NCBI GenBank assembly: GCA_965215505.1
Contig: OZ244065.1
Span: 64,001-128,000, forward strand
From: Capsulimonadaceae bacterium
Lineage (GTDB): Bacteria; Armatimonadota; Armatimonadia; Armatimonadales; Capsulimonadaceae
Length of the DNA stretch: 64,000 bases
Direction of reading: 5' to 3'
The position numbers and the translations under genes were made by a program. Position 1 is the first letter of the stretch; every line of letters starts with the position of its first letter. This document shows positions 1 through 64,000 of the stretch, piece after piece. The notes beneath the pieces were generated by a model. The model was not told the origin of the DNA, made no database searches, and worked only from the letters and a program-made list of their open reading frames with translations.

Positions 1-745
1 TACTGTAGTACATGGCGGCCAGCCGCGAGAGCTGGGCGTTATGGGCCGCCACCTGGGCGCTGACCACGCCGGCGGGGCCGCCGCCCGCCCCGGCGAGATA
101 CGGCAGGGCCTGGAGCGTCCCTTCGAACTCGATCTCCGTCCACCCGAAGGTCTCGTCCGGCAGGGGGGAGGAAGGCTCGGTCCCGCGCGCCCCCAGGACC
201 ACCTGACCGGTCCGGTCGCGCAGGGCCATCGGCACCCCCCAGGCGTGCAGCATGCGGCTGAGATAGGCGAAGTTCGTCTCGCCGTGCTGGACGCTGAGGG
301 TGATCGGGATGTCAAGGTCTGCGGCCTGGTCTATCTTGATCAGGGGGTCGGACTTCGCGATGTGTTCGGCGATCTCCAGCAGGGTGGTGGCCTGGAAGGT
401 GCGGTAGCGCGGGATGAGGTCGGCGCGCTTGGTGAAGGAGACGCAGGAAAGAAGCAGGGAAGACGTGGAGGCGTTCCGCCGCCCGCGCACGTCCTCGATG
501 TAGCCGCGGAAGCCGTTAAAATGCTCCGCCAGGTCGTTGTCCTTCCACTGGATGTCGATCGGGCAGTTGAGGAGCTTGCCGGCCACGAAAGCCGTCTGCC
601 GGTCCTCGTACCGGCTGCCCTCCTGCCACTTCAACGTCAGCTCGGCGCGCGAGTGGTCGTAGAGGGGCCGCGAGATCACCACCTCGGTCAGCAGGTGCCG
701 ACTCGACAACTCCTCCGCGCCGACGATCTGGATCTGAAAAGCCAT
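1..745 (-). CDS. vgrG: VgrG / phage late control D (gp27-like hub) spike protein, N-terminal part; runs off the window edge
   Basis: Not in the ORF track; translated by hand from ATG at 745 (GGAGG 9 nt upstream), open to base 1: MAFQIQIVGAEELSSRHLLTEVVISRPLYDHSRAELTL...FRGYIEDVRG...IPRYRTFQATTLLEIAEHI...VQHGETNFAYLSRMLHAWG. These match the VgrG/GPD motifs R-x-F-Q-x-x-T and V-Q-Y-x-E-T-D-F-x-F-L-x-R. Confidence 0.8.
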   Translation of the reverse strand, partial: MAFQIQIVGAEELSSRHLLTEVVISRPLYDHSRAELTLKWQEGSRYEDRQTAFVAGKLLNCPIDIQWKDNDLAEHFNGFRGYIEDVRGRRNASTSSLLLSCVSFTKRADLIPRYRTFQATTLLEIAEHIAKSDPLIKIDQAADLDIPITLSVQHGETNFAYLSRMLHAWGVPMALRDRTGQVVLGARGTEPSSPLPDETFGWTEIEFEGTLQALPYLAGAGGGPAGVVSAQVAAHNAQLSRLAAMYYS

Positions 746-775
746 AGTGTAGTGCCTCCGGGCGGTCGGCGACGC

Positions 776-3460
776 CTAGCGCGTCGTCGCCAGGTGCCCG
801 ACGTTCGACGTCAGGGAAAAGCTCTGTGCCGCTCGTGGGTAGGCGTGCTGCGCGCCGTAAGTCACGGTGTAATCGTGTGTCCCGCTGGGGAAGCGGTAGG
901 AGTGGTTCAGAATCACCTCCTCGCTCACGGTGGTCCCTGGTGCCAGCGTGATGAACTGGCGCGGGCCGGGGTCGGCGGGGCGCTGGGACCGATGCCCGGT
1001 GAACGGGAGGAGCTGGCCGTCCGCCCGGATCTGGAACACGTCATCCCCGATCTTGCCGCTCGCGCACGCGCTGATCTTGTCGAGGAACACGGGATGTCCC
1101 GAGACGTTGGCGAACGTCAGCACGGCATGAACGTCTTTGCCCTGGGGCGTGACGGCAAGCCCGACGGTCGCCGGGATGGTCACGAGCGTCGGGGCCAGCG
1201 TCGTGGTCTGGCCGCTCTCGCCACTGGAACGGCCCCCCACCTTGCTCTGAACGCGGTAGTGATAGAGGCCGCCTGGAGTAACGGTCGTGTCTGAAAAAAA
1301 GTTGTTGCGCGTTGACTGGGGCCATTTCCCCCCGCCGGAACCGCCGCTGCGGTACAGGAGGTACACGGCGCCGTTCGGCACGCTGTCCCAATGCACGTTG
1401 ATCTGGGTCGGCCCGGCCGGCTGGGCCACCAGCCCCGTCGGGGTGGGGGGCGGCAGAACGGGCACCTTGACCGCCGCGACGGGGGGCAGAGGCGGCGTCG
1501 GCGTCGGCGGCCTGTCGCTCGTCGTCGGCGGCGATGTCGGAGCCGGGCGGGGCGTGACGGGTGGCTGTGGCGGCACAATCACCGGGGGGGTCACGGCGGC
1601 CGCCGTCCTGCCGGATGACGCCGCTGACCCTGATGCCCCCGCGCTCGTGGCCGCCGCTGCCGCCTGGGCCTGCTTCCTCTTGTCCGCCTCGTCTTGCCTT
1701 GACTTCGCCCGCGCCTCGGCCCTCGCCGCCGCCGCGATCTGCTCCGGAGTCAGCGTCAGCGTCTCGGGGAACGAGAGCGCATCGGGGAAGGTGAAGGCCC
1801 CCTTCTGGCGTCTCACGGGCAGGGACACGCCGGAGTCATTGCTCTTCTGCTGCAAGGCGGTCGCGCTCAGGATGAGAGTTTCGGTCTTCCCCTGCGGGAC
1901 CTGATCCGTGACATCCAGCTTGACGGGTTCATAGGCGTTGTGGCGGTCCCGGTAGACGGGGCAGATGCGCGTGTGCTGTTGGCCGTCGAGCAGATAGTTG
2001 ACCGTCAGGAACTTGATGTCCTTTCCCCGCAGGCCGCCGAGGTCGCCGATGTTTATCAGCACCAGCGCGCCCGGCGACCGGGCGACTTTGATCGTCTGCT
2101 GGACCTTCCATTCGTCGCGCAGGCCGGCGACTTTGGTGATGTTCAGGTAGGCGGCGTCGGACATCGCGGGGAAGGTGTAGCTGCTGAACTCCGGCTCTTT
2201 GCCCGCCTTAGGCGCGAGGCTGAGCTGGTAGCGCTGGTGGGCGCGGCCCGGCCAGCTCCAGCCGATGGGCCAGCGGTATCCATAAAGGCGGGCCGGCCCC
2301 TTGAAGACGAGCTGGCTGCCGTTGAAGGACCCGACGATCGGCTGCTGACCGGCGAGCGGCGTGTTGTCCTCGTCCAGAAGTGTCATCGTCGGGTCCAGGT
2401 CCCGCAGGTCCACGCCGTCCGGGAGCTGCCCGGCCTCCAGGCCTTCGAAGGCGGGCGTCACCACGATCACCGGATGCTTTTCGGAGGGGACGCCCCAGAC
2501 CAGCCAGAATAGGAACAGCAGGATGCCGAGCAGGGCCACCCAGTCGCGCCCCATGCGGAGCCAGGGGACGTAGCGGACGCGGACCGGGCGGGCCAGGGCG
2601 AGCGGGGTGCTGACGCTGCCGGCGGCTTGGGCCGCGCCGCGCACGGTGGCGTAGTAGGAGCCGCGGTGGGCGGGGGGCGGCAGCAGGCACTGCCAGACGC
2701 CCGGAGTCCGCGCCGTGAGGGCCTGCTGGATGTCGCCGACGGTTTCGGCGTCCCGTTCCAGGGCGTCCTTGGTCGGCGCGCGCAGGATGGTCATCCCGAC
2801 GGTGGGGGGCAAAAAACTCTTGTTGGCGAGCCGGACGGCGAAGCGCGCCTCGCGCCGCCACGGGCGGGTGACGACGAAGGGGGGGACTGCGGTGATCTGG
2901 AGGTCGCTTTCGGTCGGCAGTCCGACCCAGCGCAGGGGTAGGTCCTGGACGATCTCGCCGGGGTCGCCGGTGCGGCGCGGGTCGAAGCAGGTCAGGACGA
3001 AGCCGAAGGCCTGCGTCTTCCGCTTCTCGCCGGTAGGGGGCGGCACGAAGACCACCTCGAACGATGCTTCCTCGCCCGGCTGGAGCAGGATGCCGCCCTC
3101 GCGCTGCGGGGTGCCGCCGAGTGGCGGGCGGCGGATGTAGAAGGCCGGGTTCAGGTCGGTCACGGTCAGGTCGAAACGGTACGCTATCGGCTCGGGGTTG
3201 CCCACATGGATGGTTTCGACCTTGCCGGGCCAGACCAGGTCGCGGTCGGTAATGCGCGACTGCTTCGAGTCCGGCGTCTCCTCGGCGTCCGCCGAAGCCA
3301 GCGGCTTGCCCGGCGTGAAGGACACCGAGGCCTCCCCGCCGGATTCCATGTCCTCGTCCGCCCCGCCGCCCCCGCCGCCGGAACCGTAGCCGCCCGCAAA
3401 GCCTGAGAGGCCCGACAGACCGGGGATGAAGCCCAGGAAACTTAGAAATCGTCCAAACAT
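776..3460 (-). CDS. Large bitopic membrane protein: Ig-like N-terminal domains, TM helix, extracytoplasmic beta domains, Pro-rich linker, FN3 domain, C-terminal M35-peptidase-prodomain-like domain
   Basis: 894-aa ORF. TM segment WVALLGILLFLFWLVWGV; FN3 signature PTPTGLVAQPAGPTQINVHWDSVPNGAVYLLYRS...DTTVTPGGLYHYRVQS; C-terminus LTFANVSGHPVFL...DVFQIRADGQLLPFTG...FITLAPGTTVSEEVILNHSYRF. Sits in the operon directly upstream of vgrG. Confidence 0.7.
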   Translation of the reverse strand: MFGRFLSFLGFIPGLSGLSGFAGGYGSGGGGGGADEDMESGGEASVSFTPGKPLASADAEETPDSKQSRITDRDLVWPGKVETIHVGNPEPIAYRFDLTVTDLNPAFYIRRPPLGGTPQREGGILLQPGEEASFEVVFVPPPTGEKRKTQAFGFVLTCFDPRRTGDPGEIVQDLPLRWVGLPTESDLQITAVPPFVVTRPWRREARFAVRLANKSFLPPTVGMTILRAPTKDALERDAETVGDIQQALTARTPGVWQCLLPPPAHRGSYYATVRGAAQAAGSVSTPLALARPVRVRYVPWLRMGRDWVALLGILLFLFWLVWGVPSEKHPVIVVTPAFEGLEAGQLPDGVDLRDLDPTMTLLDEDNTPLAGQQPIVGSFNGSQLVFKGPARLYGYRWPIGWSWPGRAHQRYQLSLAPKAGKEPEFSSYTFPAMSDAAYLNITKVAGLRDEWKVQQTIKVARSPGALVLINIGDLGGLRGKDIKFLTVNYLLDGQQHTRICPVYRDRHNAYEPVKLDVTDQVPQGKTETLILSATALQQKSNDSGVSLPVRRQKGAFTFPDALSFPETLTLTPEQIAAAARAEARAKSRQDEADKRKQAQAAAAATSAGASGSAASSGRTAAAVTPPVIVPPQPPVTPRPAPTSPPTTSDRPPTPTPPLPPVAAVKVPVLPPPTPTGLVAQPAGPTQINVHWDSVPNGAVYLLYRSGGSGGGKWPQSTRNNFFSDTTVTPGGLYHYRVQSKVGGRSSGESGQTTTLAPTLVTIPATVGLAVTPQGKDVHAVLTFANVSGHPVFLDKISACASGKIGDDVFQIRADGQLLPFTGHRSQRPADPGPRQFITLAPGTTVSEEVILNHSYRFPSGTHDYTVTYGAQHAYPRAAQSFSLTSNVGHLATTR

Positions 3461-3514
3461 GTGTTGTTTCGTTCCACTCCTTGCGGAGTAAGACTCTCTG
3501 AGATTGGCCGCGCT

Positions 3515-3979
3515 TCAATGCGCCGACGGTCGTTTGACGTGGCTCGGGTTCGGTCGGTTCAAATGGAATTCGACGGTATACGGGATCGTGGAGTGCGGCC
3601 ACGGGTTGATCAGCCGCGTCTCGGTGTGGCCCTGCCACTGGAAGATCAGCCACAGCCGCTCCCCCGGAAACCGCGAGATCGGCGTCAGCCCCTTCGGGTC
3701 TATGGACAGCTTCCCCTGATCGCTCTCCGGCACCGCGCGGTCGCCGATCCCGCCTGTGGAAATAGAGGCGGGGACGAGGGCCTGCGTGCCGTCCGAGTAG
3801 ACCTCGATGGCTTGCAGGTTCACCTGCACGCGCTGGGCCGATGGGGCCGGCTTGACAGGATGCCGCTTGTGGGACAGAGCGCCCAGGACAACGCCGACCA
3901 GAGCCGCCCCGAGAAAAACGGCGAGCCACTTTGCGAAGAAGCGCGCGGGCCAACATGTGGACGCGAAGAGGGAAGCCAT
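3515..3979 (-). CDS. Small membrane-anchored hypothetical protein
   Basis: 154-aa ORF, N-terminal hydrophobic helix WLAVFLGAALVGVVLGAL, co-oriented within the operon. Confidence 0.6.
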   Translation of the reverse strand: MASLFASTCWPARFFAKWLAVFLGAALVGVVLGALSHKRHPVKPAPSAQRVQVNLQAIEVYSDGTQALVPASISTGGIGDRAVPESDQGKLSIDPKGLTPISRFPGERLWLIFQWQGHTETRLINPWPHSTIPYTVEFHLNRPNPSHVKRPSAH

Positions 3980-4054
3980 AAGCTCTGGTTCATCCTGAGA
4001 GGTGGTCGGTATGCCTCAGACAAGGCCTTGTGAGGTCGTTTGCGCCACATGAGA

Positions 4055-5140
4055 CTATTTGCGCCACATGAACCCGGTGCCGCTGCGCCGGGGCGTCTCG
4101 ACCGCCGCCGGGTCCTCCTCCCGGCTCGCCGCCGGCGCGGCGCGCGGGTCGCGTGCCGCCATCACGGTCTCGTGGTCGAGCTGGCGGCGCTCCGGGGCCG
4201 GGGCGGCGGCCTCCAGGGCGGCCAGGAGGGGCGGATAAAGCTGGAGCAGCCGGTCCAGGCACTCGCGGGCCATCAGGAAGGCCTGGCCCATGGTCCACTC
4301 GGCCGTCTCCAAATAGTTCAGTGTGTCTTCCAAATAATCCACCGCCTCCTGGTAGATCCGCAGGCCGGGCGAGGGCAGGGCCAGAAGCTGGGCGCGCTGT
4401 GCGGCCAGGATGCCCCCGACGATGCCCATGTAGGCGCGCGGGGAGGCGTTCCCGTCCGCGACACCTGCCAGCGGTCCGAGTGACCCGGCCAGGGCGGTCG
4501 CGGCGGCGTAGCGCTGGACGGCCCCCGACGAGTGCTTGACCAGCAGGTCCAAAGCCTGCCGTGCGAGCGACCGCAGCTCCTGCTGAGAGCGCCACTGGCC
4601 GGCGTGGCTGGAAAGGAACATCGTCTCGGGGATAAAAGACCGGTCCAGGCTGAGGCCGGTCGTCGTCTTCTCGAACTGCGCGATCTGGACCCAGTCCACC
4701 GTGTCGTCGCCGTTGTCCGCGGCCAGACGGTAGGAGGCACGGATACCCCGGCACCCGAGCAGGCCGGTATCCACGGAGGAATGCAGGTGCGGCTCGGGGG
4801 CGCGCTCGGTAAGCGACGCGCCGACGTAGAGCGGCACGATGTTCGCCCGCGCCTCGACGGTGCCGCGCAGGGCGAGAGCCGGGTCGTCCGGAATTTCGAT
4901 GATCTGCCCCTGCCGCCCGACGGCCAGGCAGCCGCGCACGGCGACCGAGTACAGCCGGTCGCCCTCCGGACTGGGGCGGCTGACGGCGTCGTCGGCCAGA
5001 TGCAGCAGGCCCGCGACGCGCCCGCGCTGGAGGGTCCACCGCACCAGCTCCTCCAGGTAGAACGTCTCCTGCTTGAACTGTCCGGCCTGCATCAAGCGGA
5101 CGCTGTCCCAGTCCACGGAGACCAGATCGAACTTACGCAT
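4055..5140 (-). CDS. tssK: TssK-like baseplate-to-membrane connector
   Basis: N-terminal VDWDSVRLMQAGQFKQETFY (TssK V-x-W-x-x-G-M...H-F-x-Q), VRGCLAVGRQGQIIEIP, LDRSFIPETMFLSSH (D-x-x-Y/F-I-P-P-x-x-x-V-S-S-H). Start taken at ATG 5140 (GAGG upstream); the ORF track starts at 5167. Confidence 0.7.
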   Translation of the reverse strand: MRKFDLVSVDWDSVRLMQAGQFKQETFYLEELVRWTLQRGRVAGLLHLADDAVSRPSPEGDRLYSVAVRGCLAVGRQGQIIEIPDDPALALRGTVEARANIVPLYVGASLTERAPEPHLHSSVDTGLLGCRGIRASYRLAADNGDDTVDWVQIAQFEKTTTGLSLDRSFIPETMFLSSHAGQWRSQQELRSLARQALDLLVKHSSGAVQRYAAATALAGSLGPLAGVADGNASPRAYMGIVGGILAAQRAQLLALPSPGLRIYQEAVDYLEDTLNYLETAEWTMGQAFLMARECLDRLLQLYPPLLAALEAAAPAPERRQLDHETVMAARDPRAAPAASREEDPAAVETPRRSGTGFMWRK

Positions 5141-5213
5141 CAGGGGGAACCTCTTGAGAAATGTCACTCAAAGAAATATACCCTATTTCGCGCCGGACTG
5201 AGAACACCCCGGC

Positions 5214-6827
5214 TCAGAGCGTGATCGGGTCGCCCGCCGGCCCGCCCCCGGCCGCCTTCGCCCCGAGCCGCGCCCCGGACTGGAACTCGTGCTGGAGGTA
5301 GGAGGGGCGGTCCAGGCGGGCCGCCGACTCGCGCCACAAGACCTCGACGCGGCAGCAGACCGGCAGGAACAGGCGCAGCAGCAGGGCCAGCGTCGCGCGC
5401 GCTTTCTCCGCGCCCTCGTCCTCATCCGACAGCGGCATTTCCAGGGTCACCCCAGGGTACTGGAGCAGGGCGGCCCCGCCCAGTACCGCCGTGCTGCCGA
5501 GCTGCGCCAGGAGTGTAGCGGGCCGGCTGAAGGCGGGCGCATAGCGCCGGGGGTGGACGACGACATCTGGGTGGATCAGCCGCCGCGCGGCGGTCTCGAA
5601 CAGGACGAACGGGTCGGCGGCCTCGCGCCGCCAGGCGACCAGCGACCAGAGCTGCGTCCGCTCCGTCTCGTCGAGCGCGCTCAGGTCCAGCGCGGCGTCG
5701 TCCGGGCCGCCCACGCCGAGAACGCCGCCCCCGTCTGCCCACTCTTCCAGGCGCGAGGCCAGCAGGGTGCGGGCGTTGCGCCCGCCGGTCACGGACAGGA
5801 ACCAGCCGTCCAGCCGGCCCGTCCCCGCCGCCCTCTGGTCGGAGATGCGGCCGTGTATCCAGCCGATCCCGGCGAGCGAATCAATAACGGCGGTCGCCAG
5901 CAGCGCCTCGGTCGTGACGACCTCCATCAGCTCGCGGACGATGAGCGCGCGCTCCCGCTCCGTCTCATGGGAGAGGGCCGTCAGCAGGGCGCGCAGGAGC
6001 GCGCGCTGCCCGTCCGCCTCGGCGGGGGTCAGCTCGGTCCACATGCCGTCTTCCGCCGCCATCTCGGGCAGCGCGCCGAACAGCAGCAATGCCCAGCGTT
6101 TCAGTGTCTCCGTGGCGGCGGGGCGGTCGCGGTCTTCCAGGCCTTCGATGCCGCGCGGCGGCAGCTTGTCGGCCATCAGGGGCCAGGCCAGCCGGCAGGC
6201 GGCGCGCAGGTCCGGGTCGGCGGCCCGCCGCGTCGCCGTCGCGATCAGGCCCGGTCGGCGGGCGGGGTCGGACTCGAATAAGACCCCGAGAACGTCGTCG
6301 GCCCCGACCTCCATCATGACGCGCTCTTCCGGCGTCGGCGTCCGCATCAGCTCGGGGTAGGAGGCGCAGACCTGCTGGGCCAGGTCTTCCAGTGGGGACT
6401 GCGGCCGGGCAGGCGGCGGGGCGCCCGGCAGCCCCGCCAGCAGGGGCGGCACGAAATGGGCCAGCCGACCCACGGTGCGGGTCACGCGCCGCTCCCCCCC
6501 GGCCTCGCCTTCCGGCACGAAATAATCCACGGTGTCCGCGCGCACGCTGACGGCGAGGCGCGGGCGGACCTCGGCCGGGATGACGTAGTGGACCGTCAGG
6601 CGCTCACTGAGCGGGTCATGGGAGGGGCCGGGCGGGTCCTGCGCGCGGACCTCGGGGTCGGCGAAGTGGCCGAGTTCGGGCAGCATCCGCAGGTTCTCTT
6701 CGGGGATGCCCAGGGCGTGAAGCGTCCTCCAAGCTTCCAGCAGGTAGCTCGGCCAGTTCAGCCCACTGAGCTGCGGGAATACGACCGTCCGTGCCGCCTT
6801 GTCCGGCGTCTCTTCGGCCTGGGTCAT
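5214..6827 (-). CDS. TssG-like baseplate wedge subunit with extended N-terminus (537 aa)
   Basis: Likely start MTQAEETP at 6827, overlapping the upstream stop (ATGA). C-terminal QLGSTAVLGG...YPGVTLEMP...LLLRLFLPVCCRVEV...ARLG resembles TssG; positioned between tssF and tssK. Confidence 0.6.
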   Translation of the reverse strand: MTQAEETPDKAARTVVFPQLSGLNWPSYLLEAWRTLHALGIPEENLRMLPELGHFADPEVRAQDPPGPSHDPLSERLTVHYVIPAEVRPRLAVSVRADTVDYFVPEGEAGGERRVTRTVGRLAHFVPPLLAGLPGAPPPARPQSPLEDLAQQVCASYPELMRTPTPEERVMMEVGADDVLGVLFESDPARRPGLIATATRRAADPDLRAACRLAWPLMADKLPPRGIEGLEDRDRPAATETLKRWALLLFGALPEMAAEDGMWTELTPAEADGQRALLRALLTALSHETERERALIVRELMEVVTTEALLATAVIDSLAGIGWIHGRISDQRAAGTGRLDGWFLSVTGGRNARTLLASRLEEWADGGGVLGVGGPDDAALDLSALDETERTQLWSLVAWRREAADPFVLFETAARRLIHPDVVVHPRRYAPAFSRPATLLAQLGSTAVLGGAALLQYPGVTLEMPLSDEDEGAEKARATLALLLRLFLPVCCRVEVLWRESAARLDRPSYLQHEFQSGARLGAKAAGGGPAGDPITL

Positions 6828-8470
6828 GCCGCCACCCGGCCTTCGATGCGGAACGTGGAAAGCACGAAATACTGCGACAAGATGGAGGCGAGATAGTTCG
6901 CCATGTCCGTCAGCAGGAAGTCCGGGACCTCGGGAGGCGCGGCCCGCTCGAAGGTGATCCGCAGGCTCTGGACCAGCGGCACAGAGTCCGGGGAAGGTAC
7001 GCCTTCTCCTTCGAAGGTGGACTCGCGCGCAAGCACGGAGGGCCAGAGGTAGGAGCGCCAGTGGATGCCGCCCGTCTCGGGGTCGTTGACGATCTCGCGC
7101 ACGGCGGATCGGAATCGGAGCATCTCGCCCAGGTCGCCCCGCCGCTGCCGGATGATCTCCCACAGGTCCCCCTCGGTCAGCAGCGGCGGGCGCAGGACGC
7201 TGTGATACCAGGCCGTCCGCGCCCACTCGGCGCGGTCGGACGGCCCGCCCACCGTGGCCCCGCCCAGGGCGAGGTAAGGGATGCTGAACCGCAGCGGCGC
7301 TTTCTCCAGCGAGGTCGGCGTGTCCAGCATCCCCATCCGGCCCCGGCCCCAGGAGCCGTAATAGATTTTGACCTGCGTGACGCCCGCCTGCACCTGCGGG
7401 AACTGCACCTGTACGTCCGGCTCGGTCGCCGCCGGGTCCTGGCTCGGCAGGCGGACGAGCGAGGAGGGCACGTCCAGCCCGTCGTGCCGGACCGTGGCGG
7501 CGAAGATGCCGGGAACGCCGGTCATCCGCAGGGCGTGTTCCTGGCCGACGTGCGGAAAGGGGGGATAAAAGATGTTGTCCGACAGGCCCGTCTGGACCAC
7601 CGGGACCGCATTCAGACTGACCCAGGCGGGGCCGGAACGGCGCGCACCCAGCGCGCGCAGGGCGGCTGCGGCGTGTCCCTGGGGGGAGGGAACGACTCCC
7701 ACGAACCGGAAGCCCGACTCCAGGCCCCGGTCGAGTCGTTCCGAGGCCAGCAGCGGGTGGGGCGGCGCGTTGCCCGCGCCCATCCCCAGCCGGACCATTT
7801 TGCGCCCGTAAGGGTGAAAAGGCGGCAGCCACAGGTCGAGCTGGCGCTGGTTCATGCGCGCCGTCTGCATCTCGCGCTCGAAGGCCATGTAGCCGTCGTA
7901 GCGCGTGAAGGACGCCGGGCGGAACCCGGCACCGGGAGTCAGGACCCACCAGGAGGCGCGTGCGAGCGCGGCCAGGGCTTCCTCGGGGACGCCGAGGAAT
8001 GCGAGCTGGCCGCGCTCCAGGGTGATCTCGACCGGCTCGGTTCCGGGCTGGTCCACGTCAATGACGGCCAGACAGTTGCCCCCGGACCACTGCACGGCCG
8101 CATCGCGCAGGGCCGTCGGCTGAATCCAGCCCGCGCCGCAGGCCATCCAAGGGGAGCCGGCGGAGTCGGTGAACGTCAGGCCCTCCGTGACGTCGGTCGC
8201 ACGGGCGGGGGGGCGCACGGGGACGGCCAGAGTTTGTGCCGGGAACTTCCAGTCACCGAGCGGAAAAAACTGTTCCTCCAGGTGGGCGATGGACGACCGT
8301 TCGGCCTGAACGTAGTGTTCCTGGACTGCCCCCTTCCAGCCGGCGAGCATGGCGAGGAAGGGGGCGTAGTGTGTCTCGTAGTCTGCCACGACACGGTGGC
8401 GCATCTCGCGCGGGATGCGCGCGAGGATGTCGCGGACGTTGGGCGGGAGTTCGGTTTCGTCGTCAGCCAT
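6824..8470 (-). CDS. tssF: TssF / gp6-like baseplate wedge subunit
   Basis: 548 aa. N-terminal helix then HLEEQFFPLGDWKFPAQTLA (TssF L-L-x-x-L-x-P...P-A-x-T); SLNAVPVVQ (L-N-C-x-P-V-V-N); ATVGG...RPPLLTEGDL (T-x-G-G...I-V-T-x-x-D). Confidence 0.65.
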   Translation of the reverse strand: MADDETELPPNVRDILARIPREMRHRVVADYETHYAPFLAMLAGWKGAVQEHYVQAERSSIAHLEEQFFPLGDWKFPAQTLAVPVRPPARATDVTEGLTFTDSAGSPWMACGAGWIQPTALRDAAVQWSGGNCLAVIDVDQPGTEPVEITLERGQLAFLGVPEEALAALARASWWVLTPGAGFRPASFTRYDGYMAFEREMQTARMNQRQLDLWLPPFHPYGRKMVRLGMGAGNAPPHPLLASERLDRGLESGFRFVGVVPSPQGHAAAALRALGARRSGPAWVSLNAVPVVQTGLSDNIFYPPFPHVGQEHALRMTGVPGIFAATVRHDGLDVPSSLVRLPSQDPAATEPDVQVQFPQVQAGVTQVKIYYGSWGRGRMGMLDTPTSLEKAPLRFSIPYLALGGATVGGPSDRAEWARTAWYHSVLRPPLLTEGDLWEIIRQRRGDLGEMLRFRSAVREIVNDPETGGIHWRSYLWPSVLARESTFEGEGVPSPDSVPLVQSLRITFERAAPPEVPDFLLTDMANYLASILSQYFVLSTFRIEGRVAA

Positions 8471-8520
8471 GGGTGTCTTGGGGCGGAGGGCTGCTCCGGC
8501 GGGGTGTGGGCCGACGTGGA

Positions 8521-8550
8521 ACGGGAGGGAGCGGTGACGCCCCCCCCCGT
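8521..8550 (-). promoter_or_regulatory. RNA hairpin downstream of the tube gene
   Basis: Minus-strand ACGGGGGGGGGCG-TCAC-CGCTCCCTCCCGT forms 13 bp including two G.U pairs; the same positions are A.C mismatches on the plus strand. Confidence 0.55.
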
Positions 8551-8573
8551 CCGAGTGATCTGCAAGATCCTGG

Positions 8574-9017
8574 TTACGCTGCGGGCGCTTCCGGCTCGCC
8601 GGCCTGCACCGAAAGGATGTTGTCGCCGGTGTAGTCCACGTTGTTCTGGATCATCACGCCCCGGATGACCACCTCGACGAAGTTGCCCTGGTCGGTGCCG
8701 TTCGTGGAACCCTCCGGGTACTCCTTCTCGATGTAGGAATGGACGTAGGACTTTTGCAATGTCCACATCTTCTTGACCGTGTGAGAGCGGTCCAGAGTCT
8801 GAAGCTCGACCGTCTTGAATCGCTTCGGCCCCTGCGGCGCGAGCGCCCACAGCGCGATCATGGTGTCATGGTCCAGGGGGAGCGTGACGGTGAACTGCAT
8901 CACCGGGACCTGGACCGCCTCGCGGACCTTCTTGTCTTCATCGAGGTCGTGGAGTATCTCCACCCTGGCGTCGAAGACGCGGTTGATCTTGGTTCCTTGA
9001 ATGGTTAGATTCGGCAT
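8574..9017 (-). CDS. hcp: Hcp/TssD-like inner tube protein (147 aa)
   Basis: Start MPNLTIQG at 9017 with GAAAGGA RBS. Pattern QFTVTLPLDHDTMIALWA...FKTVELQTLDRSHTVKKMWTLQKSYVHSYIE matches the Hcp/TssD/tail-tube fold; size and position directly after the sheath fit. Confidence 0.7.
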   Translation of the reverse strand: MPNLTIQGTKINRVFDARVEILHDLDEDKKVREAVQVPVMQFTVTLPLDHDTMIALWALAPQGPKRFKTVELQTLDRSHTVKKMWTLQKSYVHSYIEKEYPEGSTNGTDQGNFVEVVIRGVMIQNNVDYTGDNILSVQAGEPEAPAA

Positions 9018-9078
9018 CTCGAACTGTCCTTTCATCGGGAATGCACGGGGCACCACTGCGGCGCGAGGTGCTGCGGTC

Positions 9079-9103
9079 ACCGGGGCGGCTCTCCCGCCCC
9101 GGT
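9079..9103. promoter_or_regulatory. GC-rich hairpin between sheath and tube genes
   Basis: ACCGGGGCGG-CTCTC-CCGCCCCGGT, perfect 10-bp stem, no U tract. Confidence 0.5.
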
Positions 9104-9120
9104 CGAGTCAGACCATGTTG

Positions 9121-11670
9121 TTAGAAGCTGATTCCGAACTCGTCTACCAGTCCCTGCTCGAAGTAGAGGACTATCTTGAAGTTGTTTCCCCCTTCGCGCT
9201 GCACCTTAAACTCCTGTCCGGTCTTGAGTGCGCTCGGGAACGAGTTGACGAGCTTCTCGGGGTCGTACCACTTGGTCCACTTCAGGATGTAGTTCAGGTG
9301 GTCCGACAGCATCCCGACCGCCTTCTCGTTGTCCTCGGGCATGGAGCCGCCGTAGCCCAGCTCCCAGGCCGCGCGCAGGAGCCGCTTGAGGTAGACCTCC
9401 TGGCGGAACAAGTGCAGGTGCCGGTAGGACTGCTCGCCATCCTCCTTGTGGAGCCGGCGCAGTGTGCGCGGCACCGAGAGGAACGGCGACCGGCCGGAGA
9501 CGTGGGTGAAGGCCAGAAACGGCATGCTGCTGCTCAGAAGCTCGCTCATCAGGCCGTCGTTCAGGAAGTGGTCGGTGGGCAGGTCGGTCTCGCCAAGGTA
9601 GGGGTTGATGGACAGGTCAATGCCGACGCCGGGCAGGTCGGACCGCATGGAGGTCACTTCCTTCTTGGCGCGCTGGAGCTTCCGGCGCAGATAGTCCGGC
9701 ACGTCGTTCGCCATCAGCCGCCCCGCCGCGACGTAGCAGGACCGGACGGTCAGCTCGGGCACGTCCACGCCGACCTCGATCCCGCCCTCGGCCGTCTTGC
9801 CGGTGACCAGCTTGCCGTCGGGCGGCATGATCGTGAAGTCGGGCAGGCACAGGATGCCGCAGTCGCCCGACTCGCGCTCCACCACGGCGTCTATGGCGTA
9901 GGCGTCGTTGAGGTTCTGCAAATACTCGCGCCGCGCCCGCCCCGCCTGGACGCGCTCCTCGGGCGAGAAGAGCACCTGGAAGCCGTACTGGTAGCCCCAA
10001 TCCATCAGCGGCAGCATCTCGTCTACATAGGTCGTCTTGCCGTAAGTGTCGGCGTCCGGCATGACCGCGTCCTGGGCGGCACGGATCGACTCCAGGAGGG
10101 GGTCATCCAGCATGATCGAGTTCTGCTTGCGCTTCGCGGGCCGCTTTTTCTTGAACTCGGCGACGTTCGGCACGATCACGAACGAGATGGCGTCGCGGAA
10201 CTGGTTGTTGGCCTGGGCGTTGGCCCCTTCGAAGAACCGCTTCAGCTCGTCGGGCCGCGACAGGAAGAGGTGGGGCAGGTCTTCGTTCGCGACGATCAGC
10301 TCCGGCTTCATGCTGTCCGGCAGGCGCACGTCGGAGGGGAATTCGTTGAACAGCAGATAGACGCCCATGATCGTCTCGAACAGCGGCGTGACCGTCTGGA
10401 GGAACGACTCGACGGCATTGCTGTAGACCCCGAGGAACATGTCGTGGTAGTGTTCCACGTCCCGGATGTCCGGGTTCAGCAGGGCCAGCTCTTTGGGGTT
10501 CTGCAAGACGGTCGCGACGAGGTTGCCCATGAGCGGGGCGATCATGCCCCGGTCAATCATCTTGTCCATGAATTTGCCGACCGCGATGGGGAACCGCTTC
10601 TCGTGGGGGACCAGGGCGATGTCCTGGCCGGCGACCAGCTTGCCCTGCTCGCGGATCTTGTCCAGCGCGGTGTCCAGGGTCCGCACCGTGATGGCCGTGC
10701 CCGTGGAGCCGCCCTCGGACTTGACCAGTTCGCCGCCCTCCTCGCCCTTGCCTTCCAGCAGCTTCTTTTCGCCCTCCAAGAGCTTCTTGCCCTTCTTGCC
10801 GTCTGCGGCGGGGGCTTCCAGCGCGGGCAGGGTGGGCATGGAGCGCGGCGAGGCGATCAGCGACCGGTCCTTGCCGAACTCGATCTGGTACACGTTGGGG
10901 TCGATCGGGCCGCCGCCGGGCGACTGGCGTTTCAGCTCGTTTGCGGTCTGTTCCAGCCCGTAGACGACGGTGGGCAGGACGCGGACGGTGTCTTCCAAGG
11001 CACCCTGGAAGTCGTCGGCGGCCACCTGATAGGCTTCGAGGGCACGGGCGGTGTCCTTGGAGGCGGGGTTGCGCTTGACTTCCAGCATCAGGCGGTCGTT
11101 CTTGACCTGGACGTCCTCGGCGATCTTCCGCATCAAGGTCCGCTGGTTTTTTGGCTTGAAGGCGAACAGGGAGGCGTCCACGTCCACGCGGAAGGTGGAG
11201 ACGTCCTGCCGGACCCGCTTCTTGATCAGGTCGCGCAGGCAGCGGATGTACGGGTGGTCGGCGCTGACGCGGATCTTCTTCCAGCCCGGCCCACCTTCCA
11301 GCGAGAACTCGATCTGCGGCGGGCCGGGCGCTTCCTCAACGGGGGACGCTTCTTCTCCTTCCGCGGCACCCGCCTGGGTCATCTGCGGGCCGCGGACGCG
11401 GTAGTAGAAGCCGGGCTGGAACTTGTCGAGGAACTCGGTGAAGGAGGTGACCGTCAGGTTCTCGCGCACCAGCGACAGGAACTGCTCCTCCGACATCTCC
11501 TCGACGCGGGAGAGCAGGCTGCCCAGCGAGGGGGTGTACTCCCGGTCGCGCTCCAGGGCCTCGGGGTCGAGGTACTCGTCGAGGTTGACCTTGGCGAAAA
11601 GGATCGCGCGGTTGGTCTTCCCCAACATGCTGCGGTTCGCTTCCATGATCGTCTCATTGGTGATTGGCAC
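9121..11670 (-). CDS. Divergent contractile sheath-like protein (849 aa, single polypeptide)
   Basis: GTG start with AAAGGAG RBS. The C-terminal third carries sheath-like elements: LCLPDFT, VRSCYVAAGRL, SVPRTL...YRHLHLFRQEVYLKRLL (cf. GARTL...WRYVNVRR...YIERS) and terminal beta strands. Lies immediately upstream of the tube gene. Confidence 0.6.
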   Translation of the reverse strand: MPITNETIMEANRSMLGKTNRAILFAKVNLDEYLDPEALERDREYTPSLGSLLSRVEEMSEEQFLSLVRENLTVTSFTEFLDKFQPGFYYRVRGPQMTQAGAAEGEEASPVEEAPGPPQIEFSLEGGPGWKKIRVSADHPYIRCLRDLIKKRVRQDVSTFRVDVDASLFAFKPKNQRTLMRKIAEDVQVKNDRLMLEVKRNPASKDTARALEAYQVAADDFQGALEDTVRVLPTVVYGLEQTANELKRQSPGGGPIDPNVYQIEFGKDRSLIASPRSMPTLPALEAPAADGKKGKKLLEGEKKLLEGKGEEGGELVKSEGGSTGTAITVRTLDTALDKIREQGKLVAGQDIALVPHEKRFPIAVGKFMDKMIDRGMIAPLMGNLVATVLQNPKELALLNPDIRDVEHYHDMFLGVYSNAVESFLQTVTPLFETIMGVYLLFNEFPSDVRLPDSMKPELIVANEDLPHLFLSRPDELKRFFEGANAQANNQFRDAISFVIVPNVAEFKKKRPAKRKQNSIMLDDPLLESIRAAQDAVMPDADTYGKTTYVDEMLPLMDWGYQYGFQVLFSPEERVQAGRARREYLQNLNDAYAIDAVVERESGDCGILCLPDFTIMPPDGKLVTGKTAEGGIEVGVDVPELTVRSCYVAAGRLMANDVPDYLRRKLQRAKKEVTSMRSDLPGVGIDLSINPYLGETDLPTDHFLNDGLMSELLSSSMPFLAFTHVSGRSPFLSVPRTLRRLHKEDGEQSYRHLHLFRQEVYLKRLLRAAWELGYGGSMPEDNEKAVGMLSDHLNYILKWTKWYDPEKLVNSFPSALKTGQEFKVQREGGNNFKIVLYFEQGLVDEFGISF

Positions 11671-11846
11671 GGTCTCGTCTCCTTTGAGTTATCGCGGCGG
11701 GGCAAAAGCGGAATGGAAAGGCTGAATTGAAAGGCTAAACAGAAGTGCGCGAACAAAAAGAGTGTCGGGCCACCCTCACGACAATCATTCCCGTTTCCGG
11801 GCCGCCTGACACCTAACGAACGGGCGGATTTCGCGGCTGGTTTGAG

Positions 11847-12503
11847 TCACGCGGCGGAGCGGGCCACGAGCAGAAGCCACAGCCAGTAGCCAAGGCCCAG
11901 GCCGCCCCCCAGCGCGACCGCCAGCAGGACATAAGCCGGCCAGCCGGTGCGCGGGCGCAGGCGCAGAGTCGCCCGGTCCGGGAACGCTTTCTCCTCCTCC
12001 CAGGCCGGCCAGAGGGAGTGGGAGGCCAGCGACTTGTCGGGCGTCAGCCGGTGCCCGCGCCAGTCGCACAGGTCGAAGCAGCAGGGCCGCTCGGCCTTGT
12101 CAAGGATGAGCGCGACCACCCGGTCAATGCGGTCCTCGGCGTCCGCGTAGGTGTACTCAATGTTCCCGGCGACAAGCGTCGGCGGCCCGACTCGGTACAG
12201 GTCGCGCCGCAGCACCAAGGACAGCTCCGCGTAGGCCTGCCCCTCGCTCGTGAGCTGGGAGGCGAGGGAGGCGCTGCGCGGCAGGAACCTTTCGCCGAAC
12301 CAGAAGTGCCGCGAGATCCGCTCCAGGGCCTGCCGGGACCGGCGGACATCTTCATGGTTGATGCAGTCCTGGTATAGCTCCGCGAAGGTCGCGTGGAGCG
12401 GGTAGTCGCGCAGCCAGAACGGGCGGATGTCTGAAAGTTCCGGGATCGCGACCTTCACATCCACCGTACCCGTCCTGCCCGATTGTCCTGTCGAAATGCT
12501 CAT
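11847..12503 (-). CDS. Membrane-anchored protein with two ubiquitin-like (YukD/EsaB-type) domains
   Basis: Internal duplication HFWFGERFLPRSASLASQ...ELSLVLRR and DLCDWRGHRLTPDKSLASHSL...TLRLRPR, resembling ubiquitin LIFAGKQLEDGRTLSDY...TLHLVLR; C-terminal TM helix. Start uncertain (12503 or 12530). Confidence 0.5.
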   Translation of the reverse strand: MSISTGQSGRTGTVDVKVAIPELSDIRPFWLRDYPLHATFAELYQDCINHEDVRRSRQALERISRHFWFGERFLPRSASLASQLTSEGQAYAELSLVLRRDLYRVGPPTLVAGNIEYTYADAEDRIDRVVALILDKAERPCCFDLCDWRGHRLTPDKSLASHSLWPAWEEEKAFPDRATLRLRPRTGWPAYVLLAVALGGGLGLGYWLWLLLVARSAA

Positions 12504-12629
12504 AACGGTTACCGGACACCCATTCGCCACCCGCCGACGGGATTCCTGCCCTCACTTTTTTCGGCCCGCCTGTAGGACATTCGGGCATCGGCGTTGAATA
12601 GGACGGGCAGCGACCGCGAGAGGATCAAC

Positions 12630-15600
12630 ATGACACGGAAAAAGATGCAAGGCGGAAGAGCCTGCCGGGCACGTCGAGGGTGGATGAGTCGGGGGGCTGC
12701 GCTGCTGGCGGCCATGCTGGGGGCTACGGGCGGCGCGCAGGCGCAGCAGGCGGCGAAGACCGTGCCGCACCCGACGGATCTGTCCCAGGGGAACACGCTC
12801 TACCTCGTCGGCTACGCCCACCTGGACACGCAGTGGCGCTGGTCGTACCCGCAGGTGATCCGGGAGTTCATCCCCAACACCATGCACAACAACTTCCGGC
12901 TGTTCGACCAGTACCCCGACTACGTCTTCAACTTCAGCGGGTCGCGCCGCTATGAGATGATGAAGGAGTACTATCCGGACGACTATCTGAAAGTGAAGCA
13001 GTACGTCAAAGCCGGCAAGTGGTTTCCCTGCGGCTCGTCGGTGGATGAGGGCGACGCCAACGTGCCCTCCGCCGAGTCCCTGGTGCGCCACACCCTCTAC
13101 GGCAACCATTTCTTCCGCCGCGAGTTCGGCGTCGCCAGCCAGGAGTTCATGCTCCCGGACTGCTTCGGATTCCCTTACGCCCTGCCGACAGTGCTCGCCC
13201 ACTGCGGCATCCAGGGCTTCTCCACCCAGAAGCTCACCTGGGGGTCGGCGATCGGCATCCCCTTCCCGGTCGGCGTCTGGCAGGGGCCGGACGGCAAAGG
13301 CGTCGTGGCGGCCCTGGACCCCGGCAGCTACGCCGCCGGGTTCAACGAGGACCTGAGCCGGAACACGAGCTGGCTGGCGCGCATCCAGAAGACCGGCGCG
13401 TCGTCCGGCGCCTTCGTGGACTACCACTACTACGGCACGGGCGACCGGGGCGGGGCACCCGATGAGCGGTCCGTCGGCTGGATGGAGAAGAGCATCGTCG
13501 GGCCGGGACAGGTCAAAGTGGTCTCCGCCAGGGCCGACGAGCTGGTCAAGACGCTGACGCCGGCTCAGGTCGCCAGGATGCCGCGCTACAAGGGCGAGCT
13601 TCTGCTGACCCAGCACTCGGCGGGGTCCATCACGTCGGAAGCCTACATGAAGCGGTGGAACCGCAAGAACGAGCTGCTGGCCGACGCGGCGGAGCGCGCC
13701 TCGGTCGCCGCCTCCTGGCTTGGCGGGGCGAGTTACCCCACCAAGCGGCTGTATGATGCCTGGGACCTGGTGCTGGGTTCGCAGATGCACGACATGCTGC
13801 CGGGGACCAGCCTCCCCATCGCCTATGACTACTGCTGGAACGATGAGCTTCTGGCCCTGAACCAGTTCGGGGCGGTGACACAGGACGCGGTCGGCTCGGT
13901 CGCGTCCGCCCTGGACACGCGGGCGAAGGGCGTCGCGGTCGTCGTCTATAACCCACTGGCGACGGCCCGAGAAGACGTGGCCGAGGCGACCCTGACTTTC
14001 CCAAGCGCGGCCCCGGCACGGATACAGGTCTACGGCCCGAGCGGCCTGCCCGTGCCGACCCAGACTCTGGCGCGAGAGGGGAACACGGCCAGAATCCTGT
14101 TCCTGGCCCGCGTCCCTTCCACCGGCTTCGCGGCCTTCGACGCACGGCCCTTCACATCCAAGGCGGGGGCGGGCGGCCTCAAAGTCGGCCCCAACTCGCT
14201 TGAAAACGCCCGGTTCCGGGTGACGCTCAACGTGGACGGCGATATCGCCTCGCTCTACGACAAAGTGAATCACAAGGAGACGCTGGCGAACCCCGCCCGA
14301 CTGGCCTTCCAGTACGAGAATCCCAGCGCGTTTCCTGCCTGGAACATGGACTGGGCGGACGCCCAGAAAGCTCCGCGCGGCTATGTGAACGGCCCGGCCC
14401 AGGTGCGGGTCGTCGAGTCCGGCCCGGTGCGGGTCGCCCTGGAAGTGACGCGGACGACTGACGGCTCGCGGTTCGTGCAAACGATCCGGCTGGCGTCCGG
14501 CGGGGCAGGGGACCGCGTCGAGGTGGCGAACAAGATAGACTGGCAGACCCGGCAGACGGCCCTCAAAGCGTCCTTTCCGCTTACGACCCCGAACCCAAAG
14601 GCGACTTACGACCTGCAAGTCGGGGCCATCGAGCGGGGCAACAACGACCCCAAGAAGTACGAGGTTCCGCAGCACCAGTGGTTCGACCTGACTGCCGTGG
14701 ACGGCAGATACGGCGTCGCGGTCCTCAACGACTCCAAATTCGGATCGGACAAGCCCGACGACGGCACCGTGCGTCTGACTCTCTTGTACACCCCCGGTGT
14801 CCGGGGCGGCTACCAGGATCAGGCGACGCAGGACACCGGGCGGCACGACATCCTCTACGCGCTGGCCCCCCATGTGGGCGATTGGCGGCAGGCCAATGTC
14901 CCCTGGACGGCCAAGCGGCTCAACCAGCCTTTAATGACTTTCCAAACGCCTTCCCACGCCGGGGCGCTGGGCAAGACGCTCTCGCTGGCCTCCGTCAGCA
15001 CCCCGCAGGTCGAGATCTCGGCCGTGAAGAAGGCCGAGGACAGCGGCGAGATCATCGTCCGCCTGCGGGAGCTGCGCGGGAAACCTGCATCAGGCGTACA
15101 GGTCAGGATGGCCGCCCCGATCCTCTCGGCCCGCGAGGTGAACGGGCAGGAGGCACGGCTCGGCCCGGCGACCGTAAGGAACGGCGTCCTGACCACCGAC
15201 ATCGGCGGCTTCGGGCTGCGCGCGTTCGCGCTGAAGCTGGGCCGCCCGTCGGCCCACTCCGCCCCGATCCAGAGCCGGCCCGTCGCGCTCGCCTATGACA
15301 TAGACGCGGTCAGCTTCACCCGCGCGCCCGCCGACGGTTCCTTCGACGCATCGGGCCGGACATTCCCCGGCGAGGCGATGCCCGCCACGGTCGTCGCCGA
15401 CGGGATCGTGTTCAAGACCGGCCCGACGGCGGACGGCGCGAAGAACGCGCTGTCCTGCCGGGGGCAGACGATCGCGCTGCCCGCCGGGCAGAGGCGGGTG
15501 TACCTGTTGGCTGCCTCCTCGGACGGCGACATCCCCGCCCGCTTCACCGTCGGCGGCGAGACCTATCCGGCCACGGTGCAGGACTGGGGCGGCTTCATCG

Positions 15601-17006
15601 GGCAGTGGGACAATCGGCTCTGGCAGGGCGACGTGCCGGAACTGTCTTACGACTGGCACAACGAGTTCGGCGGCCTGACGCCCGGCTATGTGAAGCCCGC
15701 CGAGGTGGCCTGGTTCTCCTCGCACCGGCACAACCCGGCGAGCGGCAACGAGTTCTACGCCTACAGCTACCTGTTCAAGTACGGGTTCGACGTCCCCGCC
15801 GGGGCGGCCTCGCTGACGCTGCCCGATGACCCGCGCATCCGCGTCTTCGCCGTCTCCGTGACCGGCGGCGGGCACGACAGCGCCGTGGCCTCCCGACCCC
15901 TGTCCGACACGCTGGCCGACCACAAGGCAGGCGGCGGGCCGGAGACCGCGCCGACCATCTCGCCTGGGGGCGGCACGTTCCACGACGCGACCGTCGTGAC
16001 CATCCAGCACCCGCTCTACTGGCGCGTCGGCGGCCTGCACTACACCCTGGACGGCAGCGCGCCGACGGCGGCCTCGCCGGTCTACACCGGCCCCTTCACC
16101 CTGGAAGACGTGGCGACGGTCCGGGCGGCGGAGATCGACGGGGTGGGCGCGACGCAGAACATGGGACAGGTCGCGAGCGCCCGGCTGGACATCCACGACA
16201 CGACGCCGCCGCTCGTCGCCTCCGGGATGCTGCTGCCGGGACTGCCGCAGGCGACGGTGGACTTTTCTAAAGCCGTATCCAAAGAAACCGCCGAGCAGGC
16301 GGCCAACTACCACTTCGATGGGGCGCTGGCCGTCAAGTCCGCTTCGCTGGACGCGAACGGCCGGACCGTCACGCTGACTCTGGACCAGGCCCCGATGCCG
16401 GCCACGGTGGCGAAGCTCACGGTCAGAGGCGTCCGGGACACGTCCCCCGCCGGCAACCTGATCGTCCCCCAGCCGGTGGACGTGACCGGCGGCGTTCGGG
16501 TCTTCGCCAGCGGGCCGCTCCAGGCGAGTACGCCCCAGGAGTTCCGGGTGGCCGACCTGCCGGTCGGGGCGCGCGACCCGTGGACGATCAACCTGTTCGT
16601 CCGGATGGACCATCAGCCGGAGAACCGCACCATGATCGCCGGTTTCGGGCGGGCGACCGACGGGCAGAGTGGGACGGGGCGCTATCTGAGCAAGTTCGCG
16701 AACGGCATCCACTTCTGGAGCGCCAACGCGGACGTCGAGACGACCACGCCGCTGGACCTCGGCCGGTGGCAGATGCTGACAGCGACCTATGACGGCCAGA
16801 CGCTGCGGGTCTACAAGAACGCCGCCCAGATCGCCGCGCAGAAGGTGGACCTCGCCGACGACCGCCCGCGCGTCGAGGTGATGCCGAAGGACCCCTGGGA
16901 GCAGGAGCGCGTCCTGAACGGCGAGGTGCGGGACATGACGATCTGGAAGCGGGCGCTCTCGCCCGAACAGCTCCAGATGCTGTCCCAGGCCGGGGGAATG
17001 AAGTAG
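12630..17006 (+). CDS. Secreted multidomain GH38 alpha-mannosidase with Fn3-associated and LamG-like C-terminal domains
   Basis: Signal peptide; AHLDTQWRW, LPDCFGF, YYGTGDRGG, QMHDMLPGT GH38 motifs; HYTLDGSAPT (Fn3-associated); WQMLTATYDGQTLRVYKN (LamG). RBS favours ATG 12630. Confidence 0.93.
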   Translation: MTRKKMQGGRACRARRGWMSRGAALLAAMLGATGGAQAQQAAKTVPHPTDLSQGNTLYLVGYAHLDTQWRWSYPQVIREFIPNTMHNNFRLFDQYPDYVFNFSGSRRYEMMKEYYPDDYLKVKQYVKAGKWFPCGSSVDEGDANVPSAESLVRHTLYGNHFFRREFGVASQEFMLPDCFGFPYALPTVLAHCGIQGFSTQKLTWGSAIGIPFPVGVWQGPDGKGVVAALDPGSYAAGFNEDLSRNTSWLARIQKTGASSGAFVDYHYYGTGDRGGAPDERSVGWMEKSIVGPGQVKVVSARADELVKTLTPAQVARMPRYKGELLLTQHSAGSITSEAYMKRWNRKNELLADAAERASVAASWLGGASYPTKRLYDAWDLVLGSQMHDMLPGTSLPIAYDYCWNDELLALNQFGAVTQDAVGSVASALDTRAKGVAVVVYNPLATAREDVAEATLTFPSAAPARIQVYGPSGLPVPTQTLAREGNTARILFLARVPSTGFAAFDARPFTSKAGAGGLKVGPNSLENARFRVTLNVDGDIASLYDKVNHKETLANPARLAFQYENPSAFPAWNMDWADAQKAPRGYVNGPAQVRVVESGPVRVALEVTRTTDGSRFVQTIRLASGGAGDRVEVANKIDWQTRQTALKASFPLTTPNPKATYDLQVGAIERGNNDPKKYEVPQHQWFDLTAVDGRYGVAVLNDSKFGSDKPDDGTVRLTLLYTPGVRGGYQDQATQDTGRHDILYALAPHVGDWRQANVPWTAKRLNQPLMTFQTPSHAGALGKTLSLASVSTPQVEISAVKKAEDSGEIIVRLRELRGKPASGVQVRMAAPILSAREVNGQEARLGPATVRNGVLTTDIGGFGLRAFALKLGRPSAHSAPIQSRPVALAYDIDAVSFTRAPADGSFDASGRTFPGEAMPATVVADGIVFKTGPTADGAKNALSCRGQTIALPAGQRRVYLLAASSDGDIPARFTVGGETYPATVQDWGGFIGQWDNRLWQGDVPELSYDWHNEFGGLTPGYVKPAEVAWFSSHRHNPASGNEFYAYSYLFKYGFDVPAGAASLTLPDDPRIRVFAVSVTGGGHDSAVASRPLSDTLADHKAGGGPETAPTISPGGGTFHDATVVTIQHPLYWRVGGLHYTLDGSAPTAASPVYTGPFTLEDVATVRAAEIDGVGATQNMGQVASARLDIHDTTPPLVASGMLLPGLPQATVDFSKAVSKETAEQAANYHFDGALAVKSASLDANGRTVTLTLDQAPMPATVAKLTVRGVRDTSPAGNLIVPQPVDVTGGVRVFASGPLQASTPQEFRVADLPVGARDPWTINLFVRMDHQPENRTMIAGFGRATDGQSGTGRYLSKFANGIHFWSANADVETTTPLDLGRWQMLTATYDGQTLRVYKNAAQIAAQKVDLADDRPRVEVMPKDPWEQERVLNGEVRDMTIWKRALSPEQLQMLSQAGGMK

Positions 17007-17010
17007 GCCC

Positions 17011-18516
17011 GTGGCGCTCCAAAGCCTGTCACGCATCCTGCGTCCGCCGCCCTCCCTGCGCGGGGCTGTGCTTGGGGCACTGCTGGTCCTGCTCCTCGCC
17101 GTTCTTGGGGCGGGCGGCAGCCGCTGCGCGGCCCACCCGGCTTCCATCGCCGCCGCCACGGCCAAAGTGCAGCCGGACGGGTACTTCTCCGTGGAGGCGC
17201 GGTTTGACCTGCTGGCGTTCGTCCTGGACGACACGCCGCAGCGCATCGGTGATGCCCCGATGAACGCCCTGCTCGACGGCCCCGGGTCCGACTTGCAGGC
17301 GCAGCTTGGCGAAGCTGAGGGCCGGTTCCGGCATGACTTTCAGGCGTCCGGCGGGTCGGGGCCGGGCGTCGTTGACGCGGTCGCTTTCCCGAGCGTGGCC
17401 GACGTGCAGAAGTGGCGCGACTCGGGAATCAAGCCGCGCCTGCCGGTCACGATGACGGTGACGGTTTCGGGCCACCTGCCGCCGGGCGCGTCTTCGGTCT
17501 CGTTCCGGTTCCCGAACGTGCTGGGCATGATCGTGGTGACGACGGAGTTTCCCTACCGAGAGCCGATCTCCGAGCCGGTGGAAGCCGGGGCCTTCAGCAC
17601 GCCCCTGCCCCTGACCGCCGCCCTCCCGGCCGCCGCCGCTGTGGAGACATCATCTGCCCCCATGACGGCACCGGCTGTCCCGGTGGTCAAGGCGATCACC
17701 GCGCCCAAGCCCAAGCGCGCGGTAGCCAAAGCGCCGCACCCGACAACCGTTGCAACTCCGCAGATGCTCGCTACGCCCCGTCTTATTCCGCCCTCGGTCG
17801 CGCCTCCCGCCGCGCCGAAGCCTGCCCCGGCGGTTGGGCCACGGCTTGCCGTGAGGCCGGTAAGTCGATCCACCTTCAGGCCAACCCAGGCGGTTCAGCC
17901 CGCTCCGGCGGTGCCGATCATGGCTCCGCCCGCGCCGCCCGTCACGCACCCGCTGCCCTGGCCGGTGCTGGTGTTCCGCTATGTCCAGATGGGCTACACG
18001 CACATCCTGCCCCAAGGGCTGGACCATATCCTGTTCGTGCTCGGCCTATTCCTGCTCTCCACCCGGCTCAAGCCGCTGCTGTGGCAGATCACCGCCTTCA
18101 CCGTGGCGCACTCGCTGACCCTGGCGCTGTCTTTGTACGGCTTGGTGCGCCTGCCGCCCACCATCATCGAGCCGGTGATCGCCGCCTCCATCGCCTTCGT
18201 CGCGATTGAAAACCTGTTCACGACGGAGCTGAAGCCGTGGCGGCCGTTCGTCGTGTTCGGCTTCGGGCTGGTACACGGCATGGGGTTCGCGGGCGCGCTG
18301 AAGGACCTGGGGTTGCAGCGGCACGACTTCCTGACGGCCCTAGTGGGCTTCAACGCGGGCGTGGAGCTAGGGCAACTGTCGGTCGTGGCCCTCGCCTTGC
18401 TCGCGGTCGGCTGGCTCCGTTCCCGGCCAAGCTACCGCCGCCTGGTCGTCGTCCCTGCCTCGGTCATGATCGCCGCCGTCGCCGTGTTCTGGACCTTCCA
18501 GCGAATCCTGGCCTAA
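17011..18516 (+). CDS. HupE/UreJ family membrane protein with N-terminal exported domain and Pro/Ala linker
   Basis: GYTHILPQGLDHILF, ITAFTVAHSLTL, FGFGLVHGMGFA, FNAGVELGQ. Confidence 0.88.
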   Translation: MALQSLSRILRPPPSLRGAVLGALLVLLLAVLGAGGSRCAAHPASIAAATAKVQPDGYFSVEARFDLLAFVLDDTPQRIGDAPMNALLDGPGSDLQAQLGEAEGRFRHDFQASGGSGPGVVDAVAFPSVADVQKWRDSGIKPRLPVTMTVTVSGHLPPGASSVSFRFPNVLGMIVVTTEFPYREPISEPVEAGAFSTPLPLTAALPAAAAVETSSAPMTAPAVPVVKAITAPKPKRAVAKAPHPTTVATPQMLATPRLIPPSVAPPAAPKPAPAVGPRLAVRPVSRSTFRPTQAVQPAPAVPIMAPPAPPVTHPLPWPVLVFRYVQMGYTHILPQGLDHILFVLGLFLLSTRLKPLLWQITAFTVAHSLTLALSLYGLVRLPPTIIEPVIAASIAFVAIENLFTTELKPWRPFVVFGFGLVHGMGFAGALKDLGLQRHDFLTALVGFNAGVELGQLSVVALALLAVGWLRSRPSYRRLVVVPASVMIAAVAVFWTFQRILA

Positions 18517-18547
18517 ATGGAAGCGCAAAAAGGAGGCGAAAAGAAAA

Positions 18548-18571
18548 GGGCGCGATGAATCGCGCCCCTAC
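18548..18571 (-). repeat. GTAG-type REP palindrome between convergent genes
   Basis: Minus strand GTAGGGGCGCGATTCATCGCGCCC. Confidence 0.65.
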
Positions 18572-18583
18572 CTGGCTTCCGCC

Positions 18584-19726
18584 CTAATTCTCGTTCGGCA
18601 CACTGTTCGCGACCACCAGTACGTCTATCCCGCGCACCAGGCGGATCAGGTCGTTGATGATGGACCCTTGCGCCATCTCCTGCAAGCGAGTCCGGCCCGA
18701 ATGGCCGATCACGATCTGGCTGACCTGGTGCGCGCGCGCGTAATCGGCCAGCGCCTGGGCGATGCCTTTGCCTTCCGTCCGCTCGATGCGGACGCCGAGC
18801 CGGTTGGCGAGGGCGAAGTCGCTTTCCAGAACCTTCTGCTGCTCCAGCGTCACCTTCCCCTGCGGCACATAGACGGCCACCATGTCCGCCTGGAGGCGCT
18901 GGGCGATGCGCCAGCCCCGGCGCAGAAGCCGGTCGGAGGGCTTGTCGGGCGAGATGCAGACCATGACCCGTTCCTGCGTCTGCCACGGCTCGGAGACGTG
19001 CTGCTCCTCGCGGTAGGTTTGGACGTTCCGGTCCACCGACCCGGCGACCTCGCGCAGCATGATCTCGCGCAGGGCGGACAGGTTGCCCTCGGTGAAGAAG
19101 TTTTCCAAGGCCTGCGGGACCTTGTCGGGGGGGTAGACGTCGCCGCGCTGCAAGCGGTTGATGAGCGAGCGCGGCGTGAGGTCCTTGGTGACGATCTCGT
19201 CGGCCTCCGTCAGCACCCAGTCGGGGACGGTTTCGCGCACCTTGACGTTCGTGATCTGGTAGATGGTGTCGTTGAGGCTTTCGAGGTGCTGCACGTTCAT
19301 CGTGCTCTCGACGTTGATCCCGGCGTTCAGGATCTCGATCACGTCCTGGTAGCGCTTCTCGTTCTTGGAGCCGGGGATGTTGGTATGAGCCAGCTCGTCC
19401 ACCAGCACCCACTGGGGCCGACGGGCAATGACGGCCTCGGTGTCCATCTCCTCGAAGGTCGCGCCCTTGTACTCGATCTTCCGGCGCGGGATGACCTCCA
19501 GGTCCCCGATCTGCGCCTCGGTGTCCTTGCGCTTGTGGGTTTCGACGTAGCCGATGACCACGTCCTGGCCGCTCTCGTGCTTGCGGCGGTTCGCCTCGCA
19601 CAGCATCTCGAACGTCTTGCCGACACCGGCGGCGAAGCCCAGCAGGATCTTAAAGCGCCCCCGGCTGGCCGCGCGCTCCGCCTTCTGGACCCGCGCCAGC
19701 AGTTCTTCGGGTGTGCATCTGTTCAT
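18584..19726 (-). CDS. kdpD: Stand-alone KdpD N-terminal sensor (KdpD domain + Usp domain, no TM or kinase)
   Basis: GRFKILLGFAAGVGKTFEML, VLVDELAHTN, TMNVQHLESLND, NFFTEGNLSALRE, C-terminal Usp domain. Confidence 0.92.
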   Translation of the reverse strand: MNRCTPEELLARVQKAERAASRGRFKILLGFAAGVGKTFEMLCEANRRKHESGQDVVIGYVETHKRKDTEAQIGDLEVIPRRKIEYKGATFEEMDTEAVIARRPQWVLVDELAHTNIPGSKNEKRYQDVIEILNAGINVESTMNVQHLESLNDTIYQITNVKVRETVPDWVLTEADEIVTKDLTPRSLINRLQRGDVYPPDKVPQALENFFTEGNLSALREIMLREVAGSVDRNVQTYREEQHVSEPWQTQERVMVCISPDKPSDRLLRRGWRIAQRLQADMVAVYVPQGKVTLEQQKVLESDFALANRLGVRIERTEGKGIAQALADYARAHQVSQIVIGHSGRTRLQEMAQGSIINDLIRLVRGIDVLVVANSVPNEN

Positions 19727-19783
19727 GCCCCTCTTGTTCCACGCCCGCCCCGCCGGTTCCTGCTTCCCCGGCCGTGGCGGACC

Positions 19784-21508
19784 TTAATGCTTCATCATCA
19801 GGTGCTCGACGACCGGCCCCAGGGCGAGGGCGGGCAGGCAACTCAGGCCGACGACGATGACGGCCGTGCCGACGATCAGGGAGGCGAATTGCAGCGTGTC
19901 CGTGGGCAATGTCCCGGTCGTCGGCGGGCGGCGGCCCTGCCGCGCGAACAGGCCCGCCAATGCCAGCGCGGGGATGGCGAGGCCGAAGCGCCCGGCCATC
20001 ATCGCAATCGCCGTGGTGGTGTTATAGAACGGCGTGTTCCCGTTCAGGCCGGCGAAGGTCTGCCCGTTGTTCGCGAAGCAGCTCGTGTAGGCGTACAGGA
20101 CTTCGGTCAGCCCGTGCGGGCCGTCGCTGCCGATCCCCGCAAGGCCGGCCTTCGTTTCGAGCGCCAGGGCGGTCAGCAGCAGGACGGCGAAGGGCGTGGC
20201 GACGGTGTAGAGCGTGATCAGCTTCACCTCGCGCGGCCCGATCTGCTTGCCCAGATACTCGGGCGTCCGGCCCACCATCAGCCCGGCGATGAACAGGCCG
20301 ACGAGAGCGACCATGAGGATCGAGTACAGCCCCGTCCCCAGGCCGCCGAAGATCATCTCGCCCAGCAGCATGTTGACCAGCGGGACCATGCCGCCCAGGG
20401 GCATGTAGCTGTCGTGGGAGGAGTTGGTCGAGCCGGTCGCGCCGTTGGAGGTGACGATGGCGGTCAGCACCGAGCCGCCGATGCCGAAGCGTGTTTCCTT
20501 GCCCTCCATGTTGCCGCCCGGCTGCCCCGCCGTCACCGCCGGGATGAGGTTCGCCGACCGGACGATGGCCGGGTTGCCCCCCTGCTCCGGCGGGGCGCAG
20601 AAGGCCAGGCCGGCGACGAACAGCGACGTCATCACCCAGAACAGCACCCAGCCCTGGCGGGGCCGCCCGACCATGCGCCCGAAGGTGTGGGTCAGGGCGG
20701 CGGGCAGGGCCGCGATCGCCAGCATCTCCAGGAAGTTCGTCAGCGGCGTCGGGTTTTCGAATGGGTGCGCGCCGTTGACGTTGAAGAATCCGCCGCCGTT
20801 GGTGCCCAGGTTTTTGATCAATTCTAGTGCCGCGACCGGCCCCTGCGCGATGGTCTGGCCGCCGCCTTCCAGGCCCGTCGCCGCCGTGTAGTGGTGGAAG
20901 TTCATCGGGACACCCTGCCAGACCAGGACGAGGCTGCCGAGGAGCGAGAAGGGCAGCAGCACCCAGAGCGTCGCCCGCGTCAGGTCCACCCAGAAGGAGC
21001 CGAGCTTGTCCGTGTCCCGCCGGGCCAGGCCTCGGATGAAGGCGACGCCCAGCGCCAGTCCCGCCGCGCCCGCCAGGAAGTTCTGCCCGGCCAGCCCGAC
21101 GACCTGACTGAAATAGGACATCGTGTTCTCGCCGCCATATGCCTGCCACGTCGAGGTGGTCGCGAAGCTGATGGCCGTGTTCATCGCGAGGTCCGGCGTC
21201 ATCGGCGTGGTCAGGCTCGCCTTGTCGTACCAGGGGAGGAAAGCCTGTAAGCGCAGGAGGGCATAGAGAATCAGCGTCCCGACGAGGCTGAAAAGTGTGA
21301 ACGAGAGCGCGTACTGCTTCCAGTCCATCTCGGCCTCCGCGTCAACGCCGGTCACGCGGTAGACCAGCCGCTCGCACGGTCGGAGCAGGGGGTCGAGGAG
21401 TGTCTTGCCGTCGTCAAAGACCCGCGCCATGTAGCCGCCGAGCGGCCTGACGAGGAGGAAGACGACCAGCAGGAAGGCCGCGTACTGTAATAAGTTCTCT
21501 ACACTCAT
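19784..21508 (-). CDS. kdpA: Second KdpA potassium-binding subunit, variant selectivity filter
   Basis: IKNLGTNGGGFFNVNGAHPFENPT, GNMEGKETRFG, GLMVGRTPEYLGK, LALGPVVEH. Start taken at MSVEN (21508). Confidence 0.93.
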   Translation of the reverse strand: MSVENLLQYAAFLLVVFLLVRPLGGYMARVFDDGKTLLDPLLRPCERLVYRVTGVDAEAEMDWKQYALSFTLFSLVGTLILYALLRLQAFLPWYDKASLTTPMTPDLAMNTAISFATTSTWQAYGGENTMSYFSQVVGLAGQNFLAGAAGLALGVAFIRGLARRDTDKLGSFWVDLTRATLWVLLPFSLLGSLVLVWQGVPMNFHHYTAATGLEGGGQTIAQGPVAALELIKNLGTNGGGFFNVNGAHPFENPTPLTNFLEMLAIAALPAALTHTFGRMVGRPRQGWVLFWVMTSLFVAGLAFCAPPEQGGNPAIVRSANLIPAVTAGQPGGNMEGKETRFGIGGSVLTAIVTSNGATGSTNSSHDSYMPLGGMVPLVNMLLGEMIFGGLGTGLYSILMVALVGLFIAGLMVGRTPEYLGKQIGPREVKLITLYTVATPFAVLLLTALALETKAGLAGIGSDGPHGLTEVLYAYTSCFANNGQTFAGLNGNTPFYNTTTAIAMMAGRFGLAIPALALAGLFARQGRRPPTTGTLPTDTLQFASLIVGTAVIVVGLSCLPALALGPVVEHLMMKH

Positions 21509-21696
21509 CTTGATGGTTCCTACTGACTTGCTTGGAACCGTCATCAGATGAGGCGTTCATCGGCTGACTGAATGTTCCGAGCCTCGATGAACGTCTTGGT
21601 CCATCCGCCGGGCTGCCTCAAGTTGTCTCTTGGTCGGCAGCAGTTTCTTGTGGGTAGGTGATTGACTGACGGTACACGGTGCCGGCCCCGGTCCCG

Positions 21697-21815
21697 GCGA
21701 GTGGTTGAAAACCACTCGCTAGGAGAAGCGTCCTGCGGACGGGCAGAGGCGGCGCATGGGCTTTATCTTCTGTCCGAAGGACACCTGGCCTAGCGAGTGG
21801 TTTTCAACCACTCGC
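21697..21815. repeat. REPIN-like long inverted repeat
   Basis: GCGAGTGGTTGAAAACCACTCGCTAGG ... CCTAGCGAGTGGTTTTCAACCACTCGC are exact reverse complements; inner GTCCTGCGGAC / GTCCGAAGGAC. Confidence 0.8.
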
Positions 21816-21855
21816 TCTCGCTCGGCATCGCGTAACAACATCGGCGATTAGCGAG

Positions 21856-21887
21856 AGGGCCGCGCCGGACAAGTCCGGCGCGGCCCT
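21856..21887 (-). terminator. Strong hairpin after kdpC and the Lys/Asp micro-ORF
   Basis: AGGGCCGCGCCGGAC-AA-GTCCGGCGCGGCCCT perfect inverted repeat; no clear U tract. Confidence 0.55.
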
Positions 21888-21893
21888 GGCGGG

Positions 21894-21959
21894 CTACTTT
21901 TTGCCCTTCTTCTTGTCTTTCTTCTTGTCGTCCTTCTTGTCGTCCTTCTTCTTGCTCAT
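21894..21959 (-). CDS. Lys/Asp-rich micropeptide MSKKKDDKKDDKKKDKKKGKK (21 aa)
   Basis: ATG 21959 to TAG 21894; AAAGGAGG 9 nt upstream; mostly preferred AAG/GAC codons; hairpin directly after the stop. Confidence 0.6.
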   Translation of the reverse strand: MSKKKDDKKDDKKKDKKKGKK

Positions 21960-21998
21960 CGCATCCATCCTCCTTTCCTCTGTGTTTGTGCGCTCTTG

Positions 21999-22652
21999 TC
22001 ATTTCTTCGCCGGCGCGGGCGGCATCGGGGCGGCCTTATCCAGGGCCACGTTCAGGGTCAGCACGTTGACGACCGGCTCGCCCAGGAAGCCGAAGGAGCG
22101 GCCCCGCGTGTTCTGCTTGATCAGGCCGCGCACGGTGTCGCCCGTCATGCTGCGCGCCTTGGCGACGCGGTCGGCCTGGAGTTCGGCGTTGGCCGGGCTG
22201 ATGTGTGGGTCCAGTCCCGAGGCGGACCGGGTGACGGCGTCCACGGGGACGGGCGTACCGTCGGCCAGGCCGTTGTCTTTGCGGTAGGCCGCCGCCAGGT
22301 CCTTGACGCCGTCGAAGTTGGTTGGGTCGTCCTTGCCGTTCGCCAGCTTCTTGTGGATGCCGTTGATCAGCTTGTCGCTGGTCGGGCCGAGGTTCGTGCC
22401 GCTGCTGGCCGTCGGGTCGTAGCCGCTGCCCGCCGCCGAGGGGCGGGGGTGGAAGTACTCGGGCTTGGTGAAGCCCTGGGCCAGCAGCTCGGAGCCGATG
22501 ACCGTGCCCTGCGCGTTCGTAATGAGGCTGCCGTTCGCCTGGTGCTTGAAGGCGACCTGTGCCAGCCCCCAGACGACCAGGGGGTAGACGCCGCTCACGA
22601 GCAGCAGCAGGACCAGAGTGATCCTTAATGAGATGACCAGTTGTTTTGCCAT
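21999..22652 (-). CDS. kdpC: Potassium-transporting ATPase C subunit
   Basis: QANGSL, YFHPRPSA, SSGTNLGP, DAVTRSASGLDPHISP, GEPVVNVLTLN. Confidence 0.96.
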   Translation of the reverse strand: MAKQLVISLRITLVLLLLVSGVYPLVVWGLAQVAFKHQANGSLITNAQGTVIGSELLAQGFTKPEYFHPRPSAAGSGYDPTASSGTNLGPTSDKLINGIHKKLANGKDDPTNFDGVKDLAAAYRKDNGLADGTPVPVDAVTRSASGLDPHISPANAELQADRVAKARSMTGDTVRGLIKQNTRGRSFGFLGEPVVNVLTLNVALDKAAPMPPAPAKK

Positions 22653-22664
22653 AATAAGAAGTTC

Positions 22665-24857
22665 CTAATGTGCCGGGGCGCAGTGCAGCAGGACGACGAT
22701 CTGGTCCAGCAGCCAGATGAACGGGAACGGCAGCACGATGCCGCCCAGGCCCCAGACCGCCAGGTTCCGGCGCAGGACCTGCGCCGCGCCCATGGGAGTG
22801 TACGGGACGCCCTTCAGGGCGACCGGGATCAGCGCGATGATGATCAAGGCGTTGAAAATGATCGCCGCCAGCACCGCCGAGTAGGGCGAATGCAGCTTCA
22901 TGATGTTCAAGGCCCACAGCGGCCCGTGCATCGCGCCCGCCGACAGGTAGAGGGTCGAGAACATGGCCGGGATGATCGCGAAGTACTTGGCGACGTCATT
23001 CGAGATCGAGAACGTCGTCAGCGCGCCGCGCGTCATCAGGAGCTGCTTGCCGATCTCGACGATCTCAATCAGCTTGGTCGGGTTCGAGTCCAGGTCAACC
23101 ATGTTGCCCGCCTCTTTGGCGGCCTGCGTCCCGCTGTTCATGGCGACGCCGACGTCGGCCTGCGCCAGAGCGGGCGCGTCGTTGGTGCCGTCGCCGGTCA
23201 TCGCGACGAGACGGCCCTCGGCCTGCTCCTTCTTGATGAGCGCCATCTTGTCTTCGGGCTTTGCTTGTGCCAGGAAGTCGTCCACGCCCGCCTCCTGCGC
23301 GATGGCGGCGGCGGTCAAAGGGTTGTCGCCCGTGATCATGACGGTCTTGATGCCCATGGCCCGCAGGTGGTCGAAGCGCTCGCGCATCCCGCCCTTGACG
23401 ATGTCCTTGAGGTAGATGATCCCCAGGGGCCGGTCATTCAAGACCACGGCCAGCGGCGTGCCGCCCTGCTTGGAGATGCCGTCGGCGATCTCCTGGAGAT
23501 GTGCGGGGACGGTCCCGCCGCTCTGCGTGACGTAATCCGCGACGGCCTGCACCGCGCCCTTGCGGACGCGCACACCGTTCATGTTCAGGCCGGACATGCG
23601 CGTCTGGGCGGTGAACGGGATGAACTCCGCGCCTTCCTCCAGGTGCCGCCCGCGCAGGCTGTACTTTTCCTTCGCCAGCACGACGATGGAGCGGCCTTCG
23701 GGGGTCTCGTCGGCCAGTGAGGAGAGCTGGGCGGCGTCCGCCAGCTCGTTCACGTCCACGCCGGGGAGGGGCAGGAACTCGGCGGCCTGCCGGTTGCCCA
23801 GGGTGATCGTGCCGGTCTTGTCCAGCAGCAGCACGTCCACGTCGCCCGCCGCCTCGACGGCCTTGCCGGACATGGCGAGTACGTTATACTGCATGACCCG
23901 GTCCATGCCCGCGATGCCGATGGCCGAGAGCAGGCCGCCGATGGTCGTCGGGATCAGGCAGACCAGCAGCGCGATCAGGATGGTGATACTCGGGGCGGTC
24001 CCGGCCAGCCCCGCGCCCTGGGCCTGCCCCACGTTGTACTGCGCGAAGGGCAGCAGGGTGACGGTCGCCAAGAGAAAGATAATGGTCAGGCCTGCGATCA
24101 GGATGTTCAGGGCGATCTCGTTGGGCGTCTTCTGCCGCGAAGCGCCTTCCACCAGGCCAATCATGCGGTCAATGAAGGTCTCGCCCGGATTGGCCGTGAT
24201 CTCGACTTTGATGCCGTCCGAGATGACCTTGGTACCGCCGGTCACGGCGGAGCGGTCGCCGCCGGCCTCGCGGATGACCGGGGCCGACTCGCCGGTGATC
24301 GCCGACTCGTCCACGCTGGCGATGCCTTCAATGATCGTGCCGTCGCTCGGGATGACGTCGCCGACCTCGCAGACGACGATGTCGCCTTTGCGGAGGTCCG
24401 GCGCGGCGGCCTCTTCGATCTGGCCGTTCTTGCCGATGCGCTTGGCCTTGGTGGTCGTGCGGGTCTTGCGAAGCTCGTCCGCCTGCGCCTTGCCGCGCCC
24501 CTCGGCGATGGCCTCGGCGAAGTTCGCGAACAGGACGGTGAACCAGAGCCACATGGCGATCTGGCCGGTGAAAGCCCGCTCCCAGCCGCCCATGGGGACG
24601 CCCAGGGACGGGACCAGGCTCGCCAGGAAGATGACCGTCGTGATGACGCTGCCGACCCAGACGACGAACATGACCGGGTTCTTGGCCTCGGCGCGCGGGT
24701 CCAGCTTTTTGAAGGCATCGCCCAGGGCGCGGCGGACGATGGGCGGGTCGAACAGCGGGCGGGAACGCTTGCCGGCCGGCGGCACCGACGGGGCCTGCCC
24801 CGTTGGCCCCGTGCCGTTCACGCTCTGCGCCGATGGATTTTGTTGAATGGTTGCCAT
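22665..24857 (-). CDS. kdpB: Potassium-transporting P-type ATPase B subunit
   Basis: [38 protein letters not shown]. Confidence 0.97.
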
Positions 24858-24869
24858 TGTTGATCCTGT

Positions 24870-24894
24870 GGGGGCGGGGCTTGCCCCCGCCCCC
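24870..24894. repeat. REP-like hairpin between kdpA and kdpB
   Basis: GGGGGCGGGG-CTTGC-CCCCGCCCCC. Confidence 0.5.
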
Positions 24895-24914
24895 TAGTTC
24901 TAGAACGTCTTCCC

Positions 24915-26735
24915 TCAGAACGTCTTCCCAGAGTTCATCAGGAAGTGTTCCACGACGGGACCCAGCGAGACGCCGGGGAAGTAGGTCAATGCGCCGACGA
25001 TGACGATGACGCCCACCAGCAGGCCCGCGAAGAGCGGCGTGTCGGTCGGGAACGTGCCCGCGCTGGCCGCCACGCGCTTCTTTTTGACCATGCTGCCGGC
25101 GATCGCCAGCAGGGGCACGATCATCAGGAACCGGCCCACGAGCATCGAGAGGCCCTGGGTCAAGTTCCAGTACGGCGTGTTGACGGAGATGCCCGCGAAG
25201 GCGCTGCCGTTGTTGCCGGTCGTCGAGTCATAGGCGTACAGGATCTCGGAGAAGCCGTGCGGGCCGCTGTTGTTGGTGTTGGCCGAGGCCAGCACATTCA
25301 GCGAAGGCGGCGTACTCTGCACCGTGTTCCAGTAGGCGGCGGGGTGGGGGACATGGGCGACGCTCGAAACGGCGGTGAAGCACAGCACGTCGGCGGCCAG
25401 GACCAGGGTCGCCAGCATCGCCATCTTGATCTCGAAGGCTTCCACCTTCTTGCCCAGGTATTCCGGCGTCCGCCCGACCATCAGGCCCGCGATGAAGACG
25501 GCGAGGATCGCGTACATCAGCATCCCGTACAGGCCCGCGCCGACCCCGCCGAAGATCACCTCGCCGGTCATGATGTTCGCCATCGGGACCAGGCCGCCGA
25601 TGGGCGTGAACGAGTCATGCATCGAGTTGACCGCGCCGCAGGAGGCGTCCGTCGTGACCGTCGCAAACAGGGCCGACCGGGCGACTCCGAAGCGGGTTTC
25701 TTTGCCCTCCATGTTGCCGCCGCTGTCACCCAGCACGGAGGCGCGCGTTTCTACGCCCTGGGCGGCGATCAGCGGGTTGCCTTTGGCCTCCTGGGTGTAG
25801 GCGACCGAGACGCCGACGAGGAACAGGAAGCCCATCGCCCCCCAGAGCGCCCAGCCCTGCTTGACGTTGCCGACATACAGGCCGAACGTGTAGACGATGC
25901 CCGCGCCGATCAGGAAGATGGACAGCACCTGCAAGAAGTCCGTCAGGGCCGTCGGGTTCTCGAACGGGTGGGCGGAATTGACGTTGAGCGGCCCCCCACC
26001 GTTCGTCCCCAGCATCTTGATCGCCTCCTGCGAGGCGAACGGCCCGCCGGGGATGATCTGCGAAGCGCCTTCCAGGGTCGTCGCCGTGTGGTAGGCGTGG
26101 AAGTTCTGGATGACGCCCTGCTGGCACAGGACCAGCGCGTAGACGATGCACAGCGGCAGGAGGACGTAGACGGTGGACCGGGTCAGGTCAACCCAGAAGT
26201 TGCCGATGCTGGCCGCCGAGCGTCGGCCCAAGCCGCGCACCAGGGCGATGGCGATGGCGATGCCCGTGGCCGCCGAGAAGAAGTTGTGCGAAACCAGCCC
26301 GACCATCTGCGAGAAGTACGACATCGTGCTTTCGCCGCCGTAGGCCTGCCAGTTCGTGTTGGTGGTGAACGAGATCGCCGTGTTGAAGGCGAGATCCGGC
26401 GTCATCGCCGTCGCATAGGACGGCGCGTTTTTGGCGTCCCCGAAGTGCATCGGGTTCAGCGGCAGGAACGCCTGCCAGCGTAGGACGGCGTAGGTGAAGA
26501 CGAGGGTGACGACGCTGAACAGCAGCATCGCCAGCGTGTAGGTCGTCCACGGCATTTCTTCGTCTTCCTTGACGCCGCCGATGACGTAGACGAGGCGCTC
26601 GATGGGGCGGAAGATAGGTGTCAGCCAGGTCTTCTCCCCCTCGAACACCTTGTACATGAAGGTCCCAAAAGGCTTCGTCAGGGCCAGGATCAGTCCGATG
26701 AAGAGGACGATCTGTAGCCAGCCGATCACAGTCAT
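24915..26735 (-). CDS. kdpA: Potassium-transporting ATPase A subunit (canonical)
   Basis: Filter motifs NTNWQ, TNGGG, SCGAV, NNGSA all canonical. Confidence 0.97.
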   Translation of the reverse strand: MTVIGWLQIVLFIGLILALTKPFGTFMYKVFEGEKTWLTPIFRPIERLVYVIGGVKEDEEMPWTTYTLAMLLFSVVTLVFTYAVLRWQAFLPLNPMHFGDAKNAPSYATAMTPDLAFNTAISFTTNTNWQAYGGESTMSYFSQMVGLVSHNFFSAATGIAIAIALVRGLGRRSAASIGNFWVDLTRSTVYVLLPLCIVYALVLCQQGVIQNFHAYHTATTLEGASQIIPGGPFASQEAIKMLGTNGGGPLNVNSAHPFENPTALTDFLQVLSIFLIGAGIVYTFGLYVGNVKQGWALWGAMGFLFLVGVSVAYTQEAKGNPLIAAQGVETRASVLGDSGGNMEGKETRFGVARSALFATVTTDASCGAVNSMHDSFTPIGGLVPMANIMTGEVIFGGVGAGLYGMLMYAILAVFIAGLMVGRTPEYLGKKVEAFEIKMAMLATLVLAADVLCFTAVSSVAHVPHPAAYWNTVQSTPPSLNVLASANTNNSGPHGFSEILYAYDSTTGNNGSAFAGISVNTPYWNLTQGLSMLVGRFLMIVPLLAIAGSMVKKKRVAASAGTFPTDTPLFAGLLVGVIVIVGALTYFPGVSLGPVVEHFLMNSGKTF

Positions 26736-26747
26736 TGCGAAAGCTCC

Positions 26748-26831
26748 TTAAAACCGTTCCGGCCGGATCAAAGCGTACAGCAGGTAGACCGTCAGCCCGA
26801 TCGTCGCGATCCCCGCGAGCCAGATTTCCAT
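26748..26831 (-). CDS. kdpF: KdpF small subunit (27 aa)
   Basis: Translated by hand as MEIWLAGIATIGLTVYLLYALIRPERF; AAGGAG RBS; directly upstream of kdpA. Confidence 0.92.
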   Translation of the reverse strand: MEIWLAGIATIGLTVYLLYALIRPERF

Positions 26832-26853
26832 AGTTACTCCTTATTCGCCGGCC

Positions 26854-26937
26854 TTACAGCCGGTCGCACCCGTAGGTGTAGCCGATCGCGATCACGAAGA
26901 ACAACAAAGTCGTCGCCAGGAACAGAAAGTCTTGCAT
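26854..26937 (-). CDS. Second small hydrophobic kdp-associated peptide (27 aa)
   Basis: MQDFLFLATTLLFFVIAIGYTYGCDRL; GGAGGAGG RBS; first ORF after the kdp promoter. Confidence 0.75.
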   Translation of the reverse strand: MQDFLFLATTLLFFVIAIGYTYGCDRL

Positions 26938-26963
26938 CCCCGTCGCCTCCTCCGCGACACTGC

Positions 26964-27020
26964 CTATCTTATCCGATTCCATATAAAGAAGGTGTAAAGA
27001 AGGGGCGGGGCGGCATAAAG
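26964..27020 (-). promoter_or_regulatory. kdpFABC promoter with KdpE-type direct repeats
   Basis: Minus-strand CTTTA repeats (plus-strand TAAAG at 26984, 26995, 27016; spacing 11 and 21 bp) followed by a TAAGAT -10-like hexamer; resembles the TTTATA/TTTACA KdpE box. Confidence 0.65.
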
Positions 27021-27052
27021 GTTTCGTTGAGATTTGCCGTCTTGGGTCGTTG

Positions 27053-28411
27053 TCAGGGATTGTCCGCGAACCTCTGGTCCGCCTGAAGCGTCCCCTCCAG
27101 CACCCGGAGGCGGGCGCGGAGTTCAACCGTCTCCTCCTCGCTGAACTGCTCGGCGCACCCGGCGACGATCTTCCGCCCCTTCTCGACCAGCGTGTGGCGG
27201 TAGTCCGGGTCCGAAACGGTCGCCGCGATGTCCGCTAGGGCGCGCAGCATCCGCAGGCTGACGGCGACGTCTGCCTTCGCGTACAGGCGGATCTGCTCGA
27301 AGGCCGACTCGACGAGCCGGTCGAAACTGAGCCACGGCAGGCCGACGCGGACGACGCCCGGCGGGTCATACAGCAGCGAGGCGGGCGGCTCCCGCATGGC
27401 GAACCGGATCAGGACGCGGCTGAGTTGGTCCACGCAGCCGATGGCCGTGCTGGGGTCGTTCACGGCGGGCGAGATGGCCTTCAGGGCGATGTCCACGATC
27501 TGGAGGATGCCGTACTCCACGTCCTGCTGCAACGTCCGGGTCGGGCCGAACTCGAAGGCGGCGCGCAGCTCGGTGACGCGCTCCGGGGACAGCTTATCGC
27601 CTTTAGAAACCATCAGCAGTGGGACGCCCTCTGGGACGAAGTGGCCGACGCGGCGCAGGACGCGGACAGTCACGCCGATGGCCCGCGCCGCCGCGACGAG
27701 CCGCTTGGTATCTATGAAGCGGACGTAGCCCGAGACGCCGCTGAGGACCGGCGCTTCGCGCGCGCTCGGCTCGAGCTGCCGGTCGGCGTGCCGGAACGCC
27801 TCGGTCAAGCGGTCGTGCCGGACGGGGTTCGGCATGGTCTGATCAATGATGGCCTCCGTCTCCTGCGCGATCCGGTCCACGATGTGGTTGACGCTGATCG
27901 CCTCGGAGATGTGGTGGATGAAGTAGAGCAGCCACGCGACGCAGGCCAGCGAGAGCAGCATCGCGCCCAGCACGGTCAGGACCGGTTCAAACGGGCGCGG
28001 CAGGCTGCGGGCGGCGGGCAGGGCGGCCAGGCAGTAGGTGAAGGTGCCCAGGAAGATGCCGAGGGTCTGCTGCGTCACCTTGTCCTGAGAGAAAGAAACG
28101 ATGATGCGCGGGGAGAACTGCATGGAGGCCAGCGTCAGCGTCATCAGTAGGATGGCGAAGACGATGGAAACGACCGTCATCATGGCCGCGGCGATGCCGC
28201 CCAGAATGACCTGTGCCACCAGGGGGTCGGAGTGCGAGGGGAAGAGCGCCCGAGGCACCCAGGCGCTGACTCTCGGGACCGCCTCCTCCAGAAGCGACAG
28301 CAGGCCGCCGGTCAGCCCGAGCGCGACGGCGATGATGAGCGGGCGGACCAGGAAGCCGCCGCGCAGGTTATACATCAGGTGGCGGAAGAGGAGGGGCAGG
28401 TGTCTGTACAT
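27053..28411 (-). CDS. DUF2254-type predicted membrane protein
   Basis: LTLASMQFSPR, SGYVRFID, RTLQQDVEYGILQIVDIALKAISPAVNDPSTA. Confidence 0.85.
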   Translation of the reverse strand: MYRHLPLLFRHLMYNLRGGFLVRPLIIAVALGLTGGLLSLLEEAVPRVSAWVPRALFPSHSDPLVAQVILGGIAAAMMTVVSIVFAILLMTLTLASMQFSPRIIVSFSQDKVTQQTLGIFLGTFTYCLAALPAARSLPRPFEPVLTVLGAMLLSLACVAWLLYFIHHISEAISVNHIVDRIAQETEAIIDQTMPNPVRHDRLTEAFRHADRQLEPSAREAPVLSGVSGYVRFIDTKRLVAAARAIGVTVRVLRRVGHFVPEGVPLLMVSKGDKLSPERVTELRAAFEFGPTRTLQQDVEYGILQIVDIALKAISPAVNDPSTAIGCVDQLSRVLIRFAMREPPASLLYDPPGVVRVGLPWLSFDRLVESAFEQIRLYAKADVAVSLRMLRALADIAATVSDPDYRHTLVEKGRKIVAGCAEQFSEEETVELRARLRVLEGTLQADQRFADNP

Positions 28412-28423
28412 GGTGACGAAGTT

Positions 28424-29146
28424 CTACCCCGAGCGGGGGTAGCGCGCCCCCGCCCATGTCTGCGGCAGCCGTTCCTCATAGGCGGCGCGGGTGTCGCGCA
28501 TCTCCGGGGTGGTGGCCTCGCCGTAGGTCAGCCGGTCCAGGAAGCCGACCACTTCGCCCAGGCTGCCCTCCACGACGTTCGCGGCGGCTGGGCGGCTGGG
28601 CGTCAGGTCTTTCGCCCCCCGTGTCAGGTTGTAGTGGAAGGAGTGAATCAGCCGGTCTATCGCGTGCAGCTTTTCGCGGGTGGAGCGCGCCCGGTCGAAG
28701 TCCGACAGGAAGGTCCGGAACGCCTCCATGCCCCCAGCCCCGTAGAGCTGCCGGTTCCGGTAGGTCTGCCAGTACTGCCCCCAGGTGGTCCACCAGCCGC
28801 AGGCGGGGCAGCGCATCTCCTCCGCCTTGGCGGCGTCGCTGAGGTCCTTCCCGGCCCGGCGGATGATGCTCTCCGCGCCTACGCGGGCGCACCGGGGGCA
28901 GGCGACCAGCCCGCCCGCCGCCGCCGTCACGGTCAGGATGCTCCGGCACCGCAGATAGAGGGCCAGGCCGACGTCATCCGTCAGCGCCTCGTCGGTGATG
29001 CCCCGCGCGTCCGCCTCGTAAAGCCGGCGGAGCCTGTCCTGGCGCACCGGGGCCGCCCACACCACTTCGGCGATCCCGTTCTCGGATACGGCATCAGATG
29101 CGGCGCACGGGCCGGTAGATTCTAAGCCCCCAACATGCATGCTCAT
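28424..29146 (-). CDS. Hypothetical protein with putative zinc ribbon
   Basis: 240 aa; CPRC and CPACGW motifs; DRLIHSFH. Confidence 0.65.
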   Translation of the reverse strand: MSMHVGGLESTGPCAASDAVSENGIAEVVWAAPVRQDRLRRLYEADARGITDEALTDDVGLALYLRCRSILTVTAAAGGLVACPRCARVGAESIIRRAGKDLSDAAKAEEMRCPACGWWTTWGQYWQTYRNRQLYGAGGMEAFRTFLSDFDRARSTREKLHAIDRLIHSFHYNLTRGAKDLTPSRPAAANVVEGSLGEVVGFLDRLTYGEATTPEMRDTRAAYEERLPQTWAGARYPRSG

Positions 29147-29175
29147 GGTGCTGAATGTCCTTTGCTCCCCTGATA

Positions 29176-30021
29176 TCAGGCCGCCCTCCTGGCCTTGATG
29201 ATCTCGGCACGGATGCCGTCTACGGTGACGCCCTCCTGAAACAGAACCGCCGCCGCCTTCCCCTTCCCCACAAGGACCAGGCCGAGCAGCAGGTGTTCGG
29301 TCCCGACGGATGCTCTGTCAAACCGGTGGGCCTCCTGTGCGGCCAGGGCCAGCACCTGGCCGGCGCGCTCCGTCAGCGCCGCCGGCTCGGCCCCCGCCCG
29401 CAGGTCCGTACCTGCTTCCCGTTCCGGCCGTTTCGTGATCTTGCGGCTTGAGGTCATCTGCGCCAGCAGTTCCAGGTGAACCTTCTCAGGCTCGGCCCCC
29501 AGAAGACGCAGGACGTGTACGCCGGCGGAGCCGGAGTCGCGCAGCAGTCCCAGGAGCAGATGTTCCGTGTCCACGCAGCACTCGTGCCGCCGGCACGCCT
29601 CGTCCGTGGCGTGACGCAAAACTTGATGTGTGCGGGCGGTCAGCAGGGACGTGCCTGCGGCCGGAGGGGCCGCCGAAAGCGGTCCGAGGGCGGGGCCGCC
29701 CTCTTCATCAGATGGAACAGGCCGCCTGCCCTGGCGCTCCCCGCGCATCTTCCAGTGTTCCATCCAGCCGAGCCAGAGGAACAGGGTCCCCAGGAAGCCG
29801 GTGACGGAACTGAGTTCCGTGACAGGGCTGTGGTGCAGCGCCCCGATGACCCGGAGCAGGTAGGAAACGGCCGAAAGGCTGAGGCCGGCCCGGAGGAGGT
29901 GAAGCAGATAAAGCCGCCGCCCGTCCCCGTCCTTTTGGGCCGCCGCCAGGGCGGCATGGCTGACGAGCAGCAGAAGAAGGCAGGCACCGAACGCCGCCCC
30001 GTAGAAATAGAGAAGAGACAC
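29176..30021 (-). CDS. Membrane protein fused to a Clp N-terminal (double Clp-N) domain, no ATPase
   Basis: Three N-terminal TM helices, then VDTEHLLLGLL and TERAGQVLALAAQEA...VGTEHLLLGLV. Confidence 0.8.
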   Translation of the reverse strand: MSLLYFYGAAFGACLLLLLVSHAALAAAQKDGDGRRLYLLHLLRAGLSLSAVSYLLRVIGALHHSPVTELSSVTGFLGTLFLWLGWMEHWKMRGERQGRRPVPSDEEGGPALGPLSAAPPAAGTSLLTARTHQVLRHATDEACRRHECCVDTEHLLLGLLRDSGSAGVHVLRLLGAEPEKVHLELLAQMTSSRKITKRPEREAGTDLRAGAEPAALTERAGQVLALAAQEAHRFDRASVGTEHLLLGLVLVGKGKAAAVLFQEGVTVDGIRAEIIKARRAA

Positions 30022-30025
30022 TTCA

Positions 30026-30643
30026 TCACCAGAGCGCGACCGCGTCGGGGAGGCTCGCCTTCAGCCAGCGGAGGCAGGCGTTCCGCGCCGCCGCGCAGGG
30101 CGTCTCGCCGGTGCCGACGATGCGGAACGCGCGGGCGTAGGCGGTTGGGGGGGCGCAGGCCAGCAGTGTGAACTCGTAGCCGGAGGGGGTCGGCTCCACC
30201 TCGCCCAATGCGCTGACGTACTGGGGTGCCACCTCCCAGCGGGCGTCGAAGACTTCCCGCCGGACGGCCTGACGCAGCAGGCCGGCCCAGTCTTCCACGC
30301 CGTCGGGGAGGATCAGCATTCCCACCTTCTCGCGCTCGGCGCGGGTGCGCCGGAACAGGGTTTCGCCCCAGACGTAGTAGAGATACCAGTCGTCATCGGT
30401 CAGGTAGGCCGGGGGCAGCGGGTCGGGGAGCAGGATGCCGTAGACATTCCGCCCGTCGCGGTTCCAGCCGACCCGCTGGCTGTGCCCCGTCCGCTCCAGC
30501 CTGGCGTCGAAGCGGTCCGCGAAGAGGCGGGCCAGCCTGTAGTCCGCCTCTGCGGACGTGTGCCAGCGGTCTACCGCGCCGGGCGGCGGCGCGGCAGGCG
30601 CAGGCCGAGATGACTGAAGGGGGGACGAGAAGAAGGAAGGCAT
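30026..30643 (-). CDS. Hypothetical protein
   Basis: 205-aa ORF with GAGG RBS and a few bases to the next gene. Confidence 0.6.
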   Translation of the reverse strand: MPSFFSSPLQSSRPAPAAPPPGAVDRWHTSAEADYRLARLFADRFDARLERTGHSQRVGWNRDGRNVYGILLPDPLPPAYLTDDDWYLYYVWGETLFRRTRAEREKVGMLILPDGVEDWAGLLRQAVRREVFDARWEVAPQYVSALGEVEPTPSGYEFTLLACAPPTAYARAFRIVGTGETPCAAARNACLRWLKASLPDAVALW

Positions 30644-30671
30644 GGCGACACCTCAAACGATCCTAATGCCG

Positions 30672-30738
30672 CAGTATATCCGATTGGGGATAAAGAAGCC
30701 GTAAAGAACCGAGGGGGCCGTGTAGAGATTGTATAAAG
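30672..30738 (-). promoter_or_regulatory. Second KdpE-type promoter
   Basis: Plus-strand TAAAG/TAGAG at 30691, 30702, 30723, 30734 (spacing 11, 21, 11); TATACT -10; shares AATCGGATA with the kdpF promoter. Confidence 0.6.
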
Positions 30739-30739
30739 A

Positions 30740-31462
30740 TCAGCCCGAACCGCCATCGGAGATGCCGTCGGTCGTGCGGAAGCGGTAGCCGACGCCGGGT
30801 TCGGTGACGATGAAGCGGGGGCGGGCGGGGACGTCCTCGATCTTGCGGCGCAGGTGGCCGACATGGACGCGCAGATACTGCGTCTCCTCCACGTCTTCCG
30901 GCCCCCAGACGGCGGCCAGGAGCTGGCGGTGAGTCACCACCCGGTCGGCGTTCTGGGTCAGGTAGCGCAGGATGCCGTATTCGTGCGGCGTCAGCTTGAG
31001 TTCCGAGCCGCCCTTGAAGACCAGCCGGCGCGCGTAGTCCATCATCAGGTCGCCCGCCGTGAAGGTCGGCGCATTGGCGGGCTGCGCGCGCCGGTGACGG
31101 CGCAGGGCGGCGCGGATGCGGGCCGTCAGCTCGTCCATTCCGAACGGCTTGGTCAGATAATCGTCCGCGCCCTCGTCCAGCGCCTGCACTTTCTGCCGCT
31201 CCTGGGCGCGGGCGGACAATACTAAAATTGGCACGTCACTCCAGGCGCGCAGGCGGCGGCAGACCTCCAGCCCGTCTATGCCGGGCATCATCAGGTCCAG
31301 GATGACCAGGTCCGGCGTTGCTGCCGACGCCAGGCGCAGCGCCTCCTCGCCGTCCGCCGCCGCCCGGACCTCGTAGCCCTGCGCGCGTAGGCCGCCTAGG
31401 ACGGCGCGGCGGATCTCCGGCTCGTCGTCCACGACAAGGATAGAAACGGTTTCGGTTTCCAT
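30740..31462 (-). CDS. kdpE: KdpE-like OmpR family response regulator
   Basis: LVVDDE, DLVILDLMMP, GADDYLTKPFG, HLRRKIEDVPARPRFIVTEPGVGYRF. Confidence 0.92.
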   Translation of the reverse strand: METETVSILVVDDEPEIRRAVLGGLRAQGYEVRAAADGEEALRLASAATPDLVILDLMMPGIDGLEVCRRLRAWSDVPILVLSARAQERQKVQALDEGADDYLTKPFGMDELTARIRAALRRHRRAQPANAPTFTAGDLMMDYARRLVFKGGSELKLTPHEYGILRYLTQNADRVVTHRQLLAAVWGPEDVEETQYLRVHVGHLRRKIEDVPARPRFIVTEPGVGYRFRTTDGISDGGSG

Positions 31463-31471
31463 GAAAGCGGG

Positions 31472-33124
31472 CTACTCCGTGGGCAGCGAGAAAGAAAAGA
31501 CCGCGCCGGGCGGCTCCCCTGCGGGAGCATTGCGCGCCCAGATGCGCCCGCCGTGGGCGGCGACGACGGCCCGGCAGAGGGCCAGGCCAAGTCCCGTTCC
31601 GTGGATGGTGCCGCCGGCGTGGCGGGCGCTGCGATGGAAGCGCGTGAAGATGGCCTCTTCGTCGCCCGGCGTGATGCCCTCGCCGAAGTCGCGCACGTCC
31701 ACGCGGACGGCGGGCGGCCCGGACTCCGACCGGGACAGCGAGACGTAGATGGGGCTGCCGGCGGGCGTGTACTTCACCGCGTTGCCGAGCAGGTTGGTGA
31801 AGACCAGCGCGACCTGGACGTAGTCGGCGCACACTAGAGGCAGGTCGTCCTCGGCCGTGACACGGACGCGGTCGGCGTCCGCGACGGGCAGGCGGTCCAG
31901 GGCCGTCCCGACGATCTCCAGCAGGTCGCACCAATCCTTGCTCGGGTTCCAGGCCCCGGCCTCCAGGCGTGACAAATCGAGCAGGTTGCTCACCAGCGTC
32001 GTCAGCCGGTCCGCCTCGACGTCTATCGTCTCGACCGCCTCGGCGCGGGCGGCCTCGGGCCAGACGGCCCCGCGCGAACGCAGGCCCGAGGCGGCGGCCT
32101 TGATGGCGGCCAGCGGCGTCCGCAGCTCGTGCGAGACGAGCGACAGCAGGGCGTCTTTGAGCGTGTCCGCTTCGCGCAGGGCCGCCCCCAGGGCGGCCTC
32201 GTCCGCCAGGGTCTGGCGGGCGATGACGACGGCGGCGTGGTTCGCCAGGGCGAGGATCAACTGCTGGTCCTGTTCGGTGAACGGCCTGCCGTCGGCGCGC
32301 GGGCCGACATGGAGTGCGCCGACGAGGCTGCCCTGCGCTCGCAGCGGGACATAGACGCCGATCTCGGAGGCCTTCGGGGCGCGGACGCCGGGGACGTTGA
32401 TGCCTTCAAGCGCCTTTGCCCACAAGTGGCGGGCCGCGCCGAACCCGATGACCTGGTAGTGTTCGGCGGCGGCCTGCGAGAGCTGCGCGATCAGCTGGTA
32501 CGTCTCGGGCGCGAGCGGCTCGGCGGGGACGGCGGCGACCGGCAGGAGCGCGCCGGTTTCGGTCCGGCGCAGGACCACGCAACGGGTCGCGCGGCACGCC
32601 TCCACGATCCGTTCGGCCAGGGCGGGCAGAAGACGGGCCGCTTCCACTTCGGTGCTGATGGCCTCGCTCGCCTCGTACAGCGTCCGGGTCTCGCGCTCGC
32701 GGGTCTGGGCGGCTTCGGTCTGATGTCGGGCTTCCGAGGCCAGCCGTGCCGTCGTCACGGCGGCGATGAGGAAGATGACCAGCGAGAGCCAGTCACGCGG
32801 GTCGCTCACGGCGAACGTGTAATAGGGCGGCAGGAAGAAGAAGTCCCAGCACAGGAAGCTGAGGACCGCCCCCACCACGGCGGGCGCGAAGCCGAACCGG
32901 AGGGCGCAGGCGATCACCACCGGCAGGTACAGGAGCGACACCTGCCCTTTATCCAGCGAGGCGCGCAGCAGCCAGAACGCGCCGGTCGCGGCCAGTGTCC
33001 CGGCCACCGACCACGCGAAGCCGCGCGCGGTGTTCTGGAGAAGCCGACGCATAAAAAGAAAGAGGCCGCCGGGCGGCGGCCTCTGAATGGGTACGGCCCT
33101 GGATGCCGCCGGGGTGGTGCTCAC
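31472..33124 (-). CDS. kdpD: KdpD-like histidine kinase (4-TM DUF4118, GAF, HisKA, HATPase) lacking the N-terminal KdpD/Usp domains
   Basis: DFFFLPPYYTF, VSHELRTPL, NLLDLSRLEAG, NAVKYTP, GTGLGL. GTG start overlaps the upstream stop (alternative ATG 33052). Confidence 0.88.
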   Translation of the reverse strand: MSTTPAASRAVPIQRPPPGGLFLFMRRLLQNTARGFAWSVAGTLAATGAFWLLRASLDKGQVSLLYLPVVIACALRFGFAPAVVGAVLSFLCWDFFFLPPYYTFAVSDPRDWLSLVIFLIAAVTTARLASEARHQTEAAQTRERETRTLYEASEAISTEVEAARLLPALAERIVEACRATRCVVLRRTETGALLPVAAVPAEPLAPETYQLIAQLSQAAAEHYQVIGFGAARHLWAKALEGINVPGVRAPKASEIGVYVPLRAQGSLVGALHVGPRADGRPFTEQDQQLILALANHAAVVIARQTLADEAALGAALREADTLKDALLSLVSHELRTPLAAIKAAASGLRSRGAVWPEAARAEAVETIDVEADRLTTLVSNLLDLSRLEAGAWNPSKDWCDLLEIVGTALDRLPVADADRVRVTAEDDLPLVCADYVQVALVFTNLLGNAVKYTPAGSPIYVSLSRSESGPPAVRVDVRDFGEGITPGDEEAIFTRFHRSARHAGGTIHGTGLGLALCRAVVAAHGGRIWARNAPAGEPPGAVFSFSLPTE

Positions 33125-34167
33125 GCCCTGACCTTGCCCGCGTTGCGGCGCTTGATCACCTCGTCGGTGATGACGCCCAGCAGGATGACCGCGCCGACGA
33201 CGGCGAAGTTGAGCGAGGACGGGATGCCGAGCAGGTTGACCAGGTTTTGCAGCACCTGCAAGAGAGCGGCCCCGATGAGGATGCCGACGATGGAGCCTTC
33301 CCCGCCGCGCAGGGAACACCCGCCGAGGACGGCGGCGGCGATGCCATACAGCTCATACGACTGGCCGTGCGTGGACGGGGAGATCGAGTTGGTATAAAAG
33401 GCGATCAGGATGGCAGCCAGGCCCGCCAGCAGGCCCGAGATCACATAAGCCCCGGCGATGATGCGGCGCGAGTTGACGCCGGAGTAACGCGCCGCCTCCT
33501 CGTTCCGGCCTACGGCATACAGGTAGCGGCCGTAGACGGAGCGGTGCAGGACGATTCCCATGACGAGGGCGGTTATCAGCAGCAGCACGAACGGGACGGG
33601 GACGCCCAGGATGCTCCCCGTCGCCAGGATTTGCAGCGTCTTGAACCCGTGCGAATCCCCGAACCCCATGGTGCCGTCGTTGGCGATGAACCGGGCGATG
33701 CCCCGATAGAAGAGCAGGCCGCACAGGGTCACGATGAACGGCTGCAAGCCCACGCGCGTTATCAGGAAGCCGTGAAACAGGCCGATCACGGCACCGCCGG
33801 CGAGGATGCCCAGGACGGCCAGCGGCCAGGGCCAGTGCCACTCGGTCAGCATCATGGACAGGATCACGCCCAGCAGGGCGAAGAGGGAGCCGACCGACAG
33901 GTCAATGCCGCCGGTGATGATCACGATCCCCAGGCCGATGCTGAAGATGCCGTACAGCCCGATCAGTTGGGACGTATTCTGGAGGTTATCAACATGGATG
34001 AACGTCCCGTGGGACATGACGGTGACGAAGATACACAGCACCAGCAGCAGCACGAAGATGCCCAGTTCTTTGCTCGCGACGGCTACGGGTAGGCGCGGGC
34101 CGGCGGGCCGTGTCGGCAGGCTGGGCATCCCCTGGCCGTCACCCGGACTTGTTTTTTGCTCGATCAT
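33121..34167 (-). CDS. Monosaccharide ABC transporter permease (RbsC-like)
   Basis: GGIDLSVGS, YAVGRNEEAARYSG, YELYGIAAAVLGG. Confidence 0.93.
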   Translation of the reverse strand: MIEQKTSPGDGQGMPSLPTRPAGPRLPVAVASKELGIFVLLLVLCIFVTVMSHGTFIHVDNLQNTSQLIGLYGIFSIGLGIVIITGGIDLSVGSLFALLGVILSMMLTEWHWPWPLAVLGILAGGAVIGLFHGFLITRVGLQPFIVTLCGLLFYRGIARFIANDGTMGFGDSHGFKTLQILATGSILGVPVPFVLLLITALVMGIVLHRSVYGRYLYAVGRNEEAARYSGVNSRRIIAGAYVISGLLAGLAAILIAFYTNSISPSTHGQSYELYGIAAAVLGGCSLRGGEGSIVGILIGAALLQVLQNLVNLLGIPSSLNFAVVGAVILLGVITDEVIKRRNAGKVRA

Positions 34168-35714
34168 AGATTCCCCTTCGCCGTCTGGCCGACGGCGAGC
34201 TGCATTACGGTCTCCTCGGAAGCCTCGGCGCGCGTGACGAAGCCGCTAATGCGGCCCTCGTGCATGACCGCGATGCGGTCGCTCTGGCCGAGCACTTCCT
34301 CCATGTCGCTGCTGATCATGAGGACCGCAACGCCTTCCTTCGCCAGCCCGCGCATGAGTTCGTAGATCTCCGCCTTCGCGCCGACATCGATGCCGCGCGT
34401 CGGCTCGTCGAAGATCATCACCTTCGGCTCCAGCGACAGCCACTTGGCGAGGACGACCTTCTGCTGGTTGCCGCCCGACAGGTTGCGCGCCAGAAAGCCC
34501 ACCGAGGGCGTCTTGACCCGGAGCGACTGGCTGGCCCGCTGGGCCACCGTCGTCTCGCGCCCCTTCTGGACCAGGCCGCCCGGCGCGTAGCGCGTCAGGA
34601 CGGGCATGGTGATGTTGTCGCGGATCGTCATGTCCACGATCAGCCCGGACCGCCGGCGGTCTTCGGGCGCGAGGTAGATCCCCTGACGGATGGCGTCCCG
34701 CGGCGAGCGGACGGCGAGCGTCTGCCCGTCCAGCGTCAAAGCTCCCCCGAGTGACGGGTCCACGCCGAAGATGGCCTGGGCGACTTCGGAGCGGCCCGCG
34801 CCGACCAGGCCCGCCATGCCCAGGATCTCGCCCGCCCCGATCTCGAAGTTGACTTCTTGAGTCGGGTAGCGCCGCGTCCGCAGCCCGCGCACGGTGAACC
34901 GGGTCGGCTTCGGAGCCGGGTTCGCCGGGGCCTGGAACTTCTCCAGGTCGCGCCCGACCATCAGGCTGACCATCCGGTCGTGGCTGATCTCGTCCCGGCT
35001 CAGGCCCCCGGCGTTCCGTCCGTCGCGCAGGCCGACCACCCGGTCCGCCATCTCCTTCACCTCGCCCAGTCGGTGCGAGATGTAGATGATCGAGACGCCG
35101 CGCGCGCGCAGCTCCTTCACCACCTGGATCAGCCGCTCCGTCTCGGTCAGGGTCAGGGACGAGGTCGGCTCGTCCATGATCAGGATGCGCGCCTGGAGCG
35201 AGAGGGTCTTTGCGATCTCGACCATCTGCTGCTGGGCCAGCGCGAGCTGGTTCAGCGGGGTCGCGCTGGAGACGTTCAGCCCGAGCTGATCCAGGTAGGG
35301 CTGCGTCTCGGCCCGCATCCGTGCGCGGTCCAGCAGGCGGAGCGGCCCGCCCATCGTCGGCTCCCGGCCCAGGAAGACGTTGCCGGCCACGTCTATGTTG
35401 TCCAGGACGTTGAGTTCCTGATGGATGAAGCCGACGCCCGCGCGCGTCGAGTCCTTGACCGACTGAATCACGGTCGGCTGGCCGGCGATCTTGATGACCC
35501 CCTCGTCCGGCTGGTGGACTCCGCCCAGGATCTTCATCAGGGTGGACTTGCCCGCGCCGTTCTCGCCGATGAGGGCGACGACCTCGCCGGGCCAGACCGA
35601 GAGGCTGACGCCTTTCAGTGCCTGCACCCCAGCGAAGCGCTTGGAGATGCCCTCCATCTCCAGGAGCGGAGCGGCCCCGGCTTCCGGTCCGGGGGCCGCG
35701 TAGGCTTCCGCCAT
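34164..35714 (-). CDS. Monosaccharide ABC transporter ATP-binding protein (RbsA-like, two ABC domains)
   Basis: GENGAGKST, MDEPT, LSGGNQQK, DEPTRGIDVGAK; likely start MAEAY at 35714. Confidence 0.93.
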   Translation of the reverse strand: MAEAYAAPGPEAGAAPLLEMEGISKRFAGVQALKGVSLSVWPGEVVALIGENGAGKSTLMKILGGVHQPDEGVIKIAGQPTVIQSVKDSTRAGVGFIHQELNVLDNIDVAGNVFLGREPTMGGPLRLLDRARMRAETQPYLDQLGLNVSSATPLNQLALAQQQMVEIAKTLSLQARILIMDEPTSSLTLTETERLIQVVKELRARGVSIIYISHRLGEVKEMADRVVGLRDGRNAGGLSRDEISHDRMVSLMVGRDLEKFQAPANPAPKPTRFTVRGLRTRRYPTQEVNFEIGAGEILGMAGLVGAGRSEVAQAIFGVDPSLGGALTLDGQTLAVRSPRDAIRQGIYLAPEDRRRSGLIVDMTIRDNITMPVLTRYAPGGLVQKGRETTVAQRASQSLRVKTPSVGFLARNLSGGNQQKVVLAKWLSLEPKVMIFDEPTRGIDVGAKAEIYELMRGLAKEGVAVLMISSDMEEVLGQSDRIAVMHEGRISGFVTRAEASEETVMQLAVGQTAKGNL

Positions 35715-35716
35715 GT

Positions 35717-36748
35717 CTAGCCCCCCATCTTCTTCTTCTGGTCGGCCATGTAGGCGGCGAGGGTGTCCTTCTTGATGGCCTGGGTCGGGACGATGATCAG
35801 CTTGTTCGCGGGGATGCCGCTCTTGTCGCCCTTGGCGAGCTGGTTCAGCATCTTGATGGACTGATAGCCGAAGGCGTAGGGGTCCTGGACGATGGTCCCG
35901 TAGATCGTCCCGTCCTGGATTCCGGTCATCGTGTCGGTTTCCTGGTCGAAGGCGACGATCTTGACCTTGCCCTCCTTGTGCGCGCCCTTGACGGCGCTGT
36001 AGATCGCCGGCCCATTGTAGCTCCAGATGCCGACCATGCCGACGACGTCCGGCATGCTGACCAGGGCGTCGGCGGCGTTCTGCTTGGCGCGGGCGTGGTC
36101 GGAGTCGTCGGTGCGGACGCCCGCGACCGTGATGTTGCTGCCCTTCAGGGCGTCCTCGATGCCGGAGATGCGGTCGTGGGCGTTCTGGGCGTCGGCGGCC
36201 CCGACGAACATGAGGATCTTGCCGCCCTGGGGCAACGCTTCCTTGATCAGCCCGCCCGCCATGACGCCCGCCGCATGGTTGTCCGTGCCGATGTAGCACA
36301 GCCGGTTGGAGGAGGCGGCGTCGCTGTCGGAGGTGATCAGGTTCGTCTTGGCGGCGACGGTGTTCAGGAAGTCGGTCTCGTTGGCCGGGTCCTTGGGGCT
36401 GATGGCGATGCCCTTGACGCCCTTGGCGATGAGGTCGTTGACGTCCTGTTTCTGCATGGCGGCGGAGCCGTCGGCGGGCATGACGAACTGCGGGGTCGGG
36501 ATGCCCAGTTCTTTCGCGGCGGCGTCCGTGCCCTTGTGGCAGATGGTCCAGTAGTCGGACGGGTTGTTCGTGACGAAAGCGAGCTGGACGCCGCCCCCGC
36601 CGCCTGCGCCCCCGCCGGCTGCGGTGCCGCCGGTGGTCGCGGTCGTGCCGCCCCCGCCCGAGTTGTTGTGGCAGCCCGCGAGCAGCATCATGGCGAGCGC
36701 GCACGCGCCGAGGGTGGTGGGTCGGCGGAACAGTGATTGGGTGGTCAA
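35717..36748 (-). CDS. Sugar ABC transporter substrate-binding lipoprotein
   Basis: Lipobox LLAGC; FVTNNPSDYW, YIGTDN, IVAFD, VQDPYAFGY; TTG start with AAGGAG RBS. Confidence 0.9.
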   Translation of the reverse strand: MTTQSLFRRPTTLGACALAMMLLAGCHNNSGGGGTTATTGGTAAGGGAGGGGGVQLAFVTNNPSDYWTICHKGTDAAAKELGIPTPQFVMPADGSAAMQKQDVNDLIAKGVKGIAISPKDPANETDFLNTVAAKTNLITSDSDAASSNRLCYIGTDNHAAGVMAGGLIKEALPQGGKILMFVGAADAQNAHDRISGIEDALKGSNITVAGVRTDDSDHARAKQNAADALVSMPDVVGMVGIWSYNGPAIYSAVKGAHKEGKVKIVAFDQETDTMTGIQDGTIYGTIVQDPYAFGYQSIKMLNQLAKGDKSGIPANKLIIVPTQAIKKDTLAAYMADQKKKMGG

Positions 36749-36792
36749 GAGTTTCTCCTTTGGCTCATTCCGAGGTGTAAAATAGGAAGTGC

Positions 36793-39291
36793 TTATGTTA
36801 GATTCGACGCCGACTGCCTTTCCACCTTCCATTCCAGGACGCCGCCGGAAAATCCGTCCTGCAACTGGATTTCGAGCTTCAGCGCGGTCGTGGTGACGAC
36901 GGGGAACGTGACCCGATTATACCCGTCCTCGTCCGTGCCATAGGCCGTCGCCGCCACGATTGGCTTGAACGTGTCGCCGTCTTTGTACAACAGCCGCCAG
37001 GACTTCGGGACGCGGCAGCCGCCGCCGCCCGCAGCGTCGTCGAACCAGTAGACCGAGACGCCCGACATGTGGACGGGACGGGGATAGTCGTACTGCACCC
37101 ACTCGGGCGTGCCCTTGTGGTCCCAGAAGGTCAGGCGCGGGACGGCCTGGTCGTTCGAGTCCTTCGGCTCCACGCCGTCCGCCACGGCACTGATGTCGTC
37201 GTGGATGAAGGACGCCGAGATCGCCATTTCGGGTTTGACGGGTGCCACCCACTCGTGCGCGTCCGGGCCGGTGCCGACGGTGGGGAAGGACGTGATCCGC
37301 AGGCGGGCCGCGCCCATCGGGATCAGCGTCACCGTTTCGACCGGCTGGGCCGTCCGGGCGGGGGAGGGCTGGAGGACGGAGACGACGTCGTGCCGGTCGG
37401 CCTGCCAGTTCGGAATGATGCGCGCCTTCGCCCGCAGCTCGACGGGGCTTGAGGCATGGGTCCAGGGGTTGTCGGACGGTCGCCCGCCCTTCCGCATTAT
37501 GTCAAAGGACTGTGCCGGGTTCGTTTTGTCCAATTCCAAGCCATAGTTCCAGGCGGAGTTCGGATAGACCTCGTATTCCGGCCACCGCTCCGTCCCGGCG
37601 TAGCGGTGCCACTTCTCACGGATCGCGAGCGAGTAGGTCAGCGGGCCGTGGTCAACCGAAACGGAGTCCTGGTTCTTCTCCCACGTCCGGACCGAGACGG
37701 CCATCGGTAGGTGCAGGGAGACGCTGTCGCCGGCCTGCCACTCGCGCTCCACAACGACGTAGCACTGCGCCCCGGCCCGGACCGCGACCGGCTTGCCGTT
37801 CACGCGGACGGTGGGCGCGCTGCACCATCCGGGGACGCGCAGGTATAGCGGGAACGAAACTGCCTGGGGCGCGTCTATTCTGAAGTTCACGGTGTCGCCG
37901 AACGGGTACTCCGTCTCCTGAGTCAGCGTCACCGACTGCCCATCGCCGACGCGGGCGCGGACCTCGGACGCGCCGTAGAGGGAGGCGCACAGGCCGCCGT
38001 CGGTCGTCGCCAGCCACATCTCCTGGGCGTAATAGGGCCAGCCCATGCCGTAGTTGTGCGGGCAGCAGCGGTAGTCGTGGATGCCGGGCTTTAACGCCTG
38101 CATCGGGAAGCCGTTCTGGAAGTCATTGCCCTTGGGCGTGTTGTCGAGCTGGATAGAATTGGCGCTGGTGATGTAGTGCGTCACCTTGCCCAACGGGTCG
38201 AAGGCGGCGGGCAGAGAGTTGAACGCGATGTACTCACAGCGGTCGGCCCAGAGCGGGTCGCCCGAAATGCGGGTCAGCATCTCGAAGGAGTGCATGAACT
38301 CGACGATGCCGCACGTCTCGAAGCCCTGGCGCGGGTCGCCGAAGCCGGGCCGGCTGTTCTCGTCGCCCGCGAACCCGCCGCCGGCGAACTGGCCGTAGAG
38401 GTCCATGACGTGGTCGTAGTTGCGGTAGACGGCGTCCAGGTGCCGCGCCTCTTTGGACTGGAGCCAGAACTGGGCAGGCTCCCGGAAGCCCTGGGAGACG
38501 TTGACGTTGTGCCAGGTCGGCATCCCGTTTGTGTAGTCCGCCGAGTTCTCGTGGATTCGTTTCGCCAGGTCCAGCAGCCACGTCCCCCCGGTGCGGTTAT
38601 ACAGCCAGTGGATGGTCTCGATGTTGTCGCCCCACCGCGCGCCCGCCCAGCTCTTGATGAACTGGCCCGCCGCAACCTGGTCCTGGAACTGGAAGTACTT
38701 GGTCAGGAAGGTGAAGACGTGCGTGTCGCCCGTATACTCGTGGTACGACTGCAAGGCGTTCAGGATCGGCATGTGCGGCCACATGTCCGGCCCGCCGTCG
38801 AGCGAGGTCCGCAGGTTCTTCGGCCCGAACCAGCCGTCCGGCGACTGACTCGCCATGATGCCATGCACCCACTTCGTCGCCAGCGCGATGATGCGCGGGT
38901 CGCCCAGGACATAGCCCAGGTCGCCGAACCCGCGCAGCCAGTACGGCACTTCCTCCCAGCCGTCCGACGAGTCCGCGTCCACCCAGCCGTTCCCCTCGTA
39001 CTTCAAATAGTCCGAGACTTCGGGCATTCGCCCGCACAAGCCCTCGGCCTGGAGCAAGAGCTGCTGCCGTATCCACCCCTTCGGCGTGACACTCCCCGTC
39101 GGCAGCTTGGTGAAGGCGGTCGGCGTCAGCGGCGCACGGTTGGGCGTGTAAAACCCGCCCGCCGCCGGCTTGGCCTGGCGCATCGTGCGCGCCCCGTCGG
39201 TCGTGGCCTTGGCCTGTCCGGCGGCACCGCTGGCTAACACGGCCCCGCCTGCGGCGGCGAAGCCCTTTTTCAGAAAATCACGTCGTTTCAA
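36793..39291 (-). CDS. Tat-exported GH127/GH146-like beta-L-arabinofuranosidase with C-terminal discoidin-like module
   Basis: KRRDFLK Tat motif; GFETCGIVE, RCCPHN, ETEYPF, LRVPGW, LIPMGAARLRI. Confidence 0.88.
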   Translation of the reverse strand: MKRRDFLKKGFAAAGGAVLASGAAGQAKATTDGARTMRQAKPAAGGFYTPNRAPLTPTAFTKLPTGSVTPKGWIRQQLLLQAEGLCGRMPEVSDYLKYEGNGWVDADSSDGWEEVPYWLRGFGDLGYVLGDPRIIALATKWVHGIMASQSPDGWFGPKNLRTSLDGGPDMWPHMPILNALQSYHEYTGDTHVFTFLTKYFQFQDQVAAGQFIKSWAGARWGDNIETIHWLYNRTGGTWLLDLAKRIHENSADYTNGMPTWHNVNVSQGFREPAQFWLQSKEARHLDAVYRNYDHVMDLYGQFAGGGFAGDENSRPGFGDPRQGFETCGIVEFMHSFEMLTRISGDPLWADRCEYIAFNSLPAAFDPLGKVTHYITSANSIQLDNTPKGNDFQNGFPMQALKPGIHDYRCCPHNYGMGWPYYAQEMWLATTDGGLCASLYGASEVRARVGDGQSVTLTQETEYPFGDTVNFRIDAPQAVSFPLYLRVPGWCSAPTVRVNGKPVAVRAGAQCYVVVEREWQAGDSVSLHLPMAVSVRTWEKNQDSVSVDHGPLTYSLAIREKWHRYAGTERWPEYEVYPNSAWNYGLELDKTNPAQSFDIMRKGGRPSDNPWTHASSPVELRAKARIIPNWQADRHDVVSVLQPSPARTAQPVETVTLIPMGAARLRITSFPTVGTGPDAHEWVAPVKPEMAISASFIHDDISAVADGVEPKDSNDQAVPRLTFWDHKGTPEWVQYDYPRPVHMSGVSVYWFDDAAGGGGCRVPKSWRLLYKDGDTFKPIVAATAYGTDEDGYNRVTFPVVTTTALKLEIQLQDGFSGGVLEWKVERQSASNLT

Positions 39292-39330
39292 TGCGCTGTT
39301 GGTTCCTTAAGGTGTATCACGAGCAGACCC

Positions 39331-39349
39331 TGCCATGAATGGCACGGCT
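39331..39349. repeat. Single arm of the REPIN family seen at 53301-53450
   Basis: TGCCATGAATGGCACGGCT, 19 bp identical to the arm at 53307-53325. Confidence 0.7.
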
Positions 39350-39552
39350 TATGTCCCATCCGGCACGCTCCACTTGTATTCGGGCCGCCGCTCCGGGTGC
39401 CACTGCACACGCGGGGGCGGCGTCGCTTCAGGCTGCTGGAAGGGCTGCCAGACCGGCTGGGGCGGCATGAAAATGACCGTTTCCCGCGCGAGGCGCTGTT
39501 GCGCTTCGCGCACGGCTTCTTCTATTCCTAGGTGATCCATCATGCTGTTCAT
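39349..39552 (-). CDS. Possible small hypothetical protein (67 aa)
   Basis: ATG 2 nt after the upstream stop; MNSMMDHLGIEEAVREAQQRLARE... Confidence 0.35.
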   Translation of the reverse strand: MNSMMDHLGIEEAVREAQQRLARETVIFMPPQPVWQPFQQPEATPPPRVQWHPERRPEYKWSVPDGT

Positions 39553-39554
39553 CA

Positions 39555-40304
39555 CTACACCTTCTGTTGCCCATGCAAAGATAACGAGGAGTCGTGGCTG
39601 CCATTCGACAACAGCCACTTCCGCATATCTACTTCCCCAGTAACACATCCATCACGTTCTATACACCAAAGGGGCGTCCAAGTTCTGTAAGCATTAGAAA
39701 CGAAGATTTGGAAAAATACTGGATCGCTTTGTATGGCGTGTCGGAGATAGTTCAACTCATGGATTTTCAGGACACGCGGCTCACTCGTGGAAAATCCCAC
39801 GGAATATTGATCGGGGAAGAAGAGTGCATTCGACGTTGCCTCACAGCGCCAGAAGTAGCCGCCGTTCGGTGATCCATCTGCCCATTCTCTCTTGAATGCC
39901 TTGCGTACTTCGGTGATTTTTGCCTGAACCCATCCCGTAGTCCCGAAATGCCCCGACGAATCGCCGATATAAACAGCAACCAAATCATCCTTATGAAATG
40001 TTTCCACCCGCAAGCGAGGAAGCACAGGTTTCTGGGAGGAGTTGGACAGATACCCGGATAGTTGATTAATCCCTCGGGCCAGCTCACGGAGTTCTGTATA
40101 ATCGGCATTCGCCGCCATCAACTTCTGAACTGTTTCTTGAGCGAGCTGAATGAGACGCTGGGTATTGGCAATACCGAGGCCGGCGATTTGTTCCCATCCC
40201 GTAATGCCTTGAAGCCGATGGTGCTGCTCGCCAAAGAGAGTGTCTAAAGCAGGTAAATCCTGGCCCACTGCCTCATTCATAGGTGCCGCTTTCTGCTCGT
40301 TCAT
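39555..40304 (-). CDS. Hypothetical protein, lower GC than flanks
   Basis: 249-aa ORF with AT-richer codons; a long ORF in lower-GC DNA is unlikely by chance. Confidence 0.7.
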   Translation of the reverse strand: MNEQKAAPMNEAVGQDLPALDTLFGEQHHRLQGITGWEQIAGLGIANTQRLIQLAQETVQKLMAANADYTELRELARGINQLSGYLSNSSQKPVLPRLRVETFHKDDLVAVYIGDSSGHFGTTGWVQAKITEVRKAFKREWADGSPNGGYFWRCEATSNALFFPDQYSVGFSTSEPRVLKIHELNYLRHAIQSDPVFFQIFVSNAYRTWTPLWCIERDGCVTGEVDMRKWLLSNGSHDSSLSLHGQQKV

Positions 40305-40409
40305 TGGTTTGTGCTTGTTTCTTGATTACGCTTAATGTGAAATGATCTGGCCTTGTTCTGACTCAGAACGAGAGATCAGCCAGTCTGAGGGGCGAGTGCC
40401 GCTGCTCCC

Positions 40410-40477
40410 GGCTAACACGGCCCCGTCTGCGGCGGCCAGGCCCTTTTTCAGACCTTTTTTCAGAACATCACGACGTT
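40410..40477 (-). pseudogene. Degenerate duplicate of the 5' end (Tat signal) of the GH127 gene
   Basis: Near copy of 39232-39288; translates ERRDVLKKGLKKGLAAADGAVLA versus KRRDFLKKGFAAAGGAVLA. Confidence 0.75.
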
Positions 40478-40516
40478 CCCTGTTCCCCAACCTCCTTCAT
40501 GTCCAGCTTTACGCGG

Positions 40517-41020
40517 TCATGCGTGCGTCAGGAGATTTTCCATATGACCCGTCAATCGAAAGATGTCCCGCCTATGCCATATATCACGGCCTTTGTCCCG
40601 CACGAAGAGAACTGCAATGCCGGCATCTTCCAGGGAAGAGGAGCCAAAGCCATCCTCGGGGACAGACAATTCAACACCGATGCCGATGGCCTCCGCCTCG
40701 GGTATTCCCTGACAGGCGACGGCAAGAGGCAGAAGAAGAAGGTCAAGCGGCTTCCCACTCCGCTTCGTCAGAAGGACGGTCGCTTCCTCGTCAAACTCCA
40801 CGAAGACTGCGGTGGAACGGCTCTCATGCATCCCCTGCGCGAAGAGCAGCCCCTCCGCCTGCTCGCCCGCGAGTGTCGCCCGAACAAGCCACTGGTGATC
40901 TTTCTGACGCGCCACTGCCACCAGCGTTTCCAGGGCAAGGAGGACACGCTGCATGGCCGCCTGTGGGTCGGTCATCCGAACGATGACCAGGCAGCCGACT
41001 GTCGGACCCGATCCAATCAT
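40517..41020 (-). CDS. Putative immunity/antitoxin partner
   Basis: 167 aa; ATGA overlap with the upstream colicin D-like ORF. Confidence 0.55.
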   Translation of the reverse strand: MIGSGPTVGCLVIVRMTDPQAAMQRVLLALETLVAVARQKDHQWLVRATLAGEQAEGLLFAQGMHESRSTAVFVEFDEEATVLLTKRSGKPLDLLLLPLAVACQGIPEAEAIGIGVELSVPEDGFGSSSLEDAGIAVLFVRDKGRDIWHRRDIFRLTGHMENLLTHA

Positions 41021-41322
41021 TTGATCTTCACCCCGGTGCGATAATGGCTTAGTTGTGCCGGCGAGGCATGACGCCAGGTTGATTCAAAAGTCCCATCCAG
41101 ATGTGTCACGACGACCTCCGTACCTGTGATGTGAAAGAGGCGGTTTCCCCGTGTGCCGTAGGGAGCACGCCAGATCTCAGACGCATTCGCGATGTGATCC
41201 GCGATGTGCTGCCCGAACGCGCTTAGTTGCTCCGGAGTGGGATTCCCGCTTGGCACCTGAATGCCCCAGTCGCTTCCGCGCCGTGCCGGAATGCTCTTCA
41301 GTTTGTTCAGGTACTCAGCCAT
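41017..41322 (-). CDS. Colicin D-like (tRNase fold) toxin domain protein
   Basis: GSDWGI...EQLSAFGQHIADHI...YGTRG...VVVTHLDGTFESTWR...SPAQL aligns by eye with colicin D AGDFGI...ETLTKFRDAIEEHL...GTYR...VVIIKSNGEFLSGWK. Confidence 0.6.
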   Translation of the reverse strand: MAEYLNKLKSIPARRGSDWGIQVPSGNPTPEQLSAFGQHIADHIANASEIWRAPYGTRGNRLFHITGTEVVVTHLDGTFESTWRHASPAQLSHYRTGVKIK

Positions 41323-41450
41323 GACATCCGTGTTCCGGCAGTCGAGATCAGCCGTGCCGATGTTCCATTTTGGAGAAGCTAGACAATCATTCTACTGCAT
41401 CCAGCACGAAACCCGCGCCATTGGCCTTGAAATCGCCCCTCCAAACCCCG

Positions 41451-43421
41451 TCACTGCCAGAACTGGTAAGTCGAGTTACCTGTCGCGATGCCCCAGATGT
41501 TGAGCAGGCTGCCGGGGATGAACTGGCCCAGGATGAGGCCGTAGAAGAACGGCAGGGCGCCGGTGAAGGTCCGCATTCCGCCGTAGCGCAGTAGCAGGAC
41601 CTTGGTGAGCCAGGCGATGAACAGGGGCAGCCAGAGCAGGTTCATCTCCCAGGAGCCGGAGACGGCGTAGGCCAGCGGGTGGAACGGCCACCAGAAGAAG
41701 CGGACGCGCATCGCCTGCAAGAAGGCGGCGAACAGGAAGCCGACGACGATGGCGAGCAGGGCGGGCGTGTTGCCTGGCTTGGGGGCCTTCAGCCAGCCCG
41801 CGTAGCGGTCCCAGCCCGACGTGTCGTTCCACTTCATGCCGTACAGGTAGTCGTTGTGCAGCAGCGCCCAGAAAGCGCACAGCATCCCGAAGCCCCCGGC
41901 CAGCAGCAAGGCCCAGAACCAGGCGCGCATCTCGCGCTTCGCGCCGGTCTGCTCGGCCATCTTGAACGCCTCCAACTGGAACGGCATCGGGTGGCAGCGG
42001 TAGGCGCGGTTGAACCAGAAGAACAGGCTGAAGGCGGCCAGGCCCCCCGGTGCCATGCCCTGAGTCCCCAGCACATCGGACAGCGCCCAGTCCGGGCCGG
42101 TGAAGTGCAGGTCATGGACGGGGGTGCCGAGTTCCGCCCGCATCCGCGTGATCGCCAGGGCCAGGGCGAAGTAGATCAGGAAGAACAGGACGGCCAGCCA
42201 CCAGGAAAGCCCGAGCGCGACCGAGAACGCGACCAGCCCGGCCAGGCCGCCCGCCATGCCGACAAACGCCCAGCGGTAGCGCATCGGCTCGTCCGCGTCG
42301 TCAACCTCCGAGGCGCGGCCCAGGGCGCGGGCGACGACGTGGCTGAAGTAGTGCCGGCTGATCCAGAGCGTCCCGACGAAGAACAAGAGGTACGCGCCGA
42401 ACGCCTGATAGTTGACGTAAGGCATCCGGGGGTCGGCGTCCCAGGCATTGGCGGCCACGACCACGGCCTGGAGCTTCCAGAAGATGTAAAAGAACCAGGA
42501 CGAGAACAGGAAGTCGAGCGGCATCAGCAGGCCCAGGCCGACCATGAACGGGTAGTAGGTGAGGGGCGTCCAGCTGATGGCGTTCCAGGGCTTGGTCGTG
42601 AACGATGTCCCCAGGTCCACCGCGTTGGAGGGCAGGATGGCCGGAACGCCGGGATAGTAGTAGTTCAGGGCGTTCGTCGTATCCAGGGCCGCCGCCAGGA
42701 AAAAGCCCAGCCAGAACAGGCGGCTCTTCGTCAATGGCATGGTGTTCCGGCCGCGCCCGAACGGCTGGGCGTCGGTGATCTCCAGGGGGATCTTGGTCAG
42801 CGGGTAGGTCAGCCGCTCGTTGTCCGTCCACTGCTTGCGGAGGAGGACGTTGACGCACTGCATGGTCCAGAGCAAAACGACGACGAAGCCGGTCCAGATG
42901 AGGATGGCGGGCAGCCAGGCGTGGATGGCCGCCGCGTCGAAGTGACCGTGGCCCAGGTAAAAAGCAGAACGCTTGTCAATGCCGGGCACCATCGCCCACT
43001 GCGGCAGGTAGCGCCCGAAGAGGGGCAGGTAGTTGTTGCTGGTGTTGGACTGCGCGAGCGGCCAGGTCAGGTTCGGGACCAGCATCTGGATGAAGTCGTG
43101 CCCGGCCATGCACGACCCGATGCAGAGCATGGCGTAGACCAGCAGCAGTTCCCCCTGCGCGAACGCCCAGCGCGGGCGGACGCGGGCGACAAGCCCGTTG
43201 ATGCCGGTCAGGACGACGAGGATGAAGACGCAGTTGAAGAACAGGGAGATGGTGGTCGGGTGGGCGGAGTACCGGATGTTCTCCATCATGACGACCCAGT
43301 AGGCGTTGACCGGCATCAGTGCCATGCCGAGCAGGAGGGCGCGCGGCGTCACGCTGCGCGCCCGAGTCGGCGTCTGCGGGGCGGGGGGAGCCGTCGTCGT
43401 TGATTTCGTCTGCGTGTCCAT
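41451..43421 (-). CDS. DUF6785/DUF6784-type polytopic membrane protein (OPT-like putative transporter)
   Basis: LLRKQWTDNERLTYPL, RMRAELG, WWPFHPLAY, PFFYGLILGQF; many TM helices. Confidence 0.75.
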   Translation of the reverse strand: MDTQTKSTTTAPPAPQTPTRARSVTPRALLLGMALMPVNAYWVVMMENIRYSAHPTTISLFFNCVFILVVLTGINGLVARVRPRWAFAQGELLLVYAMLCIGSCMAGHDFIQMLVPNLTWPLAQSNTSNNYLPLFGRYLPQWAMVPGIDKRSAFYLGHGHFDAAAIHAWLPAILIWTGFVVVLLWTMQCVNVLLRKQWTDNERLTYPLTKIPLEITDAQPFGRGRNTMPLTKSRLFWLGFFLAAALDTTNALNYYYPGVPAILPSNAVDLGTSFTTKPWNAISWTPLTYYPFMVGLGLLMPLDFLFSSWFFYIFWKLQAVVVAANAWDADPRMPYVNYQAFGAYLLFFVGTLWISRHYFSHVVARALGRASEVDDADEPMRYRWAFVGMAGGLAGLVAFSVALGLSWWLAVLFFLIYFALALAITRMRAELGTPVHDLHFTGPDWALSDVLGTQGMAPGGLAAFSLFFWFNRAYRCHPMPFQLEAFKMAEQTGAKREMRAWFWALLLAGGFGMLCAFWALLHNDYLYGMKWNDTSGWDRYAGWLKAPKPGNTPALLAIVVGFLFAAFLQAMRVRFFWWPFHPLAYAVSGSWEMNLLWLPLFIAWLTKVLLLRYGGMRTFTGALPFFYGLILGQFIPGSLLNIWGIATGNSTYQFWQ

Positions 43422-43500
43422 GCCGGCCCCTTCGGAGTAGTCGCTTTGCCTGCATGTTCGGCTTGACGGGCGCGGATTCCTTCTTTGCGTCTGCTCCCCG

Positions 43501-43956
43501 TCAATCTTCCTCAATAGGTGGGTCACGCACGATGGAGGGGTTATCGAAGTAGGAGTCGCTGTTCTCGTCGTGCGTGGAGACTTCCTCGATCACCGCCCCG
43601 GCGGGTGAGCCGAACGAGTGGCGGACGCCGGGCCGGATGGTGTAACGCTCGCCCGCTTCCAGCGCGACTGCTTCGCCGTCCGCGATCAGCTCGACCTCGC
43701 CGCGCAGGACAAAAAACGTCTCCTTCTTGAGCTTGTGGTAGTGGGTCGGGCACTCCTGGCCCGGCAGTAGGGTCAGCCACTTGCTGCAATACTCCGGCTC
43801 GTTGACCCGGACGACGATGCCCAGGCCTTCCAGGGCGAACTGATCCAGGCCAAAATCGGCGATCTCGATCTCCAGGGCCGGGGGGAGGGCAAGCCCGGCG
43901 TCCTCTAGCTGCCGCCGGGTCTTGGCCTGTGCGGCGGTCACTTCACTGCGTTTCAT
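43501..43956 (-). CDS. D-lyxose/D-mannose family sugar isomerase (cupin)
   Basis: YCSKWLTLLPGQECPTHYHKLKKETF, HSF, IEEVST...DSYF. Confidence 0.85.
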   Translation of the reverse strand: MKRSEVTAAQAKTRRQLEDAGLALPPALEIEIADFGLDQFALEGLGIVVRVNEPEYCSKWLTLLPGQECPTHYHKLKKETFFVLRGEVELIADGEAVALEAGERYTIRPGVRHSFGSPAGAVIEEVSTHDENSDSYFDNPSIVRDPPIEED

Positions 43957-43976
43957 GTTGATCCTTTGAGATATGT

Positions 43977-44101
43977 CACGGGGCTGAACCCCCGTGCCGT
44001 AGAAGTGCAAGCCCCCGCCTTCGCGGGCGAAGAGTCCGGACTTTCCGATGCCCGCGAAGGCGGGGATTTGCTTTATCGAAGCCCAGGGGTTCAGCCCTGG
44101 G
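43977..44101. repeat. REPIN-like long inverted repeat
   Basis: GGGCTGAACCCC / GGGGTTCAGCCC outer arms; CCCCGCCTTCGCGGGC / GCCCGCGAAGGCGGGG inner arms. Confidence 0.75.
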
Positions 44102-44112
44102 TACGATGCCGA

Positions 44113-46827
44113 CTAAGCCTCTTTCGGCGGCGTGTCGGCGAACAGCTCGACCGCGCTGACCGTGGCATCCCGGTCCGGGCTGCCCGGCGCAGGGGCGACG
44201 GCGATGACGAGGCTGCCGTGCGGGCCGGGCCGGAGGCCCGTGAACTCCTTGACGACGGCCCGGTTCGTGCCGCCCGCCTCGGCGACGTCGAAGTCTTGCA
44301 GGATCGTCGCGCCGTTCAGGGAGACGTTCATCCGGCGCTCGCCCGCAGACGCCTCCTCGCCTGCGGCGAAGTGCAGGCGTAGCGTGTAGGTGCGCCCGCC
44401 GGGCAGGACCGGTGCCGGGAGGGTGTAGCTGACTTCGCCGCCGCGCCCGGTTCGGTAGACGGCAGCGGGTGCGGCGTTGGAGGCGGGCGTGTCTACGGCA
44501 ACCTCACGATGAACCAGGCTGCCGCCTTGAACGAAGCAGTCGCCGACGAAATCGCCCGTCTCTTCGCCGCCGCAGTTGACTCGGATGACCGGCCCGACCG
44601 GGCCGCCGTCATAGGCGACGGGGGCGTATTCGGACAATGAGGAGGGCAGATCGCCCGGCTCCAGCTCCCGCTCAGGCGGCTCTGGCCCCAGGGCGAGGCG
44701 CAGTAAGCCGCCCCCGATCAGCGCGTCATGCTGGACGCAGAGCGGGCCGTGGGCCTGCCCATTAAGCGAAACGCTCTGAACGTAGGCGTTCGCCTCGGAC
44801 GCGCCGGGTGCCTCAATGACCAATGTCTTGCCATCCGCCACCTGGAGACGGGCGGCAGGGAACAGCGGCGAGGTGAGGACGTACTCGGGGACGCCGGGGC
44901 AGAGTGGCCCCAGGCCCAGGGCGTTCAGGACGTACCACGAGGCCATCTCGCCGTTGTCCTCATCGCCGGGCAGGCTGTCCGGCGTGTAGAGGATGTCCAG
45001 CACGCGCCGGGTCCAGTACTGCATCTTCCACGGGCTTCCTGCCGCCGCGTAGAAGTAGAGGAAGGAGTGGACGGGCTGGTTGCCCTGGTCGTACTGGCCG
45101 AAGTCCACGGCGGCCATTTCGGCCATCTCGTGGATGACCCCGCCATAAGTGCCGGGGCGGAAGGTCGGCGGCTGATAGAGGAAGCGGTCCAGCTTGGCGA
45201 GTACCTTCGACGGCCCGCCCATCAGGGCCGTCAGGCCGGCGGGGTCGTGCGGGACGGTGAAGTTGAACTGCCACGCGCTGCCCTCGATGAAAGGGTCGCC
45301 CCAGGCGTAAGAATCAAAAGGATCAGACCATTTCCCGTCGGCGTTTTTGCCGCGCATGAACGTCGTCGCCGGGTCGTAGACGTTCCGGTAACTCAGGGCG
45401 CGCTCCCGGTACTTGGCCTGATCCTCGTGCTTCCCCAGCGCCCCGGCCACTTGCGCGAGGCAGAAGTCGTCGTAGGCATAGTCCAAAGTCCGTGCGGTCG
45501 CGTGGTCGTACTTGTCGGCGGGGACATAGCCGAGGCTCAGATACTCGCGGAGCGCGATGCGGCCGTAGCCCTTCTCGCCGTCAACGGGCGTGTTGGCATG
45601 CTTGACCATGCCCGCGTAGGCCGCCTCGCGGTCGAAGCCGCCGATGCCCTTAACGACGGCGTCGGCGATCACGGCGTCAATGTGCGTCCCAATCATGCAG
45701 GCGCGGTAGCCGGGCGAAGGCCAGTTGGGCAGCCAGCCGCCCTCCTTGTAGGCGTTGACGAAGCCCTGAATGATCTCGCCCAGCCGCGTCGGCTGAATCA
45801 GGGACAGCAGGGGGTAGACCGTGCGGTAGGTGTCCCAGAAGCCGTTGTCGGTGTAGAGGACGCCCGGATGGACTTCGCCGTCATAGGGGCTGTAATGGAC
45901 CGGCTGACCCTCGGCATCCGGCTCGTGGAACATGCGCGGGAACAGGTGCGCGCGGTAGAGGCAGCTATAGAAGGTCCGCCGCTGGTCGTCCGTCCCGCCC
46001 TCGACCTGGATGCGGCTTAATGTCTCGTTCCAGACGGCCTCGGCCTCATCACGCAGGGCGTCAAAGCTTTTGTCGCCGACCTCATGCTCCAGGTTACGGA
46101 GGGCCTGCTCGGCGCTGATAAACGACGTGCCGAGCTTCAGGACGACTTGGCCGGATGGGGGCGGCACGAACTCGGCCACCGCGCCGATGTATTCGCCCTC
46201 AAGCGTCACTTGGTCTTCGGCGATCTCTCCGGCGTGCGTGGGGAGTGCGCTCCGCCAGTCCTGGTCGAAGACGGCGGCAAAATAGCAGGCGAAATTGCCG
46301 GGGACGCCGCCGGAGTTCAGCCGGGAGAAGCCCGCAATCAGGCGGCGCTCCGGGTGGATCGCGACCTGTGAGTGGGCGTCAAAGATGACCCGGCCCGCTT
46401 CGCCCGATGGGAAGATGAATCGGAAGACGGCGCACCGCTCCGTCGGCGTCATTTCCAGTCTGACGTTGTCCCGCTGGAGCAGCACACACAGCGAGTGCGG
46501 CAGGATAGTCAGGTCTTCCGGGCGATAGGCCGAGCCCCGCGCCTTTGCCGCCAGGGCAGAGGCCCCCGCCTGGGCCATGACCGTGAATTGGCCGTAGTCG
46601 CTCATCCAGGGGCTGGGCTGATGGGTGGCCCGAACGCCGATGAGTTCGTGCTTATCCGGTTCAAAGAACCAGCGTTCCGCCTCCGAGGTCTGCGGCGACC
46701 AGTGGGTCAGGCCGAAGGGGCGGCCGACCAGCGGCAGGGTGTTGCCGCGCGAGAACGACTGCACGGAGTTTGTGCCTTGCAGGGGGTTGACGTATCGCGT
46801 CAGGTCTTCCCGTGGGGGAATGGGCAT
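44113..46827 (-). CDS. GH92 alpha-mannosidase with C-terminal malectin-like domain
   Basis: YVNPLQGT, THQPSPWMSDYG, GFWDTYRT, RTLEY-like RTLDYAYDD, GNQP, PGDEDNGEMASWY; RVNCGG...LRLHFA...LQDFDV (malectin). Confidence 0.92.
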   Translation of the reverse strand: MPIPPREDLTRYVNPLQGTNSVQSFSRGNTLPLVGRPFGLTHWSPQTSEAERWFFEPDKHELIGVRATHQPSPWMSDYGQFTVMAQAGASALAAKARGSAYRPEDLTILPHSLCVLLQRDNVRLEMTPTERCAVFRFIFPSGEAGRVIFDAHSQVAIHPERRLIAGFSRLNSGGVPGNFACYFAAVFDQDWRSALPTHAGEIAEDQVTLEGEYIGAVAEFVPPPSGQVVLKLGTSFISAEQALRNLEHEVGDKSFDALRDEAEAVWNETLSRIQVEGGTDDQRRTFYSCLYRAHLFPRMFHEPDAEGQPVHYSPYDGEVHPGVLYTDNGFWDTYRTVYPLLSLIQPTRLGEIIQGFVNAYKEGGWLPNWPSPGYRACMIGTHIDAVIADAVVKGIGGFDREAAYAGMVKHANTPVDGEKGYGRIALREYLSLGYVPADKYDHATARTLDYAYDDFCLAQVAGALGKHEDQAKYRERALSYRNVYDPATTFMRGKNADGKWSDPFDSYAWGDPFIEGSAWQFNFTVPHDPAGLTALMGGPSKVLAKLDRFLYQPPTFRPGTYGGVIHEMAEMAAVDFGQYDQGNQPVHSFLYFYAAAGSPWKMQYWTRRVLDILYTPDSLPGDEDNGEMASWYVLNALGLGPLCPGVPEYVLTSPLFPAARLQVADGKTLVIEAPGASEANAYVQSVSLNGQAHGPLCVQHDALIGGGLLRLALGPEPPERELEPGDLPSSLSEYAPVAYDGGPVGPVIRVNCGGEETGDFVGDCFVQGGSLVHREVAVDTPASNAAPAAVYRTGRGGEVSYTLPAPVLPGGRTYTLRLHFAAGEEASAGERRMNVSLNGATILQDFDVAEAGGTNRAVVKEFTGLRPGPHGSLVIAVAPAPGSPDRDATVSAVELFADTPPKEA

Positions 46828-46846
46828 AATGTTTTCCTTGCGACCC

Positions 46847-47953
46847 CTATCCGCCCGCTTTCGGTGGAGCGAGTGCGCTAATGCCGGGGAGCGCGTTGAA
46901 CTGGTCGTCGAACAGGGAATTGCCGTGGTTATAGTTCGGCAGGCCGTCAATGGGAACCCACTCGGGCTGCCAGTAGATGACGCCGCGCCCCAGTCCGTCC
47001 GGCGTCTCCGCGACCGTCTTCACAAGGTCGGTCAGGAAGCGGCGCTGGCCCTCCGGCGTCCTCCCATACTCGTTGTAGACGATCTGGCCTGGCCTGGCCG
47101 CGCCGTGCTGGGGGAAGGCGGTTTCGGCGATGACGAGCGGCTTGTGGTACTTCCGGGCGGCGATGGCGAGCGCGTCCTTGAGCTGGGCCAGCGTGTTCCT
47201 GCCGTCCGGGTAGTAGCTCAGGCCAATCAAATCGTAGTCAATGCCCTGCCTCTGCGGATCAAGGTGGTCGAAAAACCACTTGGTCCGGCCCGCGTCCGCG
47301 CCGTTATCAATGTGGACCATGACGAGCGGGGCGGGCAGCGAACCCGCGCCCTCGCGGACGCCCGCGATGCCGGCCTTCAGCAGCGTGCCGTACCTGGTCC
47401 AGCCGTCCGGCCCGTCGGCCCTGCCGTCGGGCCAGAGCATCCCGTTGATCGTCTCATTGCCGACCGCCACGATGTCCGGCATGGCCCCGTTGAAGCGCAA
47501 TGTCGCGACCACGCCACGGCTATAAGTCTCCATCTGGCGGGTGAGCCGGTCGAACGGCAAGTCTTTCCAGGCTGCGGGCTTGGCCTGCTGTCCGGGATCG
47601 GCCCAGGTGTCCGAATAGTGGAGGTCCAGCAGGAAGAGCAGGCCGGCGGCCTTGACCCGCTTGGCCAGGGCGACGGTGTATGGCAGGTCGTTGACATACT
47701 CCCCCCGCCCGGTGGGGTGGACCCAGAGCCGCAGGCGGACGACGTTCCAGCCGTGCGACTTGAAGATCTGGAGCGCGTCGCGCGGCCTGCCGTCGTCTTT
47801 ATAGACCGCACCTAGCTGCTCCTCACGCGCGAGGAACGACAGGTCGCCGCCGGCCAGAAAGGGCGGCCTTGACCCGGCGGCCGCGGCCCCGGCCGGGCCT
47901 GCCAGGGCGGCGGAGAGCAGAACCAGGGCGAGGCGCAGCGGGAGCGGCATCAT
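46847..47953 (-). CDS. GH53 arabinogalactan endo-beta-1,4-galactanase
   Basis: VRLRLWVHP, LDLHYSDTWADPGQQAKPAAW, VGNE, GLSYYP, IAET, YWQPEW. Confidence 0.93.
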   Translation of the reverse strand: MMPLPLRLALVLLSAALAGPAGAAAAGSRPPFLAGGDLSFLAREEQLGAVYKDDGRPRDALQIFKSHGWNVVRLRLWVHPTGRGEYVNDLPYTVALAKRVKAAGLLFLLDLHYSDTWADPGQQAKPAAWKDLPFDRLTRQMETYSRGVVATLRFNGAMPDIVAVGNETINGMLWPDGRADGPDGWTRYGTLLKAGIAGVREGAGSLPAPLVMVHIDNGADAGRTKWFFDHLDPQRQGIDYDLIGLSYYPDGRNTLAQLKDALAIAARKYHKPLVIAETAFPQHGAARPGQIVYNEYGRTPEGQRRFLTDLVKTVAETPDGLGRGVIYWQPEWVPIDGLPNYNHGNSLFDDQFNALPGISALAPPKAGG

Positions 47954-47956
47954 GCC

Positions 47957-50197
47957 CTATTGTACCTGAGCGATGCCGACATCTATCACCTGCCCGCCGA
48001 CCGTCTGACGGCAGTGGACGGCGATCACGTTCGCGCCAGGGTGAAGCGCGGCCCGCGCCGCGTCCGACATCGGCAAGGAGGCGTACTCGCCGGTGTAGCC
48101 GGTCGCCGAGGCGGCCAGGATGCCGTTGATGTAGACCTCGACGTCTTCATCGTGCCGCGCCCGGACGACCATCTTGGCCGGGAGGGCGGCGGGCAGGGTG
48201 ACGGCGCGGCGCAGCCAGATGTCGCCGGGCGTGTCGTTCCAGGCGGTGCGGACGTTGTCCGCGCCGTGGCCGAAGGGGGCAGGCCCGGTCTTCCAGGTCG
48301 AGGCGTCGAAGCCGGTCCGGGTCCAGTCGCCTGCGGGTCTGGCCGTCGTATACGACCAGACGTGCGGGTCATCCTCCGAGGTCGGCACCAGGTCGGTGTC
48401 GGGGTGCGGGTCGGGCTGCATGGCCGGGAACCGGCCCCGGTTGGCCTCGGAGACGATGACGGGGTCGACCTTGACGACCTGGCGGTCGTAGGTCAGCAGG
48501 CCGTTCAGCTCCTGTTCCACGTCGGTGAGCTGCGTGTAGACGACCGCGCCCGTCCCCCGACTCTCCTCGATCCCGTAGGCATTCCGGAGGAGTTCTTGGT
48601 AGCGCCTGGTGGTCTTCCAGCCTTCACTCAGGACCCTGCCGTAGCCCATGACCTTGCCCGAGAACAGCGTGTGGCCGGCGACGCTCTGGGTCACGCCGCC
48701 GAACTCGCCGTTGACGGCGGCCCGTGTCGGTTCCGGCACCTCCGACCAGGGGCCGGGGTAGGCGTGCGTGTCGCGCAGATCGCCGACCCCTTTGTCGGTC
48801 CACCCGCTGGCGTTGTTGACCAGACGCGTCGGGTCGAGCCGCTTGGTCAGCGCGACGATGGACTCCGTATCATGCTGCCCCCAGCCCTCGTTGAACGTCG
48901 TCCAGACGATGATGGACGGGTGGTTGTAAAACTGCGCGACCTCGCTCTCCCATTCGGCCAGCCACTGCGCCTTGGCCGCGTCGTTCAGGTCGCCAAAGGC
49001 CTGCGGCATGTCCTGCCAGACGAGCATGCCCAGTCTGTCGGCCCAGTAGTACCAGCGGTCGGGTTCCACCTTGGCGTGCTTGCGGAGCAGGTTGAAGCCG
49101 AGCTGCTTGGCGGCGACGATGTCGGACTTCAAGGCGTCGTCGGTGGGGGCGGTGTAGACGCCGTCCGGCCAGTAGCCCTGGTCCAGCGCGCCCACTTGGA
49201 ACACGAAATGGTTGTTGAGCATGGGCCGCGTCCGCCCCTGGGCATCTTTGCCTAGTGAGACCTTCCGCATGGCGAAGTAGCTGTCCACACCGTCGCCGCC
49301 TTTGCCGACCAGCGAGACGCGCAGGCCGTACACATGCGGGTCGCCCGGCGACCACAGGTGGGGGCTTGGGATCGGCAGCGCGATTTCGGCCCCCGCATTG
49401 CCCACGGCCGTCGCCACCGTCCTGCCGCCGTCGGTGGCCGTGACCCGCACCGGGGCCGCGCCGCCGTCCGTGCTGACGGTCAGGCGCAGGGCGTGGGCGT
49501 CAATGTCGGGCGTGATCTTCAGGCCGCTGATGTGCCGGGCGGGCACCGGCTCCAGCCAGACCGACTGCCAGATGCCCGTTGCTCCGGTGTAGAAGATGCC
49601 GCCCGAATGTGTCCGCTGCTTGCCGACGACCTGTGCGTCGGGCCTGTCAACGGTCATCGGGTTAAAGGCCGAAACGATTATCTCGTTCGCGCCGGGTCTG
49701 AACGCGTCCGTGACGTCGTATTTAAAGCCCGTGTAGCCGCCCTTGTGTTCGCCGAGGTCTTTCCCGTTGACCGAGACGGTCGAGTCCCAGTTGACGGCGC
49801 CGAAGTGCAGCAGGACACGCTGGCCCTTCCAGGAAGGCGGGACGGTGAACGTCCGGCGATACCACAGCCGCTGGGCGGCGGGGCTGGGCTTGCCGACGCC
49901 CGACAGGGCCGCCTCATAGGGGTAGGGGACGAGGATCTTGCCGTCATAGGCGGCGGGTGGGGTTGTGGCATCGCTGGCCGTCAGGCCATAGTCCCAGGAG
50001 CCGTTGAGGCTTTGCCAGCGGGCGCGGGTCATCTGGGGGCGGGGATACTCGGGGAGGGCGTTGGTCGCGGAGACGAGTTTCGCCCAGCGCGTGGGCAGCC
50101 GACCGCCGGAGATCGTCTGCGCCCCGGCAATCGGAGCGATCAGGAGTACGCCGAGTGCCAGCAGTGTGGCGGTGTAGGTTAAGGAACGTGGTTGCAT
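47957..50197 (-). CDS. Secreted GH2 glycoside hydrolase
   Basis: PEYPRPQ, LHFGAV, TGIWQSVWLE, LDQGYWPDG, HPSIIVWTTFNEGWG. Confidence 0.9.
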   Translation of the reverse strand: MQPRSLTYTATLLALGVLLIAPIAGAQTISGGRLPTRWAKLVSATNALPEYPRPQMTRARWQSLNGSWDYGLTASDATTPPAAYDGKILVPYPYEAALSGVGKPSPAAQRLWYRRTFTVPPSWKGQRVLLHFGAVNWDSTVSVNGKDLGEHKGGYTGFKYDVTDAFRPGANEIIVSAFNPMTVDRPDAQVVGKQRTHSGGIFYTGATGIWQSVWLEPVPARHISGLKITPDIDAHALRLTVSTDGGAAPVRVTATDGGRTVATAVGNAGAEIALPIPSPHLWSPGDPHVYGLRVSLVGKGGDGVDSYFAMRKVSLGKDAQGRTRPMLNNHFVFQVGALDQGYWPDGVYTAPTDDALKSDIVAAKQLGFNLLRKHAKVEPDRWYYWADRLGMLVWQDMPQAFGDLNDAAKAQWLAEWESEVAQFYNHPSIIVWTTFNEGWGQHDTESIVALTKRLDPTRLVNNASGWTDKGVGDLRDTHAYPGPWSEVPEPTRAAVNGEFGGVTQSVAGHTLFSGKVMGYGRVLSEGWKTTRRYQELLRNAYGIEESRGTGAVVYTQLTDVEQELNGLLTYDRQVVKVDPVIVSEANRGRFPAMQPDPHPDTDLVPTSEDDPHVWSYTTARPAGDWTRTGFDASTWKTGPAPFGHGADNVRTAWNDTPGDIWLRRAVTLPAALPAKMVVRARHDEDVEVYINGILAASATGYTGEYASLPMSDAARAALHPGANVIAVHCRQTVGGQVIDVGIAQVQ

Positions 50198-50243
50198 GGG
50201 GCTTCCTTGTGCTTTCCGGGTTGGACCGCGATTAACGAAAACA

Positions 50244-50265
50244 GGCCGGCCCGAAAGGGCCGGCC
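50244..50265 (-). terminator. Terminator-like hairpin
   Basis: GGCCGGCCC-GAAA-GGGCCGGCC, followed by TGTTTT on the minus strand. Confidence 0.55.
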
Positions 50266-50288
50266 ATGTTCCGCTCGCCGGCCCTGTT

Positions 50289-53126
50289 CTAGTTGCCGGC
50301 CTTCATGCTCAGTCCGGCGCTTTTAAGGCCCGTTGCGCTCGCCGTGAGTGAGATGCCGCCGGGCCGCTCGCCAGCGCCGACGATGACCATGCACTTGCCG
50401 TTGAAGGCGTGGCGGGAGGAGGCCTTGTCCGGCTCGTGGTTCGTCGGGTCGCCGTTGCCGACGCCCGCGACGTGGCCCGCGCCCGTGACGGCGAACGTGA
50501 CATCCGTGTCCGCCGTCGGGACGATGCGGCCCTGGGCGTCCACGACGTCCACCTCCACCATCGTCAGGTCCTCGCCGTCCGCCGTCAGGGCGGTCCGGTC
50601 CGTCGTCAGGCGCAGGCCGGCGGGCGCACCGGTCGTTTCCACCTTGTCGGTCGCCATGACCTTGCCCGATGCGTCGAAGCCGCGCGCCTCCAGCGTACCG
50701 GGGGCGTAGGGGACGGACCAGGACAGGTGGCCGTTCGCGGGCATGTCCTTCGCGCCCAGGCTCGCCCCGTTCAGGAAGAGTTCGACGCGGGCGGCGTTGG
50801 AGTAGGCCCAGACGTCAATCGGCTGGCCCTCTTTGCCGGCCCAGTTCCAGTGTGGCAGGACGTGGACGATGGGCTTGTCGCCCCAGACGGCCTGGTAGTA
50901 ATAGTAGCTGTCCTTGGGGAAGCCGCACTCGTCCATGACGCCGAAGTTGGAGTTGATGTCGGGCCACCCGAACGGCGTCGGCTCGCCCTTGTAGTCGAAG
51001 CCCGTCCAGATGTAGCCGCCGGCGACGTAGGGCCGGTCGGCGATGGGCTTCCAGGCGTCTTCCGCCGTCTGCGCCCACGGCGGGGCGTTGACGTCGTAGG
51101 CGCTGACAAAGCCCTTGGTCTGGTCGCCGTAGTAGCGGTCGAACTTGTCCGAGGTGTACACGCCGCGCGTGCTGACCTGGCTGGCCGTCTCGCTGCCGTA
51201 GAGCGGCATCGTGGGGTGTGCCTGGTGGAAACGGTCATACGCGCCGGGGTTGTAGTTGATGCCCTGCAAGTCCTCCACCGAGCTGATGCCGACGGCGGAG
51301 TCGTAGCCGCCGTTCATGGCGCAGGTCACGGGCCGCGTCCCGTCGTCCTGATCCACGACTTTTTTCATCGCCGCGAAGATGCGCGCCGCCGCCGGGCTGC
51401 CCTGGATGCCTTCCTCGTTGCACATGGACCACATGATGATGCTGGGGTGGTTGCGGTCCCGGAGTACCATGCTCTCGACTTCATGCAGGTCCTGGTAGGG
51501 GGTGTTCTGTGAGGCCTTGCCGTTCTCGGTATCGCCGAGGTGCCGGTTCTCGTCCATGACCAGCATTCCCAGCTTGTCGCAGGCGTCCAGCAGCTCGGAG
51601 GTCGGCGGGTTGTGGGACATCCGGTAGGCGTTGCTGCCCATCTCCTTCAGCTTCTTGACGCGCCAGAGAAGCAGGCTGTCCGGCATGGCGACGCCGACCC
51701 CGGCGAAGTCCTGGTGGTTGCACGTTCCCTTGATCTTGACGGGCTTGCCGTTCAGGAAAAAGCCCTGCGCGGCATCAAACCGGATGGTGCGGATGCCGAA
51801 CGGCGTGTCCGTGGCGTCAACGACTTGGCCCCCATGCATGATCTCCGTGTGGAGCGTGTACCGCTGGGGCGTCTCGATGGACCAGAGCGCAGGGCGGGCG
51901 ACGGTGATCTGCTGGCTGACCTGCCGCGAACCGGTCTGGTCGCCGGCGCGCTCTGTGGCCGTGCCGACCACCCTGCCGGCTGGATCAAGGACGCGTGAGA
52001 CGAGCGTGAAGGCCGGGTTCCCGTTGAAATCCGCCGGATAGTCAACGGTCGTCTTCACATTGACGGTCGCGGGGCCGGTGACGCCGTCAGGCCCCGGCTC
52101 AACCATCTTGGTGCTGACGAACGTGCCCCAGGGCGCGATGTGAACCGGATCGGCGACGTTCAGCCAGACGTGGCGGTAGATGCCGCCGCCCTCGTACCAC
52201 CAGCCCTCGGACTTCTGCGCGTTGGTCTGCACGGCCAGCACGTTCCTGCCCCCATAGTGGGCGGCCTGGCTGATGTCATACCGGAACGGGGTGTAGCCGC
52301 AGGGGTGTTCGCCCAGCAGGACCCCATTCAGATAGACCTTGCTGTCGCGGTACGCGCCGTCGAAGTCCAGCCAAAGGGCTTTTCCTTTGTCCGAAGCGGG
52401 CAGCGTAAACGTCTTCCGATACCAGGCCCCCGTCGGGATCAGCGAGCCGTGACTGGGATCACCCTGGGGCGTGAAGGCCGACTCCACGACGTAATCATGC
52501 GGCAGGTGGACGGTGCGCCAGGCGGCGTCGCTCATCTCCGGCTGGGACGGGTCGCCGCCGCCCGATGTGGGCGCGGCGGTGAGGCCCAGCGTGACCGGGG
52601 CGGTGATGCCGCCGCCGCCCGCCGTGTTCTCGACCAGGACGGCCAGGGTGTTCGGCCCCGCCGCGTTCCAGGCCGCGTCCAGCGGCACTTCAAAGGCATC
52701 ATTCCAGCCCTCATGGTGCGTCAGCCTCTGGCCGTTGAGGTAGACGGTGGCGTTGTCATCCACGCCGTCAAAGCGCAGGGTCCGCCCCCGCGCGGCCAGG
52801 GCCGGCAGCGTCGTCCGGAACCAGGCGAACCCGCTGCGGCCCTGGAAGACGTCCGCGCCGTCCGCCGCAGTCTGCCAGTCGCCGCCGGCCGTGTCCAGTG
52901 TGGCGGCCGTCATGGCCGTGGCCTCGTCCGCCTGACCGACGCGCCAGCGCCATCCGGTCACGGAGACGGCGTTCCGGAGGACGACCGGCGCGTCCTGATG
53001 GAAGCGCCAGCCGGCGTCCATCAGGATGTGCTGCCGGGCGGAAGGCGCGGCGGCCTGCGCCTGAGAATGCGTGAGTGCGGCGGCTCCGAGTGTCAGCGCG
53101 CCGAGCAGGGCAAGGTTCTTTTTCAT
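50289..53126 (-). CDS. Secreted GH2 beta-galactosidase
   Basis: LPHDY, WWYEGGGIYRHV, RDRNHPSIIMWSMCNEE, WTGFDYKGEP, HVLPHWNW, GVGNGDP; likely start MKKNL at 53126. Confidence 0.92.
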   Translation of the reverse strand: MKKNLALLGALTLGAAALTHSQAQAAAPSARQHILMDAGWRFHQDAPVVLRNAVSVTGWRWRVGQADEATAMTAATLDTAGGDWQTAADGADVFQGRSGFAWFRTTLPALAARGRTLRFDGVDDNATVYLNGQRLTHHEGWNDAFEVPLDAAWNAAGPNTLAVLVENTAGGGGITAPVTLGLTAAPTSGGGDPSQPEMSDAAWRTVHLPHDYVVESAFTPQGDPSHGSLIPTGAWYRKTFTLPASDKGKALWLDFDGAYRDSKVYLNGVLLGEHPCGYTPFRYDISQAAHYGGRNVLAVQTNAQKSEGWWYEGGGIYRHVWLNVADPVHIAPWGTFVSTKMVEPGPDGVTGPATVNVKTTVDYPADFNGNPAFTLVSRVLDPAGRVVGTATERAGDQTGSRQVSQQITVARPALWSIETPQRYTLHTEIMHGGQVVDATDTPFGIRTIRFDAAQGFFLNGKPVKIKGTCNHQDFAGVGVAMPDSLLLWRVKKLKEMGSNAYRMSHNPPTSELLDACDKLGMLVMDENRHLGDTENGKASQNTPYQDLHEVESMVLRDRNHPSIIMWSMCNEEGIQGSPAAARIFAAMKKVVDQDDGTRPVTCAMNGGYDSAVGISSVEDLQGINYNPGAYDRFHQAHPTMPLYGSETASQVSTRGVYTSDKFDRYYGDQTKGFVSAYDVNAPPWAQTAEDAWKPIADRPYVAGGYIWTGFDYKGEPTPFGWPDINSNFGVMDECGFPKDSYYYYQAVWGDKPIVHVLPHWNWAGKEGQPIDVWAYSNAARVELFLNGASLGAKDMPANGHLSWSVPYAPGTLEARGFDASGKVMATDKVETTGAPAGLRLTTDRTALTADGEDLTMVEVDVVDAQGRIVPTADTDVTFAVTGAGHVAGVGNGDPTNHEPDKASSRHAFNGKCMVIVGAGERPGGISLTASATGLKSAGLSMKAGN

Positions 53127-53300
53127 GGGTGAAGTCTTAAAAGGGCGAGGGGTGGATTTCCTGATGACGGAAGGGCAGGGGCGAACGCCCCGCGTGTCCT
53201 TCCCGCGAAAGATGAGGATTACGGAAATTATACTACAGGTGGGAACAAAAAGCAAGCAGAATGCAGGGGATAGGGCGACGGCGCACCACTCGGGTTTTCC

Positions 53301-53450
53301 AGCCCATGCCATGAATGGCACGGCTAAACGGCGCAGACGCCACGAAGTACCGCTTCGCGGCACTCGGAAAGAGGTCAGAAGAGTCTTAGCCCCGCGAAGC
53401 GGTGCTTCCTAGCCGAAGGCTGAATAGCCGTGCCATTCATGGCATGGGCT
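53301..53450. repeat. REPIN-like long inverted repeat
   Basis: Perfect 26-bp arms AGCCCATGCCATGAATGGCACGGCTA / TAGCCGTGCCATTCATGGCATGGGCT; inner ACCGCTTCGCGG / CCGCGAAGCGGT. Confidence 0.85.
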
Positions 53451-53509
53451 TCATAAAATAAAAGCCGCATCCTGTTCGGTTTCCTCTAACCACGCACATA
53501 CTATCAGTA

Positions 53510-55060
53510 ATGCAGCACGAACAACAGAAATCACCGGCCTCGGACACGGCACTCCTGCGGCGGTTCGTGCGGCGGGGGAGGCAGGCGGCCTTCGCGGAGC
53601 TGGTCGCCCGGTACTCCGGCCTGGTCTACTCGACCTGCCTGCGCGACGTGCGCGACGCCGCCGTGGCCGAGGACGCCGCCCAGGCCGTCTTCCTACTCCT
53701 GGCGCGCAAAGCGCCGACGTTCGGCGCGGGGGCTTCCCTGGCCCCGTGGCTCTACCGGACCGCCCGGCTGGTGTCCCGGAACGCGGCCCAGCAGGAGGCG
53801 CGCGCCCGGCTCCGTGAGCAAAGGCTGGGGCAGCACATGGCGATTGAAGGGGTAGGAGGCGTCGCGGCGGATGATCCGTGGGAGCAGATCGAGCCGTTCC
53901 TCCACGCCGCCCTCGATGCCCTCGGGCGTCAGGACCGGGAGGCGGTCCTGCTGCGCTTCTTCGACGAACGCAGCCTGAAAGAGACCGGCCAGATGCTGGG
54001 GCTTTCGGAGGACGCCGCCCGGATGCGGGTTTCGCGGTCACTGGAGAAGATGCGGCATTACCTCGCGAAAGCAGGCGTCGTCCTGCCGGTGGCCATACTC
54101 GCGGGTCTGCTGACGGAGAAGGCGGTTCATGCCGCGCCCGCGTCACTCCAACAACTGATACTCCAATCCGCCTCCGGCCTCAATGCGCCCGCCGGTCCGG
54201 CATCTATCCTGCGCGCACACCAACTCGCACAAGGAGCTACGAAGACGATGTGGATCACTAAAGCGATTATTACTGGCCTCGTCGGGATCAGCACGACGGG
54301 CGGCCTCGTCGGCATCCTGCACGGCGGGCATCCGCGCCCTGCGATGGTGGCGCAGAACGCGCCCGTTCAGGCACCGCCAGTGGTCACGCCGGAGACGACG
54401 GCTTCAACGCCGCAGGCGATCATCGCCCAGGCCGGTGCCGCGACCGGCGCGCTGAAGTCGCTTCAGGCCGACCTGCACTGGACGCTCCGTGCCGGGCCGG
54501 GAGTGGGCAGGGTGGCGGAGAGCTTCACCCTTCAACGTCCCAATCTCGCGCGCCTCGACCCGGACCCGCAGGACAAGCATGCCGTAAGGACGCTGGTGGA
54601 TGGGACGTTCACCTGGCGCTATCGGCCCGACTCGCGCCTCTTTTCCAGGAACCGGGCGGCTGCGGATGGACGGGACATCGGGGAGAAGGGGCGCAGCGTG
54701 GACTCATTCGTCCGCTTCTTCTTCGCCCCCAGTCTGACGAGCCTGCGCGTCGAGCCGAGCGTGGGCGAACCCGCCCTGCGCTATGTCGGGGTGCAGACCT
54801 GGCACGGCAACCCCTATCAGGTGGTCGAGATCAAGCAGAAGGCACAGCAGTTCCAGGAGGTGGAAAACACGACTCTGGCCTTCTTCGGCGAGGATCACCT
54901 GTTGCACCGAGTCCTGCTCACGACCGTCTTCTCCGACGGCACGGAGAGCTACCTCGAGGCGTATCTTTCCAACCTCCGGACGAACGACACCTTCCCGGCG
55001 GGGACGTTCGTGCTGGTCCCGCCCCAAAACGCGGTGCAGGTGAACACCGTCAACCTCTAG
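53510..55060 (+). CDS. ECF sigma-70 factor fused to a TM helix and a LolA-like extracytoplasmic domain
   Basis: AFAELVARY, AEDAAQAVFLLLARKA, REAVLLRFF...SEDAARMRVSRSLEK; TM segment; LQRPNLAR...VDGTFTWRY...FVLVPP (LolA-like). Confidence 0.87.
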   Translation: MQHEQQKSPASDTALLRRFVRRGRQAAFAELVARYSGLVYSTCLRDVRDAAVAEDAAQAVFLLLARKAPTFGAGASLAPWLYRTARLVSRNAAQQEARARLREQRLGQHMAIEGVGGVAADDPWEQIEPFLHAALDALGRQDREAVLLRFFDERSLKETGQMLGLSEDAARMRVSRSLEKMRHYLAKAGVVLPVAILAGLLTEKAVHAAPASLQQLILQSASGLNAPAGPASILRAHQLAQGATKTMWITKAIITGLVGISTTGGLVGILHGGHPRPAMVAQNAPVQAPPVVTPETTASTPQAIIAQAGAATGALKSLQADLHWTLRAGPGVGRVAESFTLQRPNLARLDPDPQDKHAVRTLVDGTFTWRYRPDSRLFSRNRAAADGRDIGEKGRSVDSFVRFFFAPSLTSLRVEPSVGEPALRYVGVQTWHGNPYQVVEIKQKAQQFQEVENTTLAFFGEDHLLHRVLLTTVFSDGTESYLEAYLSNLRTNDTFPAGTFVLVPPQNAVQVNTVNL

Positions 55061-55082
55061 CAGAAGAGGGGCGAGCCAGAGC

Positions 55083-55113
55083 AAAGGCCACGGGTTTTCA
55101 CCCGTGGCCTTTT
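55083..55113. terminator. Bidirectional intrinsic terminator
   Basis: AAAGGCCACGGGT-TTTC-ACCCGTGGCCTTTT between convergent genes. Confidence 0.85.
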
Positions 55114-55140
55114 ATTGTTCAACCTGTCCGCGGCGGACTG

Positions 55141-56892
55141 CTATGCGCCGCCCTTGGGGGCGGGCGGCGCTTTGACGGCCTTCACCTTCTGGCCTTCGTG
55201 CAGGCTGTCGCTCGGGGTGGAGACGACCTGCTGGCCGGAGCGGATGCCCTGCGTGATCTCGATGGTCTGGCCGAAGTCGCGGCCCACCGTGACCGGCTGG
55301 AAGTGCAGCTTGCTGTCCTGGCCGACGAGGATGACCTGCGTGTTGCTGGCGTCGGTGACGAGGGCGGTGCCGGGGATCGTGACCGCGCCGCCGGGGTGCG
55401 GGACGCGCAGATGCACCTCGGCAAACATACCGGGCTTCAGAGCGCCGTTCGGGTTATTCAGCCGCACCTCGGTGACGAGGGTGCGTGAGGTGGCGTCGAA
55501 GGCACCGGCAGAGCGGGTGACGAGGCCCTTGAACTTCCGGCCCGCCATTTCGCGCACCGCCACATCCGCCTGCTGGCCGACGCCGACCACGCCGAGGTAG
55601 GTCTGCGGGACGTTCAGGTACAGCCGCAGGGTGCCGAGCTGGGCGATGGAAAACAGGCTGGAGTTCCCGCCGCCCCCGCTGCCGGAGGTCGAGCCGCCTA
55701 GGGTGCTGCCGCCGGCCGCGCTGCCCGAGGAGGCCGAACCCGCCTGGCCGCTGCCGACGCTGGAACTGTCGCCGCTCGGGCTGCCCGACGCCCCGATGAG
55801 CGCCCCGTTCTCGACGTTGCGGGCCGTGATGATGCCCGCGAACGGTGCGCGGACGCCCTGGAACCCTTGCAGGGTCGTAAAGCGTGCGACGTTCGCCTGG
55901 GCAGACCGGACGTTATCCTGGGCGGCAGTAATGGCCGCCCTCGCGGACCGGGCATTCGCCTGGGCCGCGCCGACGGCGGCCCGGCCCGCCTGGACTCCGG
56001 CGAGGTAAGCGGAGACGTTTGCCTGGCTCGAGCCGACGGCATCACGGTAGGCGCTGACGTTCGCCTCGGAGGCGCGCAGGGCGGAGGCCAGGGCGCGGAC
56101 ATTGGCGGTATTGGTCTGCTCGGAGGCGACCGCCTGGTCGGTGGTCTGCTGGTCGATCGCGCCCTCGGCCAGCAGGTTACGGTAGCGCTGGGCGGTGACG
56201 CGGGCGAGGTTCAGGTTGGCCTGCGCCTGTGCGAGCTGGGCGTCCTGCTGGGCGGCGGCCTCCTGGGCCTGGGCCAGTGCGGCGCGGGCGCGGGCGAGGT
56301 CCGTCCGCGCCTGCTCGAACTGCGCCTGGGCACGGGACAGGTTGGCCGCCCCCTGGGAGACGTTGGCCTGCTGCTGGCCCAGATTCGCCTGGGCCTGCGT
56401 GACGGCGGCCTGGGCCTGGGAGACCTGGGCGCGTGCCTGCGTGACTTGCTGGTCCAGATCGGGCGTCGCGATGGTCGCCAGCAGTTGTCCGGCCTTGACC
56501 TTGTCTCCGATGTCCGCGTAGTAGTGCTTAACGTAGCCGGAGGCACGGGCGACGATGGCGGTCTGCTGGACGGCCTGGATGTTGCCGGGCAGGGTCAGGT
56601 CGTCGAAGGCGGGCGGCGGCTGGACCGACACGGTGTTGACGGTCGGCGTGGCGTCCGCCTGCGTCTGGCTCTTGGCGTCCGCCTTGACCTGCTTGTTCCG
56701 GCCCAGGCGCGGCAGCACGGCGATCACGAAAATGATCCCGAAGATCACGGCGAGGATCGCCGCCAGCCGCCAGATGCGGCCCTTGTGGTCGTCCTTCTTT
56801 GCGCCGCCGTCCTGCTGCCTGGCCTCCTGCGGCTGGTCGTCCTGCTTCTGCTGGTCCGGCTCCGTGTCGGGTTTCTTGTATGTTGTGGCCAT
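55141..56892 (-). CDS. RND periplasmic adaptor (MFP) with extended coiled coil
   Basis: ARASGYV...DIGDKVKAGQLL, RAPFAGIITAR, LKPGMFA. Confidence 0.92.
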   Translation of the reverse strand: MATTYKKPDTEPDQQKQDDQPQEARQQDGGAKKDDHKGRIWRLAAILAVIFGIIFVIAVLPRLGRNKQVKADAKSQTQADATPTVNTVSVQPPPAFDDLTLPGNIQAVQQTAIVARASGYVKHYYADIGDKVKAGQLLATIATPDLDQQVTQARAQVSQAQAAVTQAQANLGQQQANVSQGAANLSRAQAQFEQARTDLARARAALAQAQEAAAQQDAQLAQAQANLNLARVTAQRYRNLLAEGAIDQQTTDQAVASEQTNTANVRALASALRASEANVSAYRDAVGSSQANVSAYLAGVQAGRAAVGAAQANARSARAAITAAQDNVRSAQANVARFTTLQGFQGVRAPFAGIITARNVENGALIGASGSPSGDSSSVGSGQAGSASSGSAAGGSTLGGSTSGSGGGGNSSLFSIAQLGTLRLYLNVPQTYLGVVGVGQQADVAVREMAGRKFKGLVTRSAGAFDATSRTLVTEVRLNNPNGALKPGMFAEVHLRVPHPGGAVTIPGTALVTDASNTQVILVGQDSKLHFQPVTVGRDFGQTIEITQGIRSGQQVVSTPSDSLHEGQKVKAVKAPPAPKGGA

Positions 56893-56917
56893 GTATTTGT
56901 TTCTTAACTAGCTGCGG

Positions 56918-59900
56918 TCACACAGGCTGGGCCTGCTCCTCTTCGGCGGGATGACGGCGCTTGGCGGGCCGCGTCTTCTTGTCGTCCTCATCGTCCTCGT
57001 CGTAGGACTTCACATCGCCACGGCGCAGGACGCTGTAGGAGATCGGGACGATGAACAGAGTCGTCAGGGTGGCGATCAGCAGGCCGCCGATGACGGCCCG
57101 GCCGAGAGGCGCGTTCTGCTCGCCGCCTTCGCCCAGAGCCAGCGCCATCGGGATCATGCCCAGGATCATCGCCAGGGCCGTCATCAGGACGGGCCGCAGG
57201 CGGGTGTACCCGGCATCAATGGCCGCCTCCATCGCGCTCAGGCCCTCCGCCCGGCGTTCGTTGGCGAAGGTCACGACCAGGACGCTGTTGGCGGTGGAAA
57301 CGCCGATGGTCATGATCGCGCCGGTCAGGGACGGCACGTTGAGCGTCGTCTGCGTCACGAACAGCATCCACAGGATGCCGGCCAGCGCGCCCGGCGCACC
57401 GGAGACGACGACGAGCGGGTCAAGCCAGGACTGGAAGTTGACGGCCAGCAGCAGGTAGACCAGCACGACCGCCCCGATCAGGCCCAGGGTCAGGCCGGTG
57501 AACGAGGTGTTCATGGACTCCACCTGGCCACGCACGGTAATCGTGCTGCCGTGCGGGAGCTTCTTATTCACGCTCTTGACCGCCTGGCCGATGTCCGAGG
57601 CGATGCCGCCCAGGTCGCGGTTCTGGGCGCTGGCGAAGATGTCATAGGTCGGCTGGATGTTGTAGTGGCTGATGACCAGGGCGTCCGTGCCGTGGCTCAG
57701 GGTCGCGAGGTTATTGAGCTGCTGTGGGGTCGCCTGTCCGGGCACGGAGATCGGCGTGTTCAGCAGGGCCTCGGGCGTGTCCAGCCGGTACTGCGGCGTC
57801 TGAACCGTGACGCCGTAGACGACGCCGTTCTGCTGGTTCAGGTAGAAGTTGGGCGAGGCGGTGCCCGTACCGGCCAGCGAAACCAGGAGGGCCTGCGAGA
57901 CGTCCCGCTGGGTCAGCCCGACCTGGGCGGCCCGGATGCGGTCCACGTCTATGTGCAGGGTGGGGGCATCGGTGATCTGCTGCAAGTGGACGTCGGCGGC
58001 ACCGGGGATGCCGGCGATCTTGGCCGTGAGCTGCTGCGCGACGGCGAGGTCGCCCGCCGCGTTGCGGTTCGGCCCGGACACCTTGACGTCAATGGGCGCG
58101 GGCAGCCCGAAGTTAAGGATCTGGTTGACGATGTCGGCGGGCTGGAAGAAGAACGTGTCGCCCGGAAACTGCTTCGGGAGCGTCCGGCGCAGGGCCTCGA
58201 CGTACTGCGCGGTCGGGTGGTGTTTGGACTTCAGCGTCACCAGTATCTCGCCGTCGGACGGTCCGACCGTGGCGCTGTCGCCGTAGGCGAGGTTGACGAA
58301 GACCGGCTCGCCGATGTTGTCCAGGACAAGCTCCGTCTCGCTGTCCGGGACGGTCTTGCGGATTTGGGCCTCCACCTGGCTGAAGACGCGGGCGGTCTCC
58401 TCCAGCCGCGTCGCGGGCGGGACGCGGACGTGGAGCCGGAACTGGCCGGCGTCCACCTGCGGGAAGAAGTCGCGCCCGATGAACGGGTACAGGCAGAACG
58501 AGAGGCCGCAGAAGACCAGGAACAGGACGCTCACCGCGACCCGGTGGTCCATCACCCAACTCAGCCGGTCCTTGTAGCCCTCGCGCATCCCTTCGAATCG
58601 CGTGTTGAAGGCCGCGTGGGTGCGCCAGACGATGCCCTTCTTCTGCTTCTCGACGGCCTTCTGCTCGTCGGTCTGCTCGGGCTTATGGCCGCTGCCGTTC
58701 TGCCCGTTCCCATTGCTGTGGCCGTTCGAGCCGTTGCCGTTGCGCCCGTTCATACGCGCCAGGCCGTCCTGGGCGTGCTTTCCGCGCGCCTGACCGTTCT
58801 TGCCGTTGCTGCCATTGACACCGTTGCCGCCGTTGTCCTGCCCGGCGTGTTCCTTGCCCTCCTCGGCGAACAGGGCGGTTTCCTTCGGCAGCAGGAACAT
58901 GGCGAACGTCGGCGTGACGGTCCGGGACAACAGGTAGGAGGCCAGCATGGCGAAGATGACCGCCTCAGCCAGCGGCAGGAACAGGGACTTGGCGACGCCC
59001 GACAGGAACGCCATCGGGATGAAGACGATGCAGATGGAGAGCGTGGACACCAGGGCGGGCAGGGCGATCTCCGCCGATCCTTCCAAGATGGCTTGGCGTA
59101 ATGACCGGCCCATGCCGAGGTAGCGGTTGATGTTCTCGATCGTCACCGTCGTGTCGTCCACGAGGATGCCGACGGCGAGTGCAAGCCCGCCCAACGTCGT
59201 CGTGTTCAGGGACTGCCCCAGGCAGTTCAGGACGGCGATGGAGGCCAGGATGGACAGGGGAATGGACACCGCGACGATCAAGGTGGAGCGCAGGCTGCCC
59301 AGGAACAGCAGGATCATCAGGGCCGTCAGGCAGGCGGCGATGGTCGCCTCGCGGATGACGCCCTGGACACTGGCCTTGACGAAGACGGACTGGTCGGCGA
59401 TGAGCTGGATCTTGAGCGCGTCGGGCAGCGTGGACTTGATGCGCGGCAGGGCCTCCCGGATGCGGTTCACGACGTCCAGCGTGGACGCTTTGCCGCTCTT
59501 GTTGATCTGAATCAGCACGGCGCGCTTGCCGTTCTGGTTGACGATGTTTTGCTGGATGCCGTAGCCGTCGCGGACGTGGGCGACGTCCTTGATCGTGATG
59601 ACTGCGCCGTTCACCTGTTTGATGGGGATGTCGTTAAACTGCTCGACGGCGTCCGGGCTGCTGTTGATGGAGACGTTGTAGTCGCGCGACCCGATCTTGG
59701 CGTCGCCCGAGGGCAGGACGAGGTTCTGCGCGCTGATGGCGTTGGACACGTCGGACGGCGACAGGCCGTAGGAGGTGAGCGCCTGCGGGTCGATGTCCAC
59801 GTTGATCAGGCGGCCCCGTCCGCCAAAGGGGAGGGGCACCTGCGCGCCCTGGACGGTCGCCATCTGGGTGCGGATGAAGTTGGTGCTGAGGTCGGAAAGC

Positions 59901-60358
59901 TGCTGCTCGGGCAGGGTGTCGCTGCTGACGGCGGCCTGGATGACCGGCACGTCGCTGGCATCGTAGCGCAGGATGTAGGGCGGCTGGGTTCCAGGCGGCA
60001 GGATGCGCTGGATGGTCTGCGAGGTCGCCACCGTCTGCGCGATGCCCTGGGCGATGTCCGCGCCGGGCTGGAAGTAGATGCGGATGACGCCGACGCCCGA
60101 GACGGACTGCGACTCGGTGTGTTCGATGTCGTTGACTGAGGTGGTGTAGGCGCGCTCGCTCTGGGTGACGAACCGCTTCTCCATGTCGTTGGGCGTGAAG
60201 CCGGGGTAGGACCAGATGACGGTCACGACCGGCAGATCAATGGCGGGGAACACGTCCGTCGCCATCGTCAGGATGCTGCCGACGCCCGCCAGCAGGATGA
60301 CCAGCGCGAGGACGGCGAATGTGTAGGGCTTGCTCAGAGCCAGCTTGACGATCCACAT
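56918..60358 (-). CDS. RND efflux permease (AcrB/AcrD/AcrF family)
   Basis: GGLALAVGILVDD, RLRPVLMT, PLGRAVIGGL. Confidence 0.95.
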   Translation of the reverse strand: MWIVKLALSKPYTFAVLALVILLAGVGSILTMATDVFPAIDLPVVTVIWSYPGFTPNDMEKRFVTQSERAYTTSVNDIEHTESQSVSGVGVIRIYFQPGADIAQGIAQTVATSQTIQRILPPGTQPPYILRYDASDVPVIQAAVSSDTLPEQQLSDLSTNFIRTQMATVQGAQVPLPFGGRGRLINVDIDPQALTSYGLSPSDVSNAISAQNLVLPSGDAKIGSRDYNVSINSSPDAVEQFNDIPIKQVNGAVITIKDVAHVRDGYGIQQNIVNQNGKRAVLIQINKSGKASTLDVVNRIREALPRIKSTLPDALKIQLIADQSVFVKASVQGVIREATIAACLTALMILLFLGSLRSTLIVAVSIPLSILASIAVLNCLGQSLNTTTLGGLALAVGILVDDTTVTIENINRYLGMGRSLRQAILEGSAEIALPALVSTLSICIVFIPMAFLSGVAKSLFLPLAEAVIFAMLASYLLSRTVTPTFAMFLLPKETALFAEEGKEHAGQDNGGNGVNGSNGKNGQARGKHAQDGLARMNGRNGNGSNGHSNGNGQNGSGHKPEQTDEQKAVEKQKKGIVWRTHAAFNTRFEGMREGYKDRLSWVMDHRVAVSVLFLVFCGLSFCLYPFIGRDFFPQVDAGQFRLHVRVPPATRLEETARVFSQVEAQIRKTVPDSETELVLDNIGEPVFVNLAYGDSATVGPSDGEILVTLKSKHHPTAQYVEALRRTLPKQFPGDTFFFQPADIVNQILNFGLPAPIDVKVSGPNRNAAGDLAVAQQLTAKIAGIPGAADVHLQQITDAPTLHIDVDRIRAAQVGLTQRDVSQALLVSLAGTGTASPNFYLNQQNGVVYGVTVQTPQYRLDTPEALLNTPISVPGQATPQQLNNLATLSHGTDALVISHYNIQPTYDIFASAQNRDLGGIASDIGQAVKSVNKKLPHGSTITVRGQVESMNTSFTGLTLGLIGAVVLVYLLLAVNFQSWLDPLVVVSGAPGALAGILWMLFVTQTTLNVPSLTGAIMTIGVSTANSVLVVTFANERRAEGLSAMEAAIDAGYTRLRPVLMTALAMILGMIPMALALGEGGEQNAPLGRAVIGGLLIATLTTLFIVPISYSVLRRGDVKSYDEDDEDDKKTRPAKRRHPAEEEQAQPV

Positions 60359-60364
60359 AGGGTC

Positions 60365-61219
60365 TTACTCGTTTCGGGTGGCCGCCTCCGGGGCACGGCG
60401 TAGGACAATCAAGGTGAAAGCGAACTCGATGTCGAGGCCTGGCAGGGTCTTCAATCCCGCCCGCGCCTCGTCGGACAGGTGCCAGAATGTCGGCGTCATC
60501 TGAATCAGCAATAAAACGTCTTCGGGCGGCAAAGCCCGTGTGTAGCGGATCGTCTCGCTATGACTTGGAACCAAGGCCCCTTGGAAATCCTCGGCGACCC
60601 GGCGGTCTTTGTCGCCGTCAATGTGTGGCAGGCCCAGAACATCATGCAGGGCGGCCAAGTGCCCTTCGGCGGGGACGACCACCAGCGCCAGGCCGCCGGG
60701 GCGGAGGAGCCGCGCGAACTCGGCCGGGTTTCGGGGCGCGAACACGTTCAGTATGACGTCCAGCGAGGCCGAGGCGAACGGCAGGCTCTGGTGAACGCTC
60801 GCCACCACAAAGCAACAGTCTTTGTGCCGCGCCGCCAGTCTTACGGACTCTTTAGAGATGTCCAGGCCGTACCCGTCCGTGCCGCCGGGTAAAGACTCCA
60901 CGAGGCGACGCAGATAATAGCCTTCGCCGCACCCAACATCTAAAATCCCCGCGCCCGCCGTTTCGTTCCCGGCGAGGGAGACGATGCGGTCGGAGAGCGG
61001 TTCATAGTAGCCTTTATCCAGAAAAGCCCGCCTCGAGGCCGCCATCCCCTTCGTGTCGCCTGGCGACCCGGACGCCTTCTGGTTGGCGAGAAGAAGGTTG
61101 ACGTAGCCTTCTTTGGCGATGTCATGGGAGTGGCCACGCCCGCAGCGGAACGCGCCGCCGACTTGGGCCAGCGGCTCCCGGCAGCGGGGACAGGTCAGCA
61201 GTGAAGGAGGGCGCGTCAA
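60365..61219 (-). CDS. rlmA: RlmA-type 23S rRNA (guanine-N1)-methyltransferase
   Basis: CPRC...CGRGHSHDIAKEGYVNLL, RRAFLDKGYY, LDVGCGEGYY, GLDISK, FAPRN, MTP. Confidence 0.88.
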   Translation of the reverse strand: MTRPPSLLTCPRCREPLAQVGGAFRCGRGHSHDIAKEGYVNLLLANQKASGSPGDTKGMAASRRAFLDKGYYEPLSDRIVSLAGNETAGAGILDVGCGEGYYLRRLVESLPGGTDGYGLDISKESVRLAARHKDCCFVVASVHQSLPFASASLDVILNVFAPRNPAEFARLLRPGGLALVVVPAEGHLAALHDVLGLPHIDGDKDRRVAEDFQGALVPSHSETIRYTRALPPEDVLLLIQMTPTFWHLSDEARAGLKTLPGLDIEFAFTLIVLRRAPEAATRNE

Positions 61220-63528
61220 CGGCCTCCCGTCGCGCGCACGAGTTGGGCCAGACCGGATTGATACAGGAACTGGGCGTTCGCTAGGTTCGTCCGCGTCTGC
61301 GCGAGTTGTGCCAGCGCGTTCAGCACATCCAGGAAGGTCCCCAAGCCGCCCTGATAGCGCAGATAGGCCAGCCGTACCGCCTCCTGCCCTTGGGCTACTC
61401 CCGCCTGGGCCGCCGCCACTTGGCCCTGCGCGCTGCGGATGTTTAAAGTCGCCTGCCGCACCTCCAGCGAGACGTTCAGCTTGACCTGGTCCAGCGTCAA
61501 GACCTGCGTGTCCACGTCCACCCGCGCGGACCGAATGCGCGACCGGGTCGCGCCGCCGTCGTCGAGCGGCACGGCGAGCTGGGCGGTCAGGCTGGCATAG
61601 GACTGTGGGGCGAGCTGCGAGGCGATGCTGGCCCGCTCGCCGCTGGCGACGATGCCCAAGGTAGGAAGGAGAGTCGAGCCGGCCAGCTTGACCAGGCGTT
61701 TCGCCTCGCTGATGTTGGCGATGGCCTGCCGGACCTCGGGGCGGCGGCCGATGGCCGTCTGAGTCGTCTGACGCAGGTTGACGGCCTGGTCCAGCGGCGG
61801 CAGCGGCGGCGTTTGCAACGTCAAAGGCTGGTCGGGGTCGGTGCCGATGAGGTAGCTGAGGTCCGCCTGGGCCAGCCCCGCCTGGTCCTGGGCGGCGATG
61901 AGCTGCTGCTGGGCGGTGGAAAGCGCGGTCTGGGCGGTCAGCACGTCGAAGCGCGAGACGATGCCCTGCCGCAGCCGCGCCTCGGTGATCCGGACGTTCT
62001 CCTGAGCAAAGCGCACCTGCTCTTCCTGCGTCGCGACCTGCTGCTGCGTTAAAAGCACGTTGAAGAAGAGGTTCTTGGCCGCCAGGGCGGTCTCGTTTTG
62101 CAGCCGCACGATGTCCAGGCTGTAGAAGTCCGCGACGTCCTTTTGGGCATCCCGCGCGGCGGGGAGTAGGCCGAAGAGGTCAATAAACTGGCTGGCGCTG
62201 ACGCGGGCCGCGTAGTTGTTGCGCTCGCCCCTGACGCCTGACGCCGCGCTCCCCGTGACCGGGCTTGTCGTACCCCCGCCGCTGCCGCCGGTCGTCGTGT
62301 CCTGTGGTTTCGCCCGCGCGTCCTCCTCCGCGTGTGCCGTAGCCGGCGCGGCGGAAGCCGTCTGTTCGCCAGGCCCAGCCGGCTCGCCCCCCAGGCTGGT
62401 CAGATAGCCCGCGAGGATGGACGGCAGGCTCGCGCCCTGCCCGGTCGCGCCAGTCCCCGTGCCGCCGGGAGCGCCGCCCGCTGGGGGTCCATTATTGGGG
62501 GTCGGCGCGGTGCCTCCCGGTGCGCCCGCGCCGCCTGCGGGCGCTGCCGGGGTCGCCGGCGCTGCCGGGGTCGCCGGCGTACCGCCGGGCGCTGCCGGTG
62601 TCGCGGGCGTTGTCCCTCCGGGCGTGGCCGGGCCTCCTGGAGTGGTCGGGCCGCCGTTTGTGCCTCCCGGCGCGGCTGTCCCGCCGCTCCCCGGAGCGCC
62701 GCCCACGGGAGTCGGCGGCGTCGCGCCGGGGCTGCCCGTGCCGCCGGGCGCGACGGTGCTGCCGGGGGCAGTCCCGCCCGGCGTTCCTGCGCCATTGCCT
62801 GCCCCAACGCCGTTCCCCGCTCCGGCACCGGGAGTGCCCGTCGCGGGGTTGGCGACAGGCCCGCCGACGCCGGGCGTCGCGCCCAGGCTGGTCGTCGTCG
62901 GCGCGAAGCCGCTGGCGGGCGCGTTGCCGCCCCCGCCGCCGCCGATGAAGGAGGTCGAGAAGCCGTTGCCCTGGTCTACCACGACCGGGATCTGGCCGCC
63001 GCCGGGCAGCGTAGGGTTTGTGATCGTCGGGTTGGGCAGGGTGGGGGCAAAGGCGGGGTAGCTGGTGTAGGTGTCGGCGGCGTCGGCGCGGAACTGCGGC
63101 CGGCCCTGGGCGTTGACCTGGACGATCAACTCCTGCGCCTTCTGGAGCCGCTGGCGAGCCGTGACAAGGCCGGAGTTGCCTCCGACCGCGCGGGCCACCA
63201 CGTCGGCCAGCGTCAGGGGGCGGTTCGGGACGGCGGCCCCAAGGCCGCCGCCAACGCCGGGTGCGGGGGAGTTCGCGCCCGGCGCATTGCTGCCGGGGGC
63301 GGCCCCGCCGGCCGCGCCGGTCCCCGGCCCGCCCGTTGCGGGTGCCTGCGCCGTGGCAGGAGGCAGGAAAGCCAGAGCAGGAAGGAGGGCAAAAAGCGTT
63401 GACGCCGGGAGAGCGCGGCGGGAACGGGTCATAAAAAGCATTTCTATTCGTATGGTGGTGCGATCAGGATTTGGGTGCGAGAAAAGAGGCAGCACAGCCG
63501 TCTTTGGAGCGGCCTTCGGTGCTTGCAC
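61216..63528 (-). CDS. TolC family outer-membrane factor with a very long Gly/Pro/Ala/Thr insertion
   Basis: LTLADVVARA, RRPEVRQA, RYQGGLGTFLDVLNA; the start may be at one of the later Met codons. Confidence 0.85.
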   Translation of the reverse strand: MQAPKAAPKTAVLPLFSHPNPDRTTIRIEMLFMTRSRRALPASTLFALLPALAFLPPATAQAPATGGPGTGAAGGAAPGSNAPGANSPAPGVGGGLGAAVPNRPLTLADVVARAVGGNSGLVTARQRLQKAQELIVQVNAQGRPQFRADAADTYTSYPAFAPTLPNPTITNPTLPGGGQIPVVVDQGNGFSTSFIGGGGGGNAPASGFAPTTTSLGATPGVGGPVANPATGTPGAGAGNGVGAGNGAGTPGGTAPGSTVAPGGTGSPGATPPTPVGGAPGSGGTAAPGGTNGGPTTPGGPATPGGTTPATPAAPGGTPATPAAPATPAAPAGGAGAPGGTAPTPNNGPPAGGAPGGTGTGATGQGASLPSILAGYLTSLGGEPAGPGEQTASAAPATAHAEEDARAKPQDTTTGGSGGGTTSPVTGSAASGVRGERNNYAARVSASQFIDLFGLLPAARDAQKDVADFYSLDIVRLQNETALAAKNLFFNVLLTQQQVATQEEQVRFAQENVRITEARLRQGIVSRFDVLTAQTALSTAQQQLIAAQDQAGLAQADLSYLIGTDPDQPLTLQTPPLPPLDQAVNLRQTTQTAIGRRPEVRQAIANISEAKRLVKLAGSTLLPTLGIVASGERASIASQLAPQSYASLTAQLAVPLDDGGATRSRIRSARVDVDTQVLTLDQVKLNVSLEVRQATLNIRSAQGQVAAAQAGVAQGQEAVRLAYLRYQGGLGTFLDVLNALAQLAQTRTNLANAQFLYQSGLAQLVRATGGR

Positions 63529-63574
63529 ATGTTACTATACCCGCCGACGCCGTGATTCATTCCCGAGGCGCGTG

Positions 63575-64000: not shown

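What the first reader, a model, noticed from the sequence alone, without database searches (positions are those of the whole stretch)
1..12530. Divergent contractile injection / T6SS-like operon that fits no standard T6SS or eCIS subtype
Seen: nine co-oriented, closely packed genes that would mostly be annotated hypothetical, plus an uncalled ORF at 1-745. Motifs give the order Ubl-Ubl-TM, sheath, tube, TssF, TssG, TssK, TM protein, large TM protein, VgrG. Established: sheath + tube + wedge + VgrG define a contractile tail, and TssK marks membrane-docked T6SS rather than released eCIS or tailocins. Inference: the parts look mosaic. TssF/TssK/Hcp resemble the Bacteroidota (T6SS-iii) versions, the sheath is one 849-aa chain with no separate TssB, and no TssJLM or TssNOPR is recognisable. 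The 5' end of the operon is inside the window (a divergent GH38 gene follows), so this may be a distinct cell-anchored injection system in a probable Armatimonadota genome.
Basis: partly seen in the sequence, partly recalled or inferred. Interest (0 to 1): 0.95.

Follow-up and report, generated by a model that had tools for sequence, protein, structure and literature searches.

The report
Divergent type VI-like secretion gene cluster
An Armatimonadota genome carries a compact, almost unannotatable gene cluster that looks like a new kind of cell-anchored contractile "type VI-like" toxin injector built with a one-piece sheath and its own set of membrane proteins.

Summary
In detail: nine co-oriented minus-strand genes lie at 1-12530, and the cluster runs on leftwards outside the window.

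Shown here:
- The 849-aa protein has a contractile-sheath fold (Z 17-19.6).
- The 548-aa protein is best matched by T6SS TssF (Foldseek E 2.6e-14; Z 12.6).
- The 361-aa protein's family hits Pfam TssK in 12 of 20 members.
- The ORF at 1-745 is the N-terminus of a 647-aa VgrG.
- Downstream lie a DUF1795/Eag chaperone, a prePAAR/PAAR effector ending in Ntox28, and a pentapeptide protein.

Weak or unproven:
- The tube call rests on weak family hits.
- The TssG call rests on position only.
- The Ubl domains have only two weak hits.

Not found in this genome: Pfam TssC, TssF, TssK, TssM, TssL, TssA or TssN, or ClpV. The only gp25 match belongs to another tail cluster about 1 Mb away.

The sheath family occurs in 18 of 401 sampled Armatimonadota genomes.

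Verdict: a real, divergent T6SS-type system outside the four described types, best called a new variant of a known kind. My searches found no paper describing it.

The parts
11847..12530 (-). 227-aa tail-anchored membrane protein. It has a cytoplasmic N-part of about 195 aa, possibly with ubiquitin-like domains, and one C-terminal TM helix at 199-223. It is the first gene of the conserved block.
   Evidence: ORF. TM helix. Homologue found in 17 of 22 related loci. A profile of 12 homologues weakly hits a ubiquitin-derived Affilin chain (E 0.01). One homologue of the five scanned hits YukD (E 0.043). No Pfam, NCBIfam, PHROG or PADLOC hit for the window copy.
9121..11670 (-). 849-aa single-chain contractile sheath protein with a helical insert at about 140-440. 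The insert includes a disordered stretch at 251-329.
   Evidence: AF2 model: pLDDT 73.5, pTM 0.73. Foldseek: top hits are the VipA/VipB T6SS sheath, E 1.6e-4, probability 1.00, followed by other CIS and phage sheaths. VIA: Z 17-19.6, with 300-350 residues aligned to about 40 sheath entries. No Pfam or PDB sequence hit.
8574..9017 (-). 147-aa putative inner tube protein (Hcp/gp19-like).
   Evidence: Start set by an alignment of 13 homologues. Pfam hits per member: Phage_T4_gp19 in 10 of 13 (best E 9.6e-4) and TssD PF17642 in 3 of 13 (best E 0.022); all are weak. It always lies directly after the sheath gene. No PDB sequence hit. Not folded.
6824..8470 (-). 548-aa TssF-type baseplate wedge protein.
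   Evidence: AF2 model: pLDDT 79.9. Foldseek: top hit 6n38 chains H and I (TssF of the TssK-TssF-TssG complex), E 2.6e-14; the next hit is the Streptomyces CIS at 4.3e-9. VIA: Z 12.6 over 428 residues, against Z 10.0 or less over about 300 residues for gp6-type proteins. Pfam PF05947 gives no hit.
5214..6827 (-). 537-aa protein in the TssG position, unverified. Its start overlaps the TssF stop codon (ATGA).
   Evidence: Start and overlap. In most of the 12 relatives examined a possible start lies 3 nt before the TssF end, which would give the same 4-nt overlap; the script picked the candidate start nearest to that end, so this is not an independent count. No family, PDB or atlas support.
4055..5140 (-). 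361-aa TssK-like baseplate protein.
   Evidence: Start set by alignment. Pfam PF05936 hits 12 of 20 family members, best E 2.2e-5, but not the window copy itself. 1 of 62 homologue clusters carries a precomputed PF05936 hit. NCBIfam TssK: E 0.018, far below the cut-off. ESM Atlas: top neighbours are Bacteroidota TssK clusters, score 0.95, 208 of 256 features shared.
3515..3979 (-). 154-aa membrane protein with one N-terminal TM helix (about 12-38) and a domain of about 115 aa with no known family.
   Evidence: ORF. TM helix. Conserved in 10 of 22 loci, always between the TssK-like gene and the 894-aa gene. No family hit.
776..3460 (-). 894-aa bitopic membrane protein. It has a conserved N-domain of about 300 aa, one TM helix at 303-327, an outer region of about 570 aa with a Pro-rich linker, an FN3 domain and a C-terminal beta domain.
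   Evidence: TM helix. A profile of 11 homologues hits FN3 chains (1tdq, E 8.5e-9) and residues 14-146 of 2x3b (E 7.6e-5). Conserved in 10 of 22 loci. No Pfam hit at E 0.1 or better.
1..745 (-). N-terminal 248 aa of a 647-aa VgrG spike. The rest lies left of the window at G000:C1:62803-64000.
   Evidence: Phage_GPD, E 6.6e-10. The C-terminal part has Phage_base_V, E 1.5e-10, and matches T6SS VgrG chains in the PDB (9jg8_G, E 1.1e-5).

Best explanation
This is a functional, lineage-specific type VI-like secretion system: a contractile sheath-tube machine assembled inside the cell and docked to the envelope.

Proposed parts:
- Sheath: one 849-aa chain does the job of TssB plus TssC.
- Tube: a 147-aa Hcp/gp19-like protein.
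- Baseplate: TssF, a 537-aa partner in the TssG position, and TssK.
- Spike: a VgrG capped by the PAAR domain of an 882-aa effector.
- Membrane dock: three cluster-specific membrane proteins stand in for TssJLM or TssNQOPR. They are a tail-anchored 227-aa protein, a 154-aa protein and a bitopic 894-aa protein with a long outer region.

Proposed mechanism: sheath contraction fires VgrG with the effector into a neighbouring cell. The effector carries prePAAR, transmembrane domains and PAAR, ends in an Ntox28 toxin domain, and is held by a DUF1795/Eag chaperone. The adjacent pentapeptide-repeat protein would protect the producer.

Shown: the sheath fold, the TssF fold, the TssK family link, VgrG, the Eag, prePAAR, PAAR and Ntox28 domains, the membrane topologies, and the conserved gene order.

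Inferred: envelope docking, the roles of the three membrane proteins, the identities of the tube and TssG, the immunity role, and that the system works without a recognisable TssE, TssA or ClpV.
For: - Sheath fold.
- TssF: it matches the T6SS TssF over all domains, five orders of magnitude in E-value ahead of CIS and phage gp6-type proteins.
- TssK: PF05936 in 12 of 20 family members.
- VgrG.
- Cargo module directly downstream (L001 coordinates):
  - DcrB/DUF1795, E 3.9e-23, at 18337-18786.
  - An 882-aa protein at 14907-17555. Residues 6-15 fit AARxxDxxxH exactly, just before its first TM region (motif from passages of PMC7773334). It has a weak PAAR hit (E 5.4e-4, below the cut-off) and Ntox28 (E 1.1e-34).
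  - A pentapeptide-repeat protein, E 2.9e-30.
- Membrane proteins: three lie inside the conserved block.
- Block contents: it holds nine genes, and none of them hit a tape-measure, terminator, tail-fibre, capsid or terminase family.
- Conservation: the block has the same order in 9 of 22 related loci, with variable flanks.
- Intact genes: all ORFs are open and single-copy.
Against: - No gp25/TssE was found in the block. PF04965 is absent from 4 of 5 other genomes that carry the system. Every studied contractile system that I can recall has one.
- No ClpV over the cut-off. No TssA, TssM, TssL or TssN.
- Pfam TssF, TssK and VipB do not hit this genome.
- The tube rests on weak hits, and TssG on position alone.
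- By Z-score the sheath is tied between T6SS and CIS or phage sheaths; the top row is the Streptomyces cytoplasmic CIS.
- No expression or functional data exist.
- Only two of the nine proteins could be folded.
Confidence: 0.72

Rival explanations
1. It is an extracellular contractile injection system or tailocin: a particle that is assembled, released and binds targets from outside, not a cell-anchored T6SS.
For: The sheath is a single chain, as in eCIS and phage sheaths, and aligns to them over its whole length. 10 of 13 tube homologues weakly hit the gp19 family used by eCIS tubes. No ClpV recycling ATPase was found.
Against: The conserved block has no gene hitting a tape-measure, terminator or cap, tail-fibre, AAA+ ATPase, gp25 or lysis family. 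TssK is present at family level. TssF matches the T6SS form best. Three membrane proteins are in the block. The cargo is the Eag/prePAAR type described for T6SS.
Confidence: 0.1
2. It is a cytoplasmic or membrane-associated CIS with an internal role such as cell death, development or stress response, as in Streptomyces or the thylakoid-anchored cyanobacterial CIS. On this reading it is not an interbacterial weapon.
For: The highest Z for the sheath is to the Streptomyces coelicolor CIS (Z 19.6), and that CIS is second for TssF. Distribution is patchy.
Against: A polymorphic toxin with prePAAR and PAAR, a chaperone and a likely immunity gene right after VgrG fit intercellular delivery. The Z values for T6SS and CIS sheaths are tied within about 2 units. 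The TssK link is not a CIS trait as far as I recall.
Confidence: 0.1
3. It is an inactive remnant: a decaying tail-like cluster that has lost TssE, ClpV and the membrane complex and no longer fires.
For: Core components defined for T6SS are missing. The system is present in only 18 of 401 sampled genomes of the phylum.
Against: All nine ORFs are intact. The same complete block recurs at 45-91% protein identity in at least 9 other genomes. The sheath family keeps full length down to 35% identity. Such conservation is not expected of decaying genes.
Confidence: 0.05

Closest known systems
T6SS-iii of Bacteroidota (TssB/C, TssD, TssE/F/G/K, ClpV, VgrG, with the TssNQOPR membrane complex)
   Same: - The TssK-like protein's nearest language-model neighbours are Bacteroidota TssK clusters.
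- The tube has weak hits to the TssD family PF17642.
- There is no TssJLM.
- The membrane parts include single-pass proteins with an N-terminal TM helix, as TssQ, TssO and TssP have.
- In T6SS-iii the baseplate is docked by a membrane protein, TssN. Its cytoplasmic domain resembles that of EccD and binds TssK (passages of PMC10781749). The 227-aa protein here may carry ubiquitin-like domains, which is a possible parallel.
   Different: - The sheath is one chain, not TssB plus TssC.
- No TssN by PF17555; TssO, P, Q and R were not searched by model.
- No TssE or ClpV.
- The 227-aa protein has one C-terminal TM helix, not five.
- The gene order differs.
Canonical T6SS-i of Proteobacteria
   Same: - The best structural match of the 548-aa protein is E. 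coli TssF in the TssKFG complex.
- VgrG matches T6SS VgrG chains.
- The Eag chaperone plus prePAAR effector module is the one described in Proteobacteria.
- The tail-anchored 227-aa protein has the membrane topology I recall for TssL.
   Different: - No hits to the Pfam or NCBIfam models of TssC, TssF, TssK, TssM, TssL, TssA or ClpV.
- Single-chain sheath.
- No TssE.
- A shorter TssK, 361 aa.
T6SS-iv of Amoebophilus and related eCIS-like systems (features recalled, not tested here)
   Same: A single-chain sheath and no ClpV or TssJLM, as I recall for T6SS-iv. They are cell-anchored despite an eCIS-like ancestry.
   Different: As I recall, those clusters keep gp25, tape-measure-like and other Afp-like genes, and their sheaths hit phage-sheath families. 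Here none of those was found. No direct comparison was run.
Cytoplasmic CIS of Streptomyces coelicolor (PDB 9gtp, 8bl4)
   Same: It gives the highest Z for the sheath (19.6) and the second-best match for TssF.
   Different: The window's cluster has TssK-family and VgrG/prePAAR cargo genes and lacks gp25. The Z difference from T6SS sheaths is within about 2 units, so it does not decide kinship.

Membership tests
T6SS (universal components as listed in PMC10781749 Methods: TssB, C, D, E, F, G, H, I, K) | Two-chain sheath TssB + TssC (VipA/VipB) | tested here: not met
   There is one 849-aa chain. PF05943 gives no hit in the genome. VipB aligns only to model residues 401-839, while single-chain sheaths align over 1-840. 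The fold itself is a sheath.
T6SS (universal components) | TssD/Hcp tube | tested here: inconclusive
   Only weak hits: gp19 in 10 of 13 homologues (best E 9.6e-4) and TssD PF17642 in 3 of 13 (best E 0.022). No PDB sequence hit. Not folded.
T6SS (universal components) | TssE (gp25-like) | tested here: not met
   PF04965 hits the genome only at C1:1050432, in another tail cluster. It is absent from 4 of 5 other genomes that carry the system. A very divergent or fused form is not excluded.
T6SS (universal components) | TssF | tested here: met
   Met by fold: Foldseek E 2.6e-14 to 6n38 TssF; Z 12.6 over 428 residues. The Pfam model PF05947 gives no hit.
T6SS (universal components) | TssG | tested here: inconclusive
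   The 537-aa gene sits between TssF and TssK, with an ATGA overlap with TssF in the window and a compatible start in most of the 12 relatives examined. There is no support from Pfam, PDB, the atlas or hhalign.
T6SS (universal components) | TssH/ClpV | tested here: not met
   TIGR03345 gives no match over the cut-off. Two Clp-type ATPases at 1.73 and 5.70 Mb score about half of it.
T6SS (universal components) | TssI/VgrG spike | tested here: met
   Phage_GPD E 6.6e-10; Phage_base_V E 1.5e-10; PDB VgrG chains E 1.1e-5.
T6SS (universal components) | TssK | tested here: met
   Met at family level: PF05936 in 12 of 20 members, best E 2.2e-5. The window copy itself gets only NCBIfam E 0.018 and atlas neighbours.
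T6SS-i | TssJLM membrane complex and TssA | tested here: not met
   PF06761, PF09850 and PF06812 give no match at E 0.1 or better in the genome. TssJ was not searched.
T6SS-iii | TssNQOPR membrane complex | tested here: inconclusive
   TssN PF17555 gives no match. The three membrane proteins have no Pfam hit. Models for TssO, P, Q and R were not searched one by one.
eCIS / tailocin | Tape measure, tube terminator or cap, tail fibres, gp25, AAA+ ATPase | tested here: not met
   None of the nine conserved genes hits such a family in Pfam, NCBIfam or PHROGs. The flanks are not conserved. Only gp25 was searched genome-wide.
prePAAR/Eag effector class (PMC7773334) | [quoted passage not shown] | tested here: met
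   The motif is at residues 6-15. TM regions lie at 23-78 and 204-232. PAAR is weak, E 5.4e-4, 22.8 bits against a cut-off of 27. Ntox28 E 1.1e-34 and DcrB E 3.9e-23. A HEAT-repeat gene lies between the chaperone and the effector.

The most novel reading that the evidence does not exclude
This is a fifth class of type VI secretion system with three distinguishing traits:
- A one-piece (TssB-TssC-equivalent) sheath.
- No gp25/TssE, TssA or ClpV.
- An independently evolved envelope dock, in which a tail-anchored ubiquitin-like protein recruits TssK, much as TssN does in Bacteroidota.

Its sheath would belong to a large, wholly unannotated superfamily: 252 representative clusters at E 0.001 or better. 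That superfamily also includes sheath-tube loci beside FHA, kinase and PP2C genes in low-GC contigs, many of them from gut metagenomes. Single-chain-sheath secretion machines would then be far more widespread than the four known T6SS types suggest.
Probability: 0.4. Interest if true: 0.92.

Novelty: new variant of a known kind. Interest (0 to 1): 0.8.

Why it matters
- T6SS are still sorted into four types, according to a passage in a 2025 paper. My eight literature searches found no report of such a system in Armatimonadota. Supplements were closed and subscription journals are not covered.
- A working system without a recognisable TssE, TssA, ClpV or any known membrane complex would show how few parts a cell-anchored contractile injector needs. 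It would give a third, independent solution for docking a TssK baseplate to the envelope.
- Standard detection tools built on Pfam or TIGRFAM models would miss it. Canonical TssC was found in 0 of 401 sampled genomes of the phylum, so this may be the phylum's only T6SS-type weapon.
- The link to a large unannotated sheath superfamily widens the search space.

Tried and rejected
- PDB sequence profiles gave nothing meaningful for the sheath, tube, TssF, TssK and TssG-position families.
- PADLOC gave nothing, and PHROGs gave only chance-level hits.
- ESM Atlas for the 537-aa protein returned only unnamed clusters.
- hhalign of the TssG-position family against the TssF family: probability 0.1.
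- Complex prediction with TssF plus residues 1-450 of the 537-aa protein: verdict 'no answer', score 0.01. This is no evidence either way.
- The look-up of sequencing runs: 20 rows hold the stretch or a part of it, and no RNA holder is listed. This says nothing about expression, and read laying was not run.
- tblastn of a group-B sheath-like protein against plasmids: no match.
I repeated it with six closer sequences.
- One alignment failed because a coordinate guess contained a stop codon. That row (L015) was dropped.
- Prophage reading rejected. Neither flank has a capsid, terminase or portal hit, and the flanks differ among relatives.
- Not done: trees of the sheath or TssF against T6SS i-iv and eCIS (no reference sequences were held, and identities are about 10-15%).
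Full report
**What is there.**
The window is G000:C1:64001-128000 of a 6.18-Mb single-contig genome. Nine minus-strand genes fill 1-12530:

| Coordinates | Product |
|---|---|
| 11847-12530 | 227 aa |
| 9121-11670 | 849 aa |
| 8574-9017 | 147 aa; start set by alignment |
| 6824-8470 | 548 aa |
| 5214-6827 | 537 aa; its ATG overlaps the preceding stop codon |
| 4055-5140 | 361 aa; start set by alignment |
| 3515-3979 | 154 aa |
| 776-3460 | 894 aa |
| 2-745 | first 248 aa of a 647-aa protein ending 1198 nt left of the window |

A GH38 alpha-mannosidase gene runs the other way from 12594.

Against Pfam, NCBIfam, PADLOC and PHROGs, only the last protein passes a cut-off, as VgrG: Phage_GPD E 6.6e-10 and Phage_base_V E 1.5e-10.

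**Sheath.**
- The 849-aa protein has 71 homologue clusters. All are unnamed or 'hypothetical', and none has a Pfam domain.
- A profile of 31 of them finds no solved structure by sequence.
- The AlphaFold2 model has pLDDT 73.5 and pTM 0.73. In Foldseek it matches the Vibrio VipA/VipB sheath first (E 1.6e-4, probability 1.00), then CIS and phage sheaths.
- The second-look aligner gives Z 17-19.6, with 300-350 residues aligned to some 40 sheath entries.
- Single-chain sheaths (PVC, AFP, Streptomyces CIS) align over model residues 1-840. VipB residues 61-474 align only to 401-839.
- I infer that the first 135 residues or so supply what TssB supplies in a T6SS. The helical insert at 140-440, with a disordered stretch at 251-329, sits where the T6SS-specific outer domain would be. 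That last point rests on my recall of T6SS sheath structures.
- Z values for T6SS and CIS sheaths are tied, so the fold does not decide the lineage.

**Baseplate.**
- *TssF.* The 548-aa protein's family has 86 clusters; the only precomputed Pfam hit among them is PF19335 in one cluster, which I did not look up. Its model has pLDDT 79.9. The model matches TssF of the E. coli TssK-TssF-TssG complex with E 2.6e-14. The Streptomyces CIS follows at 4.3e-9 and P1, PVC and T4 gp6 at 2e-6 or worse. Z is 12.6 over 428 residues spanning 34-548, against Z 10.0 or less over about 300 residues for gp6-type proteins. This is a TssF.
- *TssK.* The 361-aa protein itself gets only a far sub-threshold NCBIfam TssK hit (E 0.018). 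However, 12 of 20 diverse members of its family hit Pfam TssK (best E 2.2e-5), and 1 of 62 clusters carries a precomputed PF05936 hit. Its nearest ESM Atlas clusters are Bacteroidota TssK (score 0.95, 208 of 256 features). I accept it as TssK-like.
- *TssG position.* The 537-aa protein has no support beyond its place and its coupling to TssF: the window shows the ATGA overlap, and most of the 12 relatives examined have a possible start 3 nt before the TssF end. That start was chosen by the script as the candidate nearest to the TssF end, so it is not an independent count. The other tests were blank.
- *Tube.* The call rests on position and weak hits: gp19 in 10 of 13 homologues and TssD in 3 of 13.

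**Membrane proteins.**
- *227-aa protein.* It is tail-anchored, with a TM helix at 199-223. A profile of its family weakly matches a ubiquitin-derived Affilin chain (E 0.01). One distant homologue weakly matches YukD (E 0.043).
- *154-aa protein.* It has one N-terminal TM helix.
- *894-aa protein.* It has a conserved N-domain of about 300 aa and one TM helix at 303-327. Arginines before the helix suggest that the N-terminus is inside the cell. The outer region of about 570 aa has a Pro-rich linker, an FN3 domain (E 8.5e-9) and a C-terminal domain like residues 14-146 of 2x3b (E 7.6e-5).
- *Parallel with T6SS-iii.* Passages of PMC10781749 say that TssN docks the baseplate by binding TssK through a cytoplasmic domain that resembles that of EccD. 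They also say that TssQ, O and P are single-pass proteins. By analogy I propose that the 227-aa protein docks TssK, and that the 154-aa and 894-aa proteins span the envelope. This is inference only.

**Cargo (L001 coordinates).**
Left of the window, after VgrG, come:
- a DcrB/DUF1795 protein (E 3.9e-23) at 18337-18786;
- a HEAT-repeat protein at 17576-18340;
- an 882-aa protein at 14907-17555;
- a pentapeptide-repeat protein (E 2.9e-30) at 14328-14894;
- two MORN-like proteins.

The 882-aa protein begins with an exact AARxxDxxxH motif at residues 6-15. It has TM regions at 23-78 and 204-232 and a weak PAAR hit (E 5.4e-4, 22.8 bits against a cut-off of 27). It ends in Ntox28 (E 1.1e-34). This is the prePAAR/Eag effector class described for T6SS (passages of PMC7773334).

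**What is missing.**
- In this genome (96% complete by marker genes), no match was found for Pfam VipB, TssF, TssK, IcmF-related, DotU, ImpA_N or TssN.
- No ClpV passes the cut-off. There are only two Clp-type ATPases, at 1.73 and 5.70 Mb.
- The only gp25 hit (C1:1050432) lies beside a canonical phage-type sheath gene (C1:1033785), so it belongs to a separate tail cluster.
- Of 5 other genomes that carry the system, 4 have no gp25 hit at all. One of the four is a complete chromosome by its record title.
- No cluster gene has a paralogue elsewhere in the genome.

**Distribution and conservation.**
- The sheath gene is in 13 of 23 sampled genomes of the same genus and in 1 of 16 of the neighbouring family.
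- It is in 18 of 401 sampled genomes of the phylum, or 5 of 207 genera. Canonical VipB is in 0 of 401.
- Record titles of the 22 related loci name Armatimonadales, Capsulimonadaceae, Chthonomonadales, Abditibacteriales and 'bacterium HR15'. One is labelled Janthinobacterium; I did not check whether that label is right.
- 9 loci have all nine genes in the same order, and a tenth has the first eight.
- 3 loci are cut by contig ends.
- The 9 distant loci (35-72% sheath identity) keep the sheath and tube genes followed by VgrG; 7 of them also have the 227-aa gene ahead of the sheath, the exceptions being L032 and L034. TssF is seen further on in L032 and L034, and its partner in the TssG position in both.
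- Flanks are not shared, apart from the two closest relatives.

**Wider kin.**
- An exhaustive profile search with the sheath family finds 252 representative proteins at E 0.001 or better, and 139 at 1e-10 or better.
- The 109 longer ones (550 aa or more) among the 148 new proteins of the 150 listed (the other two were already held) fall into three groups. They are the Armatimonadota type (9, counting two added family members), a group of 95 proteins of about 650-800 aa, and a group of 7 of about 860-900 aa.
- None of 47 members scanned hits a Pfam sheath family.
- Loci of the large group come from low-GC contigs (31-46% in the nine I measured). Many are gut metagenome assemblies by their printed names.
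- In them a sheath-like gene of about 725 aa is followed by one or two tube-like genes. It is flanked by FHA, Ser/Thr kinase, PP2C and VWA genes.
- I did not follow this further.

**Reading.**
The sheath and TssF folds, the TssK link, VgrG, the T6SS-type cargo and the three in-block membrane proteins all point the same way. So does the lack of any tape-measure, terminator, fibre, capsid or lysis gene. Together they indicate a cell-anchored T6SS-type machine rather than a released particle or a prophage.

It fails several defining features of every described T6SS type: no two-chain sheath, no TssE, no ClpV and no known membrane complex. I therefore do not file it under types i to iv. It works like a T6SS but is a new variant.

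Literature: eight searches found no description. Of the listed papers I read only passages of PMC12469244, PMC7773334 and PMC10781749. Supplements were closed, and subscription journals are not searched.

**Limits.**
- Only two proteins could be folded.
- No tree was built.
- No expression data were found.
- The identities of the tube, the TssG-position protein and the membrane-dock proteins are inferences.

Noticed in passing
Loci L046-L125 (e.g. L066 9998-13111; L107 9992-13128; L053 9989-12637): A large, unannotated family of sheath-like proteins of about 725 aa is related to the window's sheath (E 1e-25 to 1e-36 with its profile). It lies in low-GC contigs, many from gut metagenomes by their printed names. 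Each sheath-like gene is followed by one or two tube-like genes, of which one hits TssD at E 0.0012. The flanks hold FHA, Ser/Thr kinase, PP2C and VWA genes and LytTR-type regulators (regulators judged from the N-terminal sequences only). This may be a second uncharacterised sheath-tube system.
   Followed up: partly
Own genome outside the window: G000:C1:1033785-1034207 and C1:1050432-1050704 (L036, L013): A separate, canonical contractile-tail cluster (eCIS, tailocin or prophage) has a Pfam Phage_sheath_1 hit (E 3.1e-18) and a gp25 hit (E 1.2e-24) about 17 kb apart.
   Followed up: no
L001 17576-18340 (left of the window) and L025 16666-17652: A HEAT-repeat protein follows VgrG in the window's genome, where it lies between the Eag chaperone and the effector. 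One also follows VgrG in a distant Chthonomonadales locus. It may be a conserved accessory or adaptor.
   Followed up: no
L025 13294-14461: Two extra tube paralogues lie between the tube gene and VgrG in a Chthonomonadales relative (phmmer E 1e-38 to 1e-40 against the window's tube).
   Followed up: no
L001 12541-13420 (left of the window): Two tandem MORN-like small proteins lie downstream of the pentapeptide gene, with a 194-aa ORF of no known family between them and that gene. They may be spare immunity genes.
   Followed up: no
window 12594-17006 (+): A 1470-aa secreted-looking GH38 alpha-mannosidase carries extra CHB_HEX_C, Big_5 and Laminin_G_3 domains. Only the two closest relatives share it next to the cluster.
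   Followed up: partly
L020 (record title): One related locus (83% sheath identity) comes from a MAG labelled Janthinobacterium lividum, while all its neighbours in identity are labelled Armatimonadota. The likeliest explanations are a binning or labelling error.
   Followed up: no
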